Source of the DNA: an uncultured virus (IMG/VR IMGVR_UViG_3300022241_000068)
Taxonomy: Duplodnaviria > Heunggongvirae > Uroviricota > Caudoviricetes
Length of the DNA stretch: 60,489 nucleotides
IMG/VR virus record: IMGVR_UViG_3300022241_000068
Reading direction: 5' to 3' (one strand)
How positions within the stretch are numbered: position 1 is the first letter of the stretch; every line of letters starts with the position of its first letter. The notes under the pieces were generated by a model. It was not told where the DNA came from. It saw only the letters and a list, made by a program, of their open reading frames with translations, and ran no database searches. This document shows, piece by piece, positions 1 to 60,489 of this stretch. The translations under genes were made by a program, and so were the position numbers.

Positions 1-2
1 AA

Positions 3-503
3 TATGACACTTTAATTCCATCAATGATGGTAACATACAATAGTATTAAAGAAAATGGTAAAACAGGTAGTGGTTCTAATATTACTAAAACTGTAAGACC
101 AAAAAATACTAATGCTGCATTATTAGAAGCATATTACAATGATCCATTATTCTGGGAGCACGTAGCAACAAAAACATTTACATATTATAGATATATAGAC
201 AGATTGTTAACTCCTTCTTTTATAGGAGGATTATATGCTGTATTATATAAAATAAATAATAAAATGGCAGATGATTTTATGCACCAATTATGTAAAGGAG
301 ATGCTGCAGTTAAACCTATCACTTTAGCAAGACAGATTCTTTATACAGATGGAGTATCAAAAACTTCAAAATTGACGCTAAATACAAAATTAGCATATAT
401 AGTAAAAGCATGGAATCTTTTTGTTAAAGGAAATAATAGCATCAAATCTTTAAGATTTGACCCAGCTAAGGAAGAATTTCCAAAAATATCAAGACCTATT
501 TAA
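3..503 (+). CDS. 5'-truncated hypothetical phage protein (C-terminal part)
   Basis: Frame is open from nt 3 to the TAA at 503, so the true start is outside the window; no diagnostic motif in the visible part. Confidence 0.7.
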   Translation, partial: YDTLIPSMMVTYNSIKENGKTGSGSNITKTVRPKNTNAALLEAYYNDPLFWEHVATKTFTYYRYIDRLLTPSFIGGLYAVLYKINNKMADDFMHQLCKGDAAVKPITLARQILYTDGVSKTSKLTLNTKLAYIVKAWNLFVKGNNSIKSLRFDPAKEEFPKISRPI

Positions 504-523
504 ATAACAATTTGTGGGAGGGA

Positions 524-568
524 GCTACTTGCAGGAAAACTTTAAGTTAGTACTGCAAGTAGTTTTTT
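524..568 (+). terminator. Hairpin plus T-tract (terminator or tRNA-processing structure)
   Basis: GCTACTTGCAG (524-534) pairs with CTGCAAGTAGT (553-563), followed by a T run, immediately upstream of the tRNA. Confidence 0.55.
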
Positions 569-572
569 AAAT

Positions 573-658
573 GCTATAGTGGTGGAATTGGTAGACACGC
601 AGGACTTAAAATCCTGTTGACAGTAATGTCAGTATAGGTTCAAGTCCTATCTATAGTA
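573..658 (+). tRNA. tRNA-Leu (anticodon UAA)
   Basis: Acceptor GCTATAG/CTATAGT; D-arm GGTGGAATTGGTAGACAC; anticodon stem CAGGA/TCCTG with loop CTTAAAA (TAA at 607-609); long variable arm; T-loop GGTTCAAGTCC; discriminator A; CCA not encoded. Confidence 0.96.
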
Positions 659-672
659 CATAATTTAATATA

Positions 673-861
673 ATGAGTAAAGTTAAACTGATTAATACAC
701 GTATATATTCTAAAACTGGAAGATATAATAATTGTAGAATATTAATAGAACTTGAAAACAGATTTTATCCTTTTCCTGGTATAAATAACGCAGAATATGC
801 TGTAGAAAAAGGTTTAGAGTATTTTGAATATTATCGAGTAACAAAGGAAGATTATGAGTAA
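673..861 (+). CDS. Small hypothetical protein, left array
   Basis: MSKVKLINTR... FYPF... INNAEYAV. Confidence 0.75.
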   Translation: MSKVKLINTRIYSKTGRYNNCRILIELENRFYPFPGINNAEYAVEKGLEYFEYYRVTKEDYE

Positions 862-1057
862 ATATTTATTACTAAGAAGACCAACTAATAAAGAAACCTT
901 TCAGCAATTATATTTTATAAAAACTTATGATAATAGATATTTCCCATGTTTTTTTCTTGATGAAAATAAGTTATTAAATTGTTATTACAGAAATTTTCCT
1001 AATTATCCTTTCGATTTATTAGACGAAAAAACTTTTAAAGCTATATATGAAGAATAA
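854..1057 (+). CDS. Small hypothetical protein, left array
   Basis: YFIKTYDNRYFPC aligns with neighbours; overlaps the previous stop. Confidence 0.75.
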   Translation: MSKYLLLRRPTNKETFQQLYFIKTYDNRYFPCFFLDENKLLNCYYRNFPNYPFDLLDEKTFKAIYEE

Positions 1058-1262
1058 AGTTACATTTCTCAATCGTTATAAAAATCATAATCTTTCTCAT
1101 GTACATACTATTGAAATAGATGGAGCATATTTTGCCTTTTCTACAAGTGATATTAGCGATATAGAAAATATATTTATAGCAGCTAATGATTTTGAAATTA
1201 AACAATATTTAAAGGATAATTATATTAAATCTGATGAAGAAAATTTCAAAGCTAGGTATTAA
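1047..1262 (+). CDS. Small hypothetical protein, left array (paralog of 1234)
   Basis: HTIEIDGAYFAF...ISDIENIF...FEIKQYLKDNY. Confidence 0.8.
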   Translation: MKNKVTFLNRYKNHNLSHVHTIEIDGAYFAFSTSDISDIENIFIAANDFEIKQYLKDNYIKSDEENFKARY

Positions 1263-1485
1263 AAAGAAAATTAAACTTATTAATTATTTTAAAGGTCGTA
1301 AATTATCTGAAATATATACTATTAAAATGGATGAATTATATTTTCCATTTGAATTTGAAGGAATTGAAATTCAAGATGTAGAAAACATTTTTACATACGC
1401 TAGTGCTACTACTCTTGAATTTAAAGAATACTTAAAAAGAAATTTTACTGACATTAGTGAAGAATATTACAGTATAAACATATAG
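1234..1485 (+). CDS. Small hypothetical protein, left array (paralog of 1047)
   Basis: YTIKMDELYFPF...IQDVENIF...LEFKEYLKRNF. Confidence 0.8.
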   Translation: MKKISKLGIKKKIKLINYFKGRKLSEIYTIKMDELYFPFEFEGIEIQDVENIFTYASATTLEFKEYLKRNFTDISEEYYSINI

Positions 1486-1508
1486 ATTTTTATTTTTCAT
1501 AATTTGGG

Positions 1509-1550
1509 CTAAACAGGAGAAGGAGAAATCTTTCTCCTAGTTTAGTTTTA
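1509..1550 (+). terminator. Rho-independent terminator
   Basis: AGGAGAAGGA-GAAA-TCTTTCTCCT hairpin (GNRA loop) with T-rich tail, intergenic. Confidence 0.65.
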
Positions 1551-1560
1551 AAACTAATAA

Positions 1561-1734
1561 ATGGAAAAACATAAATTCATTAGAATAGCAAAAGCAGGTA
1601 TATTAAACTGTAAATATAAGTATAATAATTCAGAGCATACTCATTACTTTTTTACTTTAAAAAGTCTTGAAAAATTCTTAATAAGTAAAGTTACGGCGGA
1701 ATTCCTAATAATTGATCATGGCAAAGATAACTAA
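1561..1734 (+). CDS. 57-aa hypothetical protein, left array (not in ORF track)
   Basis: Hand translation MEKHKFIRIAKAG...HYFFTLKSLEKFL...GKDN. Confidence 0.65.
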   Translation: MEKHKFIRIAKAGILNCKYKYNNSEHTHYFFTLKSLEKFLISKVTAEFLIIDHGKDN

Positions 1735-1786
1735 TTCAAAAATAGAAACCAACTCTTTTGTAAGTAAAAAATTGAAATTTTAATTC

Positions 1787-1960
1787 ATGAAAAAATATGT
1801 AATAGCTAAGAAAATAATAGAAGAGGGAATGGTAATATATGCAATAAAAAGAGATGAAGGATATGTTCCTATTTCTGTCTTAGATGAAAAAAAATTTATA
1901 GAAATTTATCATAGTAAAAAGAATTGGCATATAGTAGAAGAGCATGAGTGGAAAAATTAA
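1787..1960 (+). CDS. 57-aa hypothetical protein, paralog of 1944 (not in ORF track)
   Basis: MKKYVIAKKIIEEGMVIYAIKRDEGYVP... versus KIKIIKRKVKNGVIYAVVDKNGLYVV in 1944. Confidence 0.7.
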   Translation: MKKYVIAKKIIEEGMVIYAIKRDEGYVPISVLDEKKFIEIYHSKKNWHIVEEHEWKN

Positions 1961-2159
1961 AATAATTAAAAGAAAAGTAAAAAATGGTGTTATATATGCA
2001 GTTGTAGACAAAAATGGTTTATACGTAGTTTTTCAAAATTTTTTTTGGGACCTCATTGAGAGAATATATAATTGTGAAATAGGATATTATTATAAAATAA
2101 CTAAAAAAAAGTTTTACGAAAATTACGAAATTGATTATGAAAATAATAAAATTGAATAA
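1944..2159 (+). CDS. Small hypothetical protein, left array
   Basis: WDLIERIY motif; overlaps both neighbours. Confidence 0.75.
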   Translation: MSGKIKIIKRKVKNGVIYAVVDKNGLYVVFQNFFWDLIERIYNCEIGYYYKITKKKFYENYEIDYENNKIE

Positions 2160-2364
2160 TGATTTAGAAAAAATATTAGGAATTCCTTGTAGATACGTTC
2201 TTATAAGAAAAGATTATGTAATCTATTATAAATATAGCGGATCTTTTTATCTAGATCTTATAGAGAAGGTAATTAATGGAAATATACCTGAGTATCATTT
2301 ATTATATATATCTTCAGATGATATTGATAAGATTATTAAATATGAAAATAATAAAACTAAATAA
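2137..2364 (+). CDS. Small hypothetical protein (paralog of 2342)
   Basis: ATG at 2137: MKIIKLNNDLEKIL...RYVL...LDLIEKVI. Confidence 0.75.
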   Translation: MKIIKLNNDLEKILGIPCRYVLIRKDYVIYYKYSGSFYLDLIEKVINGNIPEYHLLYISSDDIDKIIKYENNKTK

Positions 2365-2539
2365 AAAGATGCGTGATCTGTTATATAACAGAAATTCTAA
2401 TTATGTATTAAAAAAAAATTATAAATATTACTTGTTTATACATTTAAGAAATTTAGAAAATATGATACATGATAAAAATAATGTCCCATTAGATGCTAAT
2501 CATACACTTGTTATGAAATTTAAAAAATTAAATATATGA
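2342..2539 (+). CDS. Small hypothetical protein (paralog of 2137)
   Basis: ATG at 2342: MKIIKLNKKMRDLL...NYVL...LRNLENMI; start chosen by similarity to 2137. Confidence 0.75.
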   Translation: MKIIKLNKKMRDLLYNRNSNYVLKKNYKYYLFIHLRNLENMIHDKNNVPLDANHTLVMKFKKLNI

Positions 2540-2805
2540 AAATTTTAATTATCTTACTAATAGGGTTACCAGACTGGATAAACCCTTTTAATGTAAAATT
2601 AGACATTCAATATGTAAAAGATATTGATTGTTATATTGTAGCACCATATGCCAATACCAATGAAGCAGATTGTGTTTTATTTGAAAAAGGTTTATCATTA
2701 AATTGTGAAAAAATTAATGATAGATTGTGGTGTAATAAAGAATTAGTTGTTACCAAGACAACTAATATTTTAGGTTCATATTACATAATTTGCAAAAAAG
2801 AATAA
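2536..2805 (+). CDS. Hypothetical protein, hydrophobic N-terminus, five Cys
   Basis: ORF track; ATG overlaps the previous stop. Confidence 0.7.
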   Translation: MKILIILLIGLPDWINPFNVKLDIQYVKDIDCYIVAPYANTNEADCVLFEKGLSLNCEKINDRLWCNKELVVTKTTNILGSYYIICKKE

Positions 2806-2893
2806 TAAAAAATTTGATTAATCAATAAATAGGAAGAAAAGTCTTTAGTGTATAGCCTTAACTGTCGCACGCCTATTATTTAAAACAAGCTAA

Positions 2894-3406
2894 ATGAAAG
2901 TGACAATTGACAAATTAAATACATTATCTATAGATCAACTATTAGATCTAAAAGTAAAAAATGAAAAATTAGAAATTGATAACCCTTCTAATTTAGAACT
3001 AACATTTAAAGATTCTAATAATATAGCAGAATCTTTTGGGGTATCAGACAATTTTACAAAGCAAATAGTAAGAGCATTAGAAGACTTAAAAGAGATAGAA
3101 AAGAAAGCAATTAAAAAAGTTTCAAGATATATGGAAGATAATAACATAGATGTCTATAAGAAACTTGAACATGCAGAAGATGATATTGCAGCTTTGTTAA
3201 GCTCTATATTAAATAATAAAAAAGAGATAGATGAAGAACTGTTCAGAGATACAGCTAAAAAAATACTAGATAAAGAGACATATAAAATTGCTTTAACGGG
3301 TGCTGGGCAATTAGAGTATATGTATAAAACATTAGCACCACAAACATTAAACGAATTATCATATTTAATGTTTACATTAGGTAGTAAATCATCAAAAAAT
3401 GGATAA
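2894..3406 (+). CDS. Hypothetical helical protein
   Basis: 170-aa ORF in the co-oriented run. Confidence 0.8.
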   Translation: MKVTIDKLNTLSIDQLLDLKVKNEKLEIDNPSNLELTFKDSNNIAESFGVSDNFTKQIVRALEDLKEIEKKAIKKVSRYMEDNNIDVYKKLEHAEDDIAALLSSILNNKKEIDEELFRDTAKKILDKETYKIALTGAGQLEYMYKTLAPQTLNELSYLMFTLGSKSSKNG

Positions 3407-3779
3407 TAGTAAAGTAAGAAAAGTAAGAATCGTAAAGAAACTAATTACTGCACCAGATTTTATCTGGATACAGAATTTAATCCCATTTCTTAGACACCTG
3501 GGAGTGGAAGTACCTAAGGAAAATTTCTCAACGAGGTTTTTCATTGAAAAAGTGATAAATTTTGACGCAATGATCAAAATTTTTTCAGTTAGACAAAGAG
3601 CTTTTTTAACTAAAAAACTTTTAGAGAGTTTTGGCATTACAGCAAAGGAGAATGATAAAGAAATATCATTCTCATATAATGAAGATTCCTCTAAAGAGGA
3701 AGCAGCAGTATTATTTGAAGTATTAACTGAAATAACTTCAAAACCAGTAGAAGCAGTAGTTTCTAATTTAAACCAGTAA
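3399..3779 (+). CDS. Hypothetical protein
   Basis: 126-aa ORF overlapping the upstream stop. Confidence 0.8.
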   Translation: MDNSKVRKVRIVKKLITAPDFIWIQNLIPFLRHLGVEVPKENFSTRFFIEKVINFDAMIKIFSVRQRAFLTKKLLESFGITAKENDKEISFSYNEDSSKEEAAVLFEVLTEITSKPVEAVVSNLNQ

Positions 3780-3822
3780 ACAATTTTTTTAAACATTTTT
3801 TAAACATTTAAACATTTTTATT

Positions 3823-4269
3823 ATGTCAAAATTAACAGAAGTAAGGTTGTCTAACAACCCAAATGCAACTGTAGTTCCATCTAAGGATGGGATTAATGGA
3901 AAGATCAATGAAAGCTCTGATGGTGCGCAATATTGCACACTAGTGATCACTGATGATTCTAACCCTTTCAAAAAATCCACTTGTGTAAGAAACTACAGAC
4001 AGCAAATGTCTGGAGGTAAGTGGAAATGGCCAGGTCTTACTCCAAAAGAGTTTTCTGCTTTGCAGGGAAAAGAAATTGGAGGAAGATTCTACACTGCAAT
4101 TGTAGAACCTTACCAAATTGATGGCAGAATTGTGCATCAGTATACTACTTTTGTAGCAGAGAATGAGTCTGTAGCAACAGTTTTCAGAAATGCAGGCCAC
4201 CCATTGGTGGTCAATACGGAAACTGGTGAAGTAGCTATGGAAAGCGCTACTAAACAAGTAGAAGCATAA
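3823..4269 (+). CDS. Hypothetical beta-rich protein, possibly highly expressed
   Basis: 148-aa ORF, less AT-biased than neighbours, followed by its own terminator. Confidence 0.85.
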   Translation: MSKLTEVRLSNNPNATVVPSKDGINGKINESSDGAQYCTLVITDDSNPFKKSTCVRNYRQQMSGGKWKWPGLTPKEFSALQGKEIGGRFYTAIVEPYQIDGRIVHQYTTFVAENESVATVFRNAGHPLVVNTETGEVAMESATKQVEA

Positions 4270-4290
4270 ACATCAGTAAGTGAAGAATTA

Positions 4291-4323
4291 GGGGGAATAG
4301 AAATATTCTCCCTTTTTCTTTTT
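4291..4323 (+). terminator. Rho-independent terminator
   Basis: GGGGGAATA-GAAA-TATTCTCCC followed by TTTTTCTTTTT. Confidence 0.85.
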
Positions 4324-4336
4324 AAAAACAACTACA

Positions 4337-4690
4337 ATGAAAAAAATACTGTTTCTATTATTAATGAGTAGCACATTAAGTGCACAAATATTTATATCAG
4401 ATGAATATTCTACAAGACTAATGTCTGAAAGAGAATATAGTGATCCTGAAATCTCTACCACAATCATTACTGTAACTGAAAAAGTTATTATGATATCTGA
4501 TTCTGGCGGATATAAAGTGTATGCTATATCTGATGTAGAACATAAAAAGTATGAATATACAGAATATCATGCTACACTTATTGCTAAACAAAATTTTTAT
4601 AATATAGCTTTAAGAATTACTTCAGATAAAATGTTTTTAACTATTCCTGGTAAATTTTACGTTTTAAAACTTAATAAAGTATGGCCTTAA
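4337..4690 (+). CDS. Secreted hypothetical protein
   Basis: Sec signal peptide MKKILFLLLMSSTLSA/Q, of the Gln-ending type common in Bacteroidota. Confidence 0.75.
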   Translation: MKKILFLLLMSSTLSAQIFISDEYSTRLMSEREYSDPEISTTIITVTEKVIMISDSGGYKVYAISDVEHKKYEYTEYHATLIAKQNFYNIALRITSDKMFLTIPGKFYVLKLNKVWP

Positions 4691-5067
4691 TAATATTATT
4701 ACTTCAAATCACAGAAATATACCATAATCAAGTATATGATTTAGCTAAAATCATACACGCAGAATGTGGAAAATGTAATTATGAAGAAAAACTTCTAGTA
4801 GGATCCGTGGTACTAAATAGAGTAGGCCATCCCAAATTTTCTAAAACCTTAATAGGAGTTATTAATCAAGATTCACAATTTCACGGTATATGTAATACTC
4901 AGTTTATATTAAATTCTGAAAGCTTAAAAGCTGCAGCAGATTTATTAATGAACGGTAGTTATAATAAGAAGATACTATATTTCTATTTAAGAGATTCTCC
5001 TAATAAAAAATGGAGAAAAAATCTAACTATTATCAAAAAATCTAAATTCCATAACTTTTGTAAATAA
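4681..5067 (+). CDS. SleB/CwlJ-like cell wall hydrolase (Hydrolase_2)
   Basis: LAKIIHAECG (catalytic E), VGSVVLNRV, VINQDSQF, C-terminal HNF. Confidence 0.9.
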   Translation: MALIILLLQITEIYHNQVYDLAKIIHAECGKCNYEEKLLVGSVVLNRVGHPKFSKTLIGVINQDSQFHGICNTQFILNSESLKAAADLLMNGSYNKKILYFYLRDSPNKKWRKNLTIIKKSKFHNFCK

Positions 5068-5073
5068 TTTAAA

Positions 5074-5220
5074 ATGATTTTGTACATAATAAATTTAATT
5101 ATATCTTTAGCATGTGCTTTAAGACTAGCTTATTATCAAGATATACCAGCAGCAGCAGGATGGGTTTGTGCAGCTTTGTGGCTAATATTATTAATAATAA
5201 AAGAAAAAAGGAAAGAATGA
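5074..5220 (+). CDS. 48-aa two-helix membrane protein (not in ORF track)
   Basis: MILYIINLIISLACALRLAYYQDIPAAAGWVCAALWLILLIIKEKRKE; ATGA-coupled to the next gene. Confidence 0.65.
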   Translation: MILYIINLIISLACALRLAYYQDIPAAAGWVCAALWLILLIIKEKRKE

Positions 5221-5537
5221 AAATTATACTAATACTACTACTTCTTTTAATAATATCATATATAATCCATATTATAACATATAAAAAGATTCATAAATTT
5301 AGGATACTAGAAGATGATGGAAAATTTACATTAGAAGGAAAAAATAATTATGTCTTTTTCTGGACAGACGATCTTAAAATAACATTTAATGATATTATTG
5401 TTAGAAATAAGGATAGTGATGAATTATCTGTAATATATAGAAAAAATATTAAAGGAGCTATGGAAATTGTAGACAAACATTTTGAAACTATAAAAAAACG
5501 AAGACTAAAAAAATATCATTACATAAATAAAAACTGA
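5217..5537 (+). CDS. Membrane-anchored hypothetical protein
   Basis: Likely start ATG 5217 (MKIILILLLLLIISYII) rather than 5112. Confidence 0.7.
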   Translation: MKIILILLLLLIISYIIHIITYKKIHKFRILEDDGKFTLEGKNNYVFFWTDDLKITFNDIIVRNKDSDELSVIYRKNIKGAMEIVDKHFETIKKRRLKKYHYINKN

Positions 5538-5539
5538 TT

Positions 5540-5716
5540 ATGTTACTCTGTGATATAGAGAATTTTCCATGTATAATTAAATCTTGTACTTGTGAACAAT
5601 GTAAAGCTGTCAAAAACGCACGTAAAAACAGAAAAAATAAAAAAATTATGAAACGTTATTTAAATAAAAAACGCAGAAAAACTTATTCCAAATATGTAAA
5701 TCATTATTGGGCATGA
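5540..5716 (+). CDS. 58-aa Cys-rich, very basic protein (not in ORF track)
   Basis: MLLCDIENFPCIIKSCTCEQCKAVKNARKNRKNKKIMKRYLNKKRRKTYSKYVNHYWA. Confidence 0.65.
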   Translation: MLLCDIENFPCIIKSCTCEQCKAVKNARKNRKNKKIMKRYLNKKRRKTYSKYVNHYWA

Positions 5717-5749
5717 CAAAGAAATTATTTAAATTTTTAAATCGTAGAA

Positions 5750-6037
5750 ATGAAAACACTTAAATTAATCAAAAGAAGCTGGTTATTAGTATTCATTTAT
5801 TTGTTTCTCAGATTTATTCAATGGTGCTATCAAAACTATGCAACCAATGAATTTTTAAGAGATTGTATAGTAGTAACTCTTTTTACTGTTGCTATAGTTA
5901 TTTTTGGTTTTTTACTGAGATATGTTACAATTTTTATTATTGATTATGGAGATTATAATGATTTTTTCTCAAAACATACGGATCCAGTAATAGAAAAGAT
6001 AGAAAGATTTTTTAACAGAAGAAATATTGAAAAATGA
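5750..6037 (+). CDS. Two-TM membrane protein (family with 6034 and 7381)
   Basis: Two hydrophobic segments, then GDYNDFF...IEKIERFFNRRN. Confidence 0.75.
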   Translation: MKTLKLIKRSWLLVFIYLFLRFIQWCYQNYATNEFLRDCIVVTLFTVAIVIFGFLLRYVTIFIIDYGDYNDFFSKHTDPVIEKIERFFNRRNIEK

Positions 6038-6483
6038 TAAAAAAAATAGTAAACAGCATCCTGATTTTTGTAGCAGTATCACTATATACGTTAATATTAG
6101 GAGCTGCATATTGTTCTGGTAAAGAGATAAATGATTATACAGTTTTTACTCTCATATTAATTACACCAATATTATATTTAATAATGTTATATACTAGTGG
6201 TAAATTTGATAATTATATTAATAATACATTGGAACCTTTACTCCAAAAATTATTAAAATGGTTTAATAGAAGAAATCTAATGTTGTTAATTGTTCTTATT
6301 TCATTTACTGGATGTAGGACGTACATAGATAAAGATGAGGCTATTATAGTCTCTGCTCATAAAACAACACATTCTAAAACATACCGATATTATTATCAGC
6401 TTAATAGTGCTAATGGTAAATATATTTTTTATTCCAACCAAGAATTTCAAGTTGGTACACCAATTAAACTTTGTCCAAGATGA
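6034..6483 (+). CDS. Two-TM membrane protein fused to a lipoprotein-like segment
   Basis: GKFDNYI...LQKLLKWFNRRN, then LMLLIVLISFTGC (lipobox-like) and a soluble domain. Confidence 0.7.
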   Translation: MIKKIVNSILIFVAVSLYTLILGAAYCSGKEINDYTVFTLILITPILYLIMLYTSGKFDNYINNTLEPLLQKLLKWFNRRNLMLLIVLISFTGCRTYIDKDEAIIVSAHKTTHSKTYRYYYQLNSANGKYIFYSNQEFQVGTPIKLCPR

Positions 6484-6866
6484 GTAACTTAGATAAAGAA
6501 TTTGTACCTTATGGACAAGCATTAGAACTTAAGGAATTAGGTTTTGATGAAGTATGTATTGCTTTTTATCATGATTTTGGTAGAAAATTAAAAAGAACTA
6601 TCAAAATTAAAAACTCCATGTCATGTGCAAGATTATCTGAAACAACTTTTACAGTATTTGAAGCAGCACCATTGTATCAGCAAGCTTTCAGATGGTTTAG
6701 AGAGCGTGGATATGATATTAAAGTTCAAAAAGAATCCAATGGCATATACTTTGGATTTTATTGGACAGGAGCAGCATGGATTAGTGTTGGTAGTGGAACC
6801 TATGAAGAAGCAGAACTTGAATGTCTCAAAAAATTAATTGAAATTGAAAAAAAAAAAGAAGAATAA
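6480..6866 (+). CDS. Phage hypothetical protein (ALELKELGFDExC type)
   Basis: EFVPYGQALELKELGFDEVC, APLYQQAFRWFRE, TYEEAELECLKKLIEI, a pattern I recognise from Bacteroidota phages; function unknown. Confidence 0.8.
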   Translation: MSNLDKEFVPYGQALELKELGFDEVCIAFYHDFGRKLKRTIKIKNSMSCARLSETTFTVFEAAPLYQQAFRWFRERGYDIKVQKESNGIYFGFYWTGAAWISVGSGTYEEAELECLKKLIEIEKKKEE

Positions 6867-6882
6867 AAAAAAACAAATTAAT

Positions 6883-7370
6883 ATGAAAGTAAAAGATTTT
6901 CCACTATCAATTAGAAGGTTAATTAAAAAAAGATGTGAAGAACAAGGTTCTATTTATGATGAAAATAAGCATCTAGGTAATAGTTTTTCCTTTCCAGCAT
7001 CACCAGAAAATAGTGACTTTTGGTTTGACATTAACTCTGGAGATTTTTCAAAATTTTACGAACTTTATCCAATACCTCATAGATATGCTATTAAAGCTGT
7101 ATATCTTAATACAAAGTATCGTTCAAAATTTGATTTGAAGATTATTATAGATCTATTACACATCGTACACTAACATGGTACAAAAGTACAAGTAATTTCT
7201 ATATACATAACAATGGTGTTCAATCACCCTCTCTGGGTACTACCTTTGAAGAAATAGATATAGTTGATTGGATTTATTGGATGAAATTAGAAAAATCAAA
7301 AAGTCAGAATGAAAATTCTAAAGCAAAATGTTTTTCTATAGATTCTTATGATATATTAGATAACTATTAA
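6883..7370 (+). pseudogene. Hypothetical gene, probably split by a 1-nt frameshift near 7131-7137
   Basis: ORF from ATG 6883 stops at 7173; an overlapping frame with no upstream ATG is open from 7134 to 7370 (FEDYYRSITHRTLTWY...). Confidence 0.5.
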
Positions 7371-7380
7371 AAAAATACAA

Positions 7381-7656
7381 ATGAAATCTAAACACATAAT
7401 TACGTTTTTTATAAGAATTTTATACACTTATTTAGGTATAATATTCTATGAGTCTATTACTATTAATAAATTTACTATATCATCTTATGGTATGGGTATT
7501 ATTTATTCTGCAGGGGTAATCATATACATAATACTCCCTATATTATATATAGTATATATAATCAGTGAATTTTTTAATGGTAAATATGATGAATGGCTTA
7601 ATAATAATATAGATGAAAAAATAAATAAATTTTTAAAATGTTTTAAACAGAACTGA
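7381..7656 (+). CDS. Two-TM membrane protein (family with 5750 and 6034)
   Basis: Two TM segments, then GKYDEWL...INKFLKCF. Confidence 0.75.
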   Translation: MKSKHIITFFIRILYTYLGIIFYESITINKFTISSYGMGIIYSAGVIIYIILPILYIVYIISEFFNGKYDEWLNNNIDEKINKFLKCFKQN

Positions 7657-7657
7657 A

Positions 7658-7987
7658 ATGCAAACGTATAAGTTTTATACTAAAAAAAACGAAAGACTGG
7701 CTATTTTCCTAAATAAAAAGGAGCTTGTAGTATTCAAATGTTCTTTACAAGACAACTTTAGTAAGAAAGTTGCAAGAGAAGCTTTTGCAGAATATTTAAG
7801 AAATAAAATTGAAGGAACAGGATGCAAATATAATCCAAAAGTTATACCATTAGAAAAAGAACTTACTGGTAAAGAATTCTATATTCACTGTAAAGAGAAT
7901 TTTAGACAAATCAAGACTTCTCCATTGCCTGGAAAAGGTAAATTCTTTATTAGAAATGGATTATTAAATCAACTAGTAAATAGATAA
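7658..7987 (+). CDS. Hypothetical protein
   Basis: 109-aa ORF containing CSLQDNFSKKVARE. Confidence 0.8.
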   Translation: MQTYKFYTKKNERLAIFLNKKELVVFKCSLQDNFSKKVAREAFAEYLRNKIEGTGCKYNPKVIPLEKELTGKEFYIHCKENFRQIKTSPLPGKGKFFIRNGLLNQLVNR

Positions 7988-7990
7988 ATT

Positions 7991-8155
7991 ATGAATGTTT
8001 TTGATTTAGAAGAAGATTTCAATGAAGAATTAGAACAAGAATTATTAGAAGTAGAATCTCTTTTGGAAACAATACCTCCCTTATCTGAAAAAGAAACTGA
8101 GACTGTTAAAAAAGAGATTGAATCTGAATTTGATTACTTAGATGAAGAAGAATGA
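7991..8155 (+). CDS. 54-aa highly acidic protein (not in ORF track)
   Basis: MNVFDLEEDFNEELEQELLEVESLLETIPPLSEKETETVKKEIESEFDYLDEEE; 22 D/E versus 3 K; ATGA overlap with 8152. Confidence 0.7.
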   Translation: MNVFDLEEDFNEELEQELLEVESLLETIPPLSEKETETVKKEIESEFDYLDEEE

Positions 8156-8694
8156 TTATTCTAGCTAAAGACAAAGATTACTACGATTATTTAGCAGACG
8201 GTAAAGGTGTTGTATTAGATAGAAGATATGCAGAAAAGTTTTCATTACAAACAATGAAAAGAATAGTACTGCATATCGGAGGTTGGAGATATGAAGGAAT
8301 GTTTATAAATGGAGATATTGTATATGGAATGAAAGCAATTAAAGAACAAAAAGTTAAAAATGCTGCTCCAATAACTGTTCCCCATGTATTTGATGCTCCT
8401 ACTAATACCAACCCTACTACACACCTTTACTTTAACTTAAGAGTCGAAGGAGGATATTATTTTTACACAAAAGAAAGTAGTTGCATTTTGAAGGAAAAAC
8501 AGCCTTCAATATATAATGACAGATATAATTGTCCTATATTAATATGGGATAATGGGTTTAAAAAATATCCTAACTTAGAATTATTAAAATTTGATAAACA
8601 TGTTTCTGCATGGGAAATGTATGAAATATTAAACAACTGGTATGGCACTAACATTATGGCTAATAATGACATTTTACGAGATTCTCTCGTTTAA
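8152..8694 (+). CDS. Phage hypothetical protein (KDYYDY N-terminus)
   Basis: 180-aa ORF. Confidence 0.8.
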   Translation: MIILAKDKDYYDYLADGKGVVLDRRYAEKFSLQTMKRIVLHIGGWRYEGMFINGDIVYGMKAIKEQKVKNAAPITVPHVFDAPTNTNPTTHLYFNLRVEGGYYFYTKESSCILKEKQPSIYNDRYNCPILIWDNGFKKYPNLELLKFDKHVSAWEMYEILNNWYGTNIMANNDILRDSLV

Positions 8695-8760
8695 AGAACA
8701 AACACAAATTTTAAACAAAGTTAATACAAATTTTATTTTAACAATTATATATTGCATGCT

Positions 8761-8892
8761 ATGGCCAATTACAAAATTATTGATGATACTGAACATGTTC
8801 AAGAAAAATCTACTAGAGTAGAAAAATGTATATATGGTGAAGAATGTATGTGCATGAAACTTTTTAATGAAATTAAATGTAAGAAAATCTGA
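8761..8892 (+). CDS. 43-aa Cys-containing hypothetical protein
   Basis: MANYKIIDDTEHVQEKSTRVEKCIYGEECMCMKLFNEIKCKKI; four Cys. Confidence 0.45.
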   Translation: MANYKIIDDTEHVQEKSTRVEKCIYGEECMCMKLFNEIKCKKI

Positions 8893-8966
8893 ACAAGATC
8901 AGAAAAACATATTGTTTAATGAAATCAATGAATTTTTAAGTTAAAAAAAGTGAAAGTTTAAGTAAA

Positions 8967-8996
8967 GGAAGAGGGAGTAATCCCTCTTTCTTTTTA
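8967..8996 (+). terminator. Rho-independent terminator
   Basis: GGAAGAGGGA-GTAA-TCCCTCTTTC followed by TTTTT. Confidence 0.8.
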
Positions 8997-9018
8997 TTGT
9001 TTAATAAATATTTAAAAA

Positions 9019-10092
9019 ATGGCAAAAAGACAAGCTAAAAAAACAGAAAATGTTGAATTAGGACAAGAAGAAAAATTAAGACCAATATCCAGATTAGACA
9101 AATATGTCTATATGGATGATACTATCCAGTTATTAGACTTTGCATTTAAATGTAATAAAAATGTAATTCTATACGGACCAGGGGGTTATGGAAAATCTGA
9201 AGTAAGTATGGATTTTCTAAATGAAAGAGGTATTCAACCTTATGTATTAACAATGGGTAATGGTACTACCACAGATAGATTATTTGGCGGTATGGATTTA
9301 AAGAAGTTTAATGATGATGGTAAAATTGAATACTTAGTAGAAAATTCATTTATGAACCATGAATATGTAATTTTTGAAGAGTTATTTGATGCTCAAGATT
9401 ATATATTAGAGCAGCTAAAAGACATTTTAAGTTCAAGAATATTCAGAAATGGTAATCAAATTTTTAATATTAAAACTAAATTGATTATTTGCTGTACTAA
9501 TAAAACTAGGGAATCCTTTTCTAAAAATGATTCATTGAAGGCTTTGATGGAAAGATTTCCATTGGAACATAATGTAGAATGGAAAGAAAATAACTCTATA
9601 AACTATGAGCATTTATTCAGAAAAGTATTAGGGAATGTAGATCCATTTCTTACTTATATATTAGGAGAATATTCTAAAAATGGTATTAAGATATCTCCTA
9701 GGATGGCTTTAACATCTGCAGAATTGTTAATGGCTTGTGGCCCTGATTGTTTAAAATTCATACCAGAATTCTCAAAGAAACCTGAGTTATTAAAATCTGC
9801 AACTACTAAATTTAAATCAATTGAAGAAGTTTATGAAATAAATGAAAAGTTTAAAGCGTTAAAGTCTTCATTTAAAATAGGAAATGATGTTGATTCTATA
9901 AAGAAATCAAATCTTCAAATTGCAGAATTAAAGAAAACACTTGTTAAATTAAAATCTATAAAAGCTGATGATAGCATTGTTACTAAAGTTAGTGAATTAA
10001 TCACAGAAATAGAAGCTTTTATAAAAAATAATGAAAAAGCTTTAAGTTTGTTAATGGGAATTAGTGCCTTAGAAGAAAGTGAAATATCATAA
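9019..10092 (+). CDS. MoxR-family (RavA-like) AAA+ ATPase
   Basis: Walker A GPGGYGKS, DRLFGG, Walker B VIFEELFD, sensor CCTN, ALMERF; directly upstream of a vWA gene. Confidence 0.88.
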   Translation: MAKRQAKKTENVELGQEEKLRPISRLDKYVYMDDTIQLLDFAFKCNKNVILYGPGGYGKSEVSMDFLNERGIQPYVLTMGNGTTTDRLFGGMDLKKFNDDGKIEYLVENSFMNHEYVIFEELFDAQDYILEQLKDILSSRIFRNGNQIFNIKTKLIICCTNKTRESFSKNDSLKALMERFPLEHNVEWKENNSINYEHLFRKVLGNVDPFLTYILGEYSKNGIKISPRMALTSAELLMACGPDCLKFIPEFSKKPELLKSATTKFKSIEEVYEINEKFKALKSSFKIGNDVDSIKKSNLQIAELKKTLVKLKSIKADDSIVTKVSELITEIEAFIKNNEKALSLLMGISALEESEIS

Positions 10093-11536
10093 ATCAAAAA
10101 AGTTTGATATAGAAGAAGATGTAGAGTTTACAGATAGTAAACATTTAAAAGGAGGGGTTATTAAAGAATACTCCTCAAAAGTTTATGATAATAATTATCG
10201 TAGTAATTACTATGATAACTACTATAACAACAGTTATGGAAGTAGAAGTACTGGTTATAGTTATGGTAGCAATTATTATAATAAACCTTATAGTTCATAT
10301 TGGTCATCCTGGTATGACAGTTCATACACAATAAAGGAAGAAAAAGATGAACTTTTTATAAAGAATTCAGAATCATATTTAACACCTTCGTCAGATGAAT
10401 TAAGAAAAGAAATAGGTTGGGGATGCAGCGCGGATACTATTAAAATGGGAAAAGAACTTTCAAGATTCTTTTTTTACAAAATGATCAATGAAAAGGATTA
10501 TATAGATGAAAAATATTTAGATGATAGTAAATTAAATGATTCTCAATTAAGCGAGAAAATATCAAAAATAGAAACATACAATAATTTATGGGATGCTGCA
10601 ATCCCTGGATATACGCCCAAAGAAAAAGCCCTATACGTAATGCAGTCTTTACATAGAAAAACTGGTAAAGTACCTTCTGAAATATCTGATTTAAAAGAAC
10701 ATATAATAGAGAAAATATCTATTAAAGATGAGATATTAGCAGATCCTATTTTGAATGAATTATATGATACATTACACTCAAAAGCAAAATTTAATAAATT
10801 TGACATACTTAATAAAGTGTCTTTATTAAAAAATTTAGGTTCTAAATTCAAAATAGAAAAGGAGATAGAAAAAAAGATTGTTCATAATTCCAGTATTAGA
10901 GATATCAAATTAATGACAGATATATCTCAAATATGTAATGTAGAATTATATCAGAGATTATTGCCTAATTTTAAACACAAACTGTTAACTAAAAGTTTAT
11001 TAGTAAATGTACCTGTTCAAAAAACTGAACATAAACAGAAGATTATAATGTTAGTAGACTTTTCTGGTAGTATGTGCAGTACAGATAAACAACAATGGGT
11101 TGTTGCTATAATGATGGATAGATTAAGAATGGCAATTAAAGAAGAATGTGAAATATTCTTTACGTATTTTTTACAAGATGTGAGAGAATTCAGTTTTCAT
11201 CATATATTTGACAGAGAAAGCGCATTAGAATTTTGGAAATCATTTTCTACTAGACCAAATGGAGGAGATACTTCTGTAGGTACAATTATTACTAGTATAA
11301 AAGATGAAATTCAAAAAGGAAAACTGTTTAACATAAATGTAGATCTGTCTAAAGAACTACCTGAAGTCTTAATTATAAATGATGGTCAAGATACTGTTAA
11401 AACAGAATCTTTCACATATAAAACTAATGCAATAAATCTGATACAGAATAATGAACAAGTTAAAAATTTATGTATACAAAACAAAGGTGTACATGTACAC
11501 GTTAATATGAATGATAATTTAACAATAAGTGAATAA
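10079..11536 (+). CDS. vWA-domain protein (ViaA-like partner)
   Basis: MIDAS LVDFSGSM, NGGDT, IINDGQD; Tyr/Ser/Asn-rich N-terminal tract. Confidence 0.88.
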   Translation: MKYHKSKKFDIEEDVEFTDSKHLKGGVIKEYSSKVYDNNYRSNYYDNYYNNSYGSRSTGYSYGSNYYNKPYSSYWSSWYDSSYTIKEEKDELFIKNSESYLTPSSDELRKEIGWGCSADTIKMGKELSRFFFYKMINEKDYIDEKYLDDSKLNDSQLSEKISKIETYNNLWDAAIPGYTPKEKALYVMQSLHRKTGKVPSEISDLKEHIIEKISIKDEILADPILNELYDTLHSKAKFNKFDILNKVSLLKNLGSKFKIEKEIEKKIVHNSSIRDIKLMTDISQICNVELYQRLLPNFKHKLLTKSLLVNVPVQKTEHKQKIIMLVDFSGSMCSTDKQQWVVAIMMDRLRMAIKEECEIFFTYFLQDVREFSFHHIFDRESALEFWKSFSTRPNGGDTSVGTIITSIKDEIQKGKLFNINVDLSKELPEVLIINDGQDTVKTESFTYKTNAINLIQNNEQVKNLCIQNKGVHVHVNMNDNLTISE

Positions 11537-11538
11537 AT

Positions 11539-11784
11539 ATGAATATATCAAACACAAAATTAGTAAGATTGATACTTAGTAATGAAAACACATCAATTAT
11601 TAAGTTTAGAACTAAAAACAAAAAGACAAGAGTCATAGCTTGTGATATAAATAAAAGTGAACCTATGACACCATTAGGATACTTAGTAGTAAAAGAAAAA
11701 CTATCAGAAGAATATAAAACTATTGATCCTAAAAATATAACTTCAGCAATTATTAACGGTATAACTTATGTAAAAAATGGTTAA
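11539..11784 (+). CDS. Small SH3/WYL-like beta-barrel protein
   Basis: IKFRTKNKKTRVI ... YLVVKE ... YKTIDPKNI resembles WYL/DUF2693-like barrels. Confidence 0.5.
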   Translation: MNISNTKLVRLILSNENTSIIKFRTKNKKTRVIACDINKSEPMTPLGYLVVKEKLSEEYKTIDPKNITSAIINGITYVKNG

Positions 11785-11926
11785 AATAACAATGTTAATT
11801 GTAATAGTAGTATTTTGTATACTATTAATTATGGCAGTAAGAGAAGTTCTTGTACAAAGTAGAAAAAAATACAGGAAGACTACTGTTTCTGACTTTGATG
11901 AAACAGATATTTATAAGAAAAATTAA
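11777..11926 (+). CDS. 49-aa single-TM protein (not in ORF track)
   Basis: MVKITMLIVIVVFCILLIMAVREVLVQSRKKYRK...; precedes the SPFH gene. Confidence 0.6.
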   Translation: MVKITMLIVIVVFCILLIMAVREVLVQSRKKYRKTTVSDFDETDIYKKN

Positions 11927-11936
11927 ACAATTAAAT

Positions 11937-13154
11937 ATGAATAGACAAATTTTTAAAATTGGAGCGCTGTTATTTGCGCTTATTATGGTTTTATGGTTAA
12001 ATCCTACATCGTGGAATGATGCCACTTCTAGAACAGTAGTAACTAGAGCAGATGGATCTCAAATGGTAAGATTTGGACCTGGGTTATTTTACGCTGGTTT
12101 CTTTGCTAAAGAAACAGTATGGCCAAATCAGCTAACAATCTCTTACAGAGAAGAGCAAGCTGCTAATTCATTAGAAGATAACATGATGGAGATTGGTAAA
12201 ATACCTGTAAGATTTGCTTCAGGACCTCAAGCAGATATGATGGGTGTTGTTCAATTTATTCTACCAAATGATGAGGCTAAAATGCTAGAAATACACAATG
12301 TACACAAAAGTCCTGTACATTTGGTTAAGAATAGATTAATGCCTTATACTAGAGAGTGTTTACAAAGTTCTTCACAACTACTTACAGTACAGAATCATTA
12401 TGAAGGTGGAAGAGCTCAATTAGGACAAGATTACCTAGATCAGCTTCAAAATGGGGCATTTTTATTAGATGTAAAAGAAAAATCTGGAAGAGATAGTATT
12501 ACAAATGAACTAAAGACTTATTATGTATCAAGTCCTAAAAGAGATGCTAATGGTAATATACTAAGAAAACATTCATCTATTAAAGAATATGGTATATTAG
12601 TAGGAGATGCTCAAATCACAGATACTGACTATAGTGAGCTTGTAGACTCTATGATTAATAAGAATATTCAGTCAGTTACAATGGCTTCTGTAAGTAAGCA
12701 AAACCTTATTACCGCCCAACAGCAAGCTCTTACAGCAAGAGCTGAAGGTGAGAGAAACCTAGTAACTATTGAATATGAAAAGAAAAAAGAGCAAACAGCA
12801 TTAGTAGTATCTGCACAAACTCAAGTAGAATTAGCAAAACAAGACCTTTTAAAGCAGGAAATTGCCAGACAAGCCTCTATAAAAGAAGCAGATAAGATTA
12901 AGACTCTTGCTGACGCAGAAGCTTATGCTAAAGCTAGGATTATGCAAGCAGATGGTGCTTTAGAAAAGAAATTAGCTGCATGGGTTACATCACAGGAATA
13001 TTGGGCTAATGCCTTTGGTAAATACCAAGGAGCAGTAGTTCCTCAGATATCTACAAATGGTAATTCTGGTAATGCTGCAGTAAATTTTATGGAAATTATG
13101 GGGATTAAGGCTGCCAAAGATCTTAATCTTGATTTAAACAACAATAAACGTTAA
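11937..13154 (+). CDS. SPFH/Band-7 (flotillin-like) membrane protein
   Basis: N-terminal TM, SPFH-like core (IPVRF, YGILVGDAQITD), long Ala/Glu/Gln coiled coil, VVPQI tail; probable start ATG 11937. Confidence 0.82.
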   Translation: MNRQIFKIGALLFALIMVLWLNPTSWNDATSRTVVTRADGSQMVRFGPGLFYAGFFAKETVWPNQLTISYREEQAANSLEDNMMEIGKIPVRFASGPQADMMGVVQFILPNDEAKMLEIHNVHKSPVHLVKNRLMPYTRECLQSSSQLLTVQNHYEGGRAQLGQDYLDQLQNGAFLLDVKEKSGRDSITNELKTYYVSSPKRDANGNILRKHSSIKEYGILVGDAQITDTDYSELVDSMINKNIQSVTMASVSKQNLITAQQQALTARAEGERNLVTIEYEKKKEQTALVVSAQTQVELAKQDLLKQEIARQASIKEADKIKTLADAEAYAKARIMQADGALEKKLAAWVTSQEYWANAFGKYQGAVVPQISTNGNSGNAAVNFMEIMGIKAAKDLNLDLNNNKR

Positions 13155-13158
13155 TAAA

Positions 13159-13545
13159 ATGGCAACAAAATTGAAAGCAGTGTCTAAAAAAACAAGACCT
13201 GTACAAAAAAAGACTACGAAAGTTACTCCAAGAAGGAAAGTTGTAGCAAAGAAAACAACAGTTCCAGAATCCCCTTCTGATAGAATAGAAGATCTTGAGA
13301 ACTTGGTGAATGCTACTATGGATAATATCAGACTTCAGAGAATGGAAAATGAAGTTTATGCATTAAATATCACAAGGAAGATTGAAGAAAATATGGCAAA
13401 GAAGGAAGCTTCTTTGAATTCTGCCAAAGAAACCATGTTAACTTTAAAGAATGCGTATAAAAAAGCTAAAGAAGAATGTTTCAAAATGGAAGAAGACTTG
13501 GCTAAATTAAATGATATGATTACATCGCTTGCCTGCAATGTTTAA
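13159..13545 (+). CDS. Protein with basic N-terminus and coiled coil
   Basis: K/R/T/V-rich first 35 aa followed by heptad repeats. Confidence 0.75.
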   Translation: MATKLKAVSKKTRPVQKKTTKVTPRRKVVAKKTTVPESPSDRIEDLENLVNATMDNIRLQRMENEVYALNITRKIEENMAKKEASLNSAKETMLTLKNAYKKAKEECFKMEEDLAKLNDMITSLACNV

Positions 13546-13571
13546 AATTTTTCATTGATAATAATTTTATT

Positions 13572-13611
13572 GGAGGGATTGTGCACTAGAAGTAGTGCAC
13601 AATTCTTTTTT
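13572..13611. terminator. Terminator between convergent units
   Basis: GGGATTGTGCACTA-GAAG-TAGTGCACAATTCT followed by a T run, abutting the amidase stop. Confidence 0.85.
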
Positions 13612-14233
13612 ATTCTATAAATTCTGATTTAACATCAAAATTAGGACAAGTTTTAGATACATTGGGCATATCTCTATGTCCTACAACTAGTATATCTGGG
13701 AATATAGTCTTAATATGTTTAACTAGAATTTTAATAGTGTTTATTTGAGCTTCAGTTCTAGTGTCTTTAGAATAACCACCTATATAAGCAATATTTATAG
13801 TTACTGAATTATAGTTTTTAACACCATAGACAACCTCATTCCATTCTAGTAATGGAGAATTGTCTATTGGAGCAAGGTAATATACCTCACCTTTCATATT
13901 TACAGCGTAATTATAACCTGGTTTTGTATATCTACCCCATCTCTGTATAAATACATTCATTAACTCAGCTTGAGTTTGATCTTTTTTGGAACCTGTAGTG
14001 TGTATTACTAAATATCTAGGTTTTTTAGGTCTAAATGTATTTTTATCTAGTAAGTCTGCATTGTCTAAAGTATCTAAGCATTGATCATGCATTTCTACAC
14101 TACCTTCACCATAATAAATCATAAAATTCTTACCTTTAACACCTAAAAATGTCAATATAAAAGTAACTATTACAGAAGTTATCACTCCTATAATAAACTT
14201 TTTATCAACAAATTCTTTAAGTTCTTCTATCAT
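13610..14233 (-). CDS. N-acetylmuramoyl-L-alanine amidase (Amidase_2, T7-lysozyme-like) with N-terminal TM
   Basis: LVIHTT, PGYNY, NIAYIGG, RTEAQ, VGHRD, KTCPNF; hydrophobic FIIGVITSVIVTFILTFLGV. Confidence 0.92.
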   Translation of the reverse strand: MIEELKEFVDKKFIIGVITSVIVTFILTFLGVKGKNFMIYYGEGSVEMHDQCLDTLDNADLLDKNTFRPKKPRYLVIHTTGSKKDQTQAELMNVFIQRWGRYTKPGYNYAVNMKGEVYYLAPIDNSPLLEWNEVVYGVKNYNSVTINIAYIGGYSKDTRTEAQINTIKILVKHIKTIFPDILVVGHRDMPNVSKTCPNFDVKSEFIE

Positions 14234-15042
14234 TTTATGATTATATTTTGTCTTAATTCAGGGTGTTCATGTATGGTGAACCTTATTTTTGATAACTGAC
14301 CATCGGTAAGACATCCTCTACAATGGAGATAAGCCCAAGACATCAGATTACAACTTAGCATGGTCTTATCTATATCTGGTATACTATCTGCATCTGCGCC
14401 TATATATTTGCAATCCCCAGAAATTTTTTCATGAAGATTGTTAGCAGATCTTGTATCACATACTCTATCTCCAGAATATATGGTATAACCATCAGTATCA
14501 TCTGGCGTATCATAATGATATAATCCTAGACAATGACCTAATTCATGAAGTAAAGTACTCTTAAGAATATATTGTTCTCTAATAGCAAAAAATGTAGATC
14601 CTACACCTGCTGCTATACCAAGAACACCTTTTAAATCATCAGGAAAATTCTCTTGAGTATTACCATATATGTAACAAGTTACAATATAAGGTCTATAATA
14701 AATTTTACCATACTTCACAAAAGAAGGCATATCTCCCTTAATCAAGGGAGAAACAATTTCTACAGTATCATCTAGTCTAAAAGTTACATCAGCATCAATA
14801 TATGTTTTATTGATATATTGAACTACTTTTTCAAAATCAATATTATTGATTTCACCTACTGTATCTGAAAATTTAACAAATCTGATAGGTAATTCAATTC
14901 TATCAGTATTACTAAAGTATATTTCAGATAAATGATAAGCATTTCCACAATCTTTTTTATCAAAGTTAGGTGGAATATGACGCTTTGTAGGACAAGATAA
15001 TAATAGAAGAATAGGAAAAATCTTTAAAAAGATTACCTTCAT
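14230..15042 (-). CDS. M43 (pappalysin-like) zinc metalloprotease, putative lipoprotein
   Basis: HELGHCLGLYH metzincin motif, DRVCDT, Met-turn NLMSW, TDGQ; signal ending LLLLSC; CG in the prosegment. Confidence 0.85.
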   Translation of the reverse strand: MKVIFLKIFPILLLLSCPTKRHIPPNFDKKDCGNAYHLSEIYFSNTDRIELPIRFVKFSDTVGEINNIDFEKVVQYINKTYIDADVTFRLDDTVEIVSPLIKGDMPSFVKYGKIYYRPYIVTCYIYGNTQENFPDDLKGVLGIAAGVGSTFFAIREQYILKSTLLHELGHCLGLYHYDTPDDTDGYTIYSGDRVCDTRSANNLHEKISGDCKYIGADADSIPDIDKTMLSCNLMSWAYLHCRGCLTDGQLSKIRFTIHEHPELRQNIIIK

Positions 15043-15053
15043 ATCCTCTAAAT

Positions 15054-15113
15054 TTAAACCCCTTTAGTGAATGTTGCTATATTACAACCAGATCCATTTC
15101 CGCAGTTAAACAT
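15054..15113 (-). CDS. Possible 19-aa peptide MFNCGNGSGCNIATFTKGV
   Basis: ATG-to-TAA frame filling the gap between two co-oriented genes (2 nt after the upstream stop); less AT-rich than spacers. Confidence 0.35.
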   Translation of the reverse strand: MFNCGNGSGCNIATFTKGV

Positions 15114-15115
15114 GA

Positions 15116-15289
15116 TTATCTATTTAAAGTGTCAAGTAATTGGTTATCTTTAGGTAAAGTATCTACTGAAGAAGCTTCTACTTTCTCAGAAGTAAAGTAA
15201 TCTTTAACTGTTCCTCCAAAGAAATATATTAAGATTGCTGCTAGCACAGCTCCAATAAGAGATTTGTTTTTAGTAATAAAGTCTTTCAT
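15116..15289 (-). CDS. 57-aa single-TM protein (not in ORF track; holin/spanin-like candidate)
   Basis: MKDFITKNKSLIGAVLAAILIYFFGGTVKDY...; overlaps the upstream stop. Confidence 0.65.
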   Translation of the reverse strand: MKDFITKNKSLIGAVLAAILIYFFGGTVKDYFTSEKVEASSVDTLPKDNQLLDTLNR

Positions 15290-15483
15290 AGTTTATATTT
15301 GGGTTTACAATTTACAGTAACATATGCAACAATAGTATCAGCTTTTATAGTATTTTGAATGATTAAAGTATGAGTACCCTCACCAGTAACTTCAAATTTT
15401 ACTATACCTATATTAGATTTATTTTGGGGTAAAAAACTCCCAAAAATAAAAATAATAAAAAGAAATAATACTAAATATTTCAT
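15286..15483 (-). CDS. Small secreted or membrane protein
   Basis: MKYLVLFLFIIFIFGSF signal-like N-terminus. Confidence 0.65.
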   Translation of the reverse strand: MKYLVLFLFIIFIFGSFLPQNKSNIGIVKFEVTGEGTHTLIIQNTIKADTIVAYVTVNCKPKYKL

Positions 15484-15502
15484 ATATTTGTATTTAAATT
15501 AA

Positions 15503-15513
15503 CTGCAAATTTA
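15503..15513 (-). promoter_or_regulatory. Candidate Bacteroidota-type -7 promoter element for the inverted cassette
   Basis: Minus strand reads TAAATTTGCAG (TAnnTTTG) 20 nt upstream of ATG 15483, in the divergent spacer; no exact -33 TTTG. Confidence 0.5.
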
Positions 15514-15585
15514 ATGATAAACATCATTATAAAACGTAATTATCATGAGTTTACATAAATAATTATTCACAGTATATAGCTAAAA

Positions 15586-15969
15586 ATGAAAAAATATTAT
15601 AAAAAACCTGATATTAAAGATATAGTGCCTGGAAAAATAGTTCCAGTGTATATAAATTTCAGAGAAGAAAAAGATTTAGCAGGTTTTGCTATGATAAACT
15701 ACAGAACAAAGTCTCTACAAGAGGAGTTACCTTATGTTAGAGCAGAAATAGGTGGTAAAAATGGTAAATATCAATCCCAATCTGTATTGTGGATTCATAA
15801 AAGATTTAATATTACATTTGTTGACCCTTTTGATTATGATCCAAATATGCCTTTTGAAATGAGAATGAAGTATATTCATCAAAAGGGATTTACTACAAAT
15901 TGGAACATAGCATTCTTTTTAAAAACATCAAGTAACATATATATTAATAAAAAAAACAATATTGTCTAA
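15586..15969 (+). CDS. Hypothetical protein
   Basis: 127-aa ORF, first of the replication run. Confidence 0.8.
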   Translation: MKKYYKKPDIKDIVPGKIVPVYINFREEKDLAGFAMINYRTKSLQEELPYVRAEIGGKNGKYQSQSVLWIHKRFNITFVDPFDYDPNMPFEMRMKYIHQKGFTTNWNIAFFLKTSSNIYINKKNNIV

Positions 15970-15970
15970 T

Positions 15971-16273
15971 ATGGAAAAAGCTCTCGTAAGTGGCATCATC
16001 TACACTGTAAGAAATGATGATAATAGTAATCAAGTACTATTTTTTGATGAGAATGAATATGTAAGAATTCTCTACAAAAAAGAGGGGGAAGAACCTAGTG
16101 AGGTATTAGAGTTCTTTACTCATCCAGATGTTGAATTAGATTTTAAATATGATGAAGAAGACATTCTTTTCTCTAAAAAAAGAGAAGAATCCATTATTCA
16201 AATGATGAAATCTGAAGACAACAACACCAAATTATTGGCAACAAAATTGATTCAAGTAAAAGAACATAATTAA
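15971..16273 (+). CDS. Hypothetical protein with C-terminal SxD helix motif
   Basis: Ends IIQMMKSEDNNTKLLATKLIQ. Confidence 0.8.
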   Translation: MEKALVSGIIYTVRNDDNSNQVLFFDENEYVRILYKKEGEEPSEVLEFFTHPDVELDFKYDEEDILFSKKREESIIQMMKSEDNNTKLLATKLIQVKEHN

Positions 16274-16274
16274 G

Positions 16275-18215
16275 ATGAAAATATACGATATTGAAACCTA
16301 TATAGATAGTACTGTAATAGTATTTAAAGAAGTAGGGGGAAAATTATATGATGTATTTGTGGATTCACATTTAGATTATACTAATTTAAAAATCCCTAAA
16401 TGTACCATACATCCTTTAAAGGAGGTAGGTAAATATGTAGAAAAAGACCCAAAATTAATAGGTTTTAATAATCAATATTTTGACAATCCTATTTTAGAAA
16501 AGATTATTAGAGGTATGAATAGCTCTGAGGATATTTACAAGTATTCTCAGAGCATTATTAAATCTAAAAACAGATTTTATCTGGATTTTAGAGATCATCA
16601 TTTACACTTCAAATATCTGGATTTATTAAAAATAAATCACTATGATAATCCTGCTAGAGCAACAAGTTTAAAAAAGTTAGAATTTAATTACAGAAAAAAG
16701 AGAATAGCAGATTTACCATTTGGACATGAAACTAAATTAACTAAACTAATTCAATTAGAAGATTTAATCAGATATTGCTGTTATGACGTAGATGTCACAG
16801 AAGACTGTTTTTTAAATACTAAAGAAGCCATATCTTTAAGGGAGACTTTATGTTCTATATATCCTGGAACCAATTTCATGAACTTTTCCAATAGTAAAAT
16901 TGGAGAAGAACTCAACTTAAGAGATTATTGTAATAGTACAGGAAGAACTCCTTCTGAAGTAAAAGAAAGTAAAAAAATAGATACTAATATTAAAATAGCG
17001 TTTAAAGACTGTATTCCAGAATTAGTAGAGTTTAAGACTGAACAATTACAAAATTTTCTTATAAGTTTGAAATCTAAAGTAGTACGTTCTACTAAAGAAT
17101 TTAAAGAAAAAATAGAATTTTATGGAACTATTTATACTTTTGGGCAGGGAGGTCTTCATTCAGAAGATCCTCCTAGAATATTTAGAAGTTCTGATAAAAT
17201 GATATTGAAAGACGCAGATATATCTGGTCAGTATCCAACAGAAATAATTAAAAGAGGTCTATACCCTAAACATTTATCTGTAGAATGGTCAAAAAATGCT
17301 GAAAAGAAATATTTAGAAAGGATTCATGTACATAAACCTAATAGTAAAACTGATCCTAAAGCTAAAGCTCAGTCTGATGCAATAAAAGAACAACTTAATG
17401 CAGGCTTATATGGCAAAACTAATTCTGAGTACTCTTGGCAATATGATCCTGTAGTTACAATGAAAACCACTCTAGGATGTCAAACTACAATGATGATGTT
17501 AATAGAAGATCTTGAACTAAGTGGTATACGTGTGCTATCTGTTAATACAGATGGTATAGTATGTTATTTTGAAAGATCTAAATTAGATACTTATTATGAC
17601 ATTTTAGAAAAATGGAAAGAAAAAGTTGGTAACAGTACTTTAGGAGATTTTGAATTTACAGATTATGAGTTATTAGCGCAACTATCAGTAAATGATTATA
17701 TAGCAAAATCTACTAAGGGAGATATTAAAAGGAAAGGTAGCTTTTTAACATATGAAGATATTAAATCTGGGATGTGGCATAAAGATGCTTCTGGAATGAT
17801 AATACCTACATCATTAGAAAAGTATTTTATAAATGGAATTCCTGTAGAAGAAACTATTAATAATTGCAATGACATTTTTGAGTTTTGTTATGGTTCTAAA
17901 AAACAAAAAGCAGCTAAAAAAGGTAATTTCAAATGGTTGATTTCAGAAACTCAAGATTCTGGTATAATTACTAGTTATTTAAGTGAAGATAGATTTATTA
18001 GATATTATATGGGAGGTAAAAGTACTATAAATAAATTATATGAAGATTGGGAAATTAAAAACCTTCCTACTAAAGGTAATCCTGTTACTGTAGCTCAATA
18101 TTTAAAAAGATCAGAAATAGTAAGACCAGGAGAAGTTATTAGTCCTTATAAGGATTTGAATAAAACATTTTATATACAAGAAGCTTTAGAAATCATAAAT
18201 CAAATAGAAAAATGA
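16275..18215 (+). CDS. polB: Family B DNA polymerase with 3'-5' exonuclease
   Basis: ExoI YDIET, ExoII GFNNQYFD, ExoIII YCCYDV; motif A DADISGQYP, motif B KEQLNAGLYGK, motif C NTDGI. Confidence 0.95.
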   Translation: MKIYDIETYIDSTVIVFKEVGGKLYDVFVDSHLDYTNLKIPKCTIHPLKEVGKYVEKDPKLIGFNNQYFDNPILEKIIRGMNSSEDIYKYSQSIIKSKNRFYLDFRDHHLHFKYLDLLKINHYDNPARATSLKKLEFNYRKKRIADLPFGHETKLTKLIQLEDLIRYCCYDVDVTEDCFLNTKEAISLRETLCSIYPGTNFMNFSNSKIGEELNLRDYCNSTGRTPSEVKESKKIDTNIKIAFKDCIPELVEFKTEQLQNFLISLKSKVVRSTKEFKEKIEFYGTIYTFGQGGLHSEDPPRIFRSSDKMILKDADISGQYPTEIIKRGLYPKHLSVEWSKNAEKKYLERIHVHKPNSKTDPKAKAQSDAIKEQLNAGLYGKTNSEYSWQYDPVVTMKTTLGCQTTMMMLIEDLELSGIRVLSVNTDGIVCYFERSKLDTYYDILEKWKEKVGNSTLGDFEFTDYELLAQLSVNDYIAKSTKGDIKRKGSFLTYEDIKSGMWHKDASGMIIPTSLEKYFINGIPVEETINNCNDIFEFCYGSKKQKAAKKGNFKWLISETQDSGIITSYLSEDRFIRYYMGGKSTINKLYEDWEIKNLPTKGNPVTVAQYLKRSEIVRPGEVISPYKDLNKTFYIQEALEIINQIEK

Positions 18216-18925
18216 AAAATATTCCAAAACAAGTGCTTACAATTGAAAACTTAATGTATGACATATCAAACTTTAAAGAGGATATAGATTGTATGAAAAA
18301 ATCAATTACAGAGATTAAACATGATATAAAATATAGATTAGAACAACTTAAAGAAGAGCAAAAGAGGATTCTAATTCGTAAATCAAAATGTAAAGAAAAC
18401 TTAAAAAAATTAAAAGATATTTCAAAACAATTTGATTTTTTTAAACATTTCCATAATTATGATATACAAGATCATTATTTATGTAAAATAGACAATAAAT
18501 ATTTTATAGGTAAAGTAATTCGTGATAATTTTTTAAATGTAAAGTTAATAGAATTTGAATATTCTGGTACAAAATTTCGTATTTTTAACAACACAAAATT
18601 AGATGAAATCATTTTTAAATTCTTAACAGCTAATGATCATTACAGTACTAACTTTATATTTTTAGGTATGGAATTTGTAATAAAATTTAGAACAAATTCG
18701 TATTATGCAAAATGTGTTACTGAAGAGCTTTATCTAGGAGATGGTGTTCAATATCTACATCATTCTGTTATAAAATACGTAAATTTGAAAGATTTGGATA
18801 TTGTATCAATTGATAATTTTGTAGAATTAGGAAACAGTAAAGATCCAGAATCTGTAGCTTTATTTAAAGAATTGTGTAAAAATTACATGAAAGAAAATGG
18901 AACTAGAAAGAATAGCAAAAATTGA
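18212..18925 (+). CDS. Coiled-coil protein, paralog of 18897, C-terminal SxD motif
   Basis: YLHHSVIKYVNLKDLDIVSIDNFVELGNSKDPESVALFKELC. Confidence 0.85.
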   Translation: MKNIPKQVLTIENLMYDISNFKEDIDCMKKSITEIKHDIKYRLEQLKEEQKRILIRKSKCKENLKKLKDISKQFDFFKHFHNYDIQDHYLCKIDNKYFIGKVIRDNFLNVKLIEFEYSGTKFRIFNNTKLDEIIFKFLTANDHYSTNFIFLGMEFVIKFRTNSYYAKCVTEELYLGDGVQYLHHSVIKYVNLKDLDIVSIDNFVELGNSKDPESVALFKELCKNYMKENGTRKNSKN

Positions 18926-19541
18926 AGCATTAATAAATGTTAAACATAATTTAGAATATAAAAAAACAAGTTATTCAAGAAATATTCTATATTATAATGA
19001 TAAAATTAAATCACTAGAAATAGATTTAGAACGAACAGAGAATGAACTATCCTCAATAGAAGATGATCTTGTAAAACAAGATTTATTGATTTCAAAATGG
19101 ACAAATTTAAAAAATCATAGTAAAAACTTTGTAAAATTTAATCTGGGAGATGAATATTTAATCAAATATCATCGTAGATATACTTTTACAAAAGTTGTCA
19201 AAGATGATGTACTAAATGTTAACACAATAAGGATTAGTAAAAGATTACTATTTGCAAATGAAAAATTAGATAATGAAATATATAAAAATTTAATAAGTAA
19301 ACCATATTCAAAAGGAGTTAAACTTTTTGGTATATCATATAGACTTGATGTAAAAAAAAATGAATTAGTTATTCAAGAGGCAGATCGTTATTCTAAATAT
19401 GTTCATCATTCTTATGTAAAATATATAAACTTAAAAGACCTAGATATTCCATCTATAGAAAACTTTAAGCAATTAGCAAAATCAAAAGATCCAGAAACAA
19501 AAGCCTTGTTTAGAGCATTATGTGAAAGTTATTTATCATGA
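18897..19541 (+). CDS. Coiled-coil protein, paralog of 18212, C-terminal SxD motif
   Basis: YVHHSYVKYINLKDLDIPSIENFKQLAKSKDPETKALFRALC. Confidence 0.85.
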   Translation: MELERIAKIEALINVKHNLEYKKTSYSRNILYYNDKIKSLEIDLERTENELSSIEDDLVKQDLLISKWTNLKNHSKNFVKFNLGDEYLIKYHRRYTFTKVVKDDVLNVNTIRISKRLLFANEKLDNEIYKNLISKPYSKGVKLFGISYRLDVKKNELVIQEADRYSKYVHHSYVKYINLKDLDIPSIENFKQLAKSKDPETKALFRALCESYLS

Positions 19542-19909
19542 TAATTATTTTTATATTTGTAAAATCCATAGATATACCAAAAATATATTGTATATTTGAT
19601 AACCCTAGTGGTGAAACAACGACTATAACAGTTTATCAAGAATATTCCACAAAAGATCTCTTCACTTTGAGTAAAATGACAGATTTTGAAAACAATATTG
19701 TTTGCACTTCTGTTGTTAAAGGAGCATTTGATAAAATTAAGTTAGATATAGAAATTGGTGATAATATAAAATTAATGAATATATATCAAATGCTATCATC
19801 CAATGATAAAAATGCTTCAGAATTAGGAATAATTACTTTAATAGAAGAACTTTTAAATTACCAGTTATGCAAAGAGAAGAAGAACAACAGCCAATTATTG
19901 ATGAAATAA
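19538..19909 (+). CDS. Hypothetical protein with C-terminal SxD motif
   Basis: IYQMLSSNDKNASELGIITL. Confidence 0.75.
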   Translation: MIIIFIFVKSIDIPKIYCIFDNPSGETTTITVYQEYSTKDLFTLSKMTDFENNIVCTSVVKGAFDKIKLDIEIGDNIKLMNIYQMLSSNDKNASELGIITLIEELLNYQLCKEKKNNSQLLMK

Positions 19910-21003
19910 TCAAACAAGATTATCATGGAATAATATATTTGCCCACAGGAACTGGTAAAACTAGAATTTTAATTGAAGCTTTAAAACAATCTTCATTTAA
20001 ATCTATTTTATGGGTTTGTGCCACAGAACAAGCTAGAGATGTTACACTAGAAAAAGAGTTTAAAATTTGGAAAGCTACAAAGTTGTTTAAGAAAGTTACT
20101 GCAATATGTTGGCAATCATTAGGTAAACATAAAGGTAAATATGATATTGTAATACTTGATGAAATACAAAGGATCACACCAAGAAATTCATTATATTTCA
20201 TAAACAATAATTGTAAAATTATTGGTGCAACAGGTTCAGAACCTAGAGAGCAAATAAAGCAAGACATTTTTAAACAATTAAATTTAGATGTAATCTGGAG
20301 ATTACACATAGACAATGCTATAGAAAAATCTTTAATAGCAGAATATTTCATTGATATTGTATATGTTGACATTGATCCAATAACTAAGTATGAAGTAAAA
20401 GGTAATAAGGGATCTTTTTATAAAACGGAAAAAGAAAGTTATAATTGGTATAGTTACAAAATAGAACAATTAAAAGATAAGGGTAATTATACAGATGCAA
20501 AAAAGCTACAACTATCAAGGGCAAGATTCATTTATAATTCAAAAACAAAACTCAGGGCATCGCAATTATTAATGAAAAAATTCTCAGATAATAGAGTTAT
20601 TTCATTTTCTAAATCTACTGATATAGCAAACATTCTTTCAAAGAATCCTTATCATTCTAAATTAAAAAAAGAAGATCGCAAACTCAATTATGATAAGTTC
20701 AATTCTAAAAAAGAAAATCATATATCAACAGTAGAAGCAGCTAATACTAGTCTAAATTTTACAGAAATAGAAATAGCATTTATACAACAGTTAGATTCTA
20801 ATCCTGGAAACTTTTTACAAAGGATTGGTAGAGCTCTTAGATTTAGAGAAAACTATACTGCAAAAATTGTACTCTTATGTTTAAGAGGTACTCAAGATGA
20901 AGTATGGGTCAATAGCTGTATTGAATCTCTGAACTCAGAAAAAATTAATATGTATAATTTTAAAGATTACATTCATGACAAAAGAATTAATACAGTTAAT
21001 TAA
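19867..21003 (+). CDS. Superfamily 2 (DEAD/DEAH-like) helicase
   Basis: LPTGTGKT, ILDEIQ, GATGS, QRIGRALR. Confidence 0.92.
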   Translation: MQREEEQQPIIDEIIKQDYHGIIYLPTGTGKTRILIEALKQSSFKSILWVCATEQARDVTLEKEFKIWKATKLFKKVTAICWQSLGKHKGKYDIVILDEIQRITPRNSLYFINNNCKIIGATGSEPREQIKQDIFKQLNLDVIWRLHIDNAIEKSLIAEYFIDIVYVDIDPITKYEVKGNKGSFYKTEKESYNWYSYKIEQLKDKGNYTDAKKLQLSRARFIYNSKTKLRASQLLMKKFSDNRVISFSKSTDIANILSKNPYHSKLKKEDRKLNYDKFNSKKENHISTVEAANTSLNFTEIEIAFIQQLDSNPGNFLQRIGRALRFRENYTAKIVLLCLRGTQDEVWVNSCIESLNSEKINMYNFKDYIHDKRINTVN

Positions 21004-21433
21004 ACTTATCCAGACACAAGTAGTTAGTATACTACTTGTGAATGGATATGTGGAATTGATAGACAAGCAAGGGAAGTATTTATTTAATAACATAAGAATA
21101 ACTACATCTGGTAAAACAACTATTAAAGAGACTAATCTTGTTACAGATTCAGAAGTTCAAACTTACATGAACTTATGGCCAAAAGGTTATAGATCTAATT
21201 TAAAAGCTGTAAAGGCTAAGATGGAGAGATTCATGTTAAATAATAAATGTACTTTAAAACAGATTATGCTAGCAGCAGAAACTTATATAAGAGATAAAGG
21301 TACTCCATATCATGGGAAAGCTGACTATTTCTTTTATAAGGAAGAAAATGGTGTAGAAACTTCTAGATGTGAAGAATATTTAGAAGATGAAAATTTTGAA
21401 GAAGAAATAGACTATAGAAGACAGGTGACATAA
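20975..21433 (+). CDS. Hypothetical replication-associated protein
   Basis: Between the two helicases, stop overlaps the DnaB-like start; function inferred from position only. Confidence 0.7.
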   Translation: MTKELIQLIKLIQTQVVSILLVNGYVELIDKQGKYLFNNIRITTSGKTTIKETNLVTDSEVQTYMNLWPKGYRSNLKAVKAKMERFMLNNKCTLKQIMLAAETYIRDKGTPYHGKADYFFYKEENGVETSRCEEYLEDENFEEEIDYRRQVT

Positions 21434-22512
21434 TGGGATTTGTAGAAAATTTAGATAAAGGTATAGAAAAGGGTCTAAAAGGACTCAATAAGGGGATACC
21501 AGGTGGATTACCAAGATTTGATAAGAAAATCTTTAATATCCAACCTGGAAAACAAGTTTCAATAGTAGGCGCACCAAAATCTGGGAAAACATACTTCATG
21601 TTATGGAGATATGTATTTAGACCTTGGATAGCAGGTGAGAGAAATATCAAATGGATTTTATATTCATTAGAAGTAGATTCTCAACAAGTGGCGGCAAGAT
21701 TAGCGGGTATGTTTATATATCATTATTATAAACGTAAAATTGATCCTAATAAACTATTAGGATTTGGGGAAGATCAGTTATCAGACGTAGAACAGGAAAT
21801 TTATAAAAAAGTCAGAGAAGAACATTTAGTACCTCTTCAAAAGCAATTGAAAATAATTGAAGATAAGAATGACAGTAATCCTACTGCTATATATAAAGCA
21901 GCATTAACATATGCATCAAAACATGGAACTTTTGAAGAAGAAGAATATTCTACTACTGATGAAAAAAATCAACCAATTAAAAAAAAGAGAAGAGTAGGTT
22001 ATACACCTAATGACCCAGATGAAAAAATCTTTATAATGATAGATACTCTGGGCTTAATGAAGAGAGAAAGAAATTTCTCTAAAAAAGAAAACATGGATAA
22101 ATGGTTAGATGAATATGCAATAGAGTTAAGAAATCTATTGAGATACACTATAATCAATTGCCATCATTTAAATAGAAACTTAAGTGCACCAGAAAGAAAG
22201 AAATTATCAGGAGAAGATTTACAACCAGAGCTGGAAGATATCAAAGATACTTCAGCAATAGGTGAATCTTCAGACATGGTAATTGGTATTTTTAATCCTA
22301 ACGTGCACGCAGAAATAAAGGTTCATCAAGGCTATCATGTTCCAAAATTTAATGGATATTATAGAAGTATTCACGTAATGGCTTCTAGGTATACTCCATC
22401 ACCAATAAATTCAGCTTTATTATTTGATTTTGAAACTGGTGCATGGCAAGAACTACCTCCGCCAACAGATACTACTGCTTTGGAACCATTTTATAAAATG
22501 TTAAATAGTTAA
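21433..22512 (+). CDS. DnaB-like (SF4) replicative helicase
   Basis: Walker A GAPKSGKT, YSLEV, IMIDTLGL, HLNR, DIKDTSAIGESSD. Confidence 0.9.
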   Translation: MGFVENLDKGIEKGLKGLNKGIPGGLPRFDKKIFNIQPGKQVSIVGAPKSGKTYFMLWRYVFRPWIAGERNIKWILYSLEVDSQQVAARLAGMFIYHYYKRKIDPNKLLGFGEDQLSDVEQEIYKKVREEHLVPLQKQLKIIEDKNDSNPTAIYKAALTYASKHGTFEEEEYSTTDEKNQPIKKKRRVGYTPNDPDEKIFIMIDTLGLMKRERNFSKKENMDKWLDEYAIELRNLLRYTIINCHHLNRNLSAPERKKLSGEDLQPELEDIKDTSAIGESSDMVIGIFNPNVHAEIKVHQGYHVPKFNGYYRSIHVMASRYTPSPINSALLFDFETGAWQELPPPTDTTALEPFYKMLNS

Positions 22513-22514
22513 AA

Positions 22515-23189
22515 ATGACAAAAATAAGATCAGTTTGCATAGATACTTTGACTGCTTTACAGATAGCAGAATATATGAGAGAAAGTAAAAAACCTAACCA
22601 CGACAAATGGATGGATTATGGAAAGTCTATATATAATTTTATAGATGATCTTCAAGCTTTAGGTTTTGAATCAATTTTAATACTTGGAGAACCTGGTACA
22701 GGTAAAAGTTCTGGAATGAGGACTTTACTACCAAATACTAATATTTGGTATAATGCAGATAATAAAAATCCTGTATGGGCAGGAGGAACTGCAGAATATG
22801 GTAAGAAGACAAATCCTAGAAATAATTACCATATTATCCCTAAAAGTTATGAAGAAATTATATCTCATATCTCTGGAGGAATAAAAGCAGGTGTTTTTGA
22901 AGAAGAAAGATTTGCATTTCTTACAGGCCATGTAGAAACATTTAGGTCTGGTACTGAAAACAAAGAAAGACTGAAATTACTAGGTAATGTGGCTACTAAA
23001 ATGCAGTTAGAAGGACGCTTAGAGACAGTAATGTACTCAAAAGTAGAAAAAGAGGATGGTAAAATTAAGTATTTACTAGAGAGCCAAAATAATGGTTATA
23101 ATACAGCAAGAAGCCCTATGAATGTATTTGAACCAACAATAGAGAATGATTATCAACATATAATAGATAAGCTGTTAGCAGGTTTTTAA
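22515..23189 (+). CDS. AAA_24/Sak4-like P-loop ATPase with permuted motif order
   Basis: ILGEPGTGKSS; Walker-B-like VCIDTL at the extreme N-terminus; C-terminal NTARSPM...IEND. Confidence 0.8.
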   Translation: MTKIRSVCIDTLTALQIAEYMRESKKPNHDKWMDYGKSIYNFIDDLQALGFESILILGEPGTGKSSGMRTLLPNTNIWYNADNKNPVWAGGTAEYGKKTNPRNNYHIIPKSYEEIISHISGGIKAGVFEEERFAFLTGHVETFRSGTENKERLKLLGNVATKMQLEGRLETVMYSKVEKEDGKIKYLLESQNNGYNTARSPMNVFEPTIENDYQHIIDKLLAGF

Positions 23190-23234
23190 CAAAAGATTAA
23201 CAAATAATAATTAGAGATAGTTAATTTTTATTTG

Positions 23235-23242
23235 TATATTTG
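23235..23242 (+). promoter_or_regulatory. Candidate Bacteroidota-type -7 promoter element
   Basis: TATATTTG (TAnnTTTG) in an 84-nt spacer, about 30 nt upstream of ATG 23274. Confidence 0.5.
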
Positions 23243-23273
23243 TATTATTGTTTAACAACTAAATTAAGTAAAG

Positions 23274-23879
23274 ATGAGTATGTACGGTTTATCAAATGTT
23301 GAGTCTAATAGAACTCCATTTCCTCTCTCAAACGGTGTAACTAACGTAGAATTAAAATCTTGTTCATATGTGGATGGTGGAAGCTGGGAAGCTATAGATT
23401 TTGTTTATGGGAGGACTACTGATGAAGGAGAGAGTATTTTAAAGGACAGGATGTTTGCCATAAATGAGGCAAATATTTCTCCAAGTTCATTTGTAGAAAA
23501 TGACACTAAGGAAGCTGCTATAGATAGGGAAGCTAAAAGGTTAAATACCAGGCTTAAGCACATTGCTACAAAGTTCAGTATTAGCCCTAACACCTTATTA
23601 TCTATTACTGGTAAAAATTTTAGAGAATATGCGGAAGCATACTGTAAAATTGTAAACGCACATTGTAAAGGAGTAAAACTTTACTGTAAAACAGTAAAAG
23701 ATGCTTCTGGATATGTGAAAGTAGCTAAATACCCTAATTTTTTACAAAGGATGGATTCTGGAGAGTGTGAATTAAAATACACAGAGAGGGAGTTAGCAGC
23801 TAATGTATCTAATAGCCCTACAAATGGTGCTGTTAGAGAAACTAGGAGTGTAGATTCTGCAGATTCGTGGACTAAATAA
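23274..23879 (+). CDS. Putative single-stranded DNA-binding protein
   Basis: Follows the Sak4-like ATPase; beta-rich core, low-complexity tail ending DSADSWTK; own promoter candidate and terminator. Assignment mainly from context. Confidence 0.55.
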   Translation: MSMYGLSNVESNRTPFPLSNGVTNVELKSCSYVDGGSWEAIDFVYGRTTDEGESILKDRMFAINEANISPSSFVENDTKEAAIDREAKRLNTRLKHIATKFSISPNTLLSITGKNFREYAEAYCKIVNAHCKGVKLYCKTVKDASGYVKVAKYPNFLQRMDSGECELKYTERELAANVSNSPTNGAVRETRSVDSADSWTK

Positions 23880-23905
23880 GTAAGATAATTTAGTTTGTTT
23901 TATTT

Positions 23906-23940
23906 GAGAGAGAGGTAGGAAACTACCTCTCTCTTTTTTT
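23906..23940 (+). terminator. Rho-independent terminator
   Basis: GAGAGAGGTAG-GAAA-CTACCTCTCTC followed by T7. Confidence 0.9.
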
Positions 23941-23957
23941 ACCTAAAATTGAATAAA

Positions 23958-24260
23958 ATGATACAAAAAACGGAACAAGTATACAAAACTCTAATTGTAA
24001 AATTAGGAGATAGTTTAAAACTGATAAGATGCGATGATTTCTTACAAAAAGAAAAGGAATATAAGGATATACCATTTCCTCCAGAAATAACTGATGAAGT
24101 TCATTTAAATTGGTTAGAAAATAACTCCCCAATATTAAATATCAGAAGAAGTTTCTATGATATGATAGATTCTGAAGATGAGGATACTCAAAATGTAGCA
24201 AAAGATTGTATTCACGGTATGCTTAAACAACATTTAACAGATTATGTATTCAATATCTAA
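23958..24260 (+). CDS. Hypothetical protein with C-terminal SxD motif
   Basis: FYDMIDSEDEDTQNVAKDCI. Confidence 0.75.
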   Translation: MIQKTEQVYKTLIVKLGDSLKLIRCDDFLQKEKEYKDIPFPPEITDEVHLNWLENNSPILNIRRSFYDMIDSEDEDTQNVAKDCIHGMLKQHLTDYVFNI

Positions 24261-25218
24261 TTCACAAATTACTGATCTAAAAGATCTAAATACTTTCATA
24301 TCTGATGAAGAAATATTATTAAAATATTTTGGAGAATATGAACTTGACAAACATTATCTATGCCCATTTGTGGAAGAAACTGTACCATCCTTTATTATAT
24401 CTTATTATAATAACAGGTTAGTATGGAGAAGATTTGGTTTATATGATAGACCTATGAGCGCAATAGATTTTGTCATGGTAAAGTTCAATTTAAGTTTTAA
24501 AGACGCTATAAATAAATGTTTTAAAGAAATTAATGTAGATAATACTGAAATTTTAAAGACTATTACTATACCTGTAGAAACTTCTAAGACATGTGGTATA
24601 AATTATGTAGAAGATTGGTATCCTTGGGAACTAGATTATTGGAAAGATTATCATTTTGATAAAAAAATATTAAAAAAATACGAAATATATCCTTGTACAG
24701 GATATTGGATAAATCAATTTAGGTGGCATTATTCTAAAAAGAATGATCCTTTATTTGTATATATGCATGGATTAAATTCCTGGACAGGTTATAGACCCTT
24801 AGCCAAAAATAAGTTAGATAAATTTAGGAAACATAATATTAAAAATCACATTATGGGAATGGAAAATCTTCCTAACGAGGGAGATTTGCTTTTCATTACA
24901 AAATCTTATAAAGATTTGATAACTTTAAATTTAATAGGTTTAAATGCTATTGCAGTACATACTGAAAGAGTTTACATAGATCATAATATTATTACCAACT
25001 TAAAAAAACGCTTTAAACACATATATGTGGTATTTGATAATGATAAGACAGGTATTGATGCAAGTATGTTTTTTACTAAGGAATATGGGTTAAATTATTA
25101 TAACATTCCTTCAAATTGTATAGGATGTAAAGACCCTGCTGATCTAAGTAAAATCCAAGGATTAGATGCATTAGAGAAATCTATTAAAGAAAAATTAAAA
25201 AGAGATAATATATTATGA
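24244..25218 (+). CDS. DNA primase (TOPRIM, crAss-type DnaG-like)
   Basis: Degenerate N-terminal CPF...PSF domain, LFITKSYKD, VVFDNDKTG, KDPAD. Confidence 0.88.
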   Translation: MYSISNSQITDLKDLNTFISDEEILLKYFGEYELDKHYLCPFVEETVPSFIISYYNNRLVWRRFGLYDRPMSAIDFVMVKFNLSFKDAINKCFKEINVDNTEILKTITIPVETSKTCGINYVEDWYPWELDYWKDYHFDKKILKKYEIYPCTGYWINQFRWHYSKKNDPLFVYMHGLNSWTGYRPLAKNKLDKFRKHNIKNHIMGMENLPNEGDLLFITKSYKDLITLNLIGLNAIAVHTERVYIDHNIITNLKKRFKHIYVVFDNDKTGIDASMFFTKEYGLNYYNIPSNCIGCKDPADLSKIQGLDALEKSIKEKLKRDNIL

Positions 25219-25607
25219 AAATATTAAAAAATTCAGATATAAAGAAATTAGAAATTAAAGATGCTTTATTAACTGATGTGTATTTTATTAGAGGACAATC
25301 TAGAACTAGATTCTTAGGTATATTAGGTCAAGTTAATAGATCATATTCGTTAAAGGGTATAGGATATATGCATCTGAATAATACTTATGAATTTTATGAT
25401 AATATAGATATAGTAAATCACATGAAATTACGTTGTTTTTTAAATTTATCAAAAGTACAACGAGAAGGTGTTTTACCCTATAAAGATATTCAAGAACTTA
25501 TATCAATGTATACTTCACCAGATCAAGGTATAAGAGATGTATTGGAAGAATGCTTAATTCAAATTTTCAGAGAAAAATATAAAGGTAGATATGATTTCAT
25601 ATACTAG
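25215..25607 (+). CDS. Hypothetical protein with C-terminal SxD motif
   Basis: LISMYTSPDQGIRDVLEECL. Confidence 0.75.
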   Translation: MKILKNSDIKKLEIKDALLTDVYFIRGQSRTRFLGILGQVNRSYSLKGIGYMHLNNTYEFYDNIDIVNHMKLRCFLNLSKVQREGVLPYKDIQELISMYTSPDQGIRDVLEECLIQIFREKYKGRYDFIY

Positions 25608-26244
25608 TTTATTACAAAAATGGTATCCGTATTTTGTAAAATGGAAAATGTTAGGAATATTAGATGATGTAATAGATAGATTAAATATCTTATATAAAGA
25701 TTGTACAGTATATCCTGAAAAACAAAAAGTGTTTAGAATATTTCAAGAAATTCCTCCTGAAAATGTTAAAGTAGTATTTTTAGGTCAAGATCCTTATCCA
25801 GGATACTACAAAGGATCTCCTTCAGCATGTGGGAGAGCTTTTGCTACTGAAAATGGATATTTAAATCCCAGCTTAAAAAATATGTTTAAAGAACTTGCTG
25901 ATGATGTAGGTGTTAATTTAAATATTCCAATGGATTATTCATTACAAACTTGGGTAGATAGTGGAGTATTTCTTTTAAATACAGCCTTAACTGTAGAAAT
26001 GGGTATGCCAGGAGCACATTTAAAACTTTGGGAAAACTTTTCAAAAGAATTTATAACGAATTTTTCAAAAGATTTTAATGTAGTTTGGGTATTATTAGGA
26101 GGGAAAGCTCAACAATGGGATAAGTATATTTTAAACGGAGAAGTTATTACCGCTGCTCATCCTTCACCTTTAGCTGGAGGTAAATTCTTTGGGTCTAAAA
26201 TATTTTCAAAAATAAACAATTTTAAAGAAATAAAATGGCAATAA
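25591..26244 (+). CDS. ung: Uracil-DNA glycosylase, family 1
   Basis: GQDPY, PSLKNM, GVFLLNTALTV, AHPSPL. Confidence 0.95.
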   Translation: MISYTSLLQKWYPYFVKWKMLGILDDVIDRLNILYKDCTVYPEKQKVFRIFQEIPPENVKVVFLGQDPYPGYYKGSPSACGRAFATENGYLNPSLKNMFKELADDVGVNLNIPMDYSLQTWVDSGVFLLNTALTVEMGMPGAHLKLWENFSKEFITNFSKDFNVVWVLLGGKAQQWDKYILNGEVITAAHPSPLAGGKFFGSKIFSKINNFKEIKWQ

Positions 26245-27608
26245 TAAAATACGAGATAGATATATATGAAGATCTATTGGTAACTGCAAAAAAGTTAATG
26301 TGGAAACAGCCTTTAATGGGATTTTTCCTAGCAACATTACATAAGAAAGTTATATACAAAGGGGATCCAGAAGAAAAGGATATAAAAACTGCTGCAGTAG
26401 GAAAATCTAAAGGAGACTTAAATTATAGTCTATATGTTAATGCAGAATTCTGGAAAGATTTAACAGACTTACAAAAACAAGATGTTTTATTACATGAGTT
26501 AAATCACATATGTTATTTTCATCCAACAATGTCTAAGTCTTTTTCTCAAAAAGAACTCTTTAATATAGCAGCTGATATAGAAATCAATCAACATCTGCCA
26601 AATCTTCCAGATAATGATATGCCTTTAGACAAGTATGTGGAATGGATAGAAGCTCACAAAAAAGAAATCCAAGAAGGTAAAATTGTAGCTCCTGCAAGAT
26701 TTTGCAGATTAGAAGATTATGGTTTCAAAAAAGAAGCCGATGACTTCAAAGGTACTAGATATTACTATGATAGACTAATGGCCATAATAAATGATCAGAA
26801 AAATCAATCTCCAATGGCTAAAAGTTTAAGGCAAATGGTAGCTTCTATGGGTGAAGAAAATAGTCCATACCCTTGCTCTCATAATACATGGAAGAATTTT
26901 GAAGAAGATAGTGATATAGAAAGTGAATTAATAGACGAAAATGTTAAAAGTCTTCTTAAAAGAATCATGTTAGAAAATGAACATCAAAGATCTCAACTTA
27001 TTGGTAGTTTACCAGGATATTTGAGAAATTTGATAGAAGATCTTCTTAAAGAAAGACCACCTATATTTAACTGGAAATTATATGTAAGAAGATTTGTTGC
27101 AAAATCTATAGATTCTTATGTAAGAACTACAAGAAGTAAACCTAATAAAAGATTAGATGAAGAAATGCCCACTATTAAAATTATTGAAAAATATTGTTTA
27201 TTAATGGGTGTAGATACATCAGGTAGCATGAGTAATGAAGATATAGCTCAGTGTTTTACTGAAATACATCATGTATATAAAACAGGTAATACTGTATTGG
27301 TGGCAGAATGTGATGCTGCATTAGATAAAAACAATGATGTATACAAATACACTGGTAAGTATCCTACAAAAAGATTAGGTTTAAGTGGAGGAGGAGGTAC
27401 AAACATGGACCCTGTATTAGCATACGCTAATGAAAATGTTAATTCACTAACATGTTTAATACACATAACTGATGGTTATATACCAATTCCAAAAGTTAAA
27501 TGTAAAGTTCCTACTTTAATAATAATTACACCAGATGGTGCAAATCCTGAAGATTTGATTAAAGGAGGTTTGAAATATCCTGTAATTAAAATGAATAGAG
27601 ATTGTTAA
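26235..27608 (+). CDS. HExxH metallopeptidase-like plus vWA protein (DUF2201-like)
   Basis: LLHELNH, NIAADIEIN; MIDAS VDTSGSM, GGGGT, ITDG. Confidence 0.9.
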   Translation: MAIIKYEIDIYEDLLVTAKKLMWKQPLMGFFLATLHKKVIYKGDPEEKDIKTAAVGKSKGDLNYSLYVNAEFWKDLTDLQKQDVLLHELNHICYFHPTMSKSFSQKELFNIAADIEINQHLPNLPDNDMPLDKYVEWIEAHKKEIQEGKIVAPARFCRLEDYGFKKEADDFKGTRYYYDRLMAIINDQKNQSPMAKSLRQMVASMGEENSPYPCSHNTWKNFEEDSDIESELIDENVKSLLKRIMLENEHQRSQLIGSLPGYLRNLIEDLLKERPPIFNWKLYVRRFVAKSIDSYVRTTRSKPNKRLDEEMPTIKIIEKYCLLMGVDTSGSMSNEDIAQCFTEIHHVYKTGNTVLVAECDAALDKNNDVYKYTGKYPTKRLGLSGGGGTNMDPVLAYANENVNSLTCLIHITDGYIPIPKVKCKVPTLIIITPDGANPEDLIKGGLKYPVIKMNRDC

Positions 27609-27937
27609 TGAAACTAGATCATTACGAAAGAGGTGATATTATTTTATTTTATGACGATGAATGTAACTCATTAATATATTATTATGACAAGGTAACAAAA
27701 GATAAATCTAATGAATTATTATTGCATTTAATAGATTTTAAAGACAAGAGTTCAGTTTCATTTAAGAAATGTTACAAATATGATGATTTATTCATAAATA
27801 GTTTAAATCTTACATATTTAATTAATAATAATTATATACAAGAAAATATAATAAGTTTAGTATCATCACCAGATAAAGAGATGCAAAGATTAGGAGTAGA
27901 AATATTAAAAAATTCAATAAACAAATATAATATTTAA
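27608..27937 (+). CDS. Hypothetical protein with C-terminal SxD motif
   Basis: IISLVSSPDKEMQRLGVEIL. Confidence 0.75.
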   Translation: MKLDHYERGDIILFYDDECNSLIYYYDKVTKDKSNELLLHLIDFKDKSSVSFKKCYKYDDLFINSLNLTYLINNNYIQENIISLVSSPDKEMQRLGVEILKNSINKYNI

Positions 27938-27942
27938 AATTT

Positions 27943-29187
27943 ATGGCAAGTAAAGTTAAACAAGAAAAAGTATTTTTGAAACCTTCAGAGGTTAAGTTAA
28001 AAGTATTAGAATTTATAGAATCTAATACTCAATTAGAAAAAAGAGGATTATTAAAAAATGCTTTATCTTTTGTAGGAGAACCTGGTATTGCTAAAACATC
28101 ATCTGTTTTGCAAGTATGCCAAGAGAATAACATAGGAATAGAAAAAGTCAATATGGCGAATATTGATGACCTTGGAGAAATCACAGGATATCCTATGAAA
28201 GAATATGAAATGAAAAAGAATAGTGATATCCAATGGGCTAATGATAAAAATCATGAAAGCTTTTTGAGACTTGGTTATCTTGATACAGGTTCTACAAGAA
28301 CAGGATATGCAGAACCTAAATGGGTTAATAGTCTTAGGAATTATGAAAAAAGTGTATTATTACTTGATGATTCTTTGAGAAGTCAACCTAGGTTTATCAA
28401 TGCCTTAATGGATCTTATTCAGAGAGGTGAGTATTATGGTTGGAAATTACCAAAAGGATGCACTGTCATTATGACAAATAATCCTTCTGATGGAGATTTT
28501 CAGGTAGCTCAAGAAGATAGTGCTCATATTAGTAGATATTTCACTTTCCATGTAAAATATTGTGAAAAATCTTGGGCAGAACAAGCTCAAAAAGAAAATC
28601 TTCATGGAGCGTTTATAAACTTTATATTGAAACACCACTCAGAGTTATTTGCTTTACAAGATGAAAAGAACCCTTCTTTAGGGATGATGTCCATGCCTAG
28701 ACAATGGAGTATGTTATTTTCATCTATAAATCATTTACCTGAATTTACTTCTCCGAAAAGTCAACAGATTATTTTACAAAATGGGAAGGCAATTTTACCT
28801 TCAAATTTAGTACAAATTTTCACAACTTTTTTACATGCTAAAGAATGGGATATTGTTGAACCAGATGAAATCTTCAATAATAAAATTAAAGACGAAGAAG
28901 TAGTGTCAATGTTAAAAAAGAGTGTGGGAGAACCAAAAGCTGGTACATTCAGAAATGATGTAGCATCTATTTTGTCAATGCGTATTACTAACTATTTAGT
29001 ACATCTTGCTAGTACAAATCCTATTGACTCTTTCTTGACAGGAAGGTTAAAACTGATAATGGAAAACAAAATCTTAGGGTCAGATTTGGATTTCAAATTG
29101 ATCAAAGATATGTATTCTAGAAATCGTGATAAGTTTAAAGGTTTATTATCTGAAAAGTTTTTCAGAGATCAAATAATTCAAGGATAA
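27943..29187 (+). CDS. MoxR-family AAA+ ATPase
   Basis: Walker A variant GEPGIAKT, GEITGYP, PKW, Walker B variant LLLDD, WKLPKG, MTNNP, SRY, PRQW. Confidence 0.88.
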   Translation: MASKVKQEKVFLKPSEVKLKVLEFIESNTQLEKRGLLKNALSFVGEPGIAKTSSVLQVCQENNIGIEKVNMANIDDLGEITGYPMKEYEMKKNSDIQWANDKNHESFLRLGYLDTGSTRTGYAEPKWVNSLRNYEKSVLLLDDSLRSQPRFINALMDLIQRGEYYGWKLPKGCTVIMTNNPSDGDFQVAQEDSAHISRYFTFHVKYCEKSWAEQAQKENLHGAFINFILKHHSELFALQDEKNPSLGMMSMPRQWSMLFSSINHLPEFTSPKSQQIILQNGKAILPSNLVQIFTTFLHAKEWDIVEPDEIFNNKIKDEEVVSMLKKSVGEPKAGTFRNDVASILSMRITNYLVHLASTNPIDSFLTGRLKLIMENKILGSDLDFKLIKDMYSRNRDKFKGLLSEKFFRDQIIQG

Positions 29188-29188
29188 T

Positions 29189-30211
29189 ATGGTACAGGAA
29201 TTAGACGTTAAAGTTTATAATGGTTATGGTATTTCAAATGATGTAGAAAGTGTAAAGTTAATCAGAAAATCTGAATTAAAAACAAAACTGGATAGTTTGC
29301 AAATAGTTAAAACTATTAAAGATAAAAGTAACGTATTTTTTCTAGATAATGTTGTATTCCCTAGGCAAACGCTTAGGGAATATGGCAAATCTAGAGGTAT
29401 AAATATAGTTAGAAAAGTAGAAACAGCAGATTATCTTGTTATTAAAAATAATGATATAAATAACTACATTAAATCATATAGACAATATGGTTTATTTAAA
29501 AATATACATACGGGTGAATTACTTTTAAATCTTTCTTGGGATCAACGGGCTACTCATAGAATATTCAATGATTATAGTATGATAGCTAATGATTATTGTA
29601 ATATAATTGATTCATTAGTTGATGATATCAATAATTTATTTACAATAAATAAACCTATTATTGATCAAGAAAGTTTAAATAATCAATGTTTAAATAGTAC
29701 AATAATTGATTACAAAAATTATCTCAATTATGTTTCAATGCTAAATAGCACTGATCAGATTGTAAAGGATATGGCTATAAGACTGATATCAATGTGTAAC
29801 AGGGATGCCTCAGAATTTTATATAGCGTGCTTATATAATAAATTTAAACAAGATTTTTTTAATAGTAAAGAATGGAATTCTGTAAATTTGAGATCTTTTA
29901 GAATATATGTAGAAAGTAAAAGTTGGGGCCGTACTAGAATGGATAATGAACTAAGTGTATTAAGATTTTTTATTGATGGAAACTATAAATTTAAAATAGA
30001 TTCTGTATTTTTTCATAAAATGGTAGAAGAAGATTTTAATAAGATTTCAAACGGCATTTTAAGAATCTTAGATAAAGTAGCTGAAACTGAAATGGTATTA
30101 AAATATAATATTAAACCAAGCATTAAAATAATAGAATTTGAAAATGAAGAACCAAGTGGAACAATCAAAAGAATCAGTGAAAAAAATTCCCAGATCGGGA
30201 AAGAAGAATAG
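29189..30211 (+). CDS. Hypothetical protein downstream of MoxR, internal SxD motif
   Basis: 340 aa; YVSMLNSTDQIVKDMAIRLI. Confidence 0.8.
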   Translation: MVQELDVKVYNGYGISNDVESVKLIRKSELKTKLDSLQIVKTIKDKSNVFFLDNVVFPRQTLREYGKSRGINIVRKVETADYLVIKNNDINNYIKSYRQYGLFKNIHTGELLLNLSWDQRATHRIFNDYSMIANDYCNIIDSLVDDINNLFTINKPIIDQESLNNQCLNSTIIDYKNYLNYVSMLNSTDQIVKDMAIRLISMCNRDASEFYIACLYNKFKQDFFNSKEWNSVNLRSFRIYVESKSWGRTRMDNELSVLRFFIDGNYKFKIDSVFFHKMVEEDFNKISNGILRILDKVAETEMVLKYNIKPSIKIIEFENEEPSGTIKRISEKNSQIGKEE

Positions 30212-30599
30212 GACTAAAGGACATGGTTATGAAATTAAAATATCTAACATGTTAAAAGATCTAGGTTTAGTTAAAACCAAAACATCAAGGGCTGCATCAA
30301 AATTGTATGATGATTGCGGTATTGATCATTGGGGTGCAATACTTCCTACTGGTGATTTAATATTAACACAGTGTAAATCTGGATATAAAAATTCTAGACC
30401 AAAAGCAGATGTAGAGTTTAAAAACCAAATAGAGAAAATGAAAACTCATTTTCCCAAAGGTAGTAAGGAATTAGATTCTAATAATATGCAAATATTATTT
30501 CATAAAATAGATGATTATAGACCTGAAAATCATTTAGTAACTATGAAATATGATGATTTTGTTAAACTGTTAAAAACTTTCATAGATGCACATAATTAA
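30138..30599 (+). CDS. PD-(D/E)XK nuclease, putative Holliday junction resolvase
   Basis: NRTKGHGYE, DDCGID, QCK. Confidence 0.75.
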   Translation: MKMKNQVEQSKESVKKIPRSGKKNRTKGHGYEIKISNMLKDLGLVKTKTSRAASKLYDDCGIDHWGAILPTGDLILTQCKSGYKNSRPKADVEFKNQIEKMKTHFPKGSKELDSNNMQILFHKIDDYRPENHLVTMKYDDFVKLLKTFIDAHN

Positions 30600-30864
30600 A
30601 AGACTGTATAAATACTGGAATTTGAGATCAGGTGTTATTGTAATGGTAACTCCAGAAGAAGAGTTATATTTTATTGAAATTAAAGGGGTATTTTTATTTA
30701 AACTAATTTCTTTAATATTTCTAAAAGGCGATTATTCAGATTACAAATTTGCATATACAGATAATTGGGCCCGTATAAATAGATTTTGTGAATATAAGAA
30801 TTCAGAGGATCCAGATGTACAAGAAATGTTTAAAAACTGCATAAAACATGAACTAGATGATTAG
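30586..30864 (+). CDS. Hypothetical protein with C-terminal SxD motif
   Basis: FCEYKNSEDPDVQEMFKNCI. Confidence 0.75.
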   Translation: MHIIKRLYKYWNLRSGVIVMVTPEEELYFIEIKGVFLFKLISLIFLKGDYSDYKFAYTDNWARINRFCEYKNSEDPDVQEMFKNCIKHELDD

Positions 30865-31468
30865 AAAAATATGGAAAAAATTTAATGTAAGTACAGTTAT
30901 GATTTTACCCTTATTTTGGAATGCTACTGAACATATAATAGCAAAAAAATCTAAAGTTAGATTCCCATTTGTACAGTTGTGCATAGAGTATGGATTAATA
31001 AATACATATCTATATAAAAATGGTAAGTATGATAATAAATTATACTTAGAATTTGACAAAGAAGAGTTTACCAAGGATAAAAAATTAACTACAAGCCCAT
31101 ATACATCTATATTAGAATTGCTTATTAATTATAATATGTATGCTGGACTAGAGATGACTAATGATACAGTGCTGATAGCTTTACATATTCCTGTAGAATT
31201 TAGAGAAGATATTAAAATTATCGAAGATTCTAAATACTCTAAATTATCAGATGAATATAAATCAGAGCTTCATATAAAACAAAACTCTGTACCATTAACA
31301 AAAAATGAATTTGCAATGTATGTTGCAAGCAAGAACTTAGGATATGCTATTTCAATGAAATCTGATAATATCAAGAAAGAAATTGAAAAAGAGCTCAAAA
31401 TGACTATAACGAGGGATGATGAATATTACGAAAGATTCAATAAAGTTAAAGAAAATTACGTAAATTGA
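30857..31468 (+). CDS. Hypothetical protein
   Basis: 203-aa ORF with ILPL, LINTYL, KYSKLSDEYK. Confidence 0.8.
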   Translation: MIRKIWKKFNVSTVMILPLFWNATEHIIAKKSKVRFPFVQLCIEYGLINTYLYKNGKYDNKLYLEFDKEEFTKDKKLTTSPYTSILELLINYNMYAGLEMTNDTVLIALHIPVEFREDIKIIEDSKYSKLSDEYKSELHIKQNSVPLTKNEFAMYVASKNLGYAISMKSDNIKKEIEKELKMTITRDDEYYERFNKVKENYVN

Positions 31469-31469
31469 G

Positions 31470-31883
31470 ATGAAAAAAAAGAAAAAAACAAGTAAGAACA
31501 ATGTGTTACCAATTATATTAAATAAGAAAGGTAATAAAAATGATGCAGGTAAACCTCCTGTAACCCAGTTACTGAGGCAATTCCCTTCTGCTATTAAATA
31601 TGTATCTAAATGTTCTGAATATGGACATAAAGAATATGGGGAAAAAGAGAATGAAGAGTTATGGGACAATTGGAGATATGTAGAAGAAGCTAAGTTTAGA
31701 TATAAACAAGCTGCGGGAAGACATTTTCTAGAAGAAAATGGTAAGTTTGATGAAGGAAGTGGTTTATATCATATAGCACATTGCATATGGAATTTATTAG
31801 CAGAATTGCAATTTCAATTAGAAGAAGATTTTCAAAAAAATATAAAAAATGAAGGACATAAATTTGATATTAAAGAACGTTAA
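31470..31883 (+). CDS. DUF5664-type dATP/dGTP diphosphohydrolase domain protein
   Basis: GNKNDAGK, YGHKEYG, NWR, AAGRH, DEGSGLYHIAHCIWNLL. Confidence 0.85.
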   Translation: MKKKKKTSKNNVLPIILNKKGNKNDAGKPPVTQLLRQFPSAIKYVSKCSEYGHKEYGEKENEELWDNWRYVEEAKFRYKQAAGRHFLEENGKFDEGSGLYHIAHCIWNLLAELQFQLEEDFQKNIKNEGHKFDIKER

Positions 31884-32115
31884 GTTTGCTTCTTTCAGAA
31901 GTAACGCAGATGGTAGTATTAGAATATCATTTGATACACAAGAACTTTCAGTAGAAGATACTAGGAAATTAATCTCCTTATATAAGGAAAAAGAATGTAG
32001 TGTAAATGTGGGCAGTGGTGAAATATTTGATACAGGTGTAGAATTTTTGGCAAGCATTGAAAATCTTGCACCTGATCAGTTAAAAGCTTTTTTAAAACAT
32101 GCTGAAGAAGATTAA
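31849..32115 (+). CDS. Hypothetical protein
   Basis: 88-aa ORF, ADGSIRISFDTQEL. Confidence 0.75.
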   Translation: MKDINLILKNVKFASFRSNADGSIRISFDTQELSVEDTRKLISLYKEKECSVNVGSGEIFDTGVEFLASIENLAPDQLKAFLKHAEED

Positions 32116-32364
32116 GTGAAAAGTTACACAAAAACTTTTTTAGAATATATGGAGAAAATTCATAATATTCTTCCTCATGAACTATTATGTGAAGTATGTC
32201 AGCAAAAAGCTGTTGACATACATCACATTTTAGGAAAAGGTAAATATCCAGAATTGACAAATGATGTTAATAATTTAATAGCACTATGTAGAAAATGTCA
32301 TGATAAATATGGACAGAAAAAGCAATATGTGGAATATTTACAATCTATAATTAAAAAAAGATGA
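32116..32364 (+). CDS. HNH endonuclease (Zn-binding)
   Basis: CEVC, DIHH, NNLIALCRKCH; exact start uncertain. Confidence 0.85.
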   Translation: MKSYTKTFLEYMEKIHNILPHELLCEVCQQKAVDIHHILGKGKYPELTNDVNNLIALCRKCHDKYGQKKQYVEYLQSIIKKR

Positions 32365-32540
32365 AAACGATAGTTTCAAGGATACGTGTACATAAAACTT
32401 ATTCGCATATTAATAGCTCTCATAAGTATTTCATTAATATTAATGTTAATGAACCTATTATAGAAGACGAAGGTTTTTTTGATTTATCAATAGTTGAATC
32501 AATAGTGCAAAGTTTAATAACTAAATATCATAATATTTAA
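32361..32540 (+). CDS. Array unit 1 (59 aa)
   Basis: MKTIVSRIR...LSIVESIV. Confidence 0.7.
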   Translation: MKTIVSRIRVHKTYSHINSSHKYFININVNEPIIEDEGFFDLSIVESIVQSLITKYHNI

Positions 32541-32546
32541 TAAATA

Positions 32547-32717
32547 ATGAAGAAATATTTGATAACTTATAAAAGACGTTATATTAAGTCTTTTGATCTT
32601 TATAATTACGAGCTTTATCATGATAAATTATACTCTAGTATTGTAATATTATCTATAGAACGTGAAATTTTAGCACTTGAAAGACAGTTTTATGCGATTA
32701 AAAATAATAAATCATAG
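32547..32717 (+). CDS. Array unit 2 (56 aa)
   Basis: MKKYLITYKRR...ILALERQF. Confidence 0.7.
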   Translation: MKKYLITYKRRYIKSFDLYNYELYHDKLYSSIVILSIEREILALERQFYAIKNNKS

Positions 32718-32844
32718 ACATTACTATTATAATCATACATATATGTATGAACTTCGTAGTTGGACAGGAAATAAATTAAATAGTTCATTCTCTATCATAT
32801 GGATAGAAGAATATATTAAATATCTAAAGGAAAATGAAATTTAA
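32692..32844 (+). CDS. Array unit 3 (50 aa)
   Basis: MRLKIINHR...IIWIEEYI. Confidence 0.75.
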   Translation: MRLKIINHRHYYYNHTYMYELRSWTGNKLNSSFSIIWIEEYIKYLKENEI

Positions 32845-32977
32845 AATATGTAATTTTAAAATAGCAGATATAATTTATGGAAAGTATAGATATAAATTGC
32901 ATAAGGATCATGAAGTTGGTCATAATTTACGCCAAATTGAAGGTGTAATCATTATACTAACTAACTGTTTTAAATAA
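32834..32977 (+). CDS. Array unit 4 (47 aa)
   Basis: MKFKICNFK...LRQIEGVI. Confidence 0.75.
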   Translation: MKFKICNFKIADIIYGKYRYKLHKDHEVGHNLRQIEGVIIILTNCFK

Positions 32978-32987
32978 AAGTTCAATA

Positions 32988-33143
32988 ATGAAATTAAAAA
33001 TTACTAATGAAAAAATAGATAAATGTTATTTATATACTGTACATTTACCAAATGGAGAAACGTATAGATATGATATATTATTTTTAATAGGTTGTTGGTT
33101 TAAATTTTACGCTGATGAAATACACAATAAAATGGGTTGCTAA
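32988..33143 (+). CDS. Array unit 5 (51 aa)
   Basis: MKLKITNEK...LFLIGCWF (E replaced by G). Confidence 0.65.
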   Translation: MKLKITNEKIDKCYLYTVHLPNGETYRYDILFLIGCWFKFYADEIHNKMGC

Positions 33144-33249
33144 AGGGAATTATTATGTATTACTAAAAGGTTCCAGAACAATTTTTGGTGCAGGAAACTT
33201 GTTTTATTTAGAACATCTTTTTATACTATTTCATGAGAATCCTTCTTAA
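33115..33249 (+). CDS. Array unit 6 (44 aa)
   Basis: MKYTIKWVAK...LFYLEHLF. Confidence 0.7.
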   Translation: MKYTIKWVAKGNYYVLLKGSRTIFGAGNLFYLEHLFILFHENPS

Positions 33250-33394
33250 AAATCATAGATTAAGTAAATCAATTTATACATATAAAATTGAAAATGTAGA
33301 TTATAGTAGATTTATTATGTCTATACATTTATGCAATATAGAAAGTCAAATAAAAATTCATGAAAACAAAAATTCTAATAAAAAGAACAATTAA
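33233..33394 (+). CDS. Array unit 7 (53 aa)
   Basis: MRILLKNHR...LCNIESQI. Confidence 0.75.
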   Translation: MRILLKNHRLSKSIYTYKIENVDYSRFIMSIHLCNIESQIKIHENKNSNKKNN

Positions 33395-33494
33395 TTCTCG
33401 TTACTATATAACTAATAGTAAAAATTTTATGACATATGGTTATTATATTAATCTGAAATCAGTAGAACACGTTATAGAAAATTATTTTATATGA
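33360..33494 (+). CDS. Array unit 8 (44 aa)
   Basis: MKTKILIKR...LKSVEHVI. Confidence 0.7.
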   Translation: MKTKILIKRTINSRYYITNSKNFMTYGYYINLKSVEHVIENYFI

Positions 33495-33628
33495 AAATAA
33501 TAATAAAATGTGATCTTACTAGAAGAATTAAAATCTACCAGCGTTTACGTAAATGCTATCATATTAGAAGTTTTTCTTCTTTGCTGCAAATAGAAAAATT
33601 TATTAAAAATGAAAATTATCATACATAA
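33491..33628 (+). CDS. Array unit 9 (45 aa)
   Basis: MKIIIKCD...LLQIEKFI. Confidence 0.7.
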   Translation: MKIIIKCDLTRRIKIYQRLRKCYHIRSFSSLLQIEKFIKNENYHT

Positions 33629-33743
33629 AACAATGAAAGGTTGTAAAGAAACTATTAGAATTAATTATATCTATACTGTTAATAGTATAACACTAGGTAA
33701 TTACATATTTCTTTCAACTTTAGAAAAAAGACTAAAAGAATAA
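33609..33743 (+). CDS. Array unit 10 (44 aa)
   Basis: MKIIIHKT...LSTLEKRL. Confidence 0.7.
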   Translation: MKIIIHKTMKGCKETIRINYIYTVNSITLGNYIFLSTLEKRLKE

Positions 33744-33762
33744 ATAGGATAAGAAATATTAA

Positions 33763-33933
33763 ATGAAAATTATAATAAGAAATAAGAAGGATTCTTCTTA
33801 TACCGTGAGTAAATATAAATACAAATATTATATGTATAATAACGATAAAACTTGGGTTTATTGGCTATATCTTATAGAAGGTTATATTAAACATATGAAA
33901 AAATATGAAAAGATTAAAATTAAAAATAATTAA
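33763..33933 (+). CDS. Array unit 11 (56 aa)
   Basis: MKIIIRNKK...LYLIEGYI. Confidence 0.75.
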   Translation: MKIIIRNKKDSSYTVSKYKYKYYMYNNDKTWVYWLYLIEGYIKHMKKYEKIKIKNN

Positions 33934-34072
33934 AAGTAGTGAAAACGTATTAAAATGGAATATATTTTATATTATACCTCTTTCACACAAACATTATCTG
34001 AGAAAAAAATATCGTGTAAGTGGATATTTCATACAAGATATAGAAAAATATATTAAAAATAGCTTCAATTAA
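33905..34072 (+). CDS. Array unit 12 (55 aa)
   Basis: MKRLKLKIIK...IQDIEKYI. Confidence 0.7.
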   Translation: MKRLKLKIIKSSENVLKWNIFYIIPLSHKHYLRKKYRVSGYFIQDIEKYIKNSFN

Positions 34073-34217
34073 AATAGTATCTATAAAGGGCGGAGATTGT
34101 AAATATAGAATAGAAGTATATAATAAAAAAGTTTTAAAATATGCAATTAGATTTACTACATTTGAACGTGTACATTCCTATGTAACTTATTTTTATGAAA
34201 ATTATACTAAAAAATGA
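34059..34217 (+). pseudogene. Array unit 13 (52 codons, no ATG; ATA start or decayed)
   Basis: IASIKIVSIK...FTTFERVH; in-frame TAG at 34041 and no ATG after it. Confidence 0.5.
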
Positions 34218-34372
34218 TAACAATTAAATTAAACAGACAATTGCAGTCAAAATATGTAGTTATTTGTACATATCCTGATAACACTGTTCAAAATTTTCCA
34301 ATGAGAGAGTTGCTGCAAGCAGAATGGTTTATAGAAGAAAGATCTAAAATTTATGGACGACTTTTTAGTTGA
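34214..34372 (+). CDS. Array unit 14 (52 aa)
   Basis: MITIKLNR...LLQAEWFI. Confidence 0.7.
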   Translation: MITIKLNRQLQSKYVVICTYPDNTVQNFPMRELLQAEWFIEERSKIYGRLFS

Positions 34373-34376
34373 ATTT

Positions 34377-34526
34377 ATGAAAAAGTATATTATAACAAAT
34401 CATAGAATACATAGTTTAGAGATAATTATATATGACCTATATGTATATATAGATACCACAGTTACTAATTATGAGGGTTGGAGCAGTTTAAAGCATTTAG
34501 AAGATATTATAATCTCGTATAAATAA
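34377..34526 (+). CDS. Array unit 15 (49 aa)
   Basis: MKKYIITNHR...LKHLEDII. Confidence 0.75.
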   Translation: MKKYIITNHRIHSLEIIIYDLYVYIDTTVTNYEGWSSLKHLEDIIISYK

Positions 34527-34527
34527 A

Positions 34528-34740
34528 ATGAAACCTAAAAAATACATATTGAAAAATAAACGTACTTCAAATATTGAATTTATACATTTTAATACATATA
34601 AACTTAGAATAAAATATCAATATTATGTAGCAAATCTTTTTAACAGTTACATTAGTGGGATACAAGAGGGTATGAGACATTATGACATCAACCATCCTGA
34701 AAAAACAATATTATCTGAAATAAATGAAATATATATTTAA
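34528..34740 (+). CDS. Array unit 16 (70 aa)
   Basis: MKPKKYILKNKR...ISGIQEGM (variant). Confidence 0.7.
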   Translation: MKPKKYILKNKRTSNIEFIHFNTYKLRIKYQYYVANLFNSYISGIQEGMRHYDINHPEKTILSEINEIYI

Positions 34741-34840
34741 AAATCACCGAAACCCTCATTATAAGTATGTGTATTCTATAGTAGGTACAACTTCATTGTA
34801 TATACATATACATAATATAGAATATATAATTAAATGTTAA
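34724..34840 (+). CDS. Array unit 17 (38 aa)
   Basis: MKYIFKNHR...IHNIEYII. Confidence 0.75.
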   Translation: MKYIFKNHRNPHYKYVYSIVGTTSLYIHIHNIEYIIKC

Positions 34841-34888
34841 ACATTATATAAGTGGTCATATCAAGACTTAAAAAAAGAAAATTATAGT

Positions 34889-35017
34889 ATGAAATATAAA
34901 ATTCAATATTATAAAAGATATAAGCTATATTCTTTATATGTTTTATATAAAGTTGCAGATAACAGAGTAACTGCAAACATGTTCCATACACTGAAAGAAA
35001 TTGAACGTCATATATGA
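34889..35017 (+). CDS. Array unit 18 (42 aa)
   Basis: MKYKIQYYKR...LKEIERHI. Confidence 0.75.
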   Translation: MKYKIQYYKRYKLYSLYVLYKVADNRVTANMFHTLKEIERHI

Positions 35018-35163
35018 AATTTAAAATTACAAAATACAAGAATCATCGAAATGATGATAGACACATATTATCTTACAATAATATTGATTACATTGAACTA
35101 TTTATGTTACATAACATAGAAGATCATATAATTGAAATTTCTAAAAATGAAATATATACTTAA
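35014..35163 (+). CDS. Array unit 19 (49 aa)
   Basis: MKFKITKYKNHR...LHNIEDHI. Confidence 0.75.
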   Translation: MKFKITKYKNHRNDDRHILSYNNIDYIELFMLHNIEDHIIEISKNEIYT

Positions 35164-35320
35164 AAATTGTAAAAATGCTGATGGAGATTGGATGTACTTT
35201 ATAACAAATTCCTATTTAGATAATGATGAATATATGGAATTTTTAAACTATTACTATCTTGAAAATCTTGAGTACTGTCTTTTAAAATATTATTATGAAA
35301 ATAAAACTAGTTATAAATAA
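35147..35320 (+). CDS. Array unit 20 (57 aa)
   Basis: MKYILKNCK...LENLEYCL. Confidence 0.75.
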   Translation: MKYILKNCKNADGDWMYFITNSYLDNDEYMEFLNYYYLENLEYCLLKYYYENKTSYK

Positions 35321-35468
35321 TAAACCTTTTCCAGCTCCGCTTTCTTATTTTAATGCATTTTCACTGAAAGTAAAAGGGAAAATTACAGTGTTAAATTGGG
35401 AATTCAATATAAAAGATATTGAAAATCAAATACAAAGAGATACTTATGCGATATACTATAAAAAATAG
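35295..35468 (+). CDS. Array unit 21 (57 aa)
   Basis: MKIKLVINNK...IKDIENQI. Confidence 0.75.
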   Translation: MKIKLVINNKPFPAPLSYFNAFSLKVKGKITVLNWEFNIKDIENQIQRDTYAIYYKK

Positions 35469-35589
35469 AAAAGAACTTCGTTATCATAATTCTGATACGC
35501 ATTTTTACATATATCATGTAACAAATTTTTATTTAAATTCATATGAATATATTTCACTCAGTACTTTAGAAAATTTATTTATAAGATGA
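35446..35589 (+). CDS. Array unit 22 (47 aa)
   Basis: MRYTIKNRK...LSTLENLF. Confidence 0.75.
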   Translation: MRYTIKNRKELRYHNSDTHFYIYHVTNFYLNSYEYISLSTLENLFIR

Positions 35590-35729
35590 ATTATAAAAAG
35601 ATATTTATTATAAAAAGACTAACATATCATGATGGGTTTGACACATTAACATTATTGTTTAAATCAGATGGTGCATATAGATATATAAATTGGAAATTTA
35701 CTATTAATGAAATTGAAAAACTTATATAA
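35586..35729 (+). CDS. Array unit 23 (47 aa)
   Basis: MNYKKIFIIKR...INEIEKLI. Confidence 0.7.
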   Translation: MNYKKIFIIKRLTYHDGFDTLTLLFKSDGAYRYINWKFTINEIEKLI

Positions 35730-35730
35730 T

Positions 35731-35907
35731 ATGTTTAAAATAAAAATGATTAATACTAGAGCAGAAGGATTTCGATGCTCTATTCATTATAATCATGAAG
35801 AACTCCTTATTCTTGGTAGCGAGTATACTAATAAAGTAACACACGGCACTAGTCTTATCTTTGATATTATAGAATATAGATTAGTTAATAGATATAGAAT
35901 TAATTAA
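35731..35907 (+). CDS. Array unit 24 (58 aa)
   Basis: MFKIKMINTR...FDIIEYRL. Confidence 0.7.
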   Translation: MFKIKMINTRAEGFRCSIHYNHEELLILGSEYTNKVTHGTSLIFDIIEYRLVNRYRIN

Positions 35908-35922
35908 TATAAAATAATTAAA

Positions 35923-36057
35923 ATGTATATCATACGTAAAAATACACTAACTAAATTTGGTTATACACTAATTAAAAAATCAAATAATTTCCATAAAGCA
36001 TGGTCAGGTATATCTTTAAGATATGCAGAATCTATTATATCACATAATAAATTATGA
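35923..36057 (+). CDS. Array unit 25 (44 aa)
   Basis: MYIIRKNT...LRYAESII. Confidence 0.7.
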   Translation: MYIIRKNTLTKFGYTLIKKSNNFHKAWSGISLRYAESIISHNKL

Positions 36058-36061
36058 GAAA

Positions 36062-36211
36062 ATGAAAAATAAAATATTTACTCTAAGAAAACCATTGTTT
36101 AATCATCATTTTATAGTTCTTATTTTATACAATCCTACAAGAGTTCTTCAAGGAGATATTGAAACATTAGAAAAACTTATAGTACATTATTATCATGAAC
36201 GTAATCCATAA
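36062..36211 (+). CDS. Array unit 26 (49 aa)
   Basis: MKNKIFTLRK...IETLEKLI. Confidence 0.7.
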   Translation: MKNKIFTLRKPLFNHHFIVLILYNPTRVLQGDIETLEKLIVHYYHERNP

Positions 36212-36413
36212 AAGTTTATCATCAGATATATATGAATTAAAGTCTACTAGAAATAATATTACAATGCCATACAAAACTATTATACCTACTCTTGAAAAAG
36301 TTAAAGTTTATGAAATATATATTAATAATGGGAAAGATTTACTTGAAATAGGGTACGAAATATCCTATGTGGAATATCATTTAAAATTACTTCTTAAATC
36401 AAATAAAATATGA
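36195..36413 (+). CDS. Array unit 27 (72 aa)
   Basis: MNVIHK...MPYKTII...ISYVEYHL. Confidence 0.7.
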   Translation: MNVIHKSLSSDIYELKSTRNNITMPYKTIIPTLEKVKVYEIYINNGKDLLEIGYEISYVEYHLKLLLKSNKI

Positions 36414-36577
36414 AATGCATTTTTAAAAATGTAAAAGGGAAAGGTTACTATAGTTATTTTATTACTAATTTATATACTATTTTATATCCCAGAGACGTAC
36501 TTGTTGATCCATCTAGTGGAACTTATATGCAGATATCTTCTTTAGAAGAATTAGTAGATTTTCACAAACAGATTTAA
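36410..36577 (+). CDS. Array unit 28 (55 aa)
   Basis: MKCIFKNVK...ISSLEELV. Confidence 0.75.
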   Translation: MKCIFKNVKGKGYYSYFITNLYTILYPRDVLVDPSSGTYMQISSLEELVDFHKQI

Positions 36578-36592
36578 AGAATGGTTTAAAGA

Positions 36593-36751
36593 ATGGAAAA
36601 TAATAAAATCAAAATAATCAAGCATTCTTCTGGATATACCCTCTTTCCAAAACCTTTAAGATTTGATATATATGAAAATTTTTGTGTAATGTTAACAGGA
36701 ACTTCTGATCTTAACATCAAAGATGTAGAAAGATTTATAAAAACTATGTAA
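36593..36751 (+). CDS. Array unit 29 (52 aa)
   Basis: MENNKIKIIKH...IKDVERFI. Confidence 0.7.
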   Translation: MENNKIKIIKHSSGYTLFPKPLRFDIYENFCVMLTGTSDLNIKDVERFIKTM

Positions 36752-36763
36752 AATAATTATAAT

Positions 36764-37075
36764 ATGAAAATAGAAAAATACATTGAAATTTTAGAAAAAT
36801 TAAAATCTAAAATTATACCTATGACAGGGTATAAAGAATTAAATTACAACTCTAAATGTTTAGCAATAGAGAAGTTTAATTATCTGGTTACAGATAAAAC
36901 ATATGATAAAATATGTAAAAAATTACATAAAGAATTCGTAAAAGAATTAGAACTAGATGAGCAAAGAAGTTCTGAAGAATATGTAACTATTCAGAAACTA
37001 GTATCTCAAAAGATAAAAGTTGGCACTCAAGAAGAAGTTAGTAAAAACTTAGAAATAAATAAAATTATAACTTAA
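36764..37075 (+). CDS. Hypothetical protein, last gene of the + strand run
   Basis: 103 aa; its stop overlaps the convergent gene's stop in a shared TTAA at 37072-37075. Confidence 0.75.
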   Translation: MKIEKYIEILEKLKSKIIPMTGYKELNYNSKCLAIEKFNYLVTDKTYDKICKKLHKEFVKELELDEQRSSEEYVTIQKLVSQKIKVGTQEEVSKNLEINKIIT

Positions 37076-40000
37076 TTTTCTTCTTTGTTAGATTTTTTAT
37101 CAGGAAGGGCTATCATTGATTTAGATTCAGGATAATCAGTAGTACTTTTTGCTATAGGGAGTGCTGCAAGTTTTCCAACCATTTTAGCAACAAAACCTAA
37201 AGGAAAATTTGCAACACTATACCATTCTGTATCATTTATTAACTGGTTCTTAATATAAGTATTCTTTCCTGATATACTTGTTGCAATTGAAGTCTTTTCT
37301 TTACCTAAAGCTTCATTTATATAACCTCCATACAAGTTTTCAAACCAACCTCTTACAAGAGGTATAGATTTAATGAAGTCCTTTTGAGTTTTTGAATATC
37401 CAGCATACATTCCAGATTTTACTTCAGTAGAACCAAACATTACTTCTGAAGCAATTACAAAAGGTAATGTGAATATATTGGCAAAATTCTTAAGTTCTTC
37501 TGCACCAGAAATAGGTTCATTTATATACCTAAGAATATCAGATGCTGATACTCTAGATTCTTGTTCCATCAATGCTCTTGTAGATAAATATACAAGATAT
37601 TTTGTCCAAGGATCTTCATCATCGTCATCTCCTAGTATCATAGCATTAAGTACATAAGCTAACATAAATGTCATACTTGTAGCTGCAGCCATAAGGCTTA
37701 CTCTATAAAAACCTTCTTTAACTTCAGGTTCTGCATCTGTAAGCTTATCTCTTAATTCTACCCATTTCATAGGATTTAACAATTGGATAACATTTCCATC
37801 AAAAGGATCTAAAAATGCCTTCCAATAACCTATTTCTTTCTCTTGAGTACCATAATTAAATTGCTTACTTTTAAACCCTCTTTCTAACATTTGAAATAAC
37901 CATCCAGTGTTAATAGTACTAAACTGGAGCATTACATCATTATATGCTTGACCTTTATCAACATCCAAAGGTACACTATCTAACCTTGAAGCTATGATTT
38001 TTACTCTATTTTTGTAAAAAGCTATAGCTTCAGGTGTGACATAACTCTTATATGCCACTTTGCCGTTATTGCCATCCATGCCGTCATATAAAGTAGGTGC
38101 ACTATCAAATTCATCAACATTACGGTTAGGATTCTGCTTAACAAACAGATCCCAGGATTGCTTAGTATAAAAATTACCGTCTATAAACCTAATATTATGA
38201 GCAGTAGCAATTAATGCTTCATATTTCAAGGCAACGTCAGCAAGTCTCCATCCTCCCCAATCTACCATATTTTTATTAAATCTTAGAATCTTATTTCTAT
38301 TAGTATCTTGAAAATTACGTTCAATACTGTCCACAAGTCCTATGTCTTGAGCAATTATTGATATTTTAGACTGTTTAATAGGAGAATTTAGATCCTTGAT
38401 TACATCAGCAGAATGCTTTATAAAGAATTCCTTTTTAGCAAAGAGATTAGATTCTTTAGTATTATATTTACCTAATATAGATTCTATAGTGTTCTCAATC
38501 TGACCAGATATGTAACCTGTAATCATTGAAGGGATATTTCCTAATAATCTTTGATTTATTGTATACTTTTTAAGTGTAGAAGCAAATTTATGAAAAGCGC
38601 TTAAATGACCACCTTTATTAAACATTTCACCTTGAATAATAACCTTCTTCATATGCTCAAGCTTATGCAAAAGATAATCTTCAACCTCATCCTTACTCTT
38701 AAAGATATCAAAGATCTTATATAACCCCCCTTTTGGAACATGTGAGTCCTCTCTTTCTGTATGTTTAGCGGCTTCTATTATACCATTTAACTCTGGAAGA
38801 ACTTCCATGAATTCTCCATAATGATTAGACATTTCTGTGAACATAGATATACTTTTCACTAAATCCAAAGAAATGTTATCAGCTTCTTCTAATTTAGACA
38901 AAAATCTAATCCTTGGTCTATCTATAATTTCACTTTTTGTAGCAACTTCTATCCTATCAGCATATAACAGATCATCCTCTTTTACAGTGAAAGTATCTGT
39001 AAATTTATCATATAAACCAGCACCTTTATTCTTTTGATATAAGATGTCCATATAAGACCTAGAAATCTGCGGTAAACGATTTACTAATTCATATGAGTAA
39101 TTAAGTGGAAGTCTTTCTTGCGCCTTCTGATGAGCTTCCTTTAAAGCCTCAAGTACACTCAGAGCTTCAGGATTAGAAGTCTTAAGATTATTATACTGAG
39201 AACTTCTATAATCATTAGTTGGTATAGCAGCTCCAGTAATAGGATTTATGTTAGTAGAACCATCTGAGGGTACAGATAACTCCCCTGTATAATAAGTAAC
39301 TGTATAAGTTACATCATCTTCAATAATCTCTTTTACATGTACATTCTTGGCTAACCAGTGTTTAAACTGAGTTTTGCTCATGGAAGCTTGTCTTTTTGCT
39401 ATAATATTAGTAGCATCAGGATGAGCCATTGTATTTTTACTATACCAATCTGACCAAAGCTTATTATAAGTCTTTTCTAGCTCTTTAATATGCTTACCTA
39501 GAGGAGTTGTAGGATTATTATATCCAAATAACTCATCAATTTTCTTCTGTTCTGAAGGTATTTTTACATTGAATCCAGCTTTCCTAGATATATCTTCTAT
39601 CTTTTTGATTATATTTAAGGACCCTTCTTCTCTAGCTTTATTCCATTTTGTTATATTAAATGGATTTAACCAGTAATGAGTAGGTTTACCATTCTCATCA
39701 AGCTCTTGGAATTCTCTAGCATCATACTTTTTACCAGCAATTTTCTGTAAAAGATCTATAGATGATGAATTAGTTTTAGAATGGATAACATTTAGTACAT
39801 CCATTAACTTTTTATTATAAATACCCAATAAGTCTTCTTTAGCATTTTGTGCAGCGCCCCACTTGAAATTTAATATACCTATATTATATAGTTTAATGGT
39901 ATCCTGACTAATCCTTCTCTCCAAATCAGGATTTATTCCTACATATTGTTTAAATAAGTTTTTAACCTGGTTAGAAGCTTCATTATTCATGAAATCCTGG

Positions 40001-41745
40001 ATAGTACCCAGTTTAATCTTAGAAGCTTGTATTACTTTATTAAGTTTCTTATTGGCCTCTGGACTTAGTTCTTTGAAAGTATGATTATTAGTAAACATTC
40101 TATTCAAAGTCTCTACAATAGGAGCATATAGAGACAGAGCTTCAGTAAATCCATAATACTCTGATAATCCAAATTCTAACTGGTTATTCTTAATCTTCTG
40201 GATAGCATCTTGATAAGAATTCAGATCTTGGATAATACCTCCAACACCATCTCCATTAGGTCCAAAAAAGAACATGAATATTCCAGCTTCAAATTTCTCT
40301 TTAGAAATCTGAGCTTCAATAGATTTTATCCTATCATTAGTATCTTCTATCTTTTTGATGTTCTTTTCATCTAAAGCATCAGCTTTAATCAAAGCATATA
40401 GCTCTGTTAGATCAGCTAATCTTGTTTTTTCTGCAGGTGTAAGAGGTGTAGGAGAATTCTTTAATGTACTAATTTCAGTAGCTAACTGATTAAGATTAGA
40501 GATAGCTAATGAATTTGTTAAATCAATTTTCCTCCGTTTAAGTTCTTCATTATATAATCCTATCTTCTTTTCAGCTAACTCTTGTTTCCTAGCTTCTAAT
40601 TTATTAATTAGAGCCCTAGATAAGTTCTCTGAAAAATCAATATTATTAACTGTAATTTCTGTACCTAAGCCTAAACCTCTACTAGTTAAAGAAGACTGGA
40701 AAGAATCTGATCTTACTTCAGCTACAGATCTGTTTAATAAACTATTTAACTGATCAGTAATATCAGTTTTACTTACATTATGTGTTAAACGTATTTGCCT
40801 AAAGATCTTTCCTAGAACATAGTTTAATACTTTTTCTAATTGAGATAGTACTCTTTGAGATAAAGATTCAGATCTTACTTGGTCATAAATAGCTTGTGCC
40901 ATTAATTTACCTATGATCTCTTTATCCATCTTTTCTTGATCTCCCTTATATAGTTTATGATAATGTCTAAAATTACGTTTATATGTTTCTGTCAATTTAA
41001 AATCTTCATCAACACCATTAGACTTTAGATCTCTTATATTTTTAAATATAGGTTGGTCCCAGAACATATCTGTAAGAAAGTGGAAAGCTTCTTCTGATAA
41101 TGTAGTACCATCCTGATTATCTTTAGATACAGCTATTATATTGTTCAATAAGTCAGCAATACCTATGTCAGTAATTTCTAACCCTGTTTTCTGTTTGTAT
41201 CTTACTTTAAAGTCTTCTAGGTTTTCTACAGTTACACCTATCTTGGCTAAAATAGATTTCATAAACTTGTTAAGCTTATGATTTACTTTCATCCTGTCCT
41301 TATCATGTTCTGTTTGATGCATGAACTCAGAGTCTTCATTTAATTCCTGCTCCATAAGAGCTCTGTCTCCATTAAAGAATTGAAGATCTCTACTAAAATC
41401 TACTGGAACAGGATTCTTCTCTGTTAACTTATTAAATTCATGTTCTACATATGCAGGATTTACAAATACTTCTACCATTACAGGATTATACCTGTCTTTT
41501 TCAAAATATCTGGCTCTAACATTGTCTTTAAACTTTCTATTAATCTCCTCCATTTTAGACTTAGCAATATTTAAAGCTACTGTTCTTTTATCATTAGCTT
41601 TGTTATTTCTAACCTTCTGTGAGTTTTTTATATAAAATCTATTGTTAGTACCTTCTACAGCTCCATAAGTATATCTTTCTGCAATGAGTTCGTCATGCAC
41701 TCTTTTTAAAATTCTATTCTTTATATCTAATCTACAAGGTTTCAT
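37072..41745 (-). CDS. Large crAss-like virion cargo/ejection protein with degenerate zincin-like motif
   Basis: 1557 aa, directly downstream of the RNAP polyprotein; LSEEAFH...KEIIGK; coiled coils; hydrophobic C-terminal segments. Confidence 0.75.
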   Translation of the reverse strand: MKPCRLDIKNRILKRVHDELIAERYTYGAVEGTNNRFYIKNSQKVRNNKANDKRTVALNIAKSKMEEINRKFKDNVRARYFEKDRYNPVMVEVFVNPAYVEHEFNKLTEKNPVPVDFSRDLQFFNGDRALMEQELNEDSEFMHQTEHDKDRMKVNHKLNKFMKSILAKIGVTVENLEDFKVRYKQKTGLEITDIGIADLLNNIIAVSKDNQDGTTLSEEAFHFLTDMFWDQPIFKNIRDLKSNGVDEDFKLTETYKRNFRHYHKLYKGDQEKMDKEIIGKLMAQAIYDQVRSESLSQRVLSQLEKVLNYVLGKIFRQIRLTHNVSKTDITDQLNSLLNRSVAEVRSDSFQSSLTSRGLGLGTEITVNNIDFSENLSRALINKLEARKQELAEKKIGLYNEELKRRKIDLTNSLAISNLNQLATEISTLKNSPTPLTPAEKTRLADLTELYALIKADALDEKNIKKIEDTNDRIKSIEAQISKEKFEAGIFMFFFGPNGDGVGGIIQDLNSYQDAIQKIKNNQLEFGLSEYYGFTEALSLYAPIVETLNRMFTNNHTFKELSPEANKKLNKVIQASKIKLGTIQDFMNNEASNQVKNLFKQYVGINPDLERRISQDTIKLYNIGILNFKWGAAQNAKEDLLGIYNKKLMDVLNVIHSKTNSSSIDLLQKIAGKKYDAREFQELDENGKPTHYWLNPFNITKWNKAREEGSLNIIKKIEDISRKAGFNVKIPSEQKKIDELFGYNNPTTPLGKHIKELEKTYNKLWSDWYSKNTMAHPDATNIIAKRQASMSKTQFKHWLAKNVHVKEIIEDDVTYTVTYYTGELSVPSDGSTNINPITGAAIPTNDYRSSQYNNLKTSNPEALSVLEALKEAHQKAQERLPLNYSYELVNRLPQISRSYMDILYQKNKGAGLYDKFTDTFTVKEDDLLYADRIEVATKSEIIDRPRIRFLSKLEEADNISLDLVKSISMFTEMSNHYGEFMEVLPELNGIIEAAKHTEREDSHVPKGGLYKIFDIFKSKDEVEDYLLHKLEHMKKVIIQGEMFNKGGHLSAFHKFASTLKKYTINQRLLGNIPSMITGYISGQIENTIESILGKYNTKESNLFAKKEFFIKHSADVIKDLNSPIKQSKISIIAQDIGLVDSIERNFQDTNRNKILRFNKNMVDWGGWRLADVALKYEALIATAHNIRFIDGNFYTKQSWDLFVKQNPNRNVDEFDSAPTLYDGMDGNNGKVAYKSYVTPEAIAFYKNRVKIIASRLDSVPLDVDKGQAYNDVMLQFSTINTGWLFQMLERGFKSKQFNYGTQEKEIGYWKAFLDPFDGNVIQLLNPMKWVELRDKLTDAEPEVKEGFYRVSLMAAATSMTFMLAYVLNAMILGDDDDEDPWTKYLVYLSTRALMEQESRVSASDILRYINEPISGAEELKNFANIFTLPFVIASEVMFGSTEVKSGMYAGYSKTQKDFIKSIPLVRGWFENLYGGYINEALGKEKTSIATSISGKNTYIKNQLINDTEWYSVANFPLGFVAKMVGKLAALPIAKSTTDYPESKSMIALPDKKSNKEEN

Positions 41746-41755
41746 ATTTTATATT

Positions 41756-44700
41756 TTATGCTTCTCTCGTAGGCCCACATGCTGTTTCATCTTCATCAAG
41801 TGCAGGAGGACCTTTAATTTCTAAATCATCAGGGAATTCTTGTGTTTTTTCAACAGGAGAAAGCTGCTCATTTAACTTTCTTAAGATTTCATTTTTAATT
41901 TTTATAATACCAGGAGAAGATAAAGTAAGTATTTCTTTACCAGCATCTTTAGCAGATATATCTATAATTCTATTGTCTGTTAATACATAAACTTTCAAAT
42001 CTCCATGTTCAACTTTTCTTAAAGGATTATATCCATGTTTAACTTGAAACATATTTATAAGTTTCTCATCTACTACCTCTACACCTTTTTCATCCCTTAT
42101 AGTACCATTAGAGTATAATCCTAACTTTTGACCATTTACAATAATTTCTTTTTCAAGAGTTTCAACATTATCAGGTAAAATTTCTCTAATTTCATATTCT
42201 CTAGGTAATATAACATTGTCTGGAATTATGTTTTTAAGTTTTTCAAATAAACTTTTAATTTCTTCTATTGAATATCCAGCTAATGAACTTCCAAGTTTAG
42301 TTACTAAAAATTTCTTATTTGGATTAGCTCTAGCAAATAATATCATATTTTGTAACTCTTTACCAATTTCTGATAAACTAGATGATTTTTCAACATCCCA
42401 ATACTTTTTAGTTATTACTGCGTAAGATTGACCTTGCAACCCTTTACTTTGTCCTTGTATTGCTCCAAATTTCTGTTTAGCTAGTAAAGCAGCACCTGCG
42501 CCATGAGTAGGTTTTCCTCCTTTTGAACTACCTTCATTACTACCAAATACAAATATTTCATTTGGTTTAAGAAATGTTATATTATCAGGGGTATATTCTC
42601 TGATTGTATTTACATCTTCTTCTAATTTAGGAACTTCATTTTCTGAAATTTCAATTTCTTCAGCTTTAATCTTATCATCTTGTTTGTATGTATTATTAAC
42701 AGCTTTGGCAACACTATGTTCTGATTTAGTCTTTTCAGAATTGAGTTTATGATATTTCATCTTAAAATCTGGGTAGAAACTTTGTTCATCAGCTTTAAGA
42801 TTAAAGTTCTTAAATGCTTTAGGATTACCATTTAATCTTTGTATTTCATATACTCCAGCAGGATTCTTCTTATACAATACTGGTAAAGTAGCATTTTCAT
42901 AATATACTGTAGAATGTAAGTATTCAGGTAATGAATCACCTTCATTACTATATATGTCTAAGAGATTTTCGTTTATCGTAAAACTAATAGGTATTACACT
43001 CTTGCTTACTTCACCATTAAATTCATTAGTAAAACTTTCACTATATTCTTCTAAAGCTTCTATATGATTTTGTATATCTACGTTTCTAGTATAGAAAGGA
43101 TTTGTATATAAGATTCTTTCAGAAAGTTCTTTTTCTGACATGCTGTTCATTATATTTTTCAAATATTTAACAGGATTCTTAAATACATCTCTTACTATAC
43201 TACCTTCTTCTGTAGAAGTATAAAAACTTACAGGTAACCACTGACTAAAAGAATCAATTGTAAATCTAAAACTAGAAGTAATTAATGAATATAAACCAAG
43301 ATCTTTAGCTAAAGAAGATATTTCTTCATTAGGATCTTTCATCATCTTTTCCCATAAACTAGTTAAGTCTTCACCTTCTTCTCTACCAGGAGAAACAGCT
43401 CTACGTATTAATACTTCTTTTGTTACTTGCTCATACTTTAAAGCATTTAGAAAAGGTAAATATTCTTCATATAATTCTTTGAAATCAGATCTCTTCTTTA
43501 GATCAGCAAATCTTTTAGAGACATCTCTTATAAAGTCTTTACCTAATACTATAGAAGGACTCATTTGGAATATCATATTATATATATCCAAATCTAACAT
43601 TTTCCTATCTGATTTTTTAAACTCATCTAGTTCTAAGAACTCTGCTAAATTTGATCTTATTTGTTCAAACTCTGGAGATAGGAAACTGAAATGTTCTTTC
43701 AAATTATTAGCCTGATCCATAGCTAACTGTATATACTTATCATTGAGTTTAAGTACAGATGCATTTTCTTTTGAAAATTCATAATTAGCTGTCTCAGGAT
43801 TGAATATAATATTTGGAACAATTAGATCTAAACCTGAAATTACAGGATCCTCTTTTTCAAAGTACTTTTTAAGTAAAGAACGTATCTTATCAATTTTATT
43901 TAAGTTATCATACAGTGTAGGTCCAAATGCTGCATCAGTATCAAACTTAGTAGCAATCATTGCAGAAGTTAACTCGTCAGATATTTTAAAAAGCTCTTTA
44001 ATTTTAACTAAAGCTACTATATCTGTAGTATTAGAATTATATTGAGTTAAACCTTTTTCAAAAACACTTCTTCCAGGATTTTTATCAAATTCTTGTTTGT
44101 AAAACTCTGTAAGAGGGAGATTTCTTTCTTTGGCAAAACTCTCTATTAACTTAGGAATAGTGGTAGTATAATCTAAGTTAGTATTTATATAAATAGTTAA
44201 ATCTTTTACTATCTTCTGATTTAAGATTAACATTATATCTCCAAAAGGTATTCCTAACCTAAGAGCTGCCAATACCATAGAAACATTATTCCTGTCTATA
44301 TTAAGTTTATCCATCAAAGGATTCTTAATATGTTCAGTAGATGCAAATAATATACTAGATAGAGATTCAGAAATAAATTTATTATTTCTATTTCTCATAT
44401 TACTTAGACTAGAATATGTATGTTGTAAGAAAGTAAAAGGTTTACTTAATTTTAATCCTTCAATATTCTGTACTACTGCATGATGCTTATTATGAGAAGC
44501 AGCAATTCCAATTATCTCTCCACCCACAATAGCTTTGTTAGCTGCATATATTTGGTATATAGGATCAGATATATCCATAGGAACACTAGTATCTTCTAGA
44601 ACTACTCCTTTATCTTCAAATGCTTTTATTTGATCTCTTAACATATCAGCATTACCACCTTTATGAAATTCTTCAGCAAAGTTTCTTGTCTGAGCAATCT

Positions 44701-47700
44701 TCTCATATATAGACATTCTAAGATTATGTCTAGCCATAGGAGTCTCCATTCCAGGAGGAACCATTTCTATATTACTTATAGTAATATTATCTTTAATTCT
44801 TCTAAAACGTTCTGGCTCTCTTAAGAATTCTATAGCTTCTGCTTCTACTTCACTATTAGGTATACCTCTGTTTAAAACTTTATTGAATAAAGCTTTTGCA
44901 GAACTATTATCATATTCTACAGTAAGAATTTCACCTGTATTTTCATTAAATAATTTCTTATCAGCAAAAAAACTATTTAATTCATCAACTACATAACTGA
45001 AATCTCCTTTAGTTAATTCAAAAGCTTTGAATAATACATATAGTTTATCAATATCAAAGTCTAGCCCAGTAATTGTAGTAGCTTCTTTAGGTAATATAAT
45101 TAAAGAATCTGAATAACTTGGTATTAGATATTTTATTTTAATAGGGTATATTGAATAATCCCCTTCAGTAGGAATTCTATAACCAAAAGCTTTTCGTAAT
45201 TCATCTGTAGCTTCTTTACCTAATGCTTGTTCTATTCTTGTAAAATCTAAAAGACCTCTATCATCAGCTAATAAAGCTAAAGCATAATTATAAGCTGGAA
45301 CAGCAGCATCAATATAATCAATTACTGTTTCACCTTTTTCATTTGTTTTATAATGTATTTCAAGATTATCTTGGTAACTTTCTAAATCTGTAAATCCAAC
45401 AGAAGAAGCATTTACAAAAGGAGCACCAGGAACTTTGTTATTTAAAGCTTTCTTAGTCTTAGAGTTGATTAGTTTAAGATTATCATCTATAGTCAAAGGA
45501 AAATTTAAAGGAATATTCAAATCTCCATCTTGGTGCTTGGATAAACTTTCTATTACAGACATAGGTTTACCTTGCTCACTAGCTTGAGCTAATAATGTAT
45601 TTCTTAAACTATCTGTATCTTTTAATGCCTCATTTAAACTAACTCTATTTTCATCTATATCTCTAGTAAAAGTTTCATCTAATACAGATCTAACTTGTTC
45701 TGGAGTCATTTTACCATAACCTTCTACCTCTACTTCTTCTTCAAGATTAGCTGGCATGATTACTTTAAACTGAGATCCTTCTTCTATTTTACCTTGAAAG
45801 TGTTTTTCACTAGGAACAATGTTTTGTCTACCATACCCTTCCATAGAAGTTTCCACTACAGATGCTAATATAGTATCTATGTCCATATTATCTATTGATT
45901 CTCTTTTGAGAACTTTAGAATTATCTCTATCAACTTTATTAACACTTTGAAAACTTATTCCATCAATACCGTGTTCATGAAATAAATAAAGAATTTTAGC
46001 TAAGAAAGGTCTTCTATATTTTGAAAAATCAGTTTTGTCAGAAGGTTTTTCAACTTTAAAATCTTTAGTTAACCATGCCATAGCTGGAGTAAGAGTATAC
46101 TCTGAGTTCTTCTCTTGGAAAGGTCTTAATAATTCTCCAGACTCTTCTTGGTTAAAATAGTAAGGTTTTTGAACAGGGAAAACAAATTCTGCAGATTCAC
46201 CATTCTTAATTCTTTCAGCAATTTCTATTTCACGATCAGAAATTTCATCAAATCCTCTCATAACATCTACTGTAAAATCAATAGAGTTTATGGTTTGAGC
46301 ATCTGTAATATTATGACCTTTATTATAGTCTCCAGCTAATTCAGGAAAGTCTTCTTTGAGAGTATCTAATTCATTACTTGGAATTAATATATCATCTACA
46401 GTTATCCTTCTCTTTTTTCTAGGAGTTCCATCTTTATATGTAAAGAGCGCATGTTGCTTAGGTGAATGAGCTTCTTTAAACCTCTTAAGAAAGTCTACTA
46501 ATAAACTATTTTTATAATCAAAAGGTGCATCATCAGACTTATATGTACCATAAAAAGCAGGATCTCCAGCTAATAAAGGTATTAACTGAGTATTATAATA
46601 ATACTGATTAAAGAATTGAGTCTTTATATCACCTTCTAAGTCATCTTTAAAGCTAGAACTACTATCATCTATTATATCATCAGTTTTAACAAGTTTTGAA
46701 CCTTCTTTAACTAATACTCCATCCTTTACTAATTTTTCAGTATATGCTTCAAACTTTTTATTTAAAACACTAGATATAAAACCTTCTAATCTTTCAGTGA
46801 GTTCTGGTCCTAATTCTACTCCGCCATTTGCTTTATACAATTCTATAATAGTATCCTTTTTAGAATTTAAAAAAGGTAATAGTATAAAATGTTTACCGTT
46901 TATGTTAAAGTTTCTGTAATTGGTTTTGTTATTTTCAAGATATATAATCCTATTTAATTCAGCATGCGCAGTTCTAACTAATTTATTTACTACGTCATCC
47001 AAGGATACTGTTGGAGCATTCATATACCCAGAAGATGTAGCATCAGAAAACGGAGGTAAAGCAATTACTATCTCCTTACCATTACTATTATACATTCTTT
47101 CTAATGCATAATTTAACTGCTGAGTAATTAGGTCATAATTAAAATACTTGTTATAAGTAATTCCATTATATGTACCTTTTATACCTATACCATTATCATA
47201 ATGAGGTTCAAATATCTCTATAGATTTGCTCAATAAAGCATCATATATAGGTAAGTCTTTATGTAAGATCTTATTCTTAATTGTAGCTAAAGCAGATTTA
47301 GGACTTTCTTTAAACTTGTTAAAGAGAGTTGTCAAATGATTATTCATCTGATGAATATATTCAGCTTCACCTTGAACAGTTGTAATATTCATTACATATG
47401 ATTGCTGATCATGTTTAGCTAATAAATCAGATACTTCTTTTATCTGTTGCTTTGTAAGTTTGCTTTCAATGACACTGAAAGGATTTTTACCTTCTTTAAT
47501 TGCATTAAATACTGGTAGAGCATTAATGCTCAAGCTCTTGTTAGAGAATTCATTACTTTCAAGCTCTACAGCAATTTCTTGATCAATGTTATAACCTAAG
47601 AAAGTATATATACGTTCTATGTCTACAGCATTAAGAAGATTATTATTAGTAATACTATTCTCTAAGATCTTATAAATTTCTAAAAATTCTAATGAATCAA

Positions 47701-50700
47701 GTTCTTTATTTAAGAACATTATTTCAGCATGTCTCTTGAACATTTTCCATAAACCTTTCTTAGAAGAATTATGTACACGTATTCCTCTTCTACTTCTCTC
47801 TGTATTTATAAATACAATATTTCTTTGAGAACCAGTTATTAAGTATAAATTTTTAAACCATTTACTCGCTGAAAGTTTATATACATATTCAGGATCATAT
47901 TTCTTACTATTCTTATCTAATTTTTCTACATTAATATCTTCTCCTGATTGTAGAATCTTTTTACCTACTAATTCATTCTTAATTTTCTCAACTAATGTAT
48001 CTGCATAATCCTTTGTCTTAGCTAAGTCTATTAACTTTAACATGGTTTGTTCAGGAGATGATCCTGAAAGTTTATTCAATAATCTATTAAATAGTACATC
48101 AAAGTTATGATATATCTTAGCTCCTGTTTTAGGATCTATTTTATCAACATAATGACCTAATTCTCTTTCTCTTACAGGAATTAAAGACATTAATTCTCTA
48201 ATTTTACCTTTAACATTTGTCTTAGGATTCACATTAGTATCTCTAATTAATGTAGTTTTCTCATCAAATTCATTTGCATCTTGAGTAATTTGAACTCCAG
48301 CACTATATAAGTTATTCATATATTGTGCTATATACAACTGAAGTTTAAGAAGATCTTCTTTATTTTCTAATATATTCTTTAATTCACCGTAGTTTTCTAA
48401 TTGTTCAGGACTGTTATGTTTCTGGAACCAAAGATCAATATAAGTAGGTAATTCATTAAAAAACTCTTTATTAAACTGAGATTTATTACCAGATTCTATA
48501 ATAGCATTGTATGTATAGTATTGAGCTATATTAGTTTTTTTACCATCTTTATTAATAGTATTTGATTTAAAAGTTCTAACTGCCAGATGTACTAAGTTCT
48601 GTGCTATAAATTTAGCATGTTCACGTATCTGTTTTATATTTGAAACTTTGAACTTTCCTTGATGTAATAATCTAGCAAAGTTTTCAGAATAGTTTTTATT
48701 GAAAGCATTAGTTCTCCCCCCAAATATACTTCTACCAAATATATTTCTATCTAATTGATAAAATAAATCTTCTACAGATATCTTAGTAGTAAAGTAAGGT
48801 TTTAATTGTTGATAACTATCGTATATAAAATTATATAATGAATCTAAAAATTTAGCAATCTTAGGATATTTCTTTTTAAAATTCTCAGAAACAAATCCAT
48901 CAGTAGCTTTATAAGTCTCAAATAATTCTGCTAACTTTTCTTCTAATCTAATTAAAGGATTTTGTTTTTTGTAATATTCTTCTTCTGATTTTAAACGTAT
49001 AGCACTTTGATCTCTATTATTATCAATAGTTATTTCATTCCAAGTATTACCATGCTCATCAGTAACCTGTTTTACATTATCTTTACCATAAGTTTTATTA
49101 AGAATATTACTTACTGTATTTTCATAAAAATTATAAATAGGTTTTAATGCACCAAATCCTTCCTTATCAATTCTTTCAAGTTCTTGTTTAAGTTGGTTTA
49201 TTTCAACTTTTGAATCTTCTTGTTTAGTTTTAATATATTGATTGTAACTTTTTACAACTAATTCTTCATTAGCTTTTTGCTGATTAAAACTTTGATTACC
49301 TGTTTGATATTGAATTAACCATTCTCCACTTCTCCCATCTAATTCTACTGTTTCTCCTTTATTATCTCTGAATTGAAAATACCTTAAATAGGTAGGTTGT
49401 TTTATTTCAGAAGAATTAGTAATAGTATTGAAATCTTTTTCAAGTTCTTTAATCCTATCTTCTTTTTGTTTCTTAAACTCTTCTAAAGTAGTATGCCCTT
49501 CAACTTTACTAGCTGTATTACCAGTAGGAAACAAAACTTTTTCATATCCTTTTTTAGCACTATCTTGTATGATAGATTTAACAAAGAATGTTACCCAATT
49601 ATTATCTTTGTTTAATAGTTGTAGAAATTGATTAGATTTAATATTTTTTCTTTTTTCTATAATTTCTTCTATTGTATTACCATCTACATTTTGGTATTCT
49701 TCAGAATACTCATTTATTAAATTATCTTTATCTCTACCTTTCTGAAATAAATCAGATTGTACTTCAAGTATTCTACGAGTTTTAGTATTAGTTCCTTTTT
49801 GTATATAACCTTTAACCCCATATTGATTATCATATATAGCATATATATCAGTATCATTTAAATCTGCTCTTTCATGTAAAGAACCGTCACTATCTAAATA
49901 TTTCCAAATATTATTCTCTTTAAACCATTTTCCATTTTCATCATTAAATGAATTTGGGTAATCCTTAGATGTTATATATTCTTCATCACTTCTAAACCAA
50001 CCAATACCTTTATCAGTACTAAATTGAGCATGACCTTTAATAGAAGGAGTAATAGCTCCTTTTCTTACAGTTTTAGTATTAGATTTAATAAAGCTTTTAA
50101 ACCCTTCTATATCTTGTTTAGAACCTAATATATGAATTTGTTCTGGTTCAAATACTACGAATTGAGCTACTCTTGAAGGAGTTATAATACCATCAAATCC
50201 TTTTTCTTGTAATTTTTTTGAAAAAGGAATTAAACGAGAATCTTCTTCTAATAATTCTTTATCGCTAAATCCTAATCTTTTACCTTCATAATATCTTTCA
50301 GACCATTCTTGTTCTTGTGGTGTGAGTTTATATGTAGTTCTTGGATTACTTGGGTTTTTAATATCTAAAATAGCAGTATATAATTCTCCATATCTTAAAG
50401 CTTCTTCTTTAATATTTGTAAAATAAAACCCATCACCTATTTCAAAATGAACTATTTGTTTAGAAGAACCTATATAATTTTTATTAAAACTATTATTTAT
50501 AGGTATAGGACTATTTATTGAAACATTATTTTCAAATAATGTTATTCCATTATCATTTAAAATAAGTCCTATTCCTGCACCTATTATCTTGTTTTTACCT
50601 TCATATATTTGTACTCCTATATGCCAATTATTATTAGATACTTTTTCAGCCTTTAATATTTTAATATTATAAGAATTTACATCTAAAATTTTTCCAAATT

Positions 50701-53700
50701 TATCTGGATAATTTTTAATAAATAATTCAATTATTTTATTTTGATACTCTTTATTGTACTGTAATTGATTAAATACTCTCGAACTACCATGATAAACAAT
50801 ATCTTTTACTTTACTATCAGGAAATATAGTATCAAGATATTGAGAGTACAATTCTTGAGCTTGTTGTTTTTGTTGAGGAGTTATTTGTTGTTGTTTTTGT
50901 TCAAGGGTTATTTGATTATTTAGCTCTGCTAATTCTGCATCGTATTTAGCGTTGATTTCATTCTTTACATTCTCAATATTTTTATTTATAACATCTCTTG
51001 TACTAGATAACCCATTTTCGGTAGGTGTTAAATCCCTATTAATAAAATCTATGTGCGAGCCAGATATTCCAGCCTTTGGTATAGCATTATCATTTCTAAT
51101 ATCACCTAATTGAGTATCTAATTCTTCTGAAAGAAGTTTAAGTATTTTGCTATCATAATAATTATTGATTTCATTACCAGATAACTTATTCATCCATCCA
51201 TCTTGTGCTATACCAAATATAGGATACCACTTACCAGATGTAACATCAGCTTTACCTCCATGCCCAGTAGATAGATAAAACGGAACATTCATTCCATTTA
51301 CATTAAGAACTACCACTTTTCTACCAGCTAAATCAATAATGGGGGATTTCCCTCTAACTTTTCTTTTATTACCATCAGCAGTTTGGTCATAAATAGTAGT
51401 TTCGTATTCAATTTCTTGACGATTCTTAACTATATTTTTTACATCTTCTTGTATCCTTCTTTCTATATCAGATTTTTGTTGTTGTTTTTGTTCATCAGAA
51501 ATATTTCCAGTAAACCCTAAAGCTTCATATACACTATTAGCCAATTCAGGATTAGATTCAAATAGTTCAGAAACTCCTTGTTTTACAGGAACCCCTTGAG
51601 GCTTTTCCTGTATCTCTACTCCAGGTATAGCTATTTCATTTTCTGTATAATTAGTACCTCCTGGAACTGTTAGATTAGAGTAGTATTGTGTTGGTTTATT
51701 TAAAGTTTTATTGTATTCATTCATTGCTTCTGAATACTTTTTTTCTCCTATTTCTTTTCCATTTTTAGTAAAAGATAATATACCAAAATCATTAAATTCA
51801 TATTTATCATTATCTAGTATAAAATCTATATAATCTGTACTAAATTTACTATGATATTTTTGTTCTTTAGCAGTATTAATCTCAACAGTATAACTATAAT
51901 TAGAAGCTAATTCTAAAGCATATTGTAAAGGTTCATCATAAATAGCAAATTGTTTTTGTACAAAATCTTGTTCTATTTGTTCTATTAATTCTTTTTGTTC
52001 TTTAGGTATTGCAAGTTCAGTTAATATCTTATCTAAACTCCAATTGTTTTTTCTTCCTTTATTAAATATTTGTTTAGCTTTTTCAGATTGTAATATATCT
52101 ACTGCTTTAAGTACATAATCAACTTGATCTTCAACTTTAAATCTATTACTATCAATAGGTTTATTTAAATCATTTTCAAACTCTTCTTTAGTTATACCTA
52201 ATTCTTTACCATATTTCTTATAAGCCTCATTAAGAACTTGTTTTCTTTGTTTATCATTTAAGAACAGATTAAAAGCAACGTGAAAAGCTTCATGCTTTCC
52301 TACATTTAATCCAGCATCTGAAGATAGATATACTACAGCATTATAAAATGCCCCCCATACTTTACCATCTCCTACATTGTATATATTAGATATAATTCTT
52401 AAAGCTTCATCTGAAACTTTAACTCCTAAATTTTCAAATCTATCTTTGATATATTTTTCAGCAGCTCCTTCTTTAAATTCTTCTACTGTGGTTGTATCAT
52501 CAGTATATTTAGCAAAAAAATTACCTTCTGGGACTTCTGTATTATTTTCTAATTCAGCTCTCATTCGAGCTTTTTTTTCTTCTGAAACTTCTTGTTTTGA
52601 CACTTGTGTTTCATTAGATCTTACTTTAAATTCAATTACTGTAACATCATCTTGAGATTTATTTTCTTTTCTTAGACTTTCAGATTTATTTATTATTTCA
52701 TCAAAACTATCCCCTTTATTCGATATATTAGGCACCTCATCCGTATATAATAATACATTATCACCAGCTTTTACATCTACTTCTTGTATTATTTCATCTA
52801 TTGATTTATTTTTTGCTAAAACAGTACTGTTTGTTTTAATATTAAAATTTACATTAGTTTTAATTCCTTGTTTTATCTTTTCACCATTTATTTCAACAAA
52901 AGAATCTCCAATGCTAAATATTTTATTTAATTTTGGTATGTATAAAATTAGAGTACCAATTTGACCTGTTTGAGATCCATTTGTGAAATCTGGGGATTTT
53001 ATTACCAAAGAATTTAAGATATCATATAAAGATTGCTTATCTTTTATTTCACCTTTTCTTTTTGCAATTTCTTCAACTAATTGATGGGATAATGATCCCT
53101 CAGCAGAATCTGACATTCCATCTGACATAACAATTATATCATTAGAAACAAAGAAAGCATCTTCAATATAGTTATCTGCGTAACCTTTCCTATTTTTATT
53201 TTGTGTGTAAACTTTTACGCCATTAATAGTTTGTACCTTGCCAAGGTTTTTATTTATTTTAGTGCTTTGAATTACATCTTTTGTTTTTATTTTTTCACCT
53301 GTTTTGATATCTTTTAATGTTTCTATTTCTTCTTTACTACTAGTTCTTTCTACATCTATATATACTTCACCTTGCTCATAATATCCTTCATCTATAGTTT
53401 TTAGATCTGTAGATACTAAATCAGGATGTTCTAATAAGAAATCTTTAGTATTATGACTAGGAACATGTACCCTTACTTCCCCTAATTTTGCAACAACCTG
53501 ATCAACAGATAATCCATATTCTATTTTATATTCACCTTTCTTTCCTTTAGTAGAAATAGCAAATCCAGGTAATAATTTACTAGCATTTTCATAACCTTCT
53601 TTAGTAAGATAATCAATACCAGAAGGTGTATAATAAGTAATAACTGGACCCAATCCTCCATCAGGATTTATATCTGTTTTATTTTCTCTATCAAAAGAAG

Positions 53701-56700
53701 AATCTGGAGTTCTATATCTTAGTATACCAAGCTCTCCTTTACTAATACCTATTATCTGAGCCCACTTCTTTCTAACTATATCATTTACTTGATCTACAGG
53801 AGCATTTGCAATATCATTTAATGCTTGAACTAATTTCTTTTTATAAGAAGTTACTTCTTTTACTTTCTTAGTTTCTAATTCTACTGGTATGAATTCTTCT
53901 TTACCATTCTTATTTGTACTAGGTAAAAACATAAATACTTTACCCAACTGTCTTTGGATAAAATTTTCTACCTTTCCTTTACCATCTGAAGATTCTTTTG
54001 GAGAGAATTTTGAATTTGCAAATTTATAATTTTCAACTAATGAAGCTGTTTTTTCAAAGTCTGTTATTACAACATCAAATTCATTATTTGCAATATCTTC
54101 TCTAGTTACTGCTCTAAACTTACCAACATGTAGAGAAGCTTTTTTATGAATACCTTTTACAGGTACAGGCTCTGAAATAAAATCTGTTTTCTTATCCCAT
54201 TTACTATATAAATTCTTTCTTAAAATTTTATCTATATCTTTTGATTGGATATTTCCATTAGATCTAACATGGCCTACAATAACTTCTTTAGCATTTGGAG
54301 TACCTTTTTCTACAATAGTATCATTGAGTACATATGCTACCATATATAACCCAAAATTACCTTCATCTATTCCAACACCTTCATTCCAACCTTTAGATGG
54401 GATTTTATAATATATTTTATCTCCAGGTTGTAATACATTGTTTACAACATGTACAGTATCTTTATTATCGTAACCTAAATAGTTATTAACTATTCTTTTC
54501 TTAAAAGTTAAATTATCAGAAAGATTTGTATTTTTACTCTTTGCTATTTTTATTAATTCTTTAACTTTAGAAGAATGGAAAAGTTCTTTTACTTCAGCAT
54601 GAGTAAGAGTTAATATAGTTCCTGTAGGGGCATTATTTTCCCACACTTCAATATCTACATATTTATGACCCTCTTTTCCACCTATAGTTTCACTATGATT
54701 ATTATCTACAGTAAGTAAACTAGTAGTATTATCTGGAGATCCTGTTTCTACAGGAATGTTTACATCAGGTATAGGTGTTACAGGTATAGTAGAAGGATTT
54801 TCATCATCCTCTTCTGGATTTTCAAATTCTTCTTCCTCTTCTTCTTCTACTTTAGTTTCTTTACCATTGAAATTATCAATAGCTCTTTGAAAGATAGGAT
54901 CATCTATCTTATCCTTTACAGTTTCTGGATCTAAAGAATTTATATAAGATTCTTCAGTACCACCTTTAGCAATATGTTCTGTTAAATTCTTAAACTTAGG
55001 ATTAGGAGTATATTGATAATTAGGATCAGCTTTCTTAGCTTCTATATGTTGTAGTTCTTGAAAGAACTCAGGATCATTTGCTAATATCTTTCTGAATGCT
55101 CTAGCAATACCTTTCTCTTCATGCTGTCTTAATAACTCATTTTCTTGACCATATCTTTCAATAAGATCTACAGGTTTAGTAACTTCTGAAATTTTACCAT
55201 TAGTATCTGTTTTCTGACCTTTTATCTTTTCATATTTAATCTGATCTATGAGATCAGCTTTATCAGGATTACTTGCTTTCTCACTTTCAAATTCATCTAA
55301 AGATGATAGAGTATTTAATTTTTTTACATACTCTTCATTCTTAAGTTGTTCTATTACTTCAATAGCTTGAACTTTAGTTTTTCCAGTTTTGTTTTTTAAG
55401 ATTTCTTCTTCTGTTTTACCATTCTTGAAATCTTGAGCAACTTCCTGAGCATTAGTTTCTTCTTCTGTTATTTTTGTATCAGCAGTTTTGTTAGACGTGA
55501 ATTTATCGTAAGCCTTTATGAGTTCGGTCTTATACGTTTTTAAACTTTCTATTTTAGATTCTAAACTTTTCTTCTCTTCTTTTTGTAAAGAATTTAATTT
55601 TTCTTCTTTATTCTTTAAATTTTCTAATTGATTGCTGTATTTATCTAATTCTTTAGTGACTAAATCCTGTTGTACTGAATTATGATATATTGATTGTTTA
55701 AATTCTGCAGAATTATTTTTTAACAAGGGGTTAGAATAAATTGCAGTATAATTGTCTTTAGCAATATCTAATATATTTCTCTTTATATCTTTGAATTCTT
55801 CATAAGAATAAAATTCACTTAATTTATTTTGTTCATAATCTTTTTTAGTCATGCTATTATTAATAGCATTTTCTATAGCTTCTACACTATCTCCTTTAAA
55901 CAAATGATCATGTACAATACTAGAAATTTTAGCTGCTTGTAAAACTTTAATCGCTTCCCCATTATTGTTTTTCAAAGCTTCTTCTTGTAATTGATCAATC
56001 TGTAATGCATTATTCATTCCTCTAATAGCACTAAGTTGTTTAGTAGGATCTATTTGAGGTTTATTATTTGAATCATATATTAATTTACCATCTTCATCAG
56101 TTTTATAAATATCATTGGCAGATAAAGCTAATGAGCTATTTACTTTGCTCATTATCGGTTTTTCTTTAGTATATAACTGATGTATTGATGATAATGAAGC
56201 TGGTCCTGCTGTAGCAGCTGCTACACCAAACCCTCCTGCAAAAGAATCCCAATAATCAGCTTTACCATCCATTAAACCGTGATATGTAGCACTTAAAGTA
56301 CCCCCTAATGCACTGTCACCATCACCAAATAATGAATCAAATACTCCTGTATTTTTACCTTCATTATATGGTTGTTTTAATGCTTTTTCAGTACTATAAT
56401 CTGTGGCTCCTGTTTGGAATGATTCTTGTACTCCTTCAGATATTCCTAATACTAAAGTATTTATAACACCTCTTACAAGTGCGTGTTTTGAAGTAGAAAT
56501 TCCATCTGTTAAACCTTGTAGTTCAATAAAATTAGTAGCTAATAACATCATGAAATTAGTACCAAATATTTCAGAAGCAGCATCTGATGCTTGTTTAGTA
56601 GCCTCTTCTTCTGATAATCCTTTATCTAATAATTGTTGTTTAATATCTTTATAAGCTAAAGACGCTTCCTGAACTGCTTCTGCACTAGCATTTAATACTG

Positions 56701-58072
56701 TACCTGTGCCTATTGTTACAATTTTTTCAGCAACTTTTTCAGAAACTAAAGGTACTTTAGTTAATACTTTAGTCAAACCAATTCCTAATTCAGTTCCTTT
56801 AATTGCCCCACTAGCTGCCAAACCTAATCCACCAAATGCTAATTGTGAACCTAACATATCAGCACCCTCTTGTTCCCAATATTGAGATTCACCTAATTTA
56901 CTTAAAGAAGCTACAAGACCAGCAAATGCACCTTTATTCTCTTCTGCTATTTTTGCTTTTTCTTCTATAGACAACATAGAAGCATTAGTTATTTGTTTTG
57001 ATTTTTGTGTATTTAGATAATCATTAACTGCATTATCTGCATAATCCATTGTTTTATCAAAATTAGTATCTCCTGTAAGTACTGCTTCTATTGCATCTTC
57101 TGTTACACCTATTGCAGCCCCTGCAAGACTTGCCAATCCACTAACTGTTTGGATTCCAACATTAACCAGTGCTGCGTCAAATCTATCAATTACCCCTGCA
57201 TTATTTCTATCTAGGTATTTTGTACTTTTTACACCTTCTTTATCTTTAAAAGATATATTATACCTATTAGTTTTAAACATTCCTAAAAAGGTGTCATCAT
57301 CATGTTTTATATCAGTTTCATATGCTTCTCCTGGTGTACCTCCCGCCTTGATATATAATTCATCTAAAGTCTTCTGATCAAATTTAGAAGGATCTACATC
57401 TTGTGCAAAAGTAACTCCTGCAGAACCCATAGGATCCTGAGCAGAACCCATAGATTCTACTAAACTTTGTGCTCTAGGTTGATATCTGTTTACAAAAGTT
57501 TTATCTTTTGCAAGACCTTCCCAAGTTGGAGATAAAGTTTTTCTAATATTTTCTAAAACAGCAGGATCATTAGATTGAAGATCTTCATCTAATTCTCTAT
57601 TAGTTCTTCTTCTATAGTCATCTTGTGCTAACCATATGGCAGCTTTATCTTGACTTTCTGGAGAGAAATCTGGTAAATGAAGTTTAGCTTGTATTCTATC
57701 CCAAGTACTTTTTGTTATCTGGTATTTACCAGCAGCTGTAGAAGGGCCTGCAGGTGTTACTACACCTACTATATTAGGATGTTGATCATATCCTTGAAAT
57801 CTTTTACCTCCTGTAATTACATTATAATCTGGAGATTCTACATCAGATATAGTATCTAATAATGCTTTTTGATGAGCAGTTAATGATGAAATATTATTTG
57901 CTCCTAAATCATTTTCAAATTCTTCAAATGTACCAACTTTAGAAAGTTCATGATTATTAAAAAACGATTTTCTAACATCTACTGAAGACATATCATTTTT
58001 AAACTCATCAAATGTACCTACAGATGATAATTGATATTTTTCAAATAAATGTTTTAATAAATCTTCATTCAT
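41756..58072 (-). CDS. Giant virion polyprotein with crAss-type virion RNA polymerase and polyvalent domains
   Basis: 5438 aa; GYRIPT (about 45170) and GLDFDIDKLY (45044-45061); lambda-type lysozyme (about 57510-57875), PP2C-like (52620-53220), zincin HEAFH (52280), ART-like (50095-50800), C-terminal IFVFGSN domain (42190-42600). Confidence 0.92.
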   Translation of the reverse strand: MNEDLLKHLFEKYQLSSVGTFDEFKNDMSSVDVRKSFFNNHELSKVGTFEEFENDLGANNISSLTAHQKALLDTISDVESPDYNVITGGKRFQGYDQHPNIVGVVTPAGPSTAAGKYQITKSTWDRIQAKLHLPDFSPESQDKAAIWLAQDDYRRRTNRELDEDLQSNDPAVLENIRKTLSPTWEGLAKDKTFVNRYQPRAQSLVESMGSAQDPMGSAGVTFAQDVDPSKFDQKTLDELYIKAGGTPGEAYETDIKHDDDTFLGMFKTNRYNISFKDKEGVKSTKYLDRNNAGVIDRFDAALVNVGIQTVSGLASLAGAAIGVTEDAIEAVLTGDTNFDKTMDYADNAVNDYLNTQKSKQITNASMLSIEEKAKIAEENKGAFAGLVASLSKLGESQYWEQEGADMLGSQLAFGGLGLAASGAIKGTELGIGLTKVLTKVPLVSEKVAEKIVTIGTGTVLNASAEAVQEASLAYKDIKQQLLDKGLSEEEATKQASDAASEIFGTNFMMLLATNFIELQGLTDGISTSKHALVRGVINTLVLGISEGVQESFQTGATDYSTEKALKQPYNEGKNTGVFDSLFGDGDSALGGTLSATYHGLMDGKADYWDSFAGGFGVAAATAGPASLSSIHQLYTKEKPIMSKVNSSLALSANDIYKTDEDGKLIYDSNNKPQIDPTKQLSAIRGMNNALQIDQLQEEALKNNNGEAIKVLQAAKISSIVHDHLFKGDSVEAIENAINNSMTKKDYEQNKLSEFYSYEEFKDIKRNILDIAKDNYTAIYSNPLLKNNSAEFKQSIYHNSVQQDLVTKELDKYSNQLENLKNKEEKLNSLQKEEKKSLESKIESLKTYKTELIKAYDKFTSNKTADTKITEEETNAQEVAQDFKNGKTEEEILKNKTGKTKVQAIEVIEQLKNEEYVKKLNTLSSLDEFESEKASNPDKADLIDQIKYEKIKGQKTDTNGKISEVTKPVDLIERYGQENELLRQHEEKGIARAFRKILANDPEFFQELQHIEAKKADPNYQYTPNPKFKNLTEHIAKGGTEESYINSLDPETVKDKIDDPIFQRAIDNFNGKETKVEEEEEEEFENPEEDDENPSTIPVTPIPDVNIPVETGSPDNTTSLLTVDNNHSETIGGKEGHKYVDIEVWENNAPTGTILTLTHAEVKELFHSSKVKELIKIAKSKNTNLSDNLTFKKRIVNNYLGYDNKDTVHVVNNVLQPGDKIYYKIPSKGWNEGVGIDEGNFGLYMVAYVLNDTIVEKGTPNAKEVIVGHVRSNGNIQSKDIDKILRKNLYSKWDKKTDFISEPVPVKGIHKKASLHVGKFRAVTREDIANNEFDVVITDFEKTASLVENYKFANSKFSPKESSDGKGKVENFIQRQLGKVFMFLPSTNKNGKEEFIPVELETKKVKEVTSYKKKLVQALNDIANAPVDQVNDIVRKKWAQIIGISKGELGILRYRTPDSSFDRENKTDINPDGGLGPVITYYTPSGIDYLTKEGYENASKLLPGFAISTKGKKGEYKIEYGLSVDQVVAKLGEVRVHVPSHNTKDFLLEHPDLVSTDLKTIDEGYYEQGEVYIDVERTSSKEEIETLKDIKTGEKIKTKDVIQSTKINKNLGKVQTINGVKVYTQNKNRKGYADNYIEDAFFVSNDIIVMSDGMSDSAEGSLSHQLVEEIAKRKGEIKDKQSLYDILNSLVIKSPDFTNGSQTGQIGTLILYIPKLNKIFSIGDSFVEINGEKIKQGIKTNVNFNIKTNSTVLAKNKSIDEIIQEVDVKAGDNVLLYTDEVPNISNKGDSFDEIINKSESLRKENKSQDDVTVIEFKVRSNETQVSKQEVSEEKKARMRAELENNTEVPEGNFFAKYTDDTTTVEEFKEGAAEKYIKDRFENLGVKVSDEALRIISNIYNVGDGKVWGAFYNAVVYLSSDAGLNVGKHEAFHVAFNLFLNDKQRKQVLNEAYKKYGKELGITKEEFENDLNKPIDSNRFKVEDQVDYVLKAVDILQSEKAKQIFNKGRKNNWSLDKILTELAIPKEQKELIEQIEQDFVQKQFAIYDEPLQYALELASNYSYTVEINTAKEQKYHSKFSTDYIDFILDNDKYEFNDFGILSFTKNGKEIGEKKYSEAMNEYNKTLNKPTQYYSNLTVPGGTNYTENEIAIPGVEIQEKPQGVPVKQGVSELFESNPELANSVYEALGFTGNISDEQKQQQKSDIERRIQEDVKNIVKNRQEIEYETTIYDQTADGNKRKVRGKSPIIDLAGRKVVVLNVNGMNVPFYLSTGHGGKADVTSGKWYPIFGIAQDGWMNKLSGNEINNYYDSKILKLLSEELDTQLGDIRNDNAIPKAGISGSHIDFINRDLTPTENGLSSTRDVINKNIENVKNEINAKYDAELAELNNQITLEQKQQQITPQQKQQAQELYSQYLDTIFPDSKVKDIVYHGSSRVFNQLQYNKEYQNKIIELFIKNYPDKFGKILDVNSYNIKILKAEKVSNNNWHIGVQIYEGKNKIIGAGIGLILNDNGITLFENNVSINSPIPINNSFNKNYIGSSKQIVHFEIGDGFYFTNIKEEALRYGELYTAILDIKNPSNPRTTYKLTPQEQEWSERYYEGKRLGFSDKELLEEDSRLIPFSKKLQEKGFDGIITPSRVAQFVVFEPEQIHILGSKQDIEGFKSFIKSNTKTVRKGAITPSIKGHAQFSTDKGIGWFRSDEEYITSKDYPNSFNDENGKWFKENNIWKYLDSDGSLHERADLNDTDIYAIYDNQYGVKGYIQKGTNTKTRRILEVQSDLFQKGRDKDNLINEYSEEYQNVDGNTIEEIIEKRKNIKSNQFLQLLNKDNNWVTFFVKSIIQDSAKKGYEKVLFPTGNTASKVEGHTTLEEFKKQKEDRIKELEKDFNTITNSSEIKQPTYLRYFQFRDNKGETVELDGRSGEWLIQYQTGNQSFNQQKANEELVVKSYNQYIKTKQEDSKVEINQLKQELERIDKEGFGALKPIYNFYENTVSNILNKTYGKDNVKQVTDEHGNTWNEITIDNNRDQSAIRLKSEEEYYKKQNPLIRLEEKLAELFETYKATDGFVSENFKKKYPKIAKFLDSLYNFIYDSYQQLKPYFTTKISVEDLFYQLDRNIFGRSIFGGRTNAFNKNYSENFARLLHQGKFKVSNIKQIREHAKFIAQNLVHLAVRTFKSNTINKDGKKTNIAQYYTYNAIIESGNKSQFNKEFFNELPTYIDLWFQKHNSPEQLENYGELKNILENKEDLLKLQLYIAQYMNNLYSAGVQITQDANEFDEKTTLIRDTNVNPKTNVKGKIRELMSLIPVRERELGHYVDKIDPKTGAKIYHNFDVLFNRLLNKLSGSSPEQTMLKLIDLAKTKDYADTLVEKIKNELVGKKILQSGEDINVEKLDKNSKKYDPEYVYKLSASKWFKNLYLITGSQRNIVFINTERSRRGIRVHNSSKKGLWKMFKRHAEIMFLNKELDSLEFLEIYKILENSITNNNLLNAVDIERIYTFLGYNIDQEIAVELESNEFSNKSLSINALPVFNAIKEGKNPFSVIESKLTKQQIKEVSDLLAKHDQQSYVMNITTVQGEAEYIHQMNNHLTTLFNKFKESPKSALATIKNKILHKDLPIYDALLSKSIEIFEPHYDNGIGIKGTYNGITYNKYFNYDLITQQLNYALERMYNSNGKEIVIALPPFSDATSSGYMNAPTVSLDDVVNKLVRTAHAELNRIIYLENNKTNYRNFNINGKHFILLPFLNSKKDTIIELYKANGGVELGPELTERLEGFISSVLNKKFEAYTEKLVKDGVLVKEGSKLVKTDDIIDDSSSSFKDDLEGDIKTQFFNQYYYNTQLIPLLAGDPAFYGTYKSDDAPFDYKNSLLVDFLKRFKEAHSPKQHALFTYKDGTPRKKRRITVDDILIPSNELDTLKEDFPELAGDYNKGHNITDAQTINSIDFTVDVMRGFDEISDREIEIAERIKNGESAEFVFPVQKPYYFNQEESGELLRPFQEKNSEYTLTPAMAWLTKDFKVEKPSDKTDFSKYRRPFLAKILYLFHEHGIDGISFQSVNKVDRDNSKVLKRESIDNMDIDTILASVVETSMEGYGRQNIVPSEKHFQGKIEEGSQFKVIMPANLEEEVEVEGYGKMTPEQVRSVLDETFTRDIDENRVSLNEALKDTDSLRNTLLAQASEQGKPMSVIESLSKHQDGDLNIPLNFPLTIDDNLKLINSKTKKALNNKVPGAPFVNASSVGFTDLESYQDNLEIHYKTNEKGETVIDYIDAAVPAYNYALALLADDRGLLDFTRIEQALGKEATDELRKAFGYRIPTEGDYSIYPIKIKYLIPSYSDSLIILPKEATTITGLDFDIDKLYVLFKAFELTKGDFSYVVDELNSFFADKKLFNENTGEILTVEYDNSSAKALFNKVLNRGIPNSEVEAEAIEFLREPERFRRIKDNITISNIEMVPPGMETPMARHNLRMSIYEKIAQTRNFAEEFHKGGNADMLRDQIKAFEDKGVVLEDTSVPMDISDPIYQIYAANKAIVGGEIIGIAASHNKHHAVVQNIEGLKLSKPFTFLQHTYSSLSNMRNRNNKFISESLSSILFASTEHIKNPLMDKLNIDRNNVSMVLAALRLGIPFGDIMLILNQKIVKDLTIYINTNLDYTTTIPKLIESFAKERNLPLTEFYKQEFDKNPGRSVFEKGLTQYNSNTTDIVALVKIKELFKISDELTSAMIATKFDTDAAFGPTLYDNLNKIDKIRSLLKKYFEKEDPVISGLDLIVPNIIFNPETANYEFSKENASVLKLNDKYIQLAMDQANNLKEHFSFLSPEFEQIRSNLAEFLELDEFKKSDRKMLDLDIYNMIFQMSPSIVLGKDFIRDVSKRFADLKKRSDFKELYEEYLPFLNALKYEQVTKEVLIRRAVSPGREEGEDLTSLWEKMMKDPNEEISSLAKDLGLYSLITSSFRFTIDSFSQWLPVSFYTSTEEGSIVRDVFKNPVKYLKNIMNSMSEKELSERILYTNPFYTRNVDIQNHIEALEEYSESFTNEFNGEVSKSVIPISFTINENLLDIYSNEGDSLPEYLHSTVYYENATLPVLYKKNPAGVYEIQRLNGNPKAFKNFNLKADEQSFYPDFKMKYHKLNSEKTKSEHSVAKAVNNTYKQDDKIKAEEIEISENEVPKLEEDVNTIREYTPDNITFLKPNEIFVFGSNEGSSKGGKPTHGAGAALLAKQKFGAIQGQSKGLQGQSYAVITKKYWDVEKSSSLSEIGKELQNMILFARANPNKKFLVTKLGSSLAGYSIEEIKSLFEKLKNIIPDNVILPREYEIREILPDNVETLEKEIIVNGQKLGLYSNGTIRDEKGVEVVDEKLINMFQVKHGYNPLRKVEHGDLKVYVLTDNRIIDISAKDAGKEILTLSSPGIIKIKNEILRKLNEQLSPVEKTQEFPDDLEIKGPPALDEDETACGPTREA

Positions 58073-58073
58073 A

Positions 58074-59669
58074 TTACCAATTTTTACCTGAAGTTTTTAC
58101 AGGAGTTTTAGGCGTAGTACTATTTACTCTACTACCTTTGTTAGTATTACTAGTTTGTCTACTTGCATCATGTATTGGAATAGCAATTCTATCTCCAGTA
58201 CCATCTAGGTTATAAGCACCAGTTCCATGTAAAGGTCCACTTTCTATAGCATCATTATAATCATGATCTGGGAGACGACTTTCAATATCAAAACCGTAAA
58301 AATCTCTTAAGAATTTAGTGTTTCCAGAAGTTTTTCCATCTAGTATAAAATAAGCTTCTCCATTACCTCTTAATTCTATTTGAACACTTTTAGGAAGATC
58401 TTTCTTTTCCCACCATCTATTACCTATTTTAAAATTCTTAAGTTCTACACCATGACTATCAGTAATGTAATTACCATAATTTCTATCACTACTTTTAGTT
58501 TGTTGGGTATATCCAACACCTCCTGCACCATTATTATATGTTACTGTAGAATCTTTATCATTTAAACGTCTTATAGTTTCATACTTTTGTTCATTTGACA
58601 TAGTAGGATCTTGCATGATCTCCATTTTAATAAGATCTTCTGCAGAAGTATTTGTTATACCAGCAGAGGCTGCAGCTGTTGCTGCATTCATTCCTTGTTT
58701 TCTAAACTCATGGTACATGTTAACTTTCTCCTGACCTATTTCTGCTTCTATCTTTTTAACATCTATTAAAACTCTCTTATATTCAATTTCAGCTTTTTTC
58801 AATGCTACTTCATCTTCTATCATTATAGCATCTATCTGCAATTGCTGTTCTGGAGTAATTTGATCATCAGGAACATCTGTCAAGTTTAATCTTTGTTTTG
58901 CACTAGCTCTTAAACTTGCTTGAGTTTGTTTAATTACATTAGCCTTTTGTTCAGATTCCATTGCTTCAGCTTCTGCTTTATGTGCATTAGCTTTTTGAAG
59001 ATTAGCAGCAGTTTCTTTTGCAAGTTGTTTTGCTGCATTGTATCCTTCATGATCTATTTGTACAGGAGGGACTTGTTTACCACTAGCAATAGCAGTTTGA
59101 ATTTCATCCATGTTTAAAATATAACCATCATATTCTTTTGCAACTACTGAAAAGTTTTTAATGTTTGCGTCATTAGCTTTCTTTCTAGAAAGATATCCAC
59201 TTAGTCTTGGATCCATTGCTAATGCAGTACTTGCTCTCATTACATTGATCATAGCATTCTGATCACCTTTAGCAGCGGCATCTAACATATCTTGTGTTAC
59301 ATACTGTCCACGTAAAGATTCATAACCTGCTTGATCTTCTGGAAGAATTTCAAGATTCATAAAATCATCTCTGATAGTGTTCAGATGTTGAAGATCTCTA
59401 TAAAGATTTTCTTTATCTTGCTGTTTAATCCTTTGTTGAAATTCTATCTTCTGTTGTTGGAAAGCATCTTGCTGTAAGTCTAGTTGTTGAGTTTGTAAAT
59501 AACCACTTAGACCTCCATCAATAGGCATCATAGCTGCTTGCTGTATACCTTGCATATTTGGTACAATACCCTGAATAGGAGAATTCCCCAAGTTAAATAC
59601 TTGAGGAACTCCGCCTTGCTGAAATTTTAAAATCTTTCTTTTCATATTATTTACCATATAAAGCGTCAT
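58074..59669 (-). CDS. Putative virion cargo/ejection protein
   Basis: 531 aa, KFQQGG near the N-terminus, Gln/Ala-rich helices, directly upstream of the RNAP gene. Confidence 0.7.
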   Translation of the reverse strand: MTLYMVNNMKRKILKFQQGGVPQVFNLGNSPIQGIVPNMQGIQQAAMMPIDGGLSGYLQTQQLDLQQDAFQQQKIEFQQRIKQQDKENLYRDLQHLNTIRDDFMNLEILPEDQAGYESLRGQYVTQDMLDAAAKGDQNAMINVMRASTALAMDPRLSGYLSRKKANDANIKNFSVVAKEYDGYILNMDEIQTAIASGKQVPPVQIDHEGYNAAKQLAKETAANLQKANAHKAEAEAMESEQKANVIKQTQASLRASAKQRLNLTDVPDDQITPEQQLQIDAIMIEDEVALKKAEIEYKRVLIDVKKIEAEIGQEKVNMYHEFRKQGMNAATAAASAGITNTSAEDLIKMEIMQDPTMSNEQKYETIRRLNDKDSTVTYNNGAGGVGYTQQTKSSDRNYGNYITDSHGVELKNFKIGNRWWEKKDLPKSVQIELRGNGEAYFILDGKTSGNTKFLRDFYGFDIESRLPDHDYNDAIESGPLHGTGAYNLDGTGDRIAIPIHDASRQTSNTNKGSRVNSTTPKTPVKTSGKNW

Positions 59670-60489
59670 TGTTAGGATCTATATAAGGTCCATAACTTGA
59701 AGACATATACTCTGGATTTTGGAAATTGAATGCTGGATTTTGTACTCCTGTTGCATTGTAAGTATATTGAGGAGTTGTTCTATTATTTAAATATGTACCA
59801 TAATTATACATACCTTGAGCAACACTGTTACCTAATCCATTTAATGCTGAACTAATTCTTAAACCATTGTTAGTTAAGAAATTTGCTTGCTGATTTCTTG
59901 CTCCCATTCTAGCAGCTAAAGATTGATTTGCCAATCCTGATAATCCTGCAAAGTGTTCAGAACCCATTTTAGATATTCCAGAATACAAACCAGAGTTTAA
60001 GTTATTAATATTAGCTCTTGTCATATTTTCTCCATATTGTCTATCTTTTGCCATAGTATCATCATAGTTATTCAATGCTCCCATTCTACCTAATGTATTT
60101 TGGTTCTGCATTTGATTATAACTTACATTAATATTATTAGCATTTTGAATACCTTGTGCATTCATTTGTTGAGCATATGCTGCAGCTTGTTGAGGATTTA
60201 ACCCCATAGAACCAGCATTTCTATAGAAAGAAGATATATTACCTCTACTATTATCTAAACTTCTTTGTAATTGATTATTGATATTTGCATCTACATTACC
60301 ATATCCAGCTTCTGTTCTTTGCATAGAAGATGTTAAATCCAAATTAGTATATCTTGGATCCTGAGTAGCATAGTTACCTATTAAGGATGCACCTTGTATT
60401 CCTGTATTACTATTTATATATCCTCTATTTAACTCTTCATTAGCAGCAATATCTGCAAGAGTTTGTTTGTACATTTTCTTTTGTCTATT
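59647..60489 (-). CDS. 5'-truncated Asn/Gln/Gly-rich putative virion protein
   Basis: Frame is open to the window edge (NRQKKMYKQ...); low-complexity composition. Confidence 0.7.
   Translation of the reverse strand, partial: NRQKKMYKQTLADIAANEELNRGYINSNTGIQGASLIGNYATQDPRYTNLDLTSSMQRTEAGYGNVDANINNQLQRSLDNSRGNISSFYRNAGSMGLNPQQAAAYAQQMNAQGIQNANNINVSYNQMQNQNTLGRMGALNNYDDTMAKDRQYGENMTRANINNLNSGLYSGISKMGSEHFAGLSGLANQSLAARMGARNQQANFLTNNGLRISSALNGLGNSVAQGMYNYGTYLNNRTTPQYTYNATGVQNPAFNFQNPEYMSSSYGPYIDPNNDALYGK

Follow-up and report, generated by a model that had tools for sequence, protein, structure and literature searches.

Whether the small open reading frames packed into positions 32361-36751 of the window (the whole 60,489-nucleotide stretch of DNA analysed here) are genes at all, and to what kind of family they might belong, is the question raised by this locus. 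The region was found to contain 29 consecutive units on the + strand, 38-72 aa long with about 50 residues each, whose starts are spaced by 118-215 nt (mean 151), in agreement with the counts given in the earlier note apart from one unit without an ATG. Thus 28 units are ATG ORFs, and the 29th (34068-34217) has no ATG in the present strain, its possible starts being ATT at 34068 and ATA at 34059. For six units an internal ATG fitting the family N-terminus was taken instead of the longest ORF; in Unit 3, where an internal ATG was chosen, TTG at 32677 is also possible. The units and the two flanking genes are listed below, where LOO k/200 is the leave-one-out HMM test of a unit against 200 shuffles of the same unit.

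32116..32364, +, HNH endonuclease gene, 82 aa; overlaps Unit 1 by ATGA
32361..36751, +, whole array, 29 micro-genes; ORF cover 94% versus 4.3% in shuffles
32361..32540, +, Unit 1, 59 aa; motif LSIVESIV; LOO 18/200
32547..32717, +, Unit 2, 56 aa; motif ILSIEREI; LOO 20/200
32692..32844, +, Unit 3, 50 aa; motif IIWIEEYI; NHR; LOO 5/200
32834..32977, +, Unit 4, 47 aa; motif LRQIEGVI; LOO 3/200; two synonymous SNPs
32988..33143, +, Unit 5, 51 aa; strict motif absent; LOO 0/200
33115..33249, +, Unit 6, 44 aa; motif LFYLEHLF; weak LOO, 70/200
33233..33394, +, Unit 7, 53 aa; motif LCNIESQI; NHR; LOO 0/200
33360..33494, +, Unit 8, 44 aa; motif LKSVEHVI; LOO 0/200
33491..33628, +, Unit 9, 45 aa; ATGA junction; motif LLQIEKFI; LOO 28/200
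33609..33743, +, Unit 10, 44 aa; motif LSTLEKRL; LOO 0/200
33763..33933, +, Unit 11, 56 aa; motif LYLIEGYI; LOO 2/200
33905..34072, +, Unit 12, 55 aa; motif IQDIEKYI; LOO 2/200; two nonsynonymous SNPs
34068..34217, +, Unit 13, about 49 aa; open frame, without ATG here; LOO 77/200
34214..34372, +, Unit 14, 52 aa; ATGA junction; motif LLQAEWFI; weak LOO, 154/200
34377..34526, +, Unit 15, 49 aa; motif LKHLEDII; NHR; LOO 0/200; longest ORF from 34353
34528..34740, +, Unit 16, 70 aa; LOO 0/200
34724..34840, +, Unit 17, 38 aa, the shortest; motif IHNIEYII; NHR; LOO 0/200, 18.3 bits
34889..35017, +, Unit 18, 42 aa; preceded by the largest gap (48 nt); motif LKEIERHI; LOO 1/200
35014..35163, +, Unit 19, 49 aa; ATGA junction; motif LHNIEDHI; NHR; LOO 57/200
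35147..35320, +, Unit 20, 57 aa; clearly acidic (pI 4.6), unlike all other units; motif LENLEYCL; LOO 14/200
35295..35468, +, Unit 21, 57 aa; the unit modelled by AF2; LOO 0/200
35446..35589, +, Unit 22, 47 aa; motif LSTLENLF; LOO 0/200, 18.4 bits
35586..35729, +, Unit 23, 47 aa; ATGA junction; motif INEIEKLI
35731..35907, +, Unit 24, 58 aa; motif FDIIEYRL; weak LOO, 180/200; longest ORF from 35707
35923..36057, +, Unit 25, 44 aa; motif LRYAESII
36062..36211, +, Unit 26, 49 aa; motif IETLEKLI; LOO 9/200; longest ORF from 36023
36195..36413, +, Unit 27, 72 aa, the longest; motif ISYVEYHL; LOO 4/200
36410..36577, +, Unit 28, 55 aa; ATGA junction; motif ISSLEELV; LOO 1/200
36593..36751, +, Unit 29, 52 aa; motif IKDVERFI; LOO 0/200
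36764..37075, +, 103-aa ORF, last of the + strand block and outside the family

Of the 29 junctions, the one to the preceding HNH gene included, 19 overlap, among them six ATGA (HNH gene/Unit 1 being one of these) and one ATTAA, and 10 are gaps of 1-48 nt. Since most junctions overlap and the packing is tight, the genes are probably translationally coupled, as had been supposed.

When only ATG ORFs of 38 aa or more are counted, 28 of them cover 94% of the + strand of the array and 2 cover 6% of the - strand. In 500 dinucleotide shuffles of the array, the GC content of which is about 22%, the average was 1.3 ORFs with a cover of 4.3%, and no more than 5 ORFs or 18% cover was reached. The micro-genes of the array are real genes. 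That they are chance products of composition, or remnants of one decayed long gene, has in its favour only that the units have neither annotation nor homologues, and there is virtually no chance that it is correct: it is ruled out by the tiling and strand asymmetry given above, by the separate Met-Lys-type N-terminus of every unit in changing frames, and by the strong enrichment of motifs across the units. The array is overlapped by contigs from two oligo-dT RNA libraries, both of one study, which may stem from DNA carry-over. Expression of the units is presumed.

The motif h..hE..h was present by strict count in 26 of the 29 units (the earlier note counted its Glu in 27), whereas 1000 composition-preserving shuffles gave 3.3 on average and never more than 9, and a start of the M-(K/R)-h-h-h type was present in 23 (shuffle mean 2.0, maximum 7). 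NHR was found in Units 3, 7, 15, 17 and 19, the same units as named before. Conservation is limited to a strand M-K-h-h-I-K-N at the N-terminus, a central Tyr, and the h..hE..h that opens the helix, the Glu of the last being at least 90% conserved in the unit alignment. Pairwise similarity between units is near noise (mean Z 0.57; closest pair Units 21 and 23, Z 7.3), and DNA-level repeats are confined to the start context, as previously described, and to the IE..I codons; the unit copies are therefore old. Similarity decay with distance along the array was not seen among the units, so that of the "old tandem duplication" proposed earlier the age and hyper-divergence hold and the tandem growth is not supported. 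In leave-one-out tests with the family HMM, 10 units outscored every one of 200 shuffles of themselves, and 18 came in the top 5%; the 11 outside the top 5% were Units 1, 2, 6, 9, 13, 14, 19, 20, 23, 24 and 25. These motif and profile tests support one family, with individual membership supported for 18 of 29 only, and the claim of one scaffold for all 29 is upheld by the shared motifs and predicted fold but not unit by unit.

The AF2 model of Unit 21 (pLDDT 76.9) has strands at residues 4-8, 21-26 and 29-33 and a helix at 39-55, with the highest pLDDT in the helix block. The strand-strand-helix arrangement guessed in the earlier note was thus close, one strand short of the predicted strand-strand-strand-helix order. 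The units are predicted to share this scaffold of three strands and a C-terminal amphipathic helix. Within h..hE..h the conserved residues are spaced i, i+3, i+7, as on the buried side of an amphipathic helix; because of this spacing and the high helix pLDDT they may just hold the fold together, and the "constant docking helix" suggested earlier is not supported. Tyr makes up 10.3% of unit residues, 2.1 times its share in the larger proteins of this phage, in line with the Tyr-rich middle that had been noted; His is likewise 2.1-fold enriched, and the units are also rich in Ile. The pI is at least 8.8 in 23 of the 29 units and neutral or acidic in six, and TM-like segments were found in none of the 29.

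The array family has no detectable relative, and the earlier note had recognised no described family either. Pfam gave no family for the units (no match at E up to 1, arm-type and AP2 included), no relative of the array units was found in PHROG, the family profile found no sequence relative in PDB, and a search of 1.84 billion proteins with that profile returned only this phage's own units. Fold searches with the unit model gave nothing above background, the best Z being 4.7 and none reaching 5. The top rows of the VIA list, AcrIF24 (N-terminal part, Z 4.7) and AcrVIA1 (Z 4.2), are within noise, and 3jtz (HPI integrase arm-type, Z 3.4), 6sy0 (Plasmodium AP2, Z 3.1) and 3bid (Z 3.1) are at background level. 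Within the window, two further features were noted:

1561..1734, +, outlying family member, 57 aa; 30 kb from the array and outside the training set
673..2805, +, another block, with 10 small genes (57-89 aa) similar in style to those of the array and of uncertain kinship to them

Among 642 ORFs, the family HMM recovered the outlying member at E 1.3e-5 (20.9 bits), and at 2.4e-8 after one iteration. For the second block, hhalign of A1 against A3 gave E 0.0016 and a probability of 16%, colinear over 42 columns, and AF2 (pLDDT 57.8) again predicted the order strand-strand-strand-helix.

The source virus, an uncultured phage from sludge and wastewater, is assigned to the crAss-like phages from its replication-module genes and from a 5438-aa ORF with a DFDID motif and matches to crAss RNA polymerases; the RNA polymerase region was matched by 110 phage records, mostly crAss-like. 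The array forms the tail of the replication module, convergent to the virion genes, and its site is not one recognised as an early or anti-defence locus. The 82-aa HNH protein matched 24 PHROG families (best phrog_5956, E 1.8e-9), and the 103-aa ORF downstream had no family HMM hit and nothing significant in Pfam or PHROG.

Comparison of strains revealed that the array diverges faster than its flanks: all 35 inter-strain SNPs of the 6.6 kb compared fall inside it and the flanks are identical, and in strain X4 all 25 SNPs (6601 bases compared) lie within the 4391-base array (P 3.7e-5). Nine of the X4 SNPs, clustered in a 35-nt stretch inside Unit 25 (36009-36043), look like a recombination tract, and in run X8 the sequence upstream of 36263 is replaced, with 36408-38000 retained. 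Two of the three inter-strain indels in the array are in frame, namely a 6-nt insertion behind 34759 in Unit 17 (X17) and a 3-nt deletion at 36278 in Unit 27 (X4); in X4, X17 and X18 an additional A in the A-run behind 34536 puts the body of Unit 16 out of frame with its ATG. The same three strains carry 34061 A>G, which creates an ATG for Unit 13, and variant P0033 starts there. Unit 26 has four nonsynonymous SNPs, and Unit 1 has variants P0028 and P0029, the latter with a different C-terminus. These SNPs, the indels and the block replacement mark the array as accessory and fast-evolving, in keeping with a host-directed repertoire. The N:S ratio over four runs was 30:5 against a neutral expectation of 27.2:6.9 (P 0.86 for synonymous excess), which is not distinguishable from neutral and hence also compatible with genes under no selection; stop gains or start losses numbered 0 among the 35 SNPs against 2.45 expected (P 0.07).

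With slightly more belief than doubt, we regard the array as a lineage-specific family of basic microproteins that evolves by birth and death and is probably directed at the host. The 29 co-oriented genes close the operon of the replication module in a crAss-like phage, and each codes for some 50 residues predicted to fold as three beta strands packed on one C-terminal amphipathic helix, where the conserved positions most likely keep the fold and the loops and exposed faces would be free to vary. The units may be individually dispensable accessory proteins, produced within the infected cell, each of which would bind a host macromolecule among defence or takeover targets, and an arms race would keep the set diverse. 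The anti-defence, decoy or host-range roles put forward earlier are candidate functions. The mutation, start-codon gain and loss, frameshift and segment swaps in the array beside identical flanks fit an arms race.

It is possible but unlikely that the units are small nucleic-acid-binding proteins, each recognising different sites or shapes in host or phage DNA or RNA, a reading that overlaps the host-directed one in part. The beta(3)-alpha DNA-binding fold occurs in integrase arm-type, AP2 and MBD domains, and a basic three-stranded sheet that exposes Tyr, His, Lys and Arg and is backed by a helix resembles it; the predicted topology, the pI of most units, the Tyr and His enrichment and the presence of 3jtz and 6sy0 in the VIA list accord with such a function. 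However, those Z values are within noise, the arm-type and AP2 families of Pfam and the PDB sequences gave no match, and six units are neutral or acidic. The units resemble YegP/DUF1508 and the arm-type and AP2 domains in their size and predicted three strands followed by a helix, but differ in lacking a Pfam match and in Z values at background. An unselected by-product, in which a small gene was amplified in the past and its copies now drift, open only for lack of time, is improbable; the neutral N:S ratio, the unit without an ATG here, the one frameshifted in sister strains and the divergence above that of the flanks agree with it, but the copies are old, 28 of 29 retain an ATG and a frame of at least 38 codons at roughly 22% GC where shuffles give 1.3, the helix motif is kept in 26, and no stop gain was seen.

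The T4 internal proteins (IPI-III) are injected products of a polymorphic, hyperplastic locus with an N-terminal [LI]xE targeting and processing site, and the array proteins are similarly polymorphic, small and basic with short constant segments. That the units are likewise virion-packaged injected proteins, their constant segments being packaging or processing signals and their variable body the effector, is decidedly improbable even for a phage that injects giant virion proteins, given that [LI]xE occurs within the first 20 residues of only 1 of 29 units, that the conserved Glu sits in the predicted helix, at a distance of 33-60 residues from the N-terminus, and that the array is in the replication module, convergent to the virion genes and neither in nor beside them. 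We find it hardly credible that the units are exchangeable targeting subunits for the HNH nuclease, itself without a DNA-binding domain: the ATGA overlap with Unit 1 and its length of just 82 aa would suit such a role, and in the distant relative L004 an HNH gene likewise lies inside a small-gene block, but that block is non-paralogous and without a family member, and adjacency is weak evidence.

Birth-and-death evolution is known from multigene families of large DNA viruses such as ASFV MGF110/360 and the poxvirus gene "accordions", with which the array shares tandem paralogues, strain differences in content and fast divergence relative to the flanks. It differs in belonging to a bacteriophage, in members of about 50 aa instead of hundreds, and in having no recent duplicate or DNA repeat. 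Like Acr and other anti-defence loci, the array consists of small, fast-evolving orphan proteins in runs of short genes, whereas Acr loci hold unrelated proteins instead of 29 paralogues; no Aca-like regulator was seen with the array. Blocks of short orphan genes without homologues outside the group have been recorded in crAss-like phages (Yutin et al. 2021, PMC7886860), where anti-defence roles were suspected and Acr prediction failed. The array resembles those blocks in its short genes without outside homologues. It differs in being made up of 29 paralogues on one scaffold, each taking up about 150 nt, whereas the passages of that paper drawn on here mention no internal kinship within the blocks.

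The array at 32361-36751 is established as an orphan family, real and of old origin, with about 30 genes for microproteins; these diverge and turn over faster than their neighbours. A total of 28 ORFs with an ATG start, encoding 38-72 aa, were identified on its + strand, together with one frame that completes the series:

34068-34217, + strand, unit 13, open frame with the family pattern, lacking an ATG in the present strain

The starts of the units are 118-215 nt apart (mean 151). Nineteen of the 29 junctions overlap, including six with ATGA (one of them between the upstream HNH gene and unit 1) and one with ATTAA, and the other ten are separated by gaps of 1-48 nt; for six units, an internal ATG fitting the family N-terminus was taken instead of that of the longest ORF. 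With a minimum length of 38 aa, ATG ORFs covered 94% of the + strand of the array and 6% of its - strand, whereas 500 dinucleotide-preserving shuffles yielded a mean of 1.3 such ORFs and 4.3% cover (maximum 18%). For DNA of about 22% GC, this difference makes chance impossible as the source of the tiling, and the 29 consecutive micro-genes reported in the earlier note were thus confirmed. An alternative genetic code was unneeded, the long ORFs, including the giant ones, being open under table 11. Upon a promoter/terminator scan, promoter-like sites were at the shuffle level (69 vs 72.6) and no terminator-like site was detected within the array. In a preprint on phi14:2 (10.1101/2020.03.07.982082), early transcripts without a common upstream motif are described.

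Membership in one family was supported by both motif and profile analyses. Of the 29 units, 26 contain the C-terminal motif h..hE..h (h, hydrophobic), whereas 1000 composition-preserving shuffles averaged 3.3 and never exceeded 9; a Met-Lys/Arg-hydrophobic N-terminus was found in 23 (shuffle mean 2.0). In a leave-one-out HMM analysis, 10 of the 29 units outscored every one of their 200 shuffles and 18 were in the top 5%, with units 1, 2, 6, 9, 13, 14, 19, 20, 23, 24 and 25 being the 11 without individual support, while the self-inclusive family HMM recovered 28 of 29 at E <= 1e-3. By these tests the array comprises several tandem paralogues of one family. Pairwise similarity between units was barely over noise (mean Z 0.57; 15% of pairs above Z 2; best pair only Z 7.3) and did not decay with distance along the array, and DNA repeats were seen only in the start context and in the codons for IE..I, which indicates that the copies are old. 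The first interpretation, that the units are duplicated variants of one scaffold, is partly supported: the kinship was upheld. No recent duplicates, with similarity decaying with distance, were found.

The array was present in sludge, wastewater, runoff and freshwater runs from 11 studies, and four runs were compared over positions 31400-38000 of the window. X4, a sequencing run with contigs of a sister strain, spans this whole region; its 25 SNPs all lie within the 4391 nt of the array, and the 2210 nt of flanking sequence have none (P 3.7e-5). The four runs together gave 35 SNPs, 30 nonsynonymous and 5 synonymous, against a neutral expectation matched for mutation type of 27.2 to 6.9, a ratio that does not point to purifying selection on residues. 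Stop gains and start losses were absent among the 35, with 2.45 expected (P 0.07). Nine SNPs fall within 35 nt (36009-36043), a cluster that looks like a recombination tract. Indels comprised a loss of 3 nt in unit 27, a gain of 6 nt in unit 17 and one additional A in unit 16. The latter lengthens an A-run at the beginning of that unit (34537-34542), was found in X4 and in two further sister-strain runs, X17 and X18, and puts the body of the unit out of frame with its ATG; the A-run could be a slippage-prone on/off site. At 34059-34070, where the present strain reads ATA/ATT and sister strains ATG, the SNP 34061 A>G gives unit 13 an ATG in the same three runs, and also causes a Ser-to-Gly change in the unit 12 tail. 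The stored variant protein of unit 13 (P0033) begins at the ATG made by this SNP. Unit 13 is thus start-less here and unit 16 is broken in the sister runs. In the contig from another sister-strain run, X8, 36408-38000 is kept and, upstream of 36263, 387 other letters replace 830 nt. Turnover of copies between strains (gain, loss or inactivation) was accordingly observed in the unit 13 ATG, the unit 16 frameshift and the X8 replacement. Much of the array is overlapped by contigs from two oligo-dT RNA libraries, both from one study, in which DNA carry-over is possible; that they leave parts of the array and 36925-37808 uncovered is uninformative either way. In both RNA-library runs, a contig matches from 37812 on, its preceding sequence being unlike that of the window, and the strain in these libraries may have a different 103-aa ORF and a different C-terminus of the 1557-aa protein (36795-37811).

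For structure prediction, unit 21 (35295-35468, 57 aa) was modelled by AlphaFold2 with the 29 paralogues as alignment (pLDDT 76.9). Three strands (residues 4-8, 21-26 and 29-33) followed by a helix (39-55) were predicted. The hydrophobics of h..hE..h are spaced i, i+3, i+7, as on the buried face of an amphipathic helix, and these conserved residues would more simply be read as the fold core than as a docking surface. No TM-like segment was found in any of the 29 units, and the homodimer prediction of unit 21 scored 0.01.

The searches brought up no known relative. No significant match to the units was obtained from Pfam or PHROGs, and YegP/DUF1508 was absent from the Pfam matches at E <= 1 (28 units, all but unit 13). 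A profile search of PDB sequences gave nothing below E 0.48 and ESM Atlas no usable match; with Foldseek, neither PDB nor BFVD yielded a match at E <= 0.001. In the VIA all-against-representatives fold search, the best Z was 4.7 (AcrIF24), so that no family can be read from its list; AcrVIA1 followed at Z 4.2, both anti-CRISPR rows being weak. Like AcrVIA1, further rows, among them a methane monooxygenase inhibitory subunit, SRP14 and dsRBDs, lay within the stated background of the tool. A profile search of 1.84 billion representatives returned 10 matches, all of them own units or variants by 1-2 residues, and a word-based search at E <= 10 returned 11 proteins, all orthologous variants; with a 51-position profile, whose members need about 36 bits, power is low, and relatives elsewhere could have been missed. 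At the DNA level, the viral contig collection contained two contigs 99.99% identical and four distant relatives without family members, the metagenome and genome contig collections returned nothing, and the GenBank phage set gave no match. No description of a phage array of paralogous microproteins was found in the literature searched. The protein family is new, and its setting, that of crAss-like short-gene blocks and viral multigene families, is known.

The window belongs to an IMG/VR record of 86 kb, whose completeness is estimated at 70%. Upstream of the array, the + strand encodes PolB, SNF2 and DnaB-type helicases, a primase, UDG, a MoxR-type ATPase with a DUF2201 VWA protein and a dATP/dGTP diphosphohydrolase, and then an 82-aa HNH protein whose gene overlaps unit 1. 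On the - strand, at 13610-15042, two genes oriented against this block encode an Amidase_2 protein (207 aa) and a Peptidase_M43-like protein (270 aa); they may form a lysis cassette. Convergent to the array are an ORF of 1557 aa and a giant one:

41756-58072, - strand, single ORF of 5438 aa, with a DFDID motif at residue 4338

In 110 phage records, most of them crAss-like, the DFDID region matches the protein labelled 'putative RNA polymerase', with identities of 21-27%, and phmmer with the C-terminal 2414 aa found no PDB sequence. The match to crAss-like virion RNA polymerases identifies the source as a divergent crAss-like phage. The four distant relatives, of which one is complete (131.6 kb), have the 1557-aa gene in common at 23-35% identity and hold no member of the array family. 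In the complete relative (L004), the slot after the 1557-aa homologue, the same position as that of the array, is occupied by 18 + strand ATG ORFs of 40-174 aa (14994-19807), including a 174-aa HNH-like protein; these small genes showed no mutual similarity (blastp at 1e-3) and are non-paralogous. According to Yutin et al. 2021 (PMC7886860), many crAss-like phages contain blocks of short genes without outside homologues, for which anti-defence roles were suspected and Acrs could not be predicted. The array, with its short genes without outside homologues found and its crAss-like genome, corresponds to such blocks as that study describes them.

As to function, we lean slightly towards reading the units as accessory proteins, each dispensable by itself, that are made from the transcript of the replication module and act as host-directed binders. 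Overlapping with this is the suggestion that they bind nucleic acids, to which their charge and aromatic content point (pI at least 8.8 in 23 of 29 units; Tyr and His each 2.1-fold enriched relative to the larger proteins of the phage). The predicted topology, a three-stranded sheet with a C-terminal helix, also fits the beta(3)-alpha fold of integrase arm-type and AP2 domains, but the Arm-DNA-bind and AP2 Pfam models gave no match at E <= 1 in the 28 units scanned, and the VIA scores were all background (integrase arm-type 3jtz, Z 3.4; AP2 6sy0, Z 3.1; YegP 3bid, Z 3.1). Neutral drift of an old amplification is a rival explanation; that 28 ATG-started frames and the h..hE..h motif have persisted speaks against it. 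The units might also be injected internal proteins; those of the T4 type carry an N-terminal targeting sequence ending in [LI]xE, a signal present in just one of the 29 units. A last rival takes them as putative targeting subunits for the adjacent HNH nuclease.

Beyond the host-directed binders favoured here, a more specific proposal, which we consider rather unlikely, is that the array is a repertoire of minimal binders, in which about 30 co-expressed variants of a 50-residue beta(3)-alpha scaffold would jointly neutralise many host defence or surface-sensing proteins; if true, it would add a new family of anti-defence proteins and exemplify how a scaffold library evolves naturally in a virus. 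Short orphan gene blocks rank among the least understood parts of crAss-like genomes, and the present block makes up one family (about 30 members) whose fold could be predicted and whose turnover is measurably fast; its 29 natural variants of a tiny scaffold are a tractable test set. Should the units be host-directed binders, the array would show by what means a phage can maintain a broad repertoire for counter-defence within 4.4 kb, and would offer a very small natural binding scaffold; if it is neutral, it would be a rare example of open reading frames that last long in AT-rich DNA without selection.

A second group of small genes was found near the start of the window, next to the sole RNA gene:

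573-659, tRNA-Leu, anticodon TAA (ARAGORN and Rfam; the only Rfam match in the window)
673-2805, + strand, second block of ten small genes (57-89 aa), similar in style to the array, just after the tRNA

Among 642 stop-to-stop ORFs on both strands of the window, the one at 1561-1734 (+) in this block was the only non-array ORF detected by the family HMM at E < 1e-3, its E-value going from 1.3e-5 to 2.4e-8 after one iteration. No further family members were found in the rest of the 86-kb record. For the block as a whole, profile comparison by hhalign (E 0.0016, probability 16%) is no more than suggestive of kinship with the array. Its other genes share a K-h-h-h-K start, a Tyr-rich middle and hE..h, without a statistical link to the array. 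When a member of the second block was modelled by AlphaFold2 from an independent alignment (pLDDT 57.8), the predicted order of elements was the same as in unit 21.
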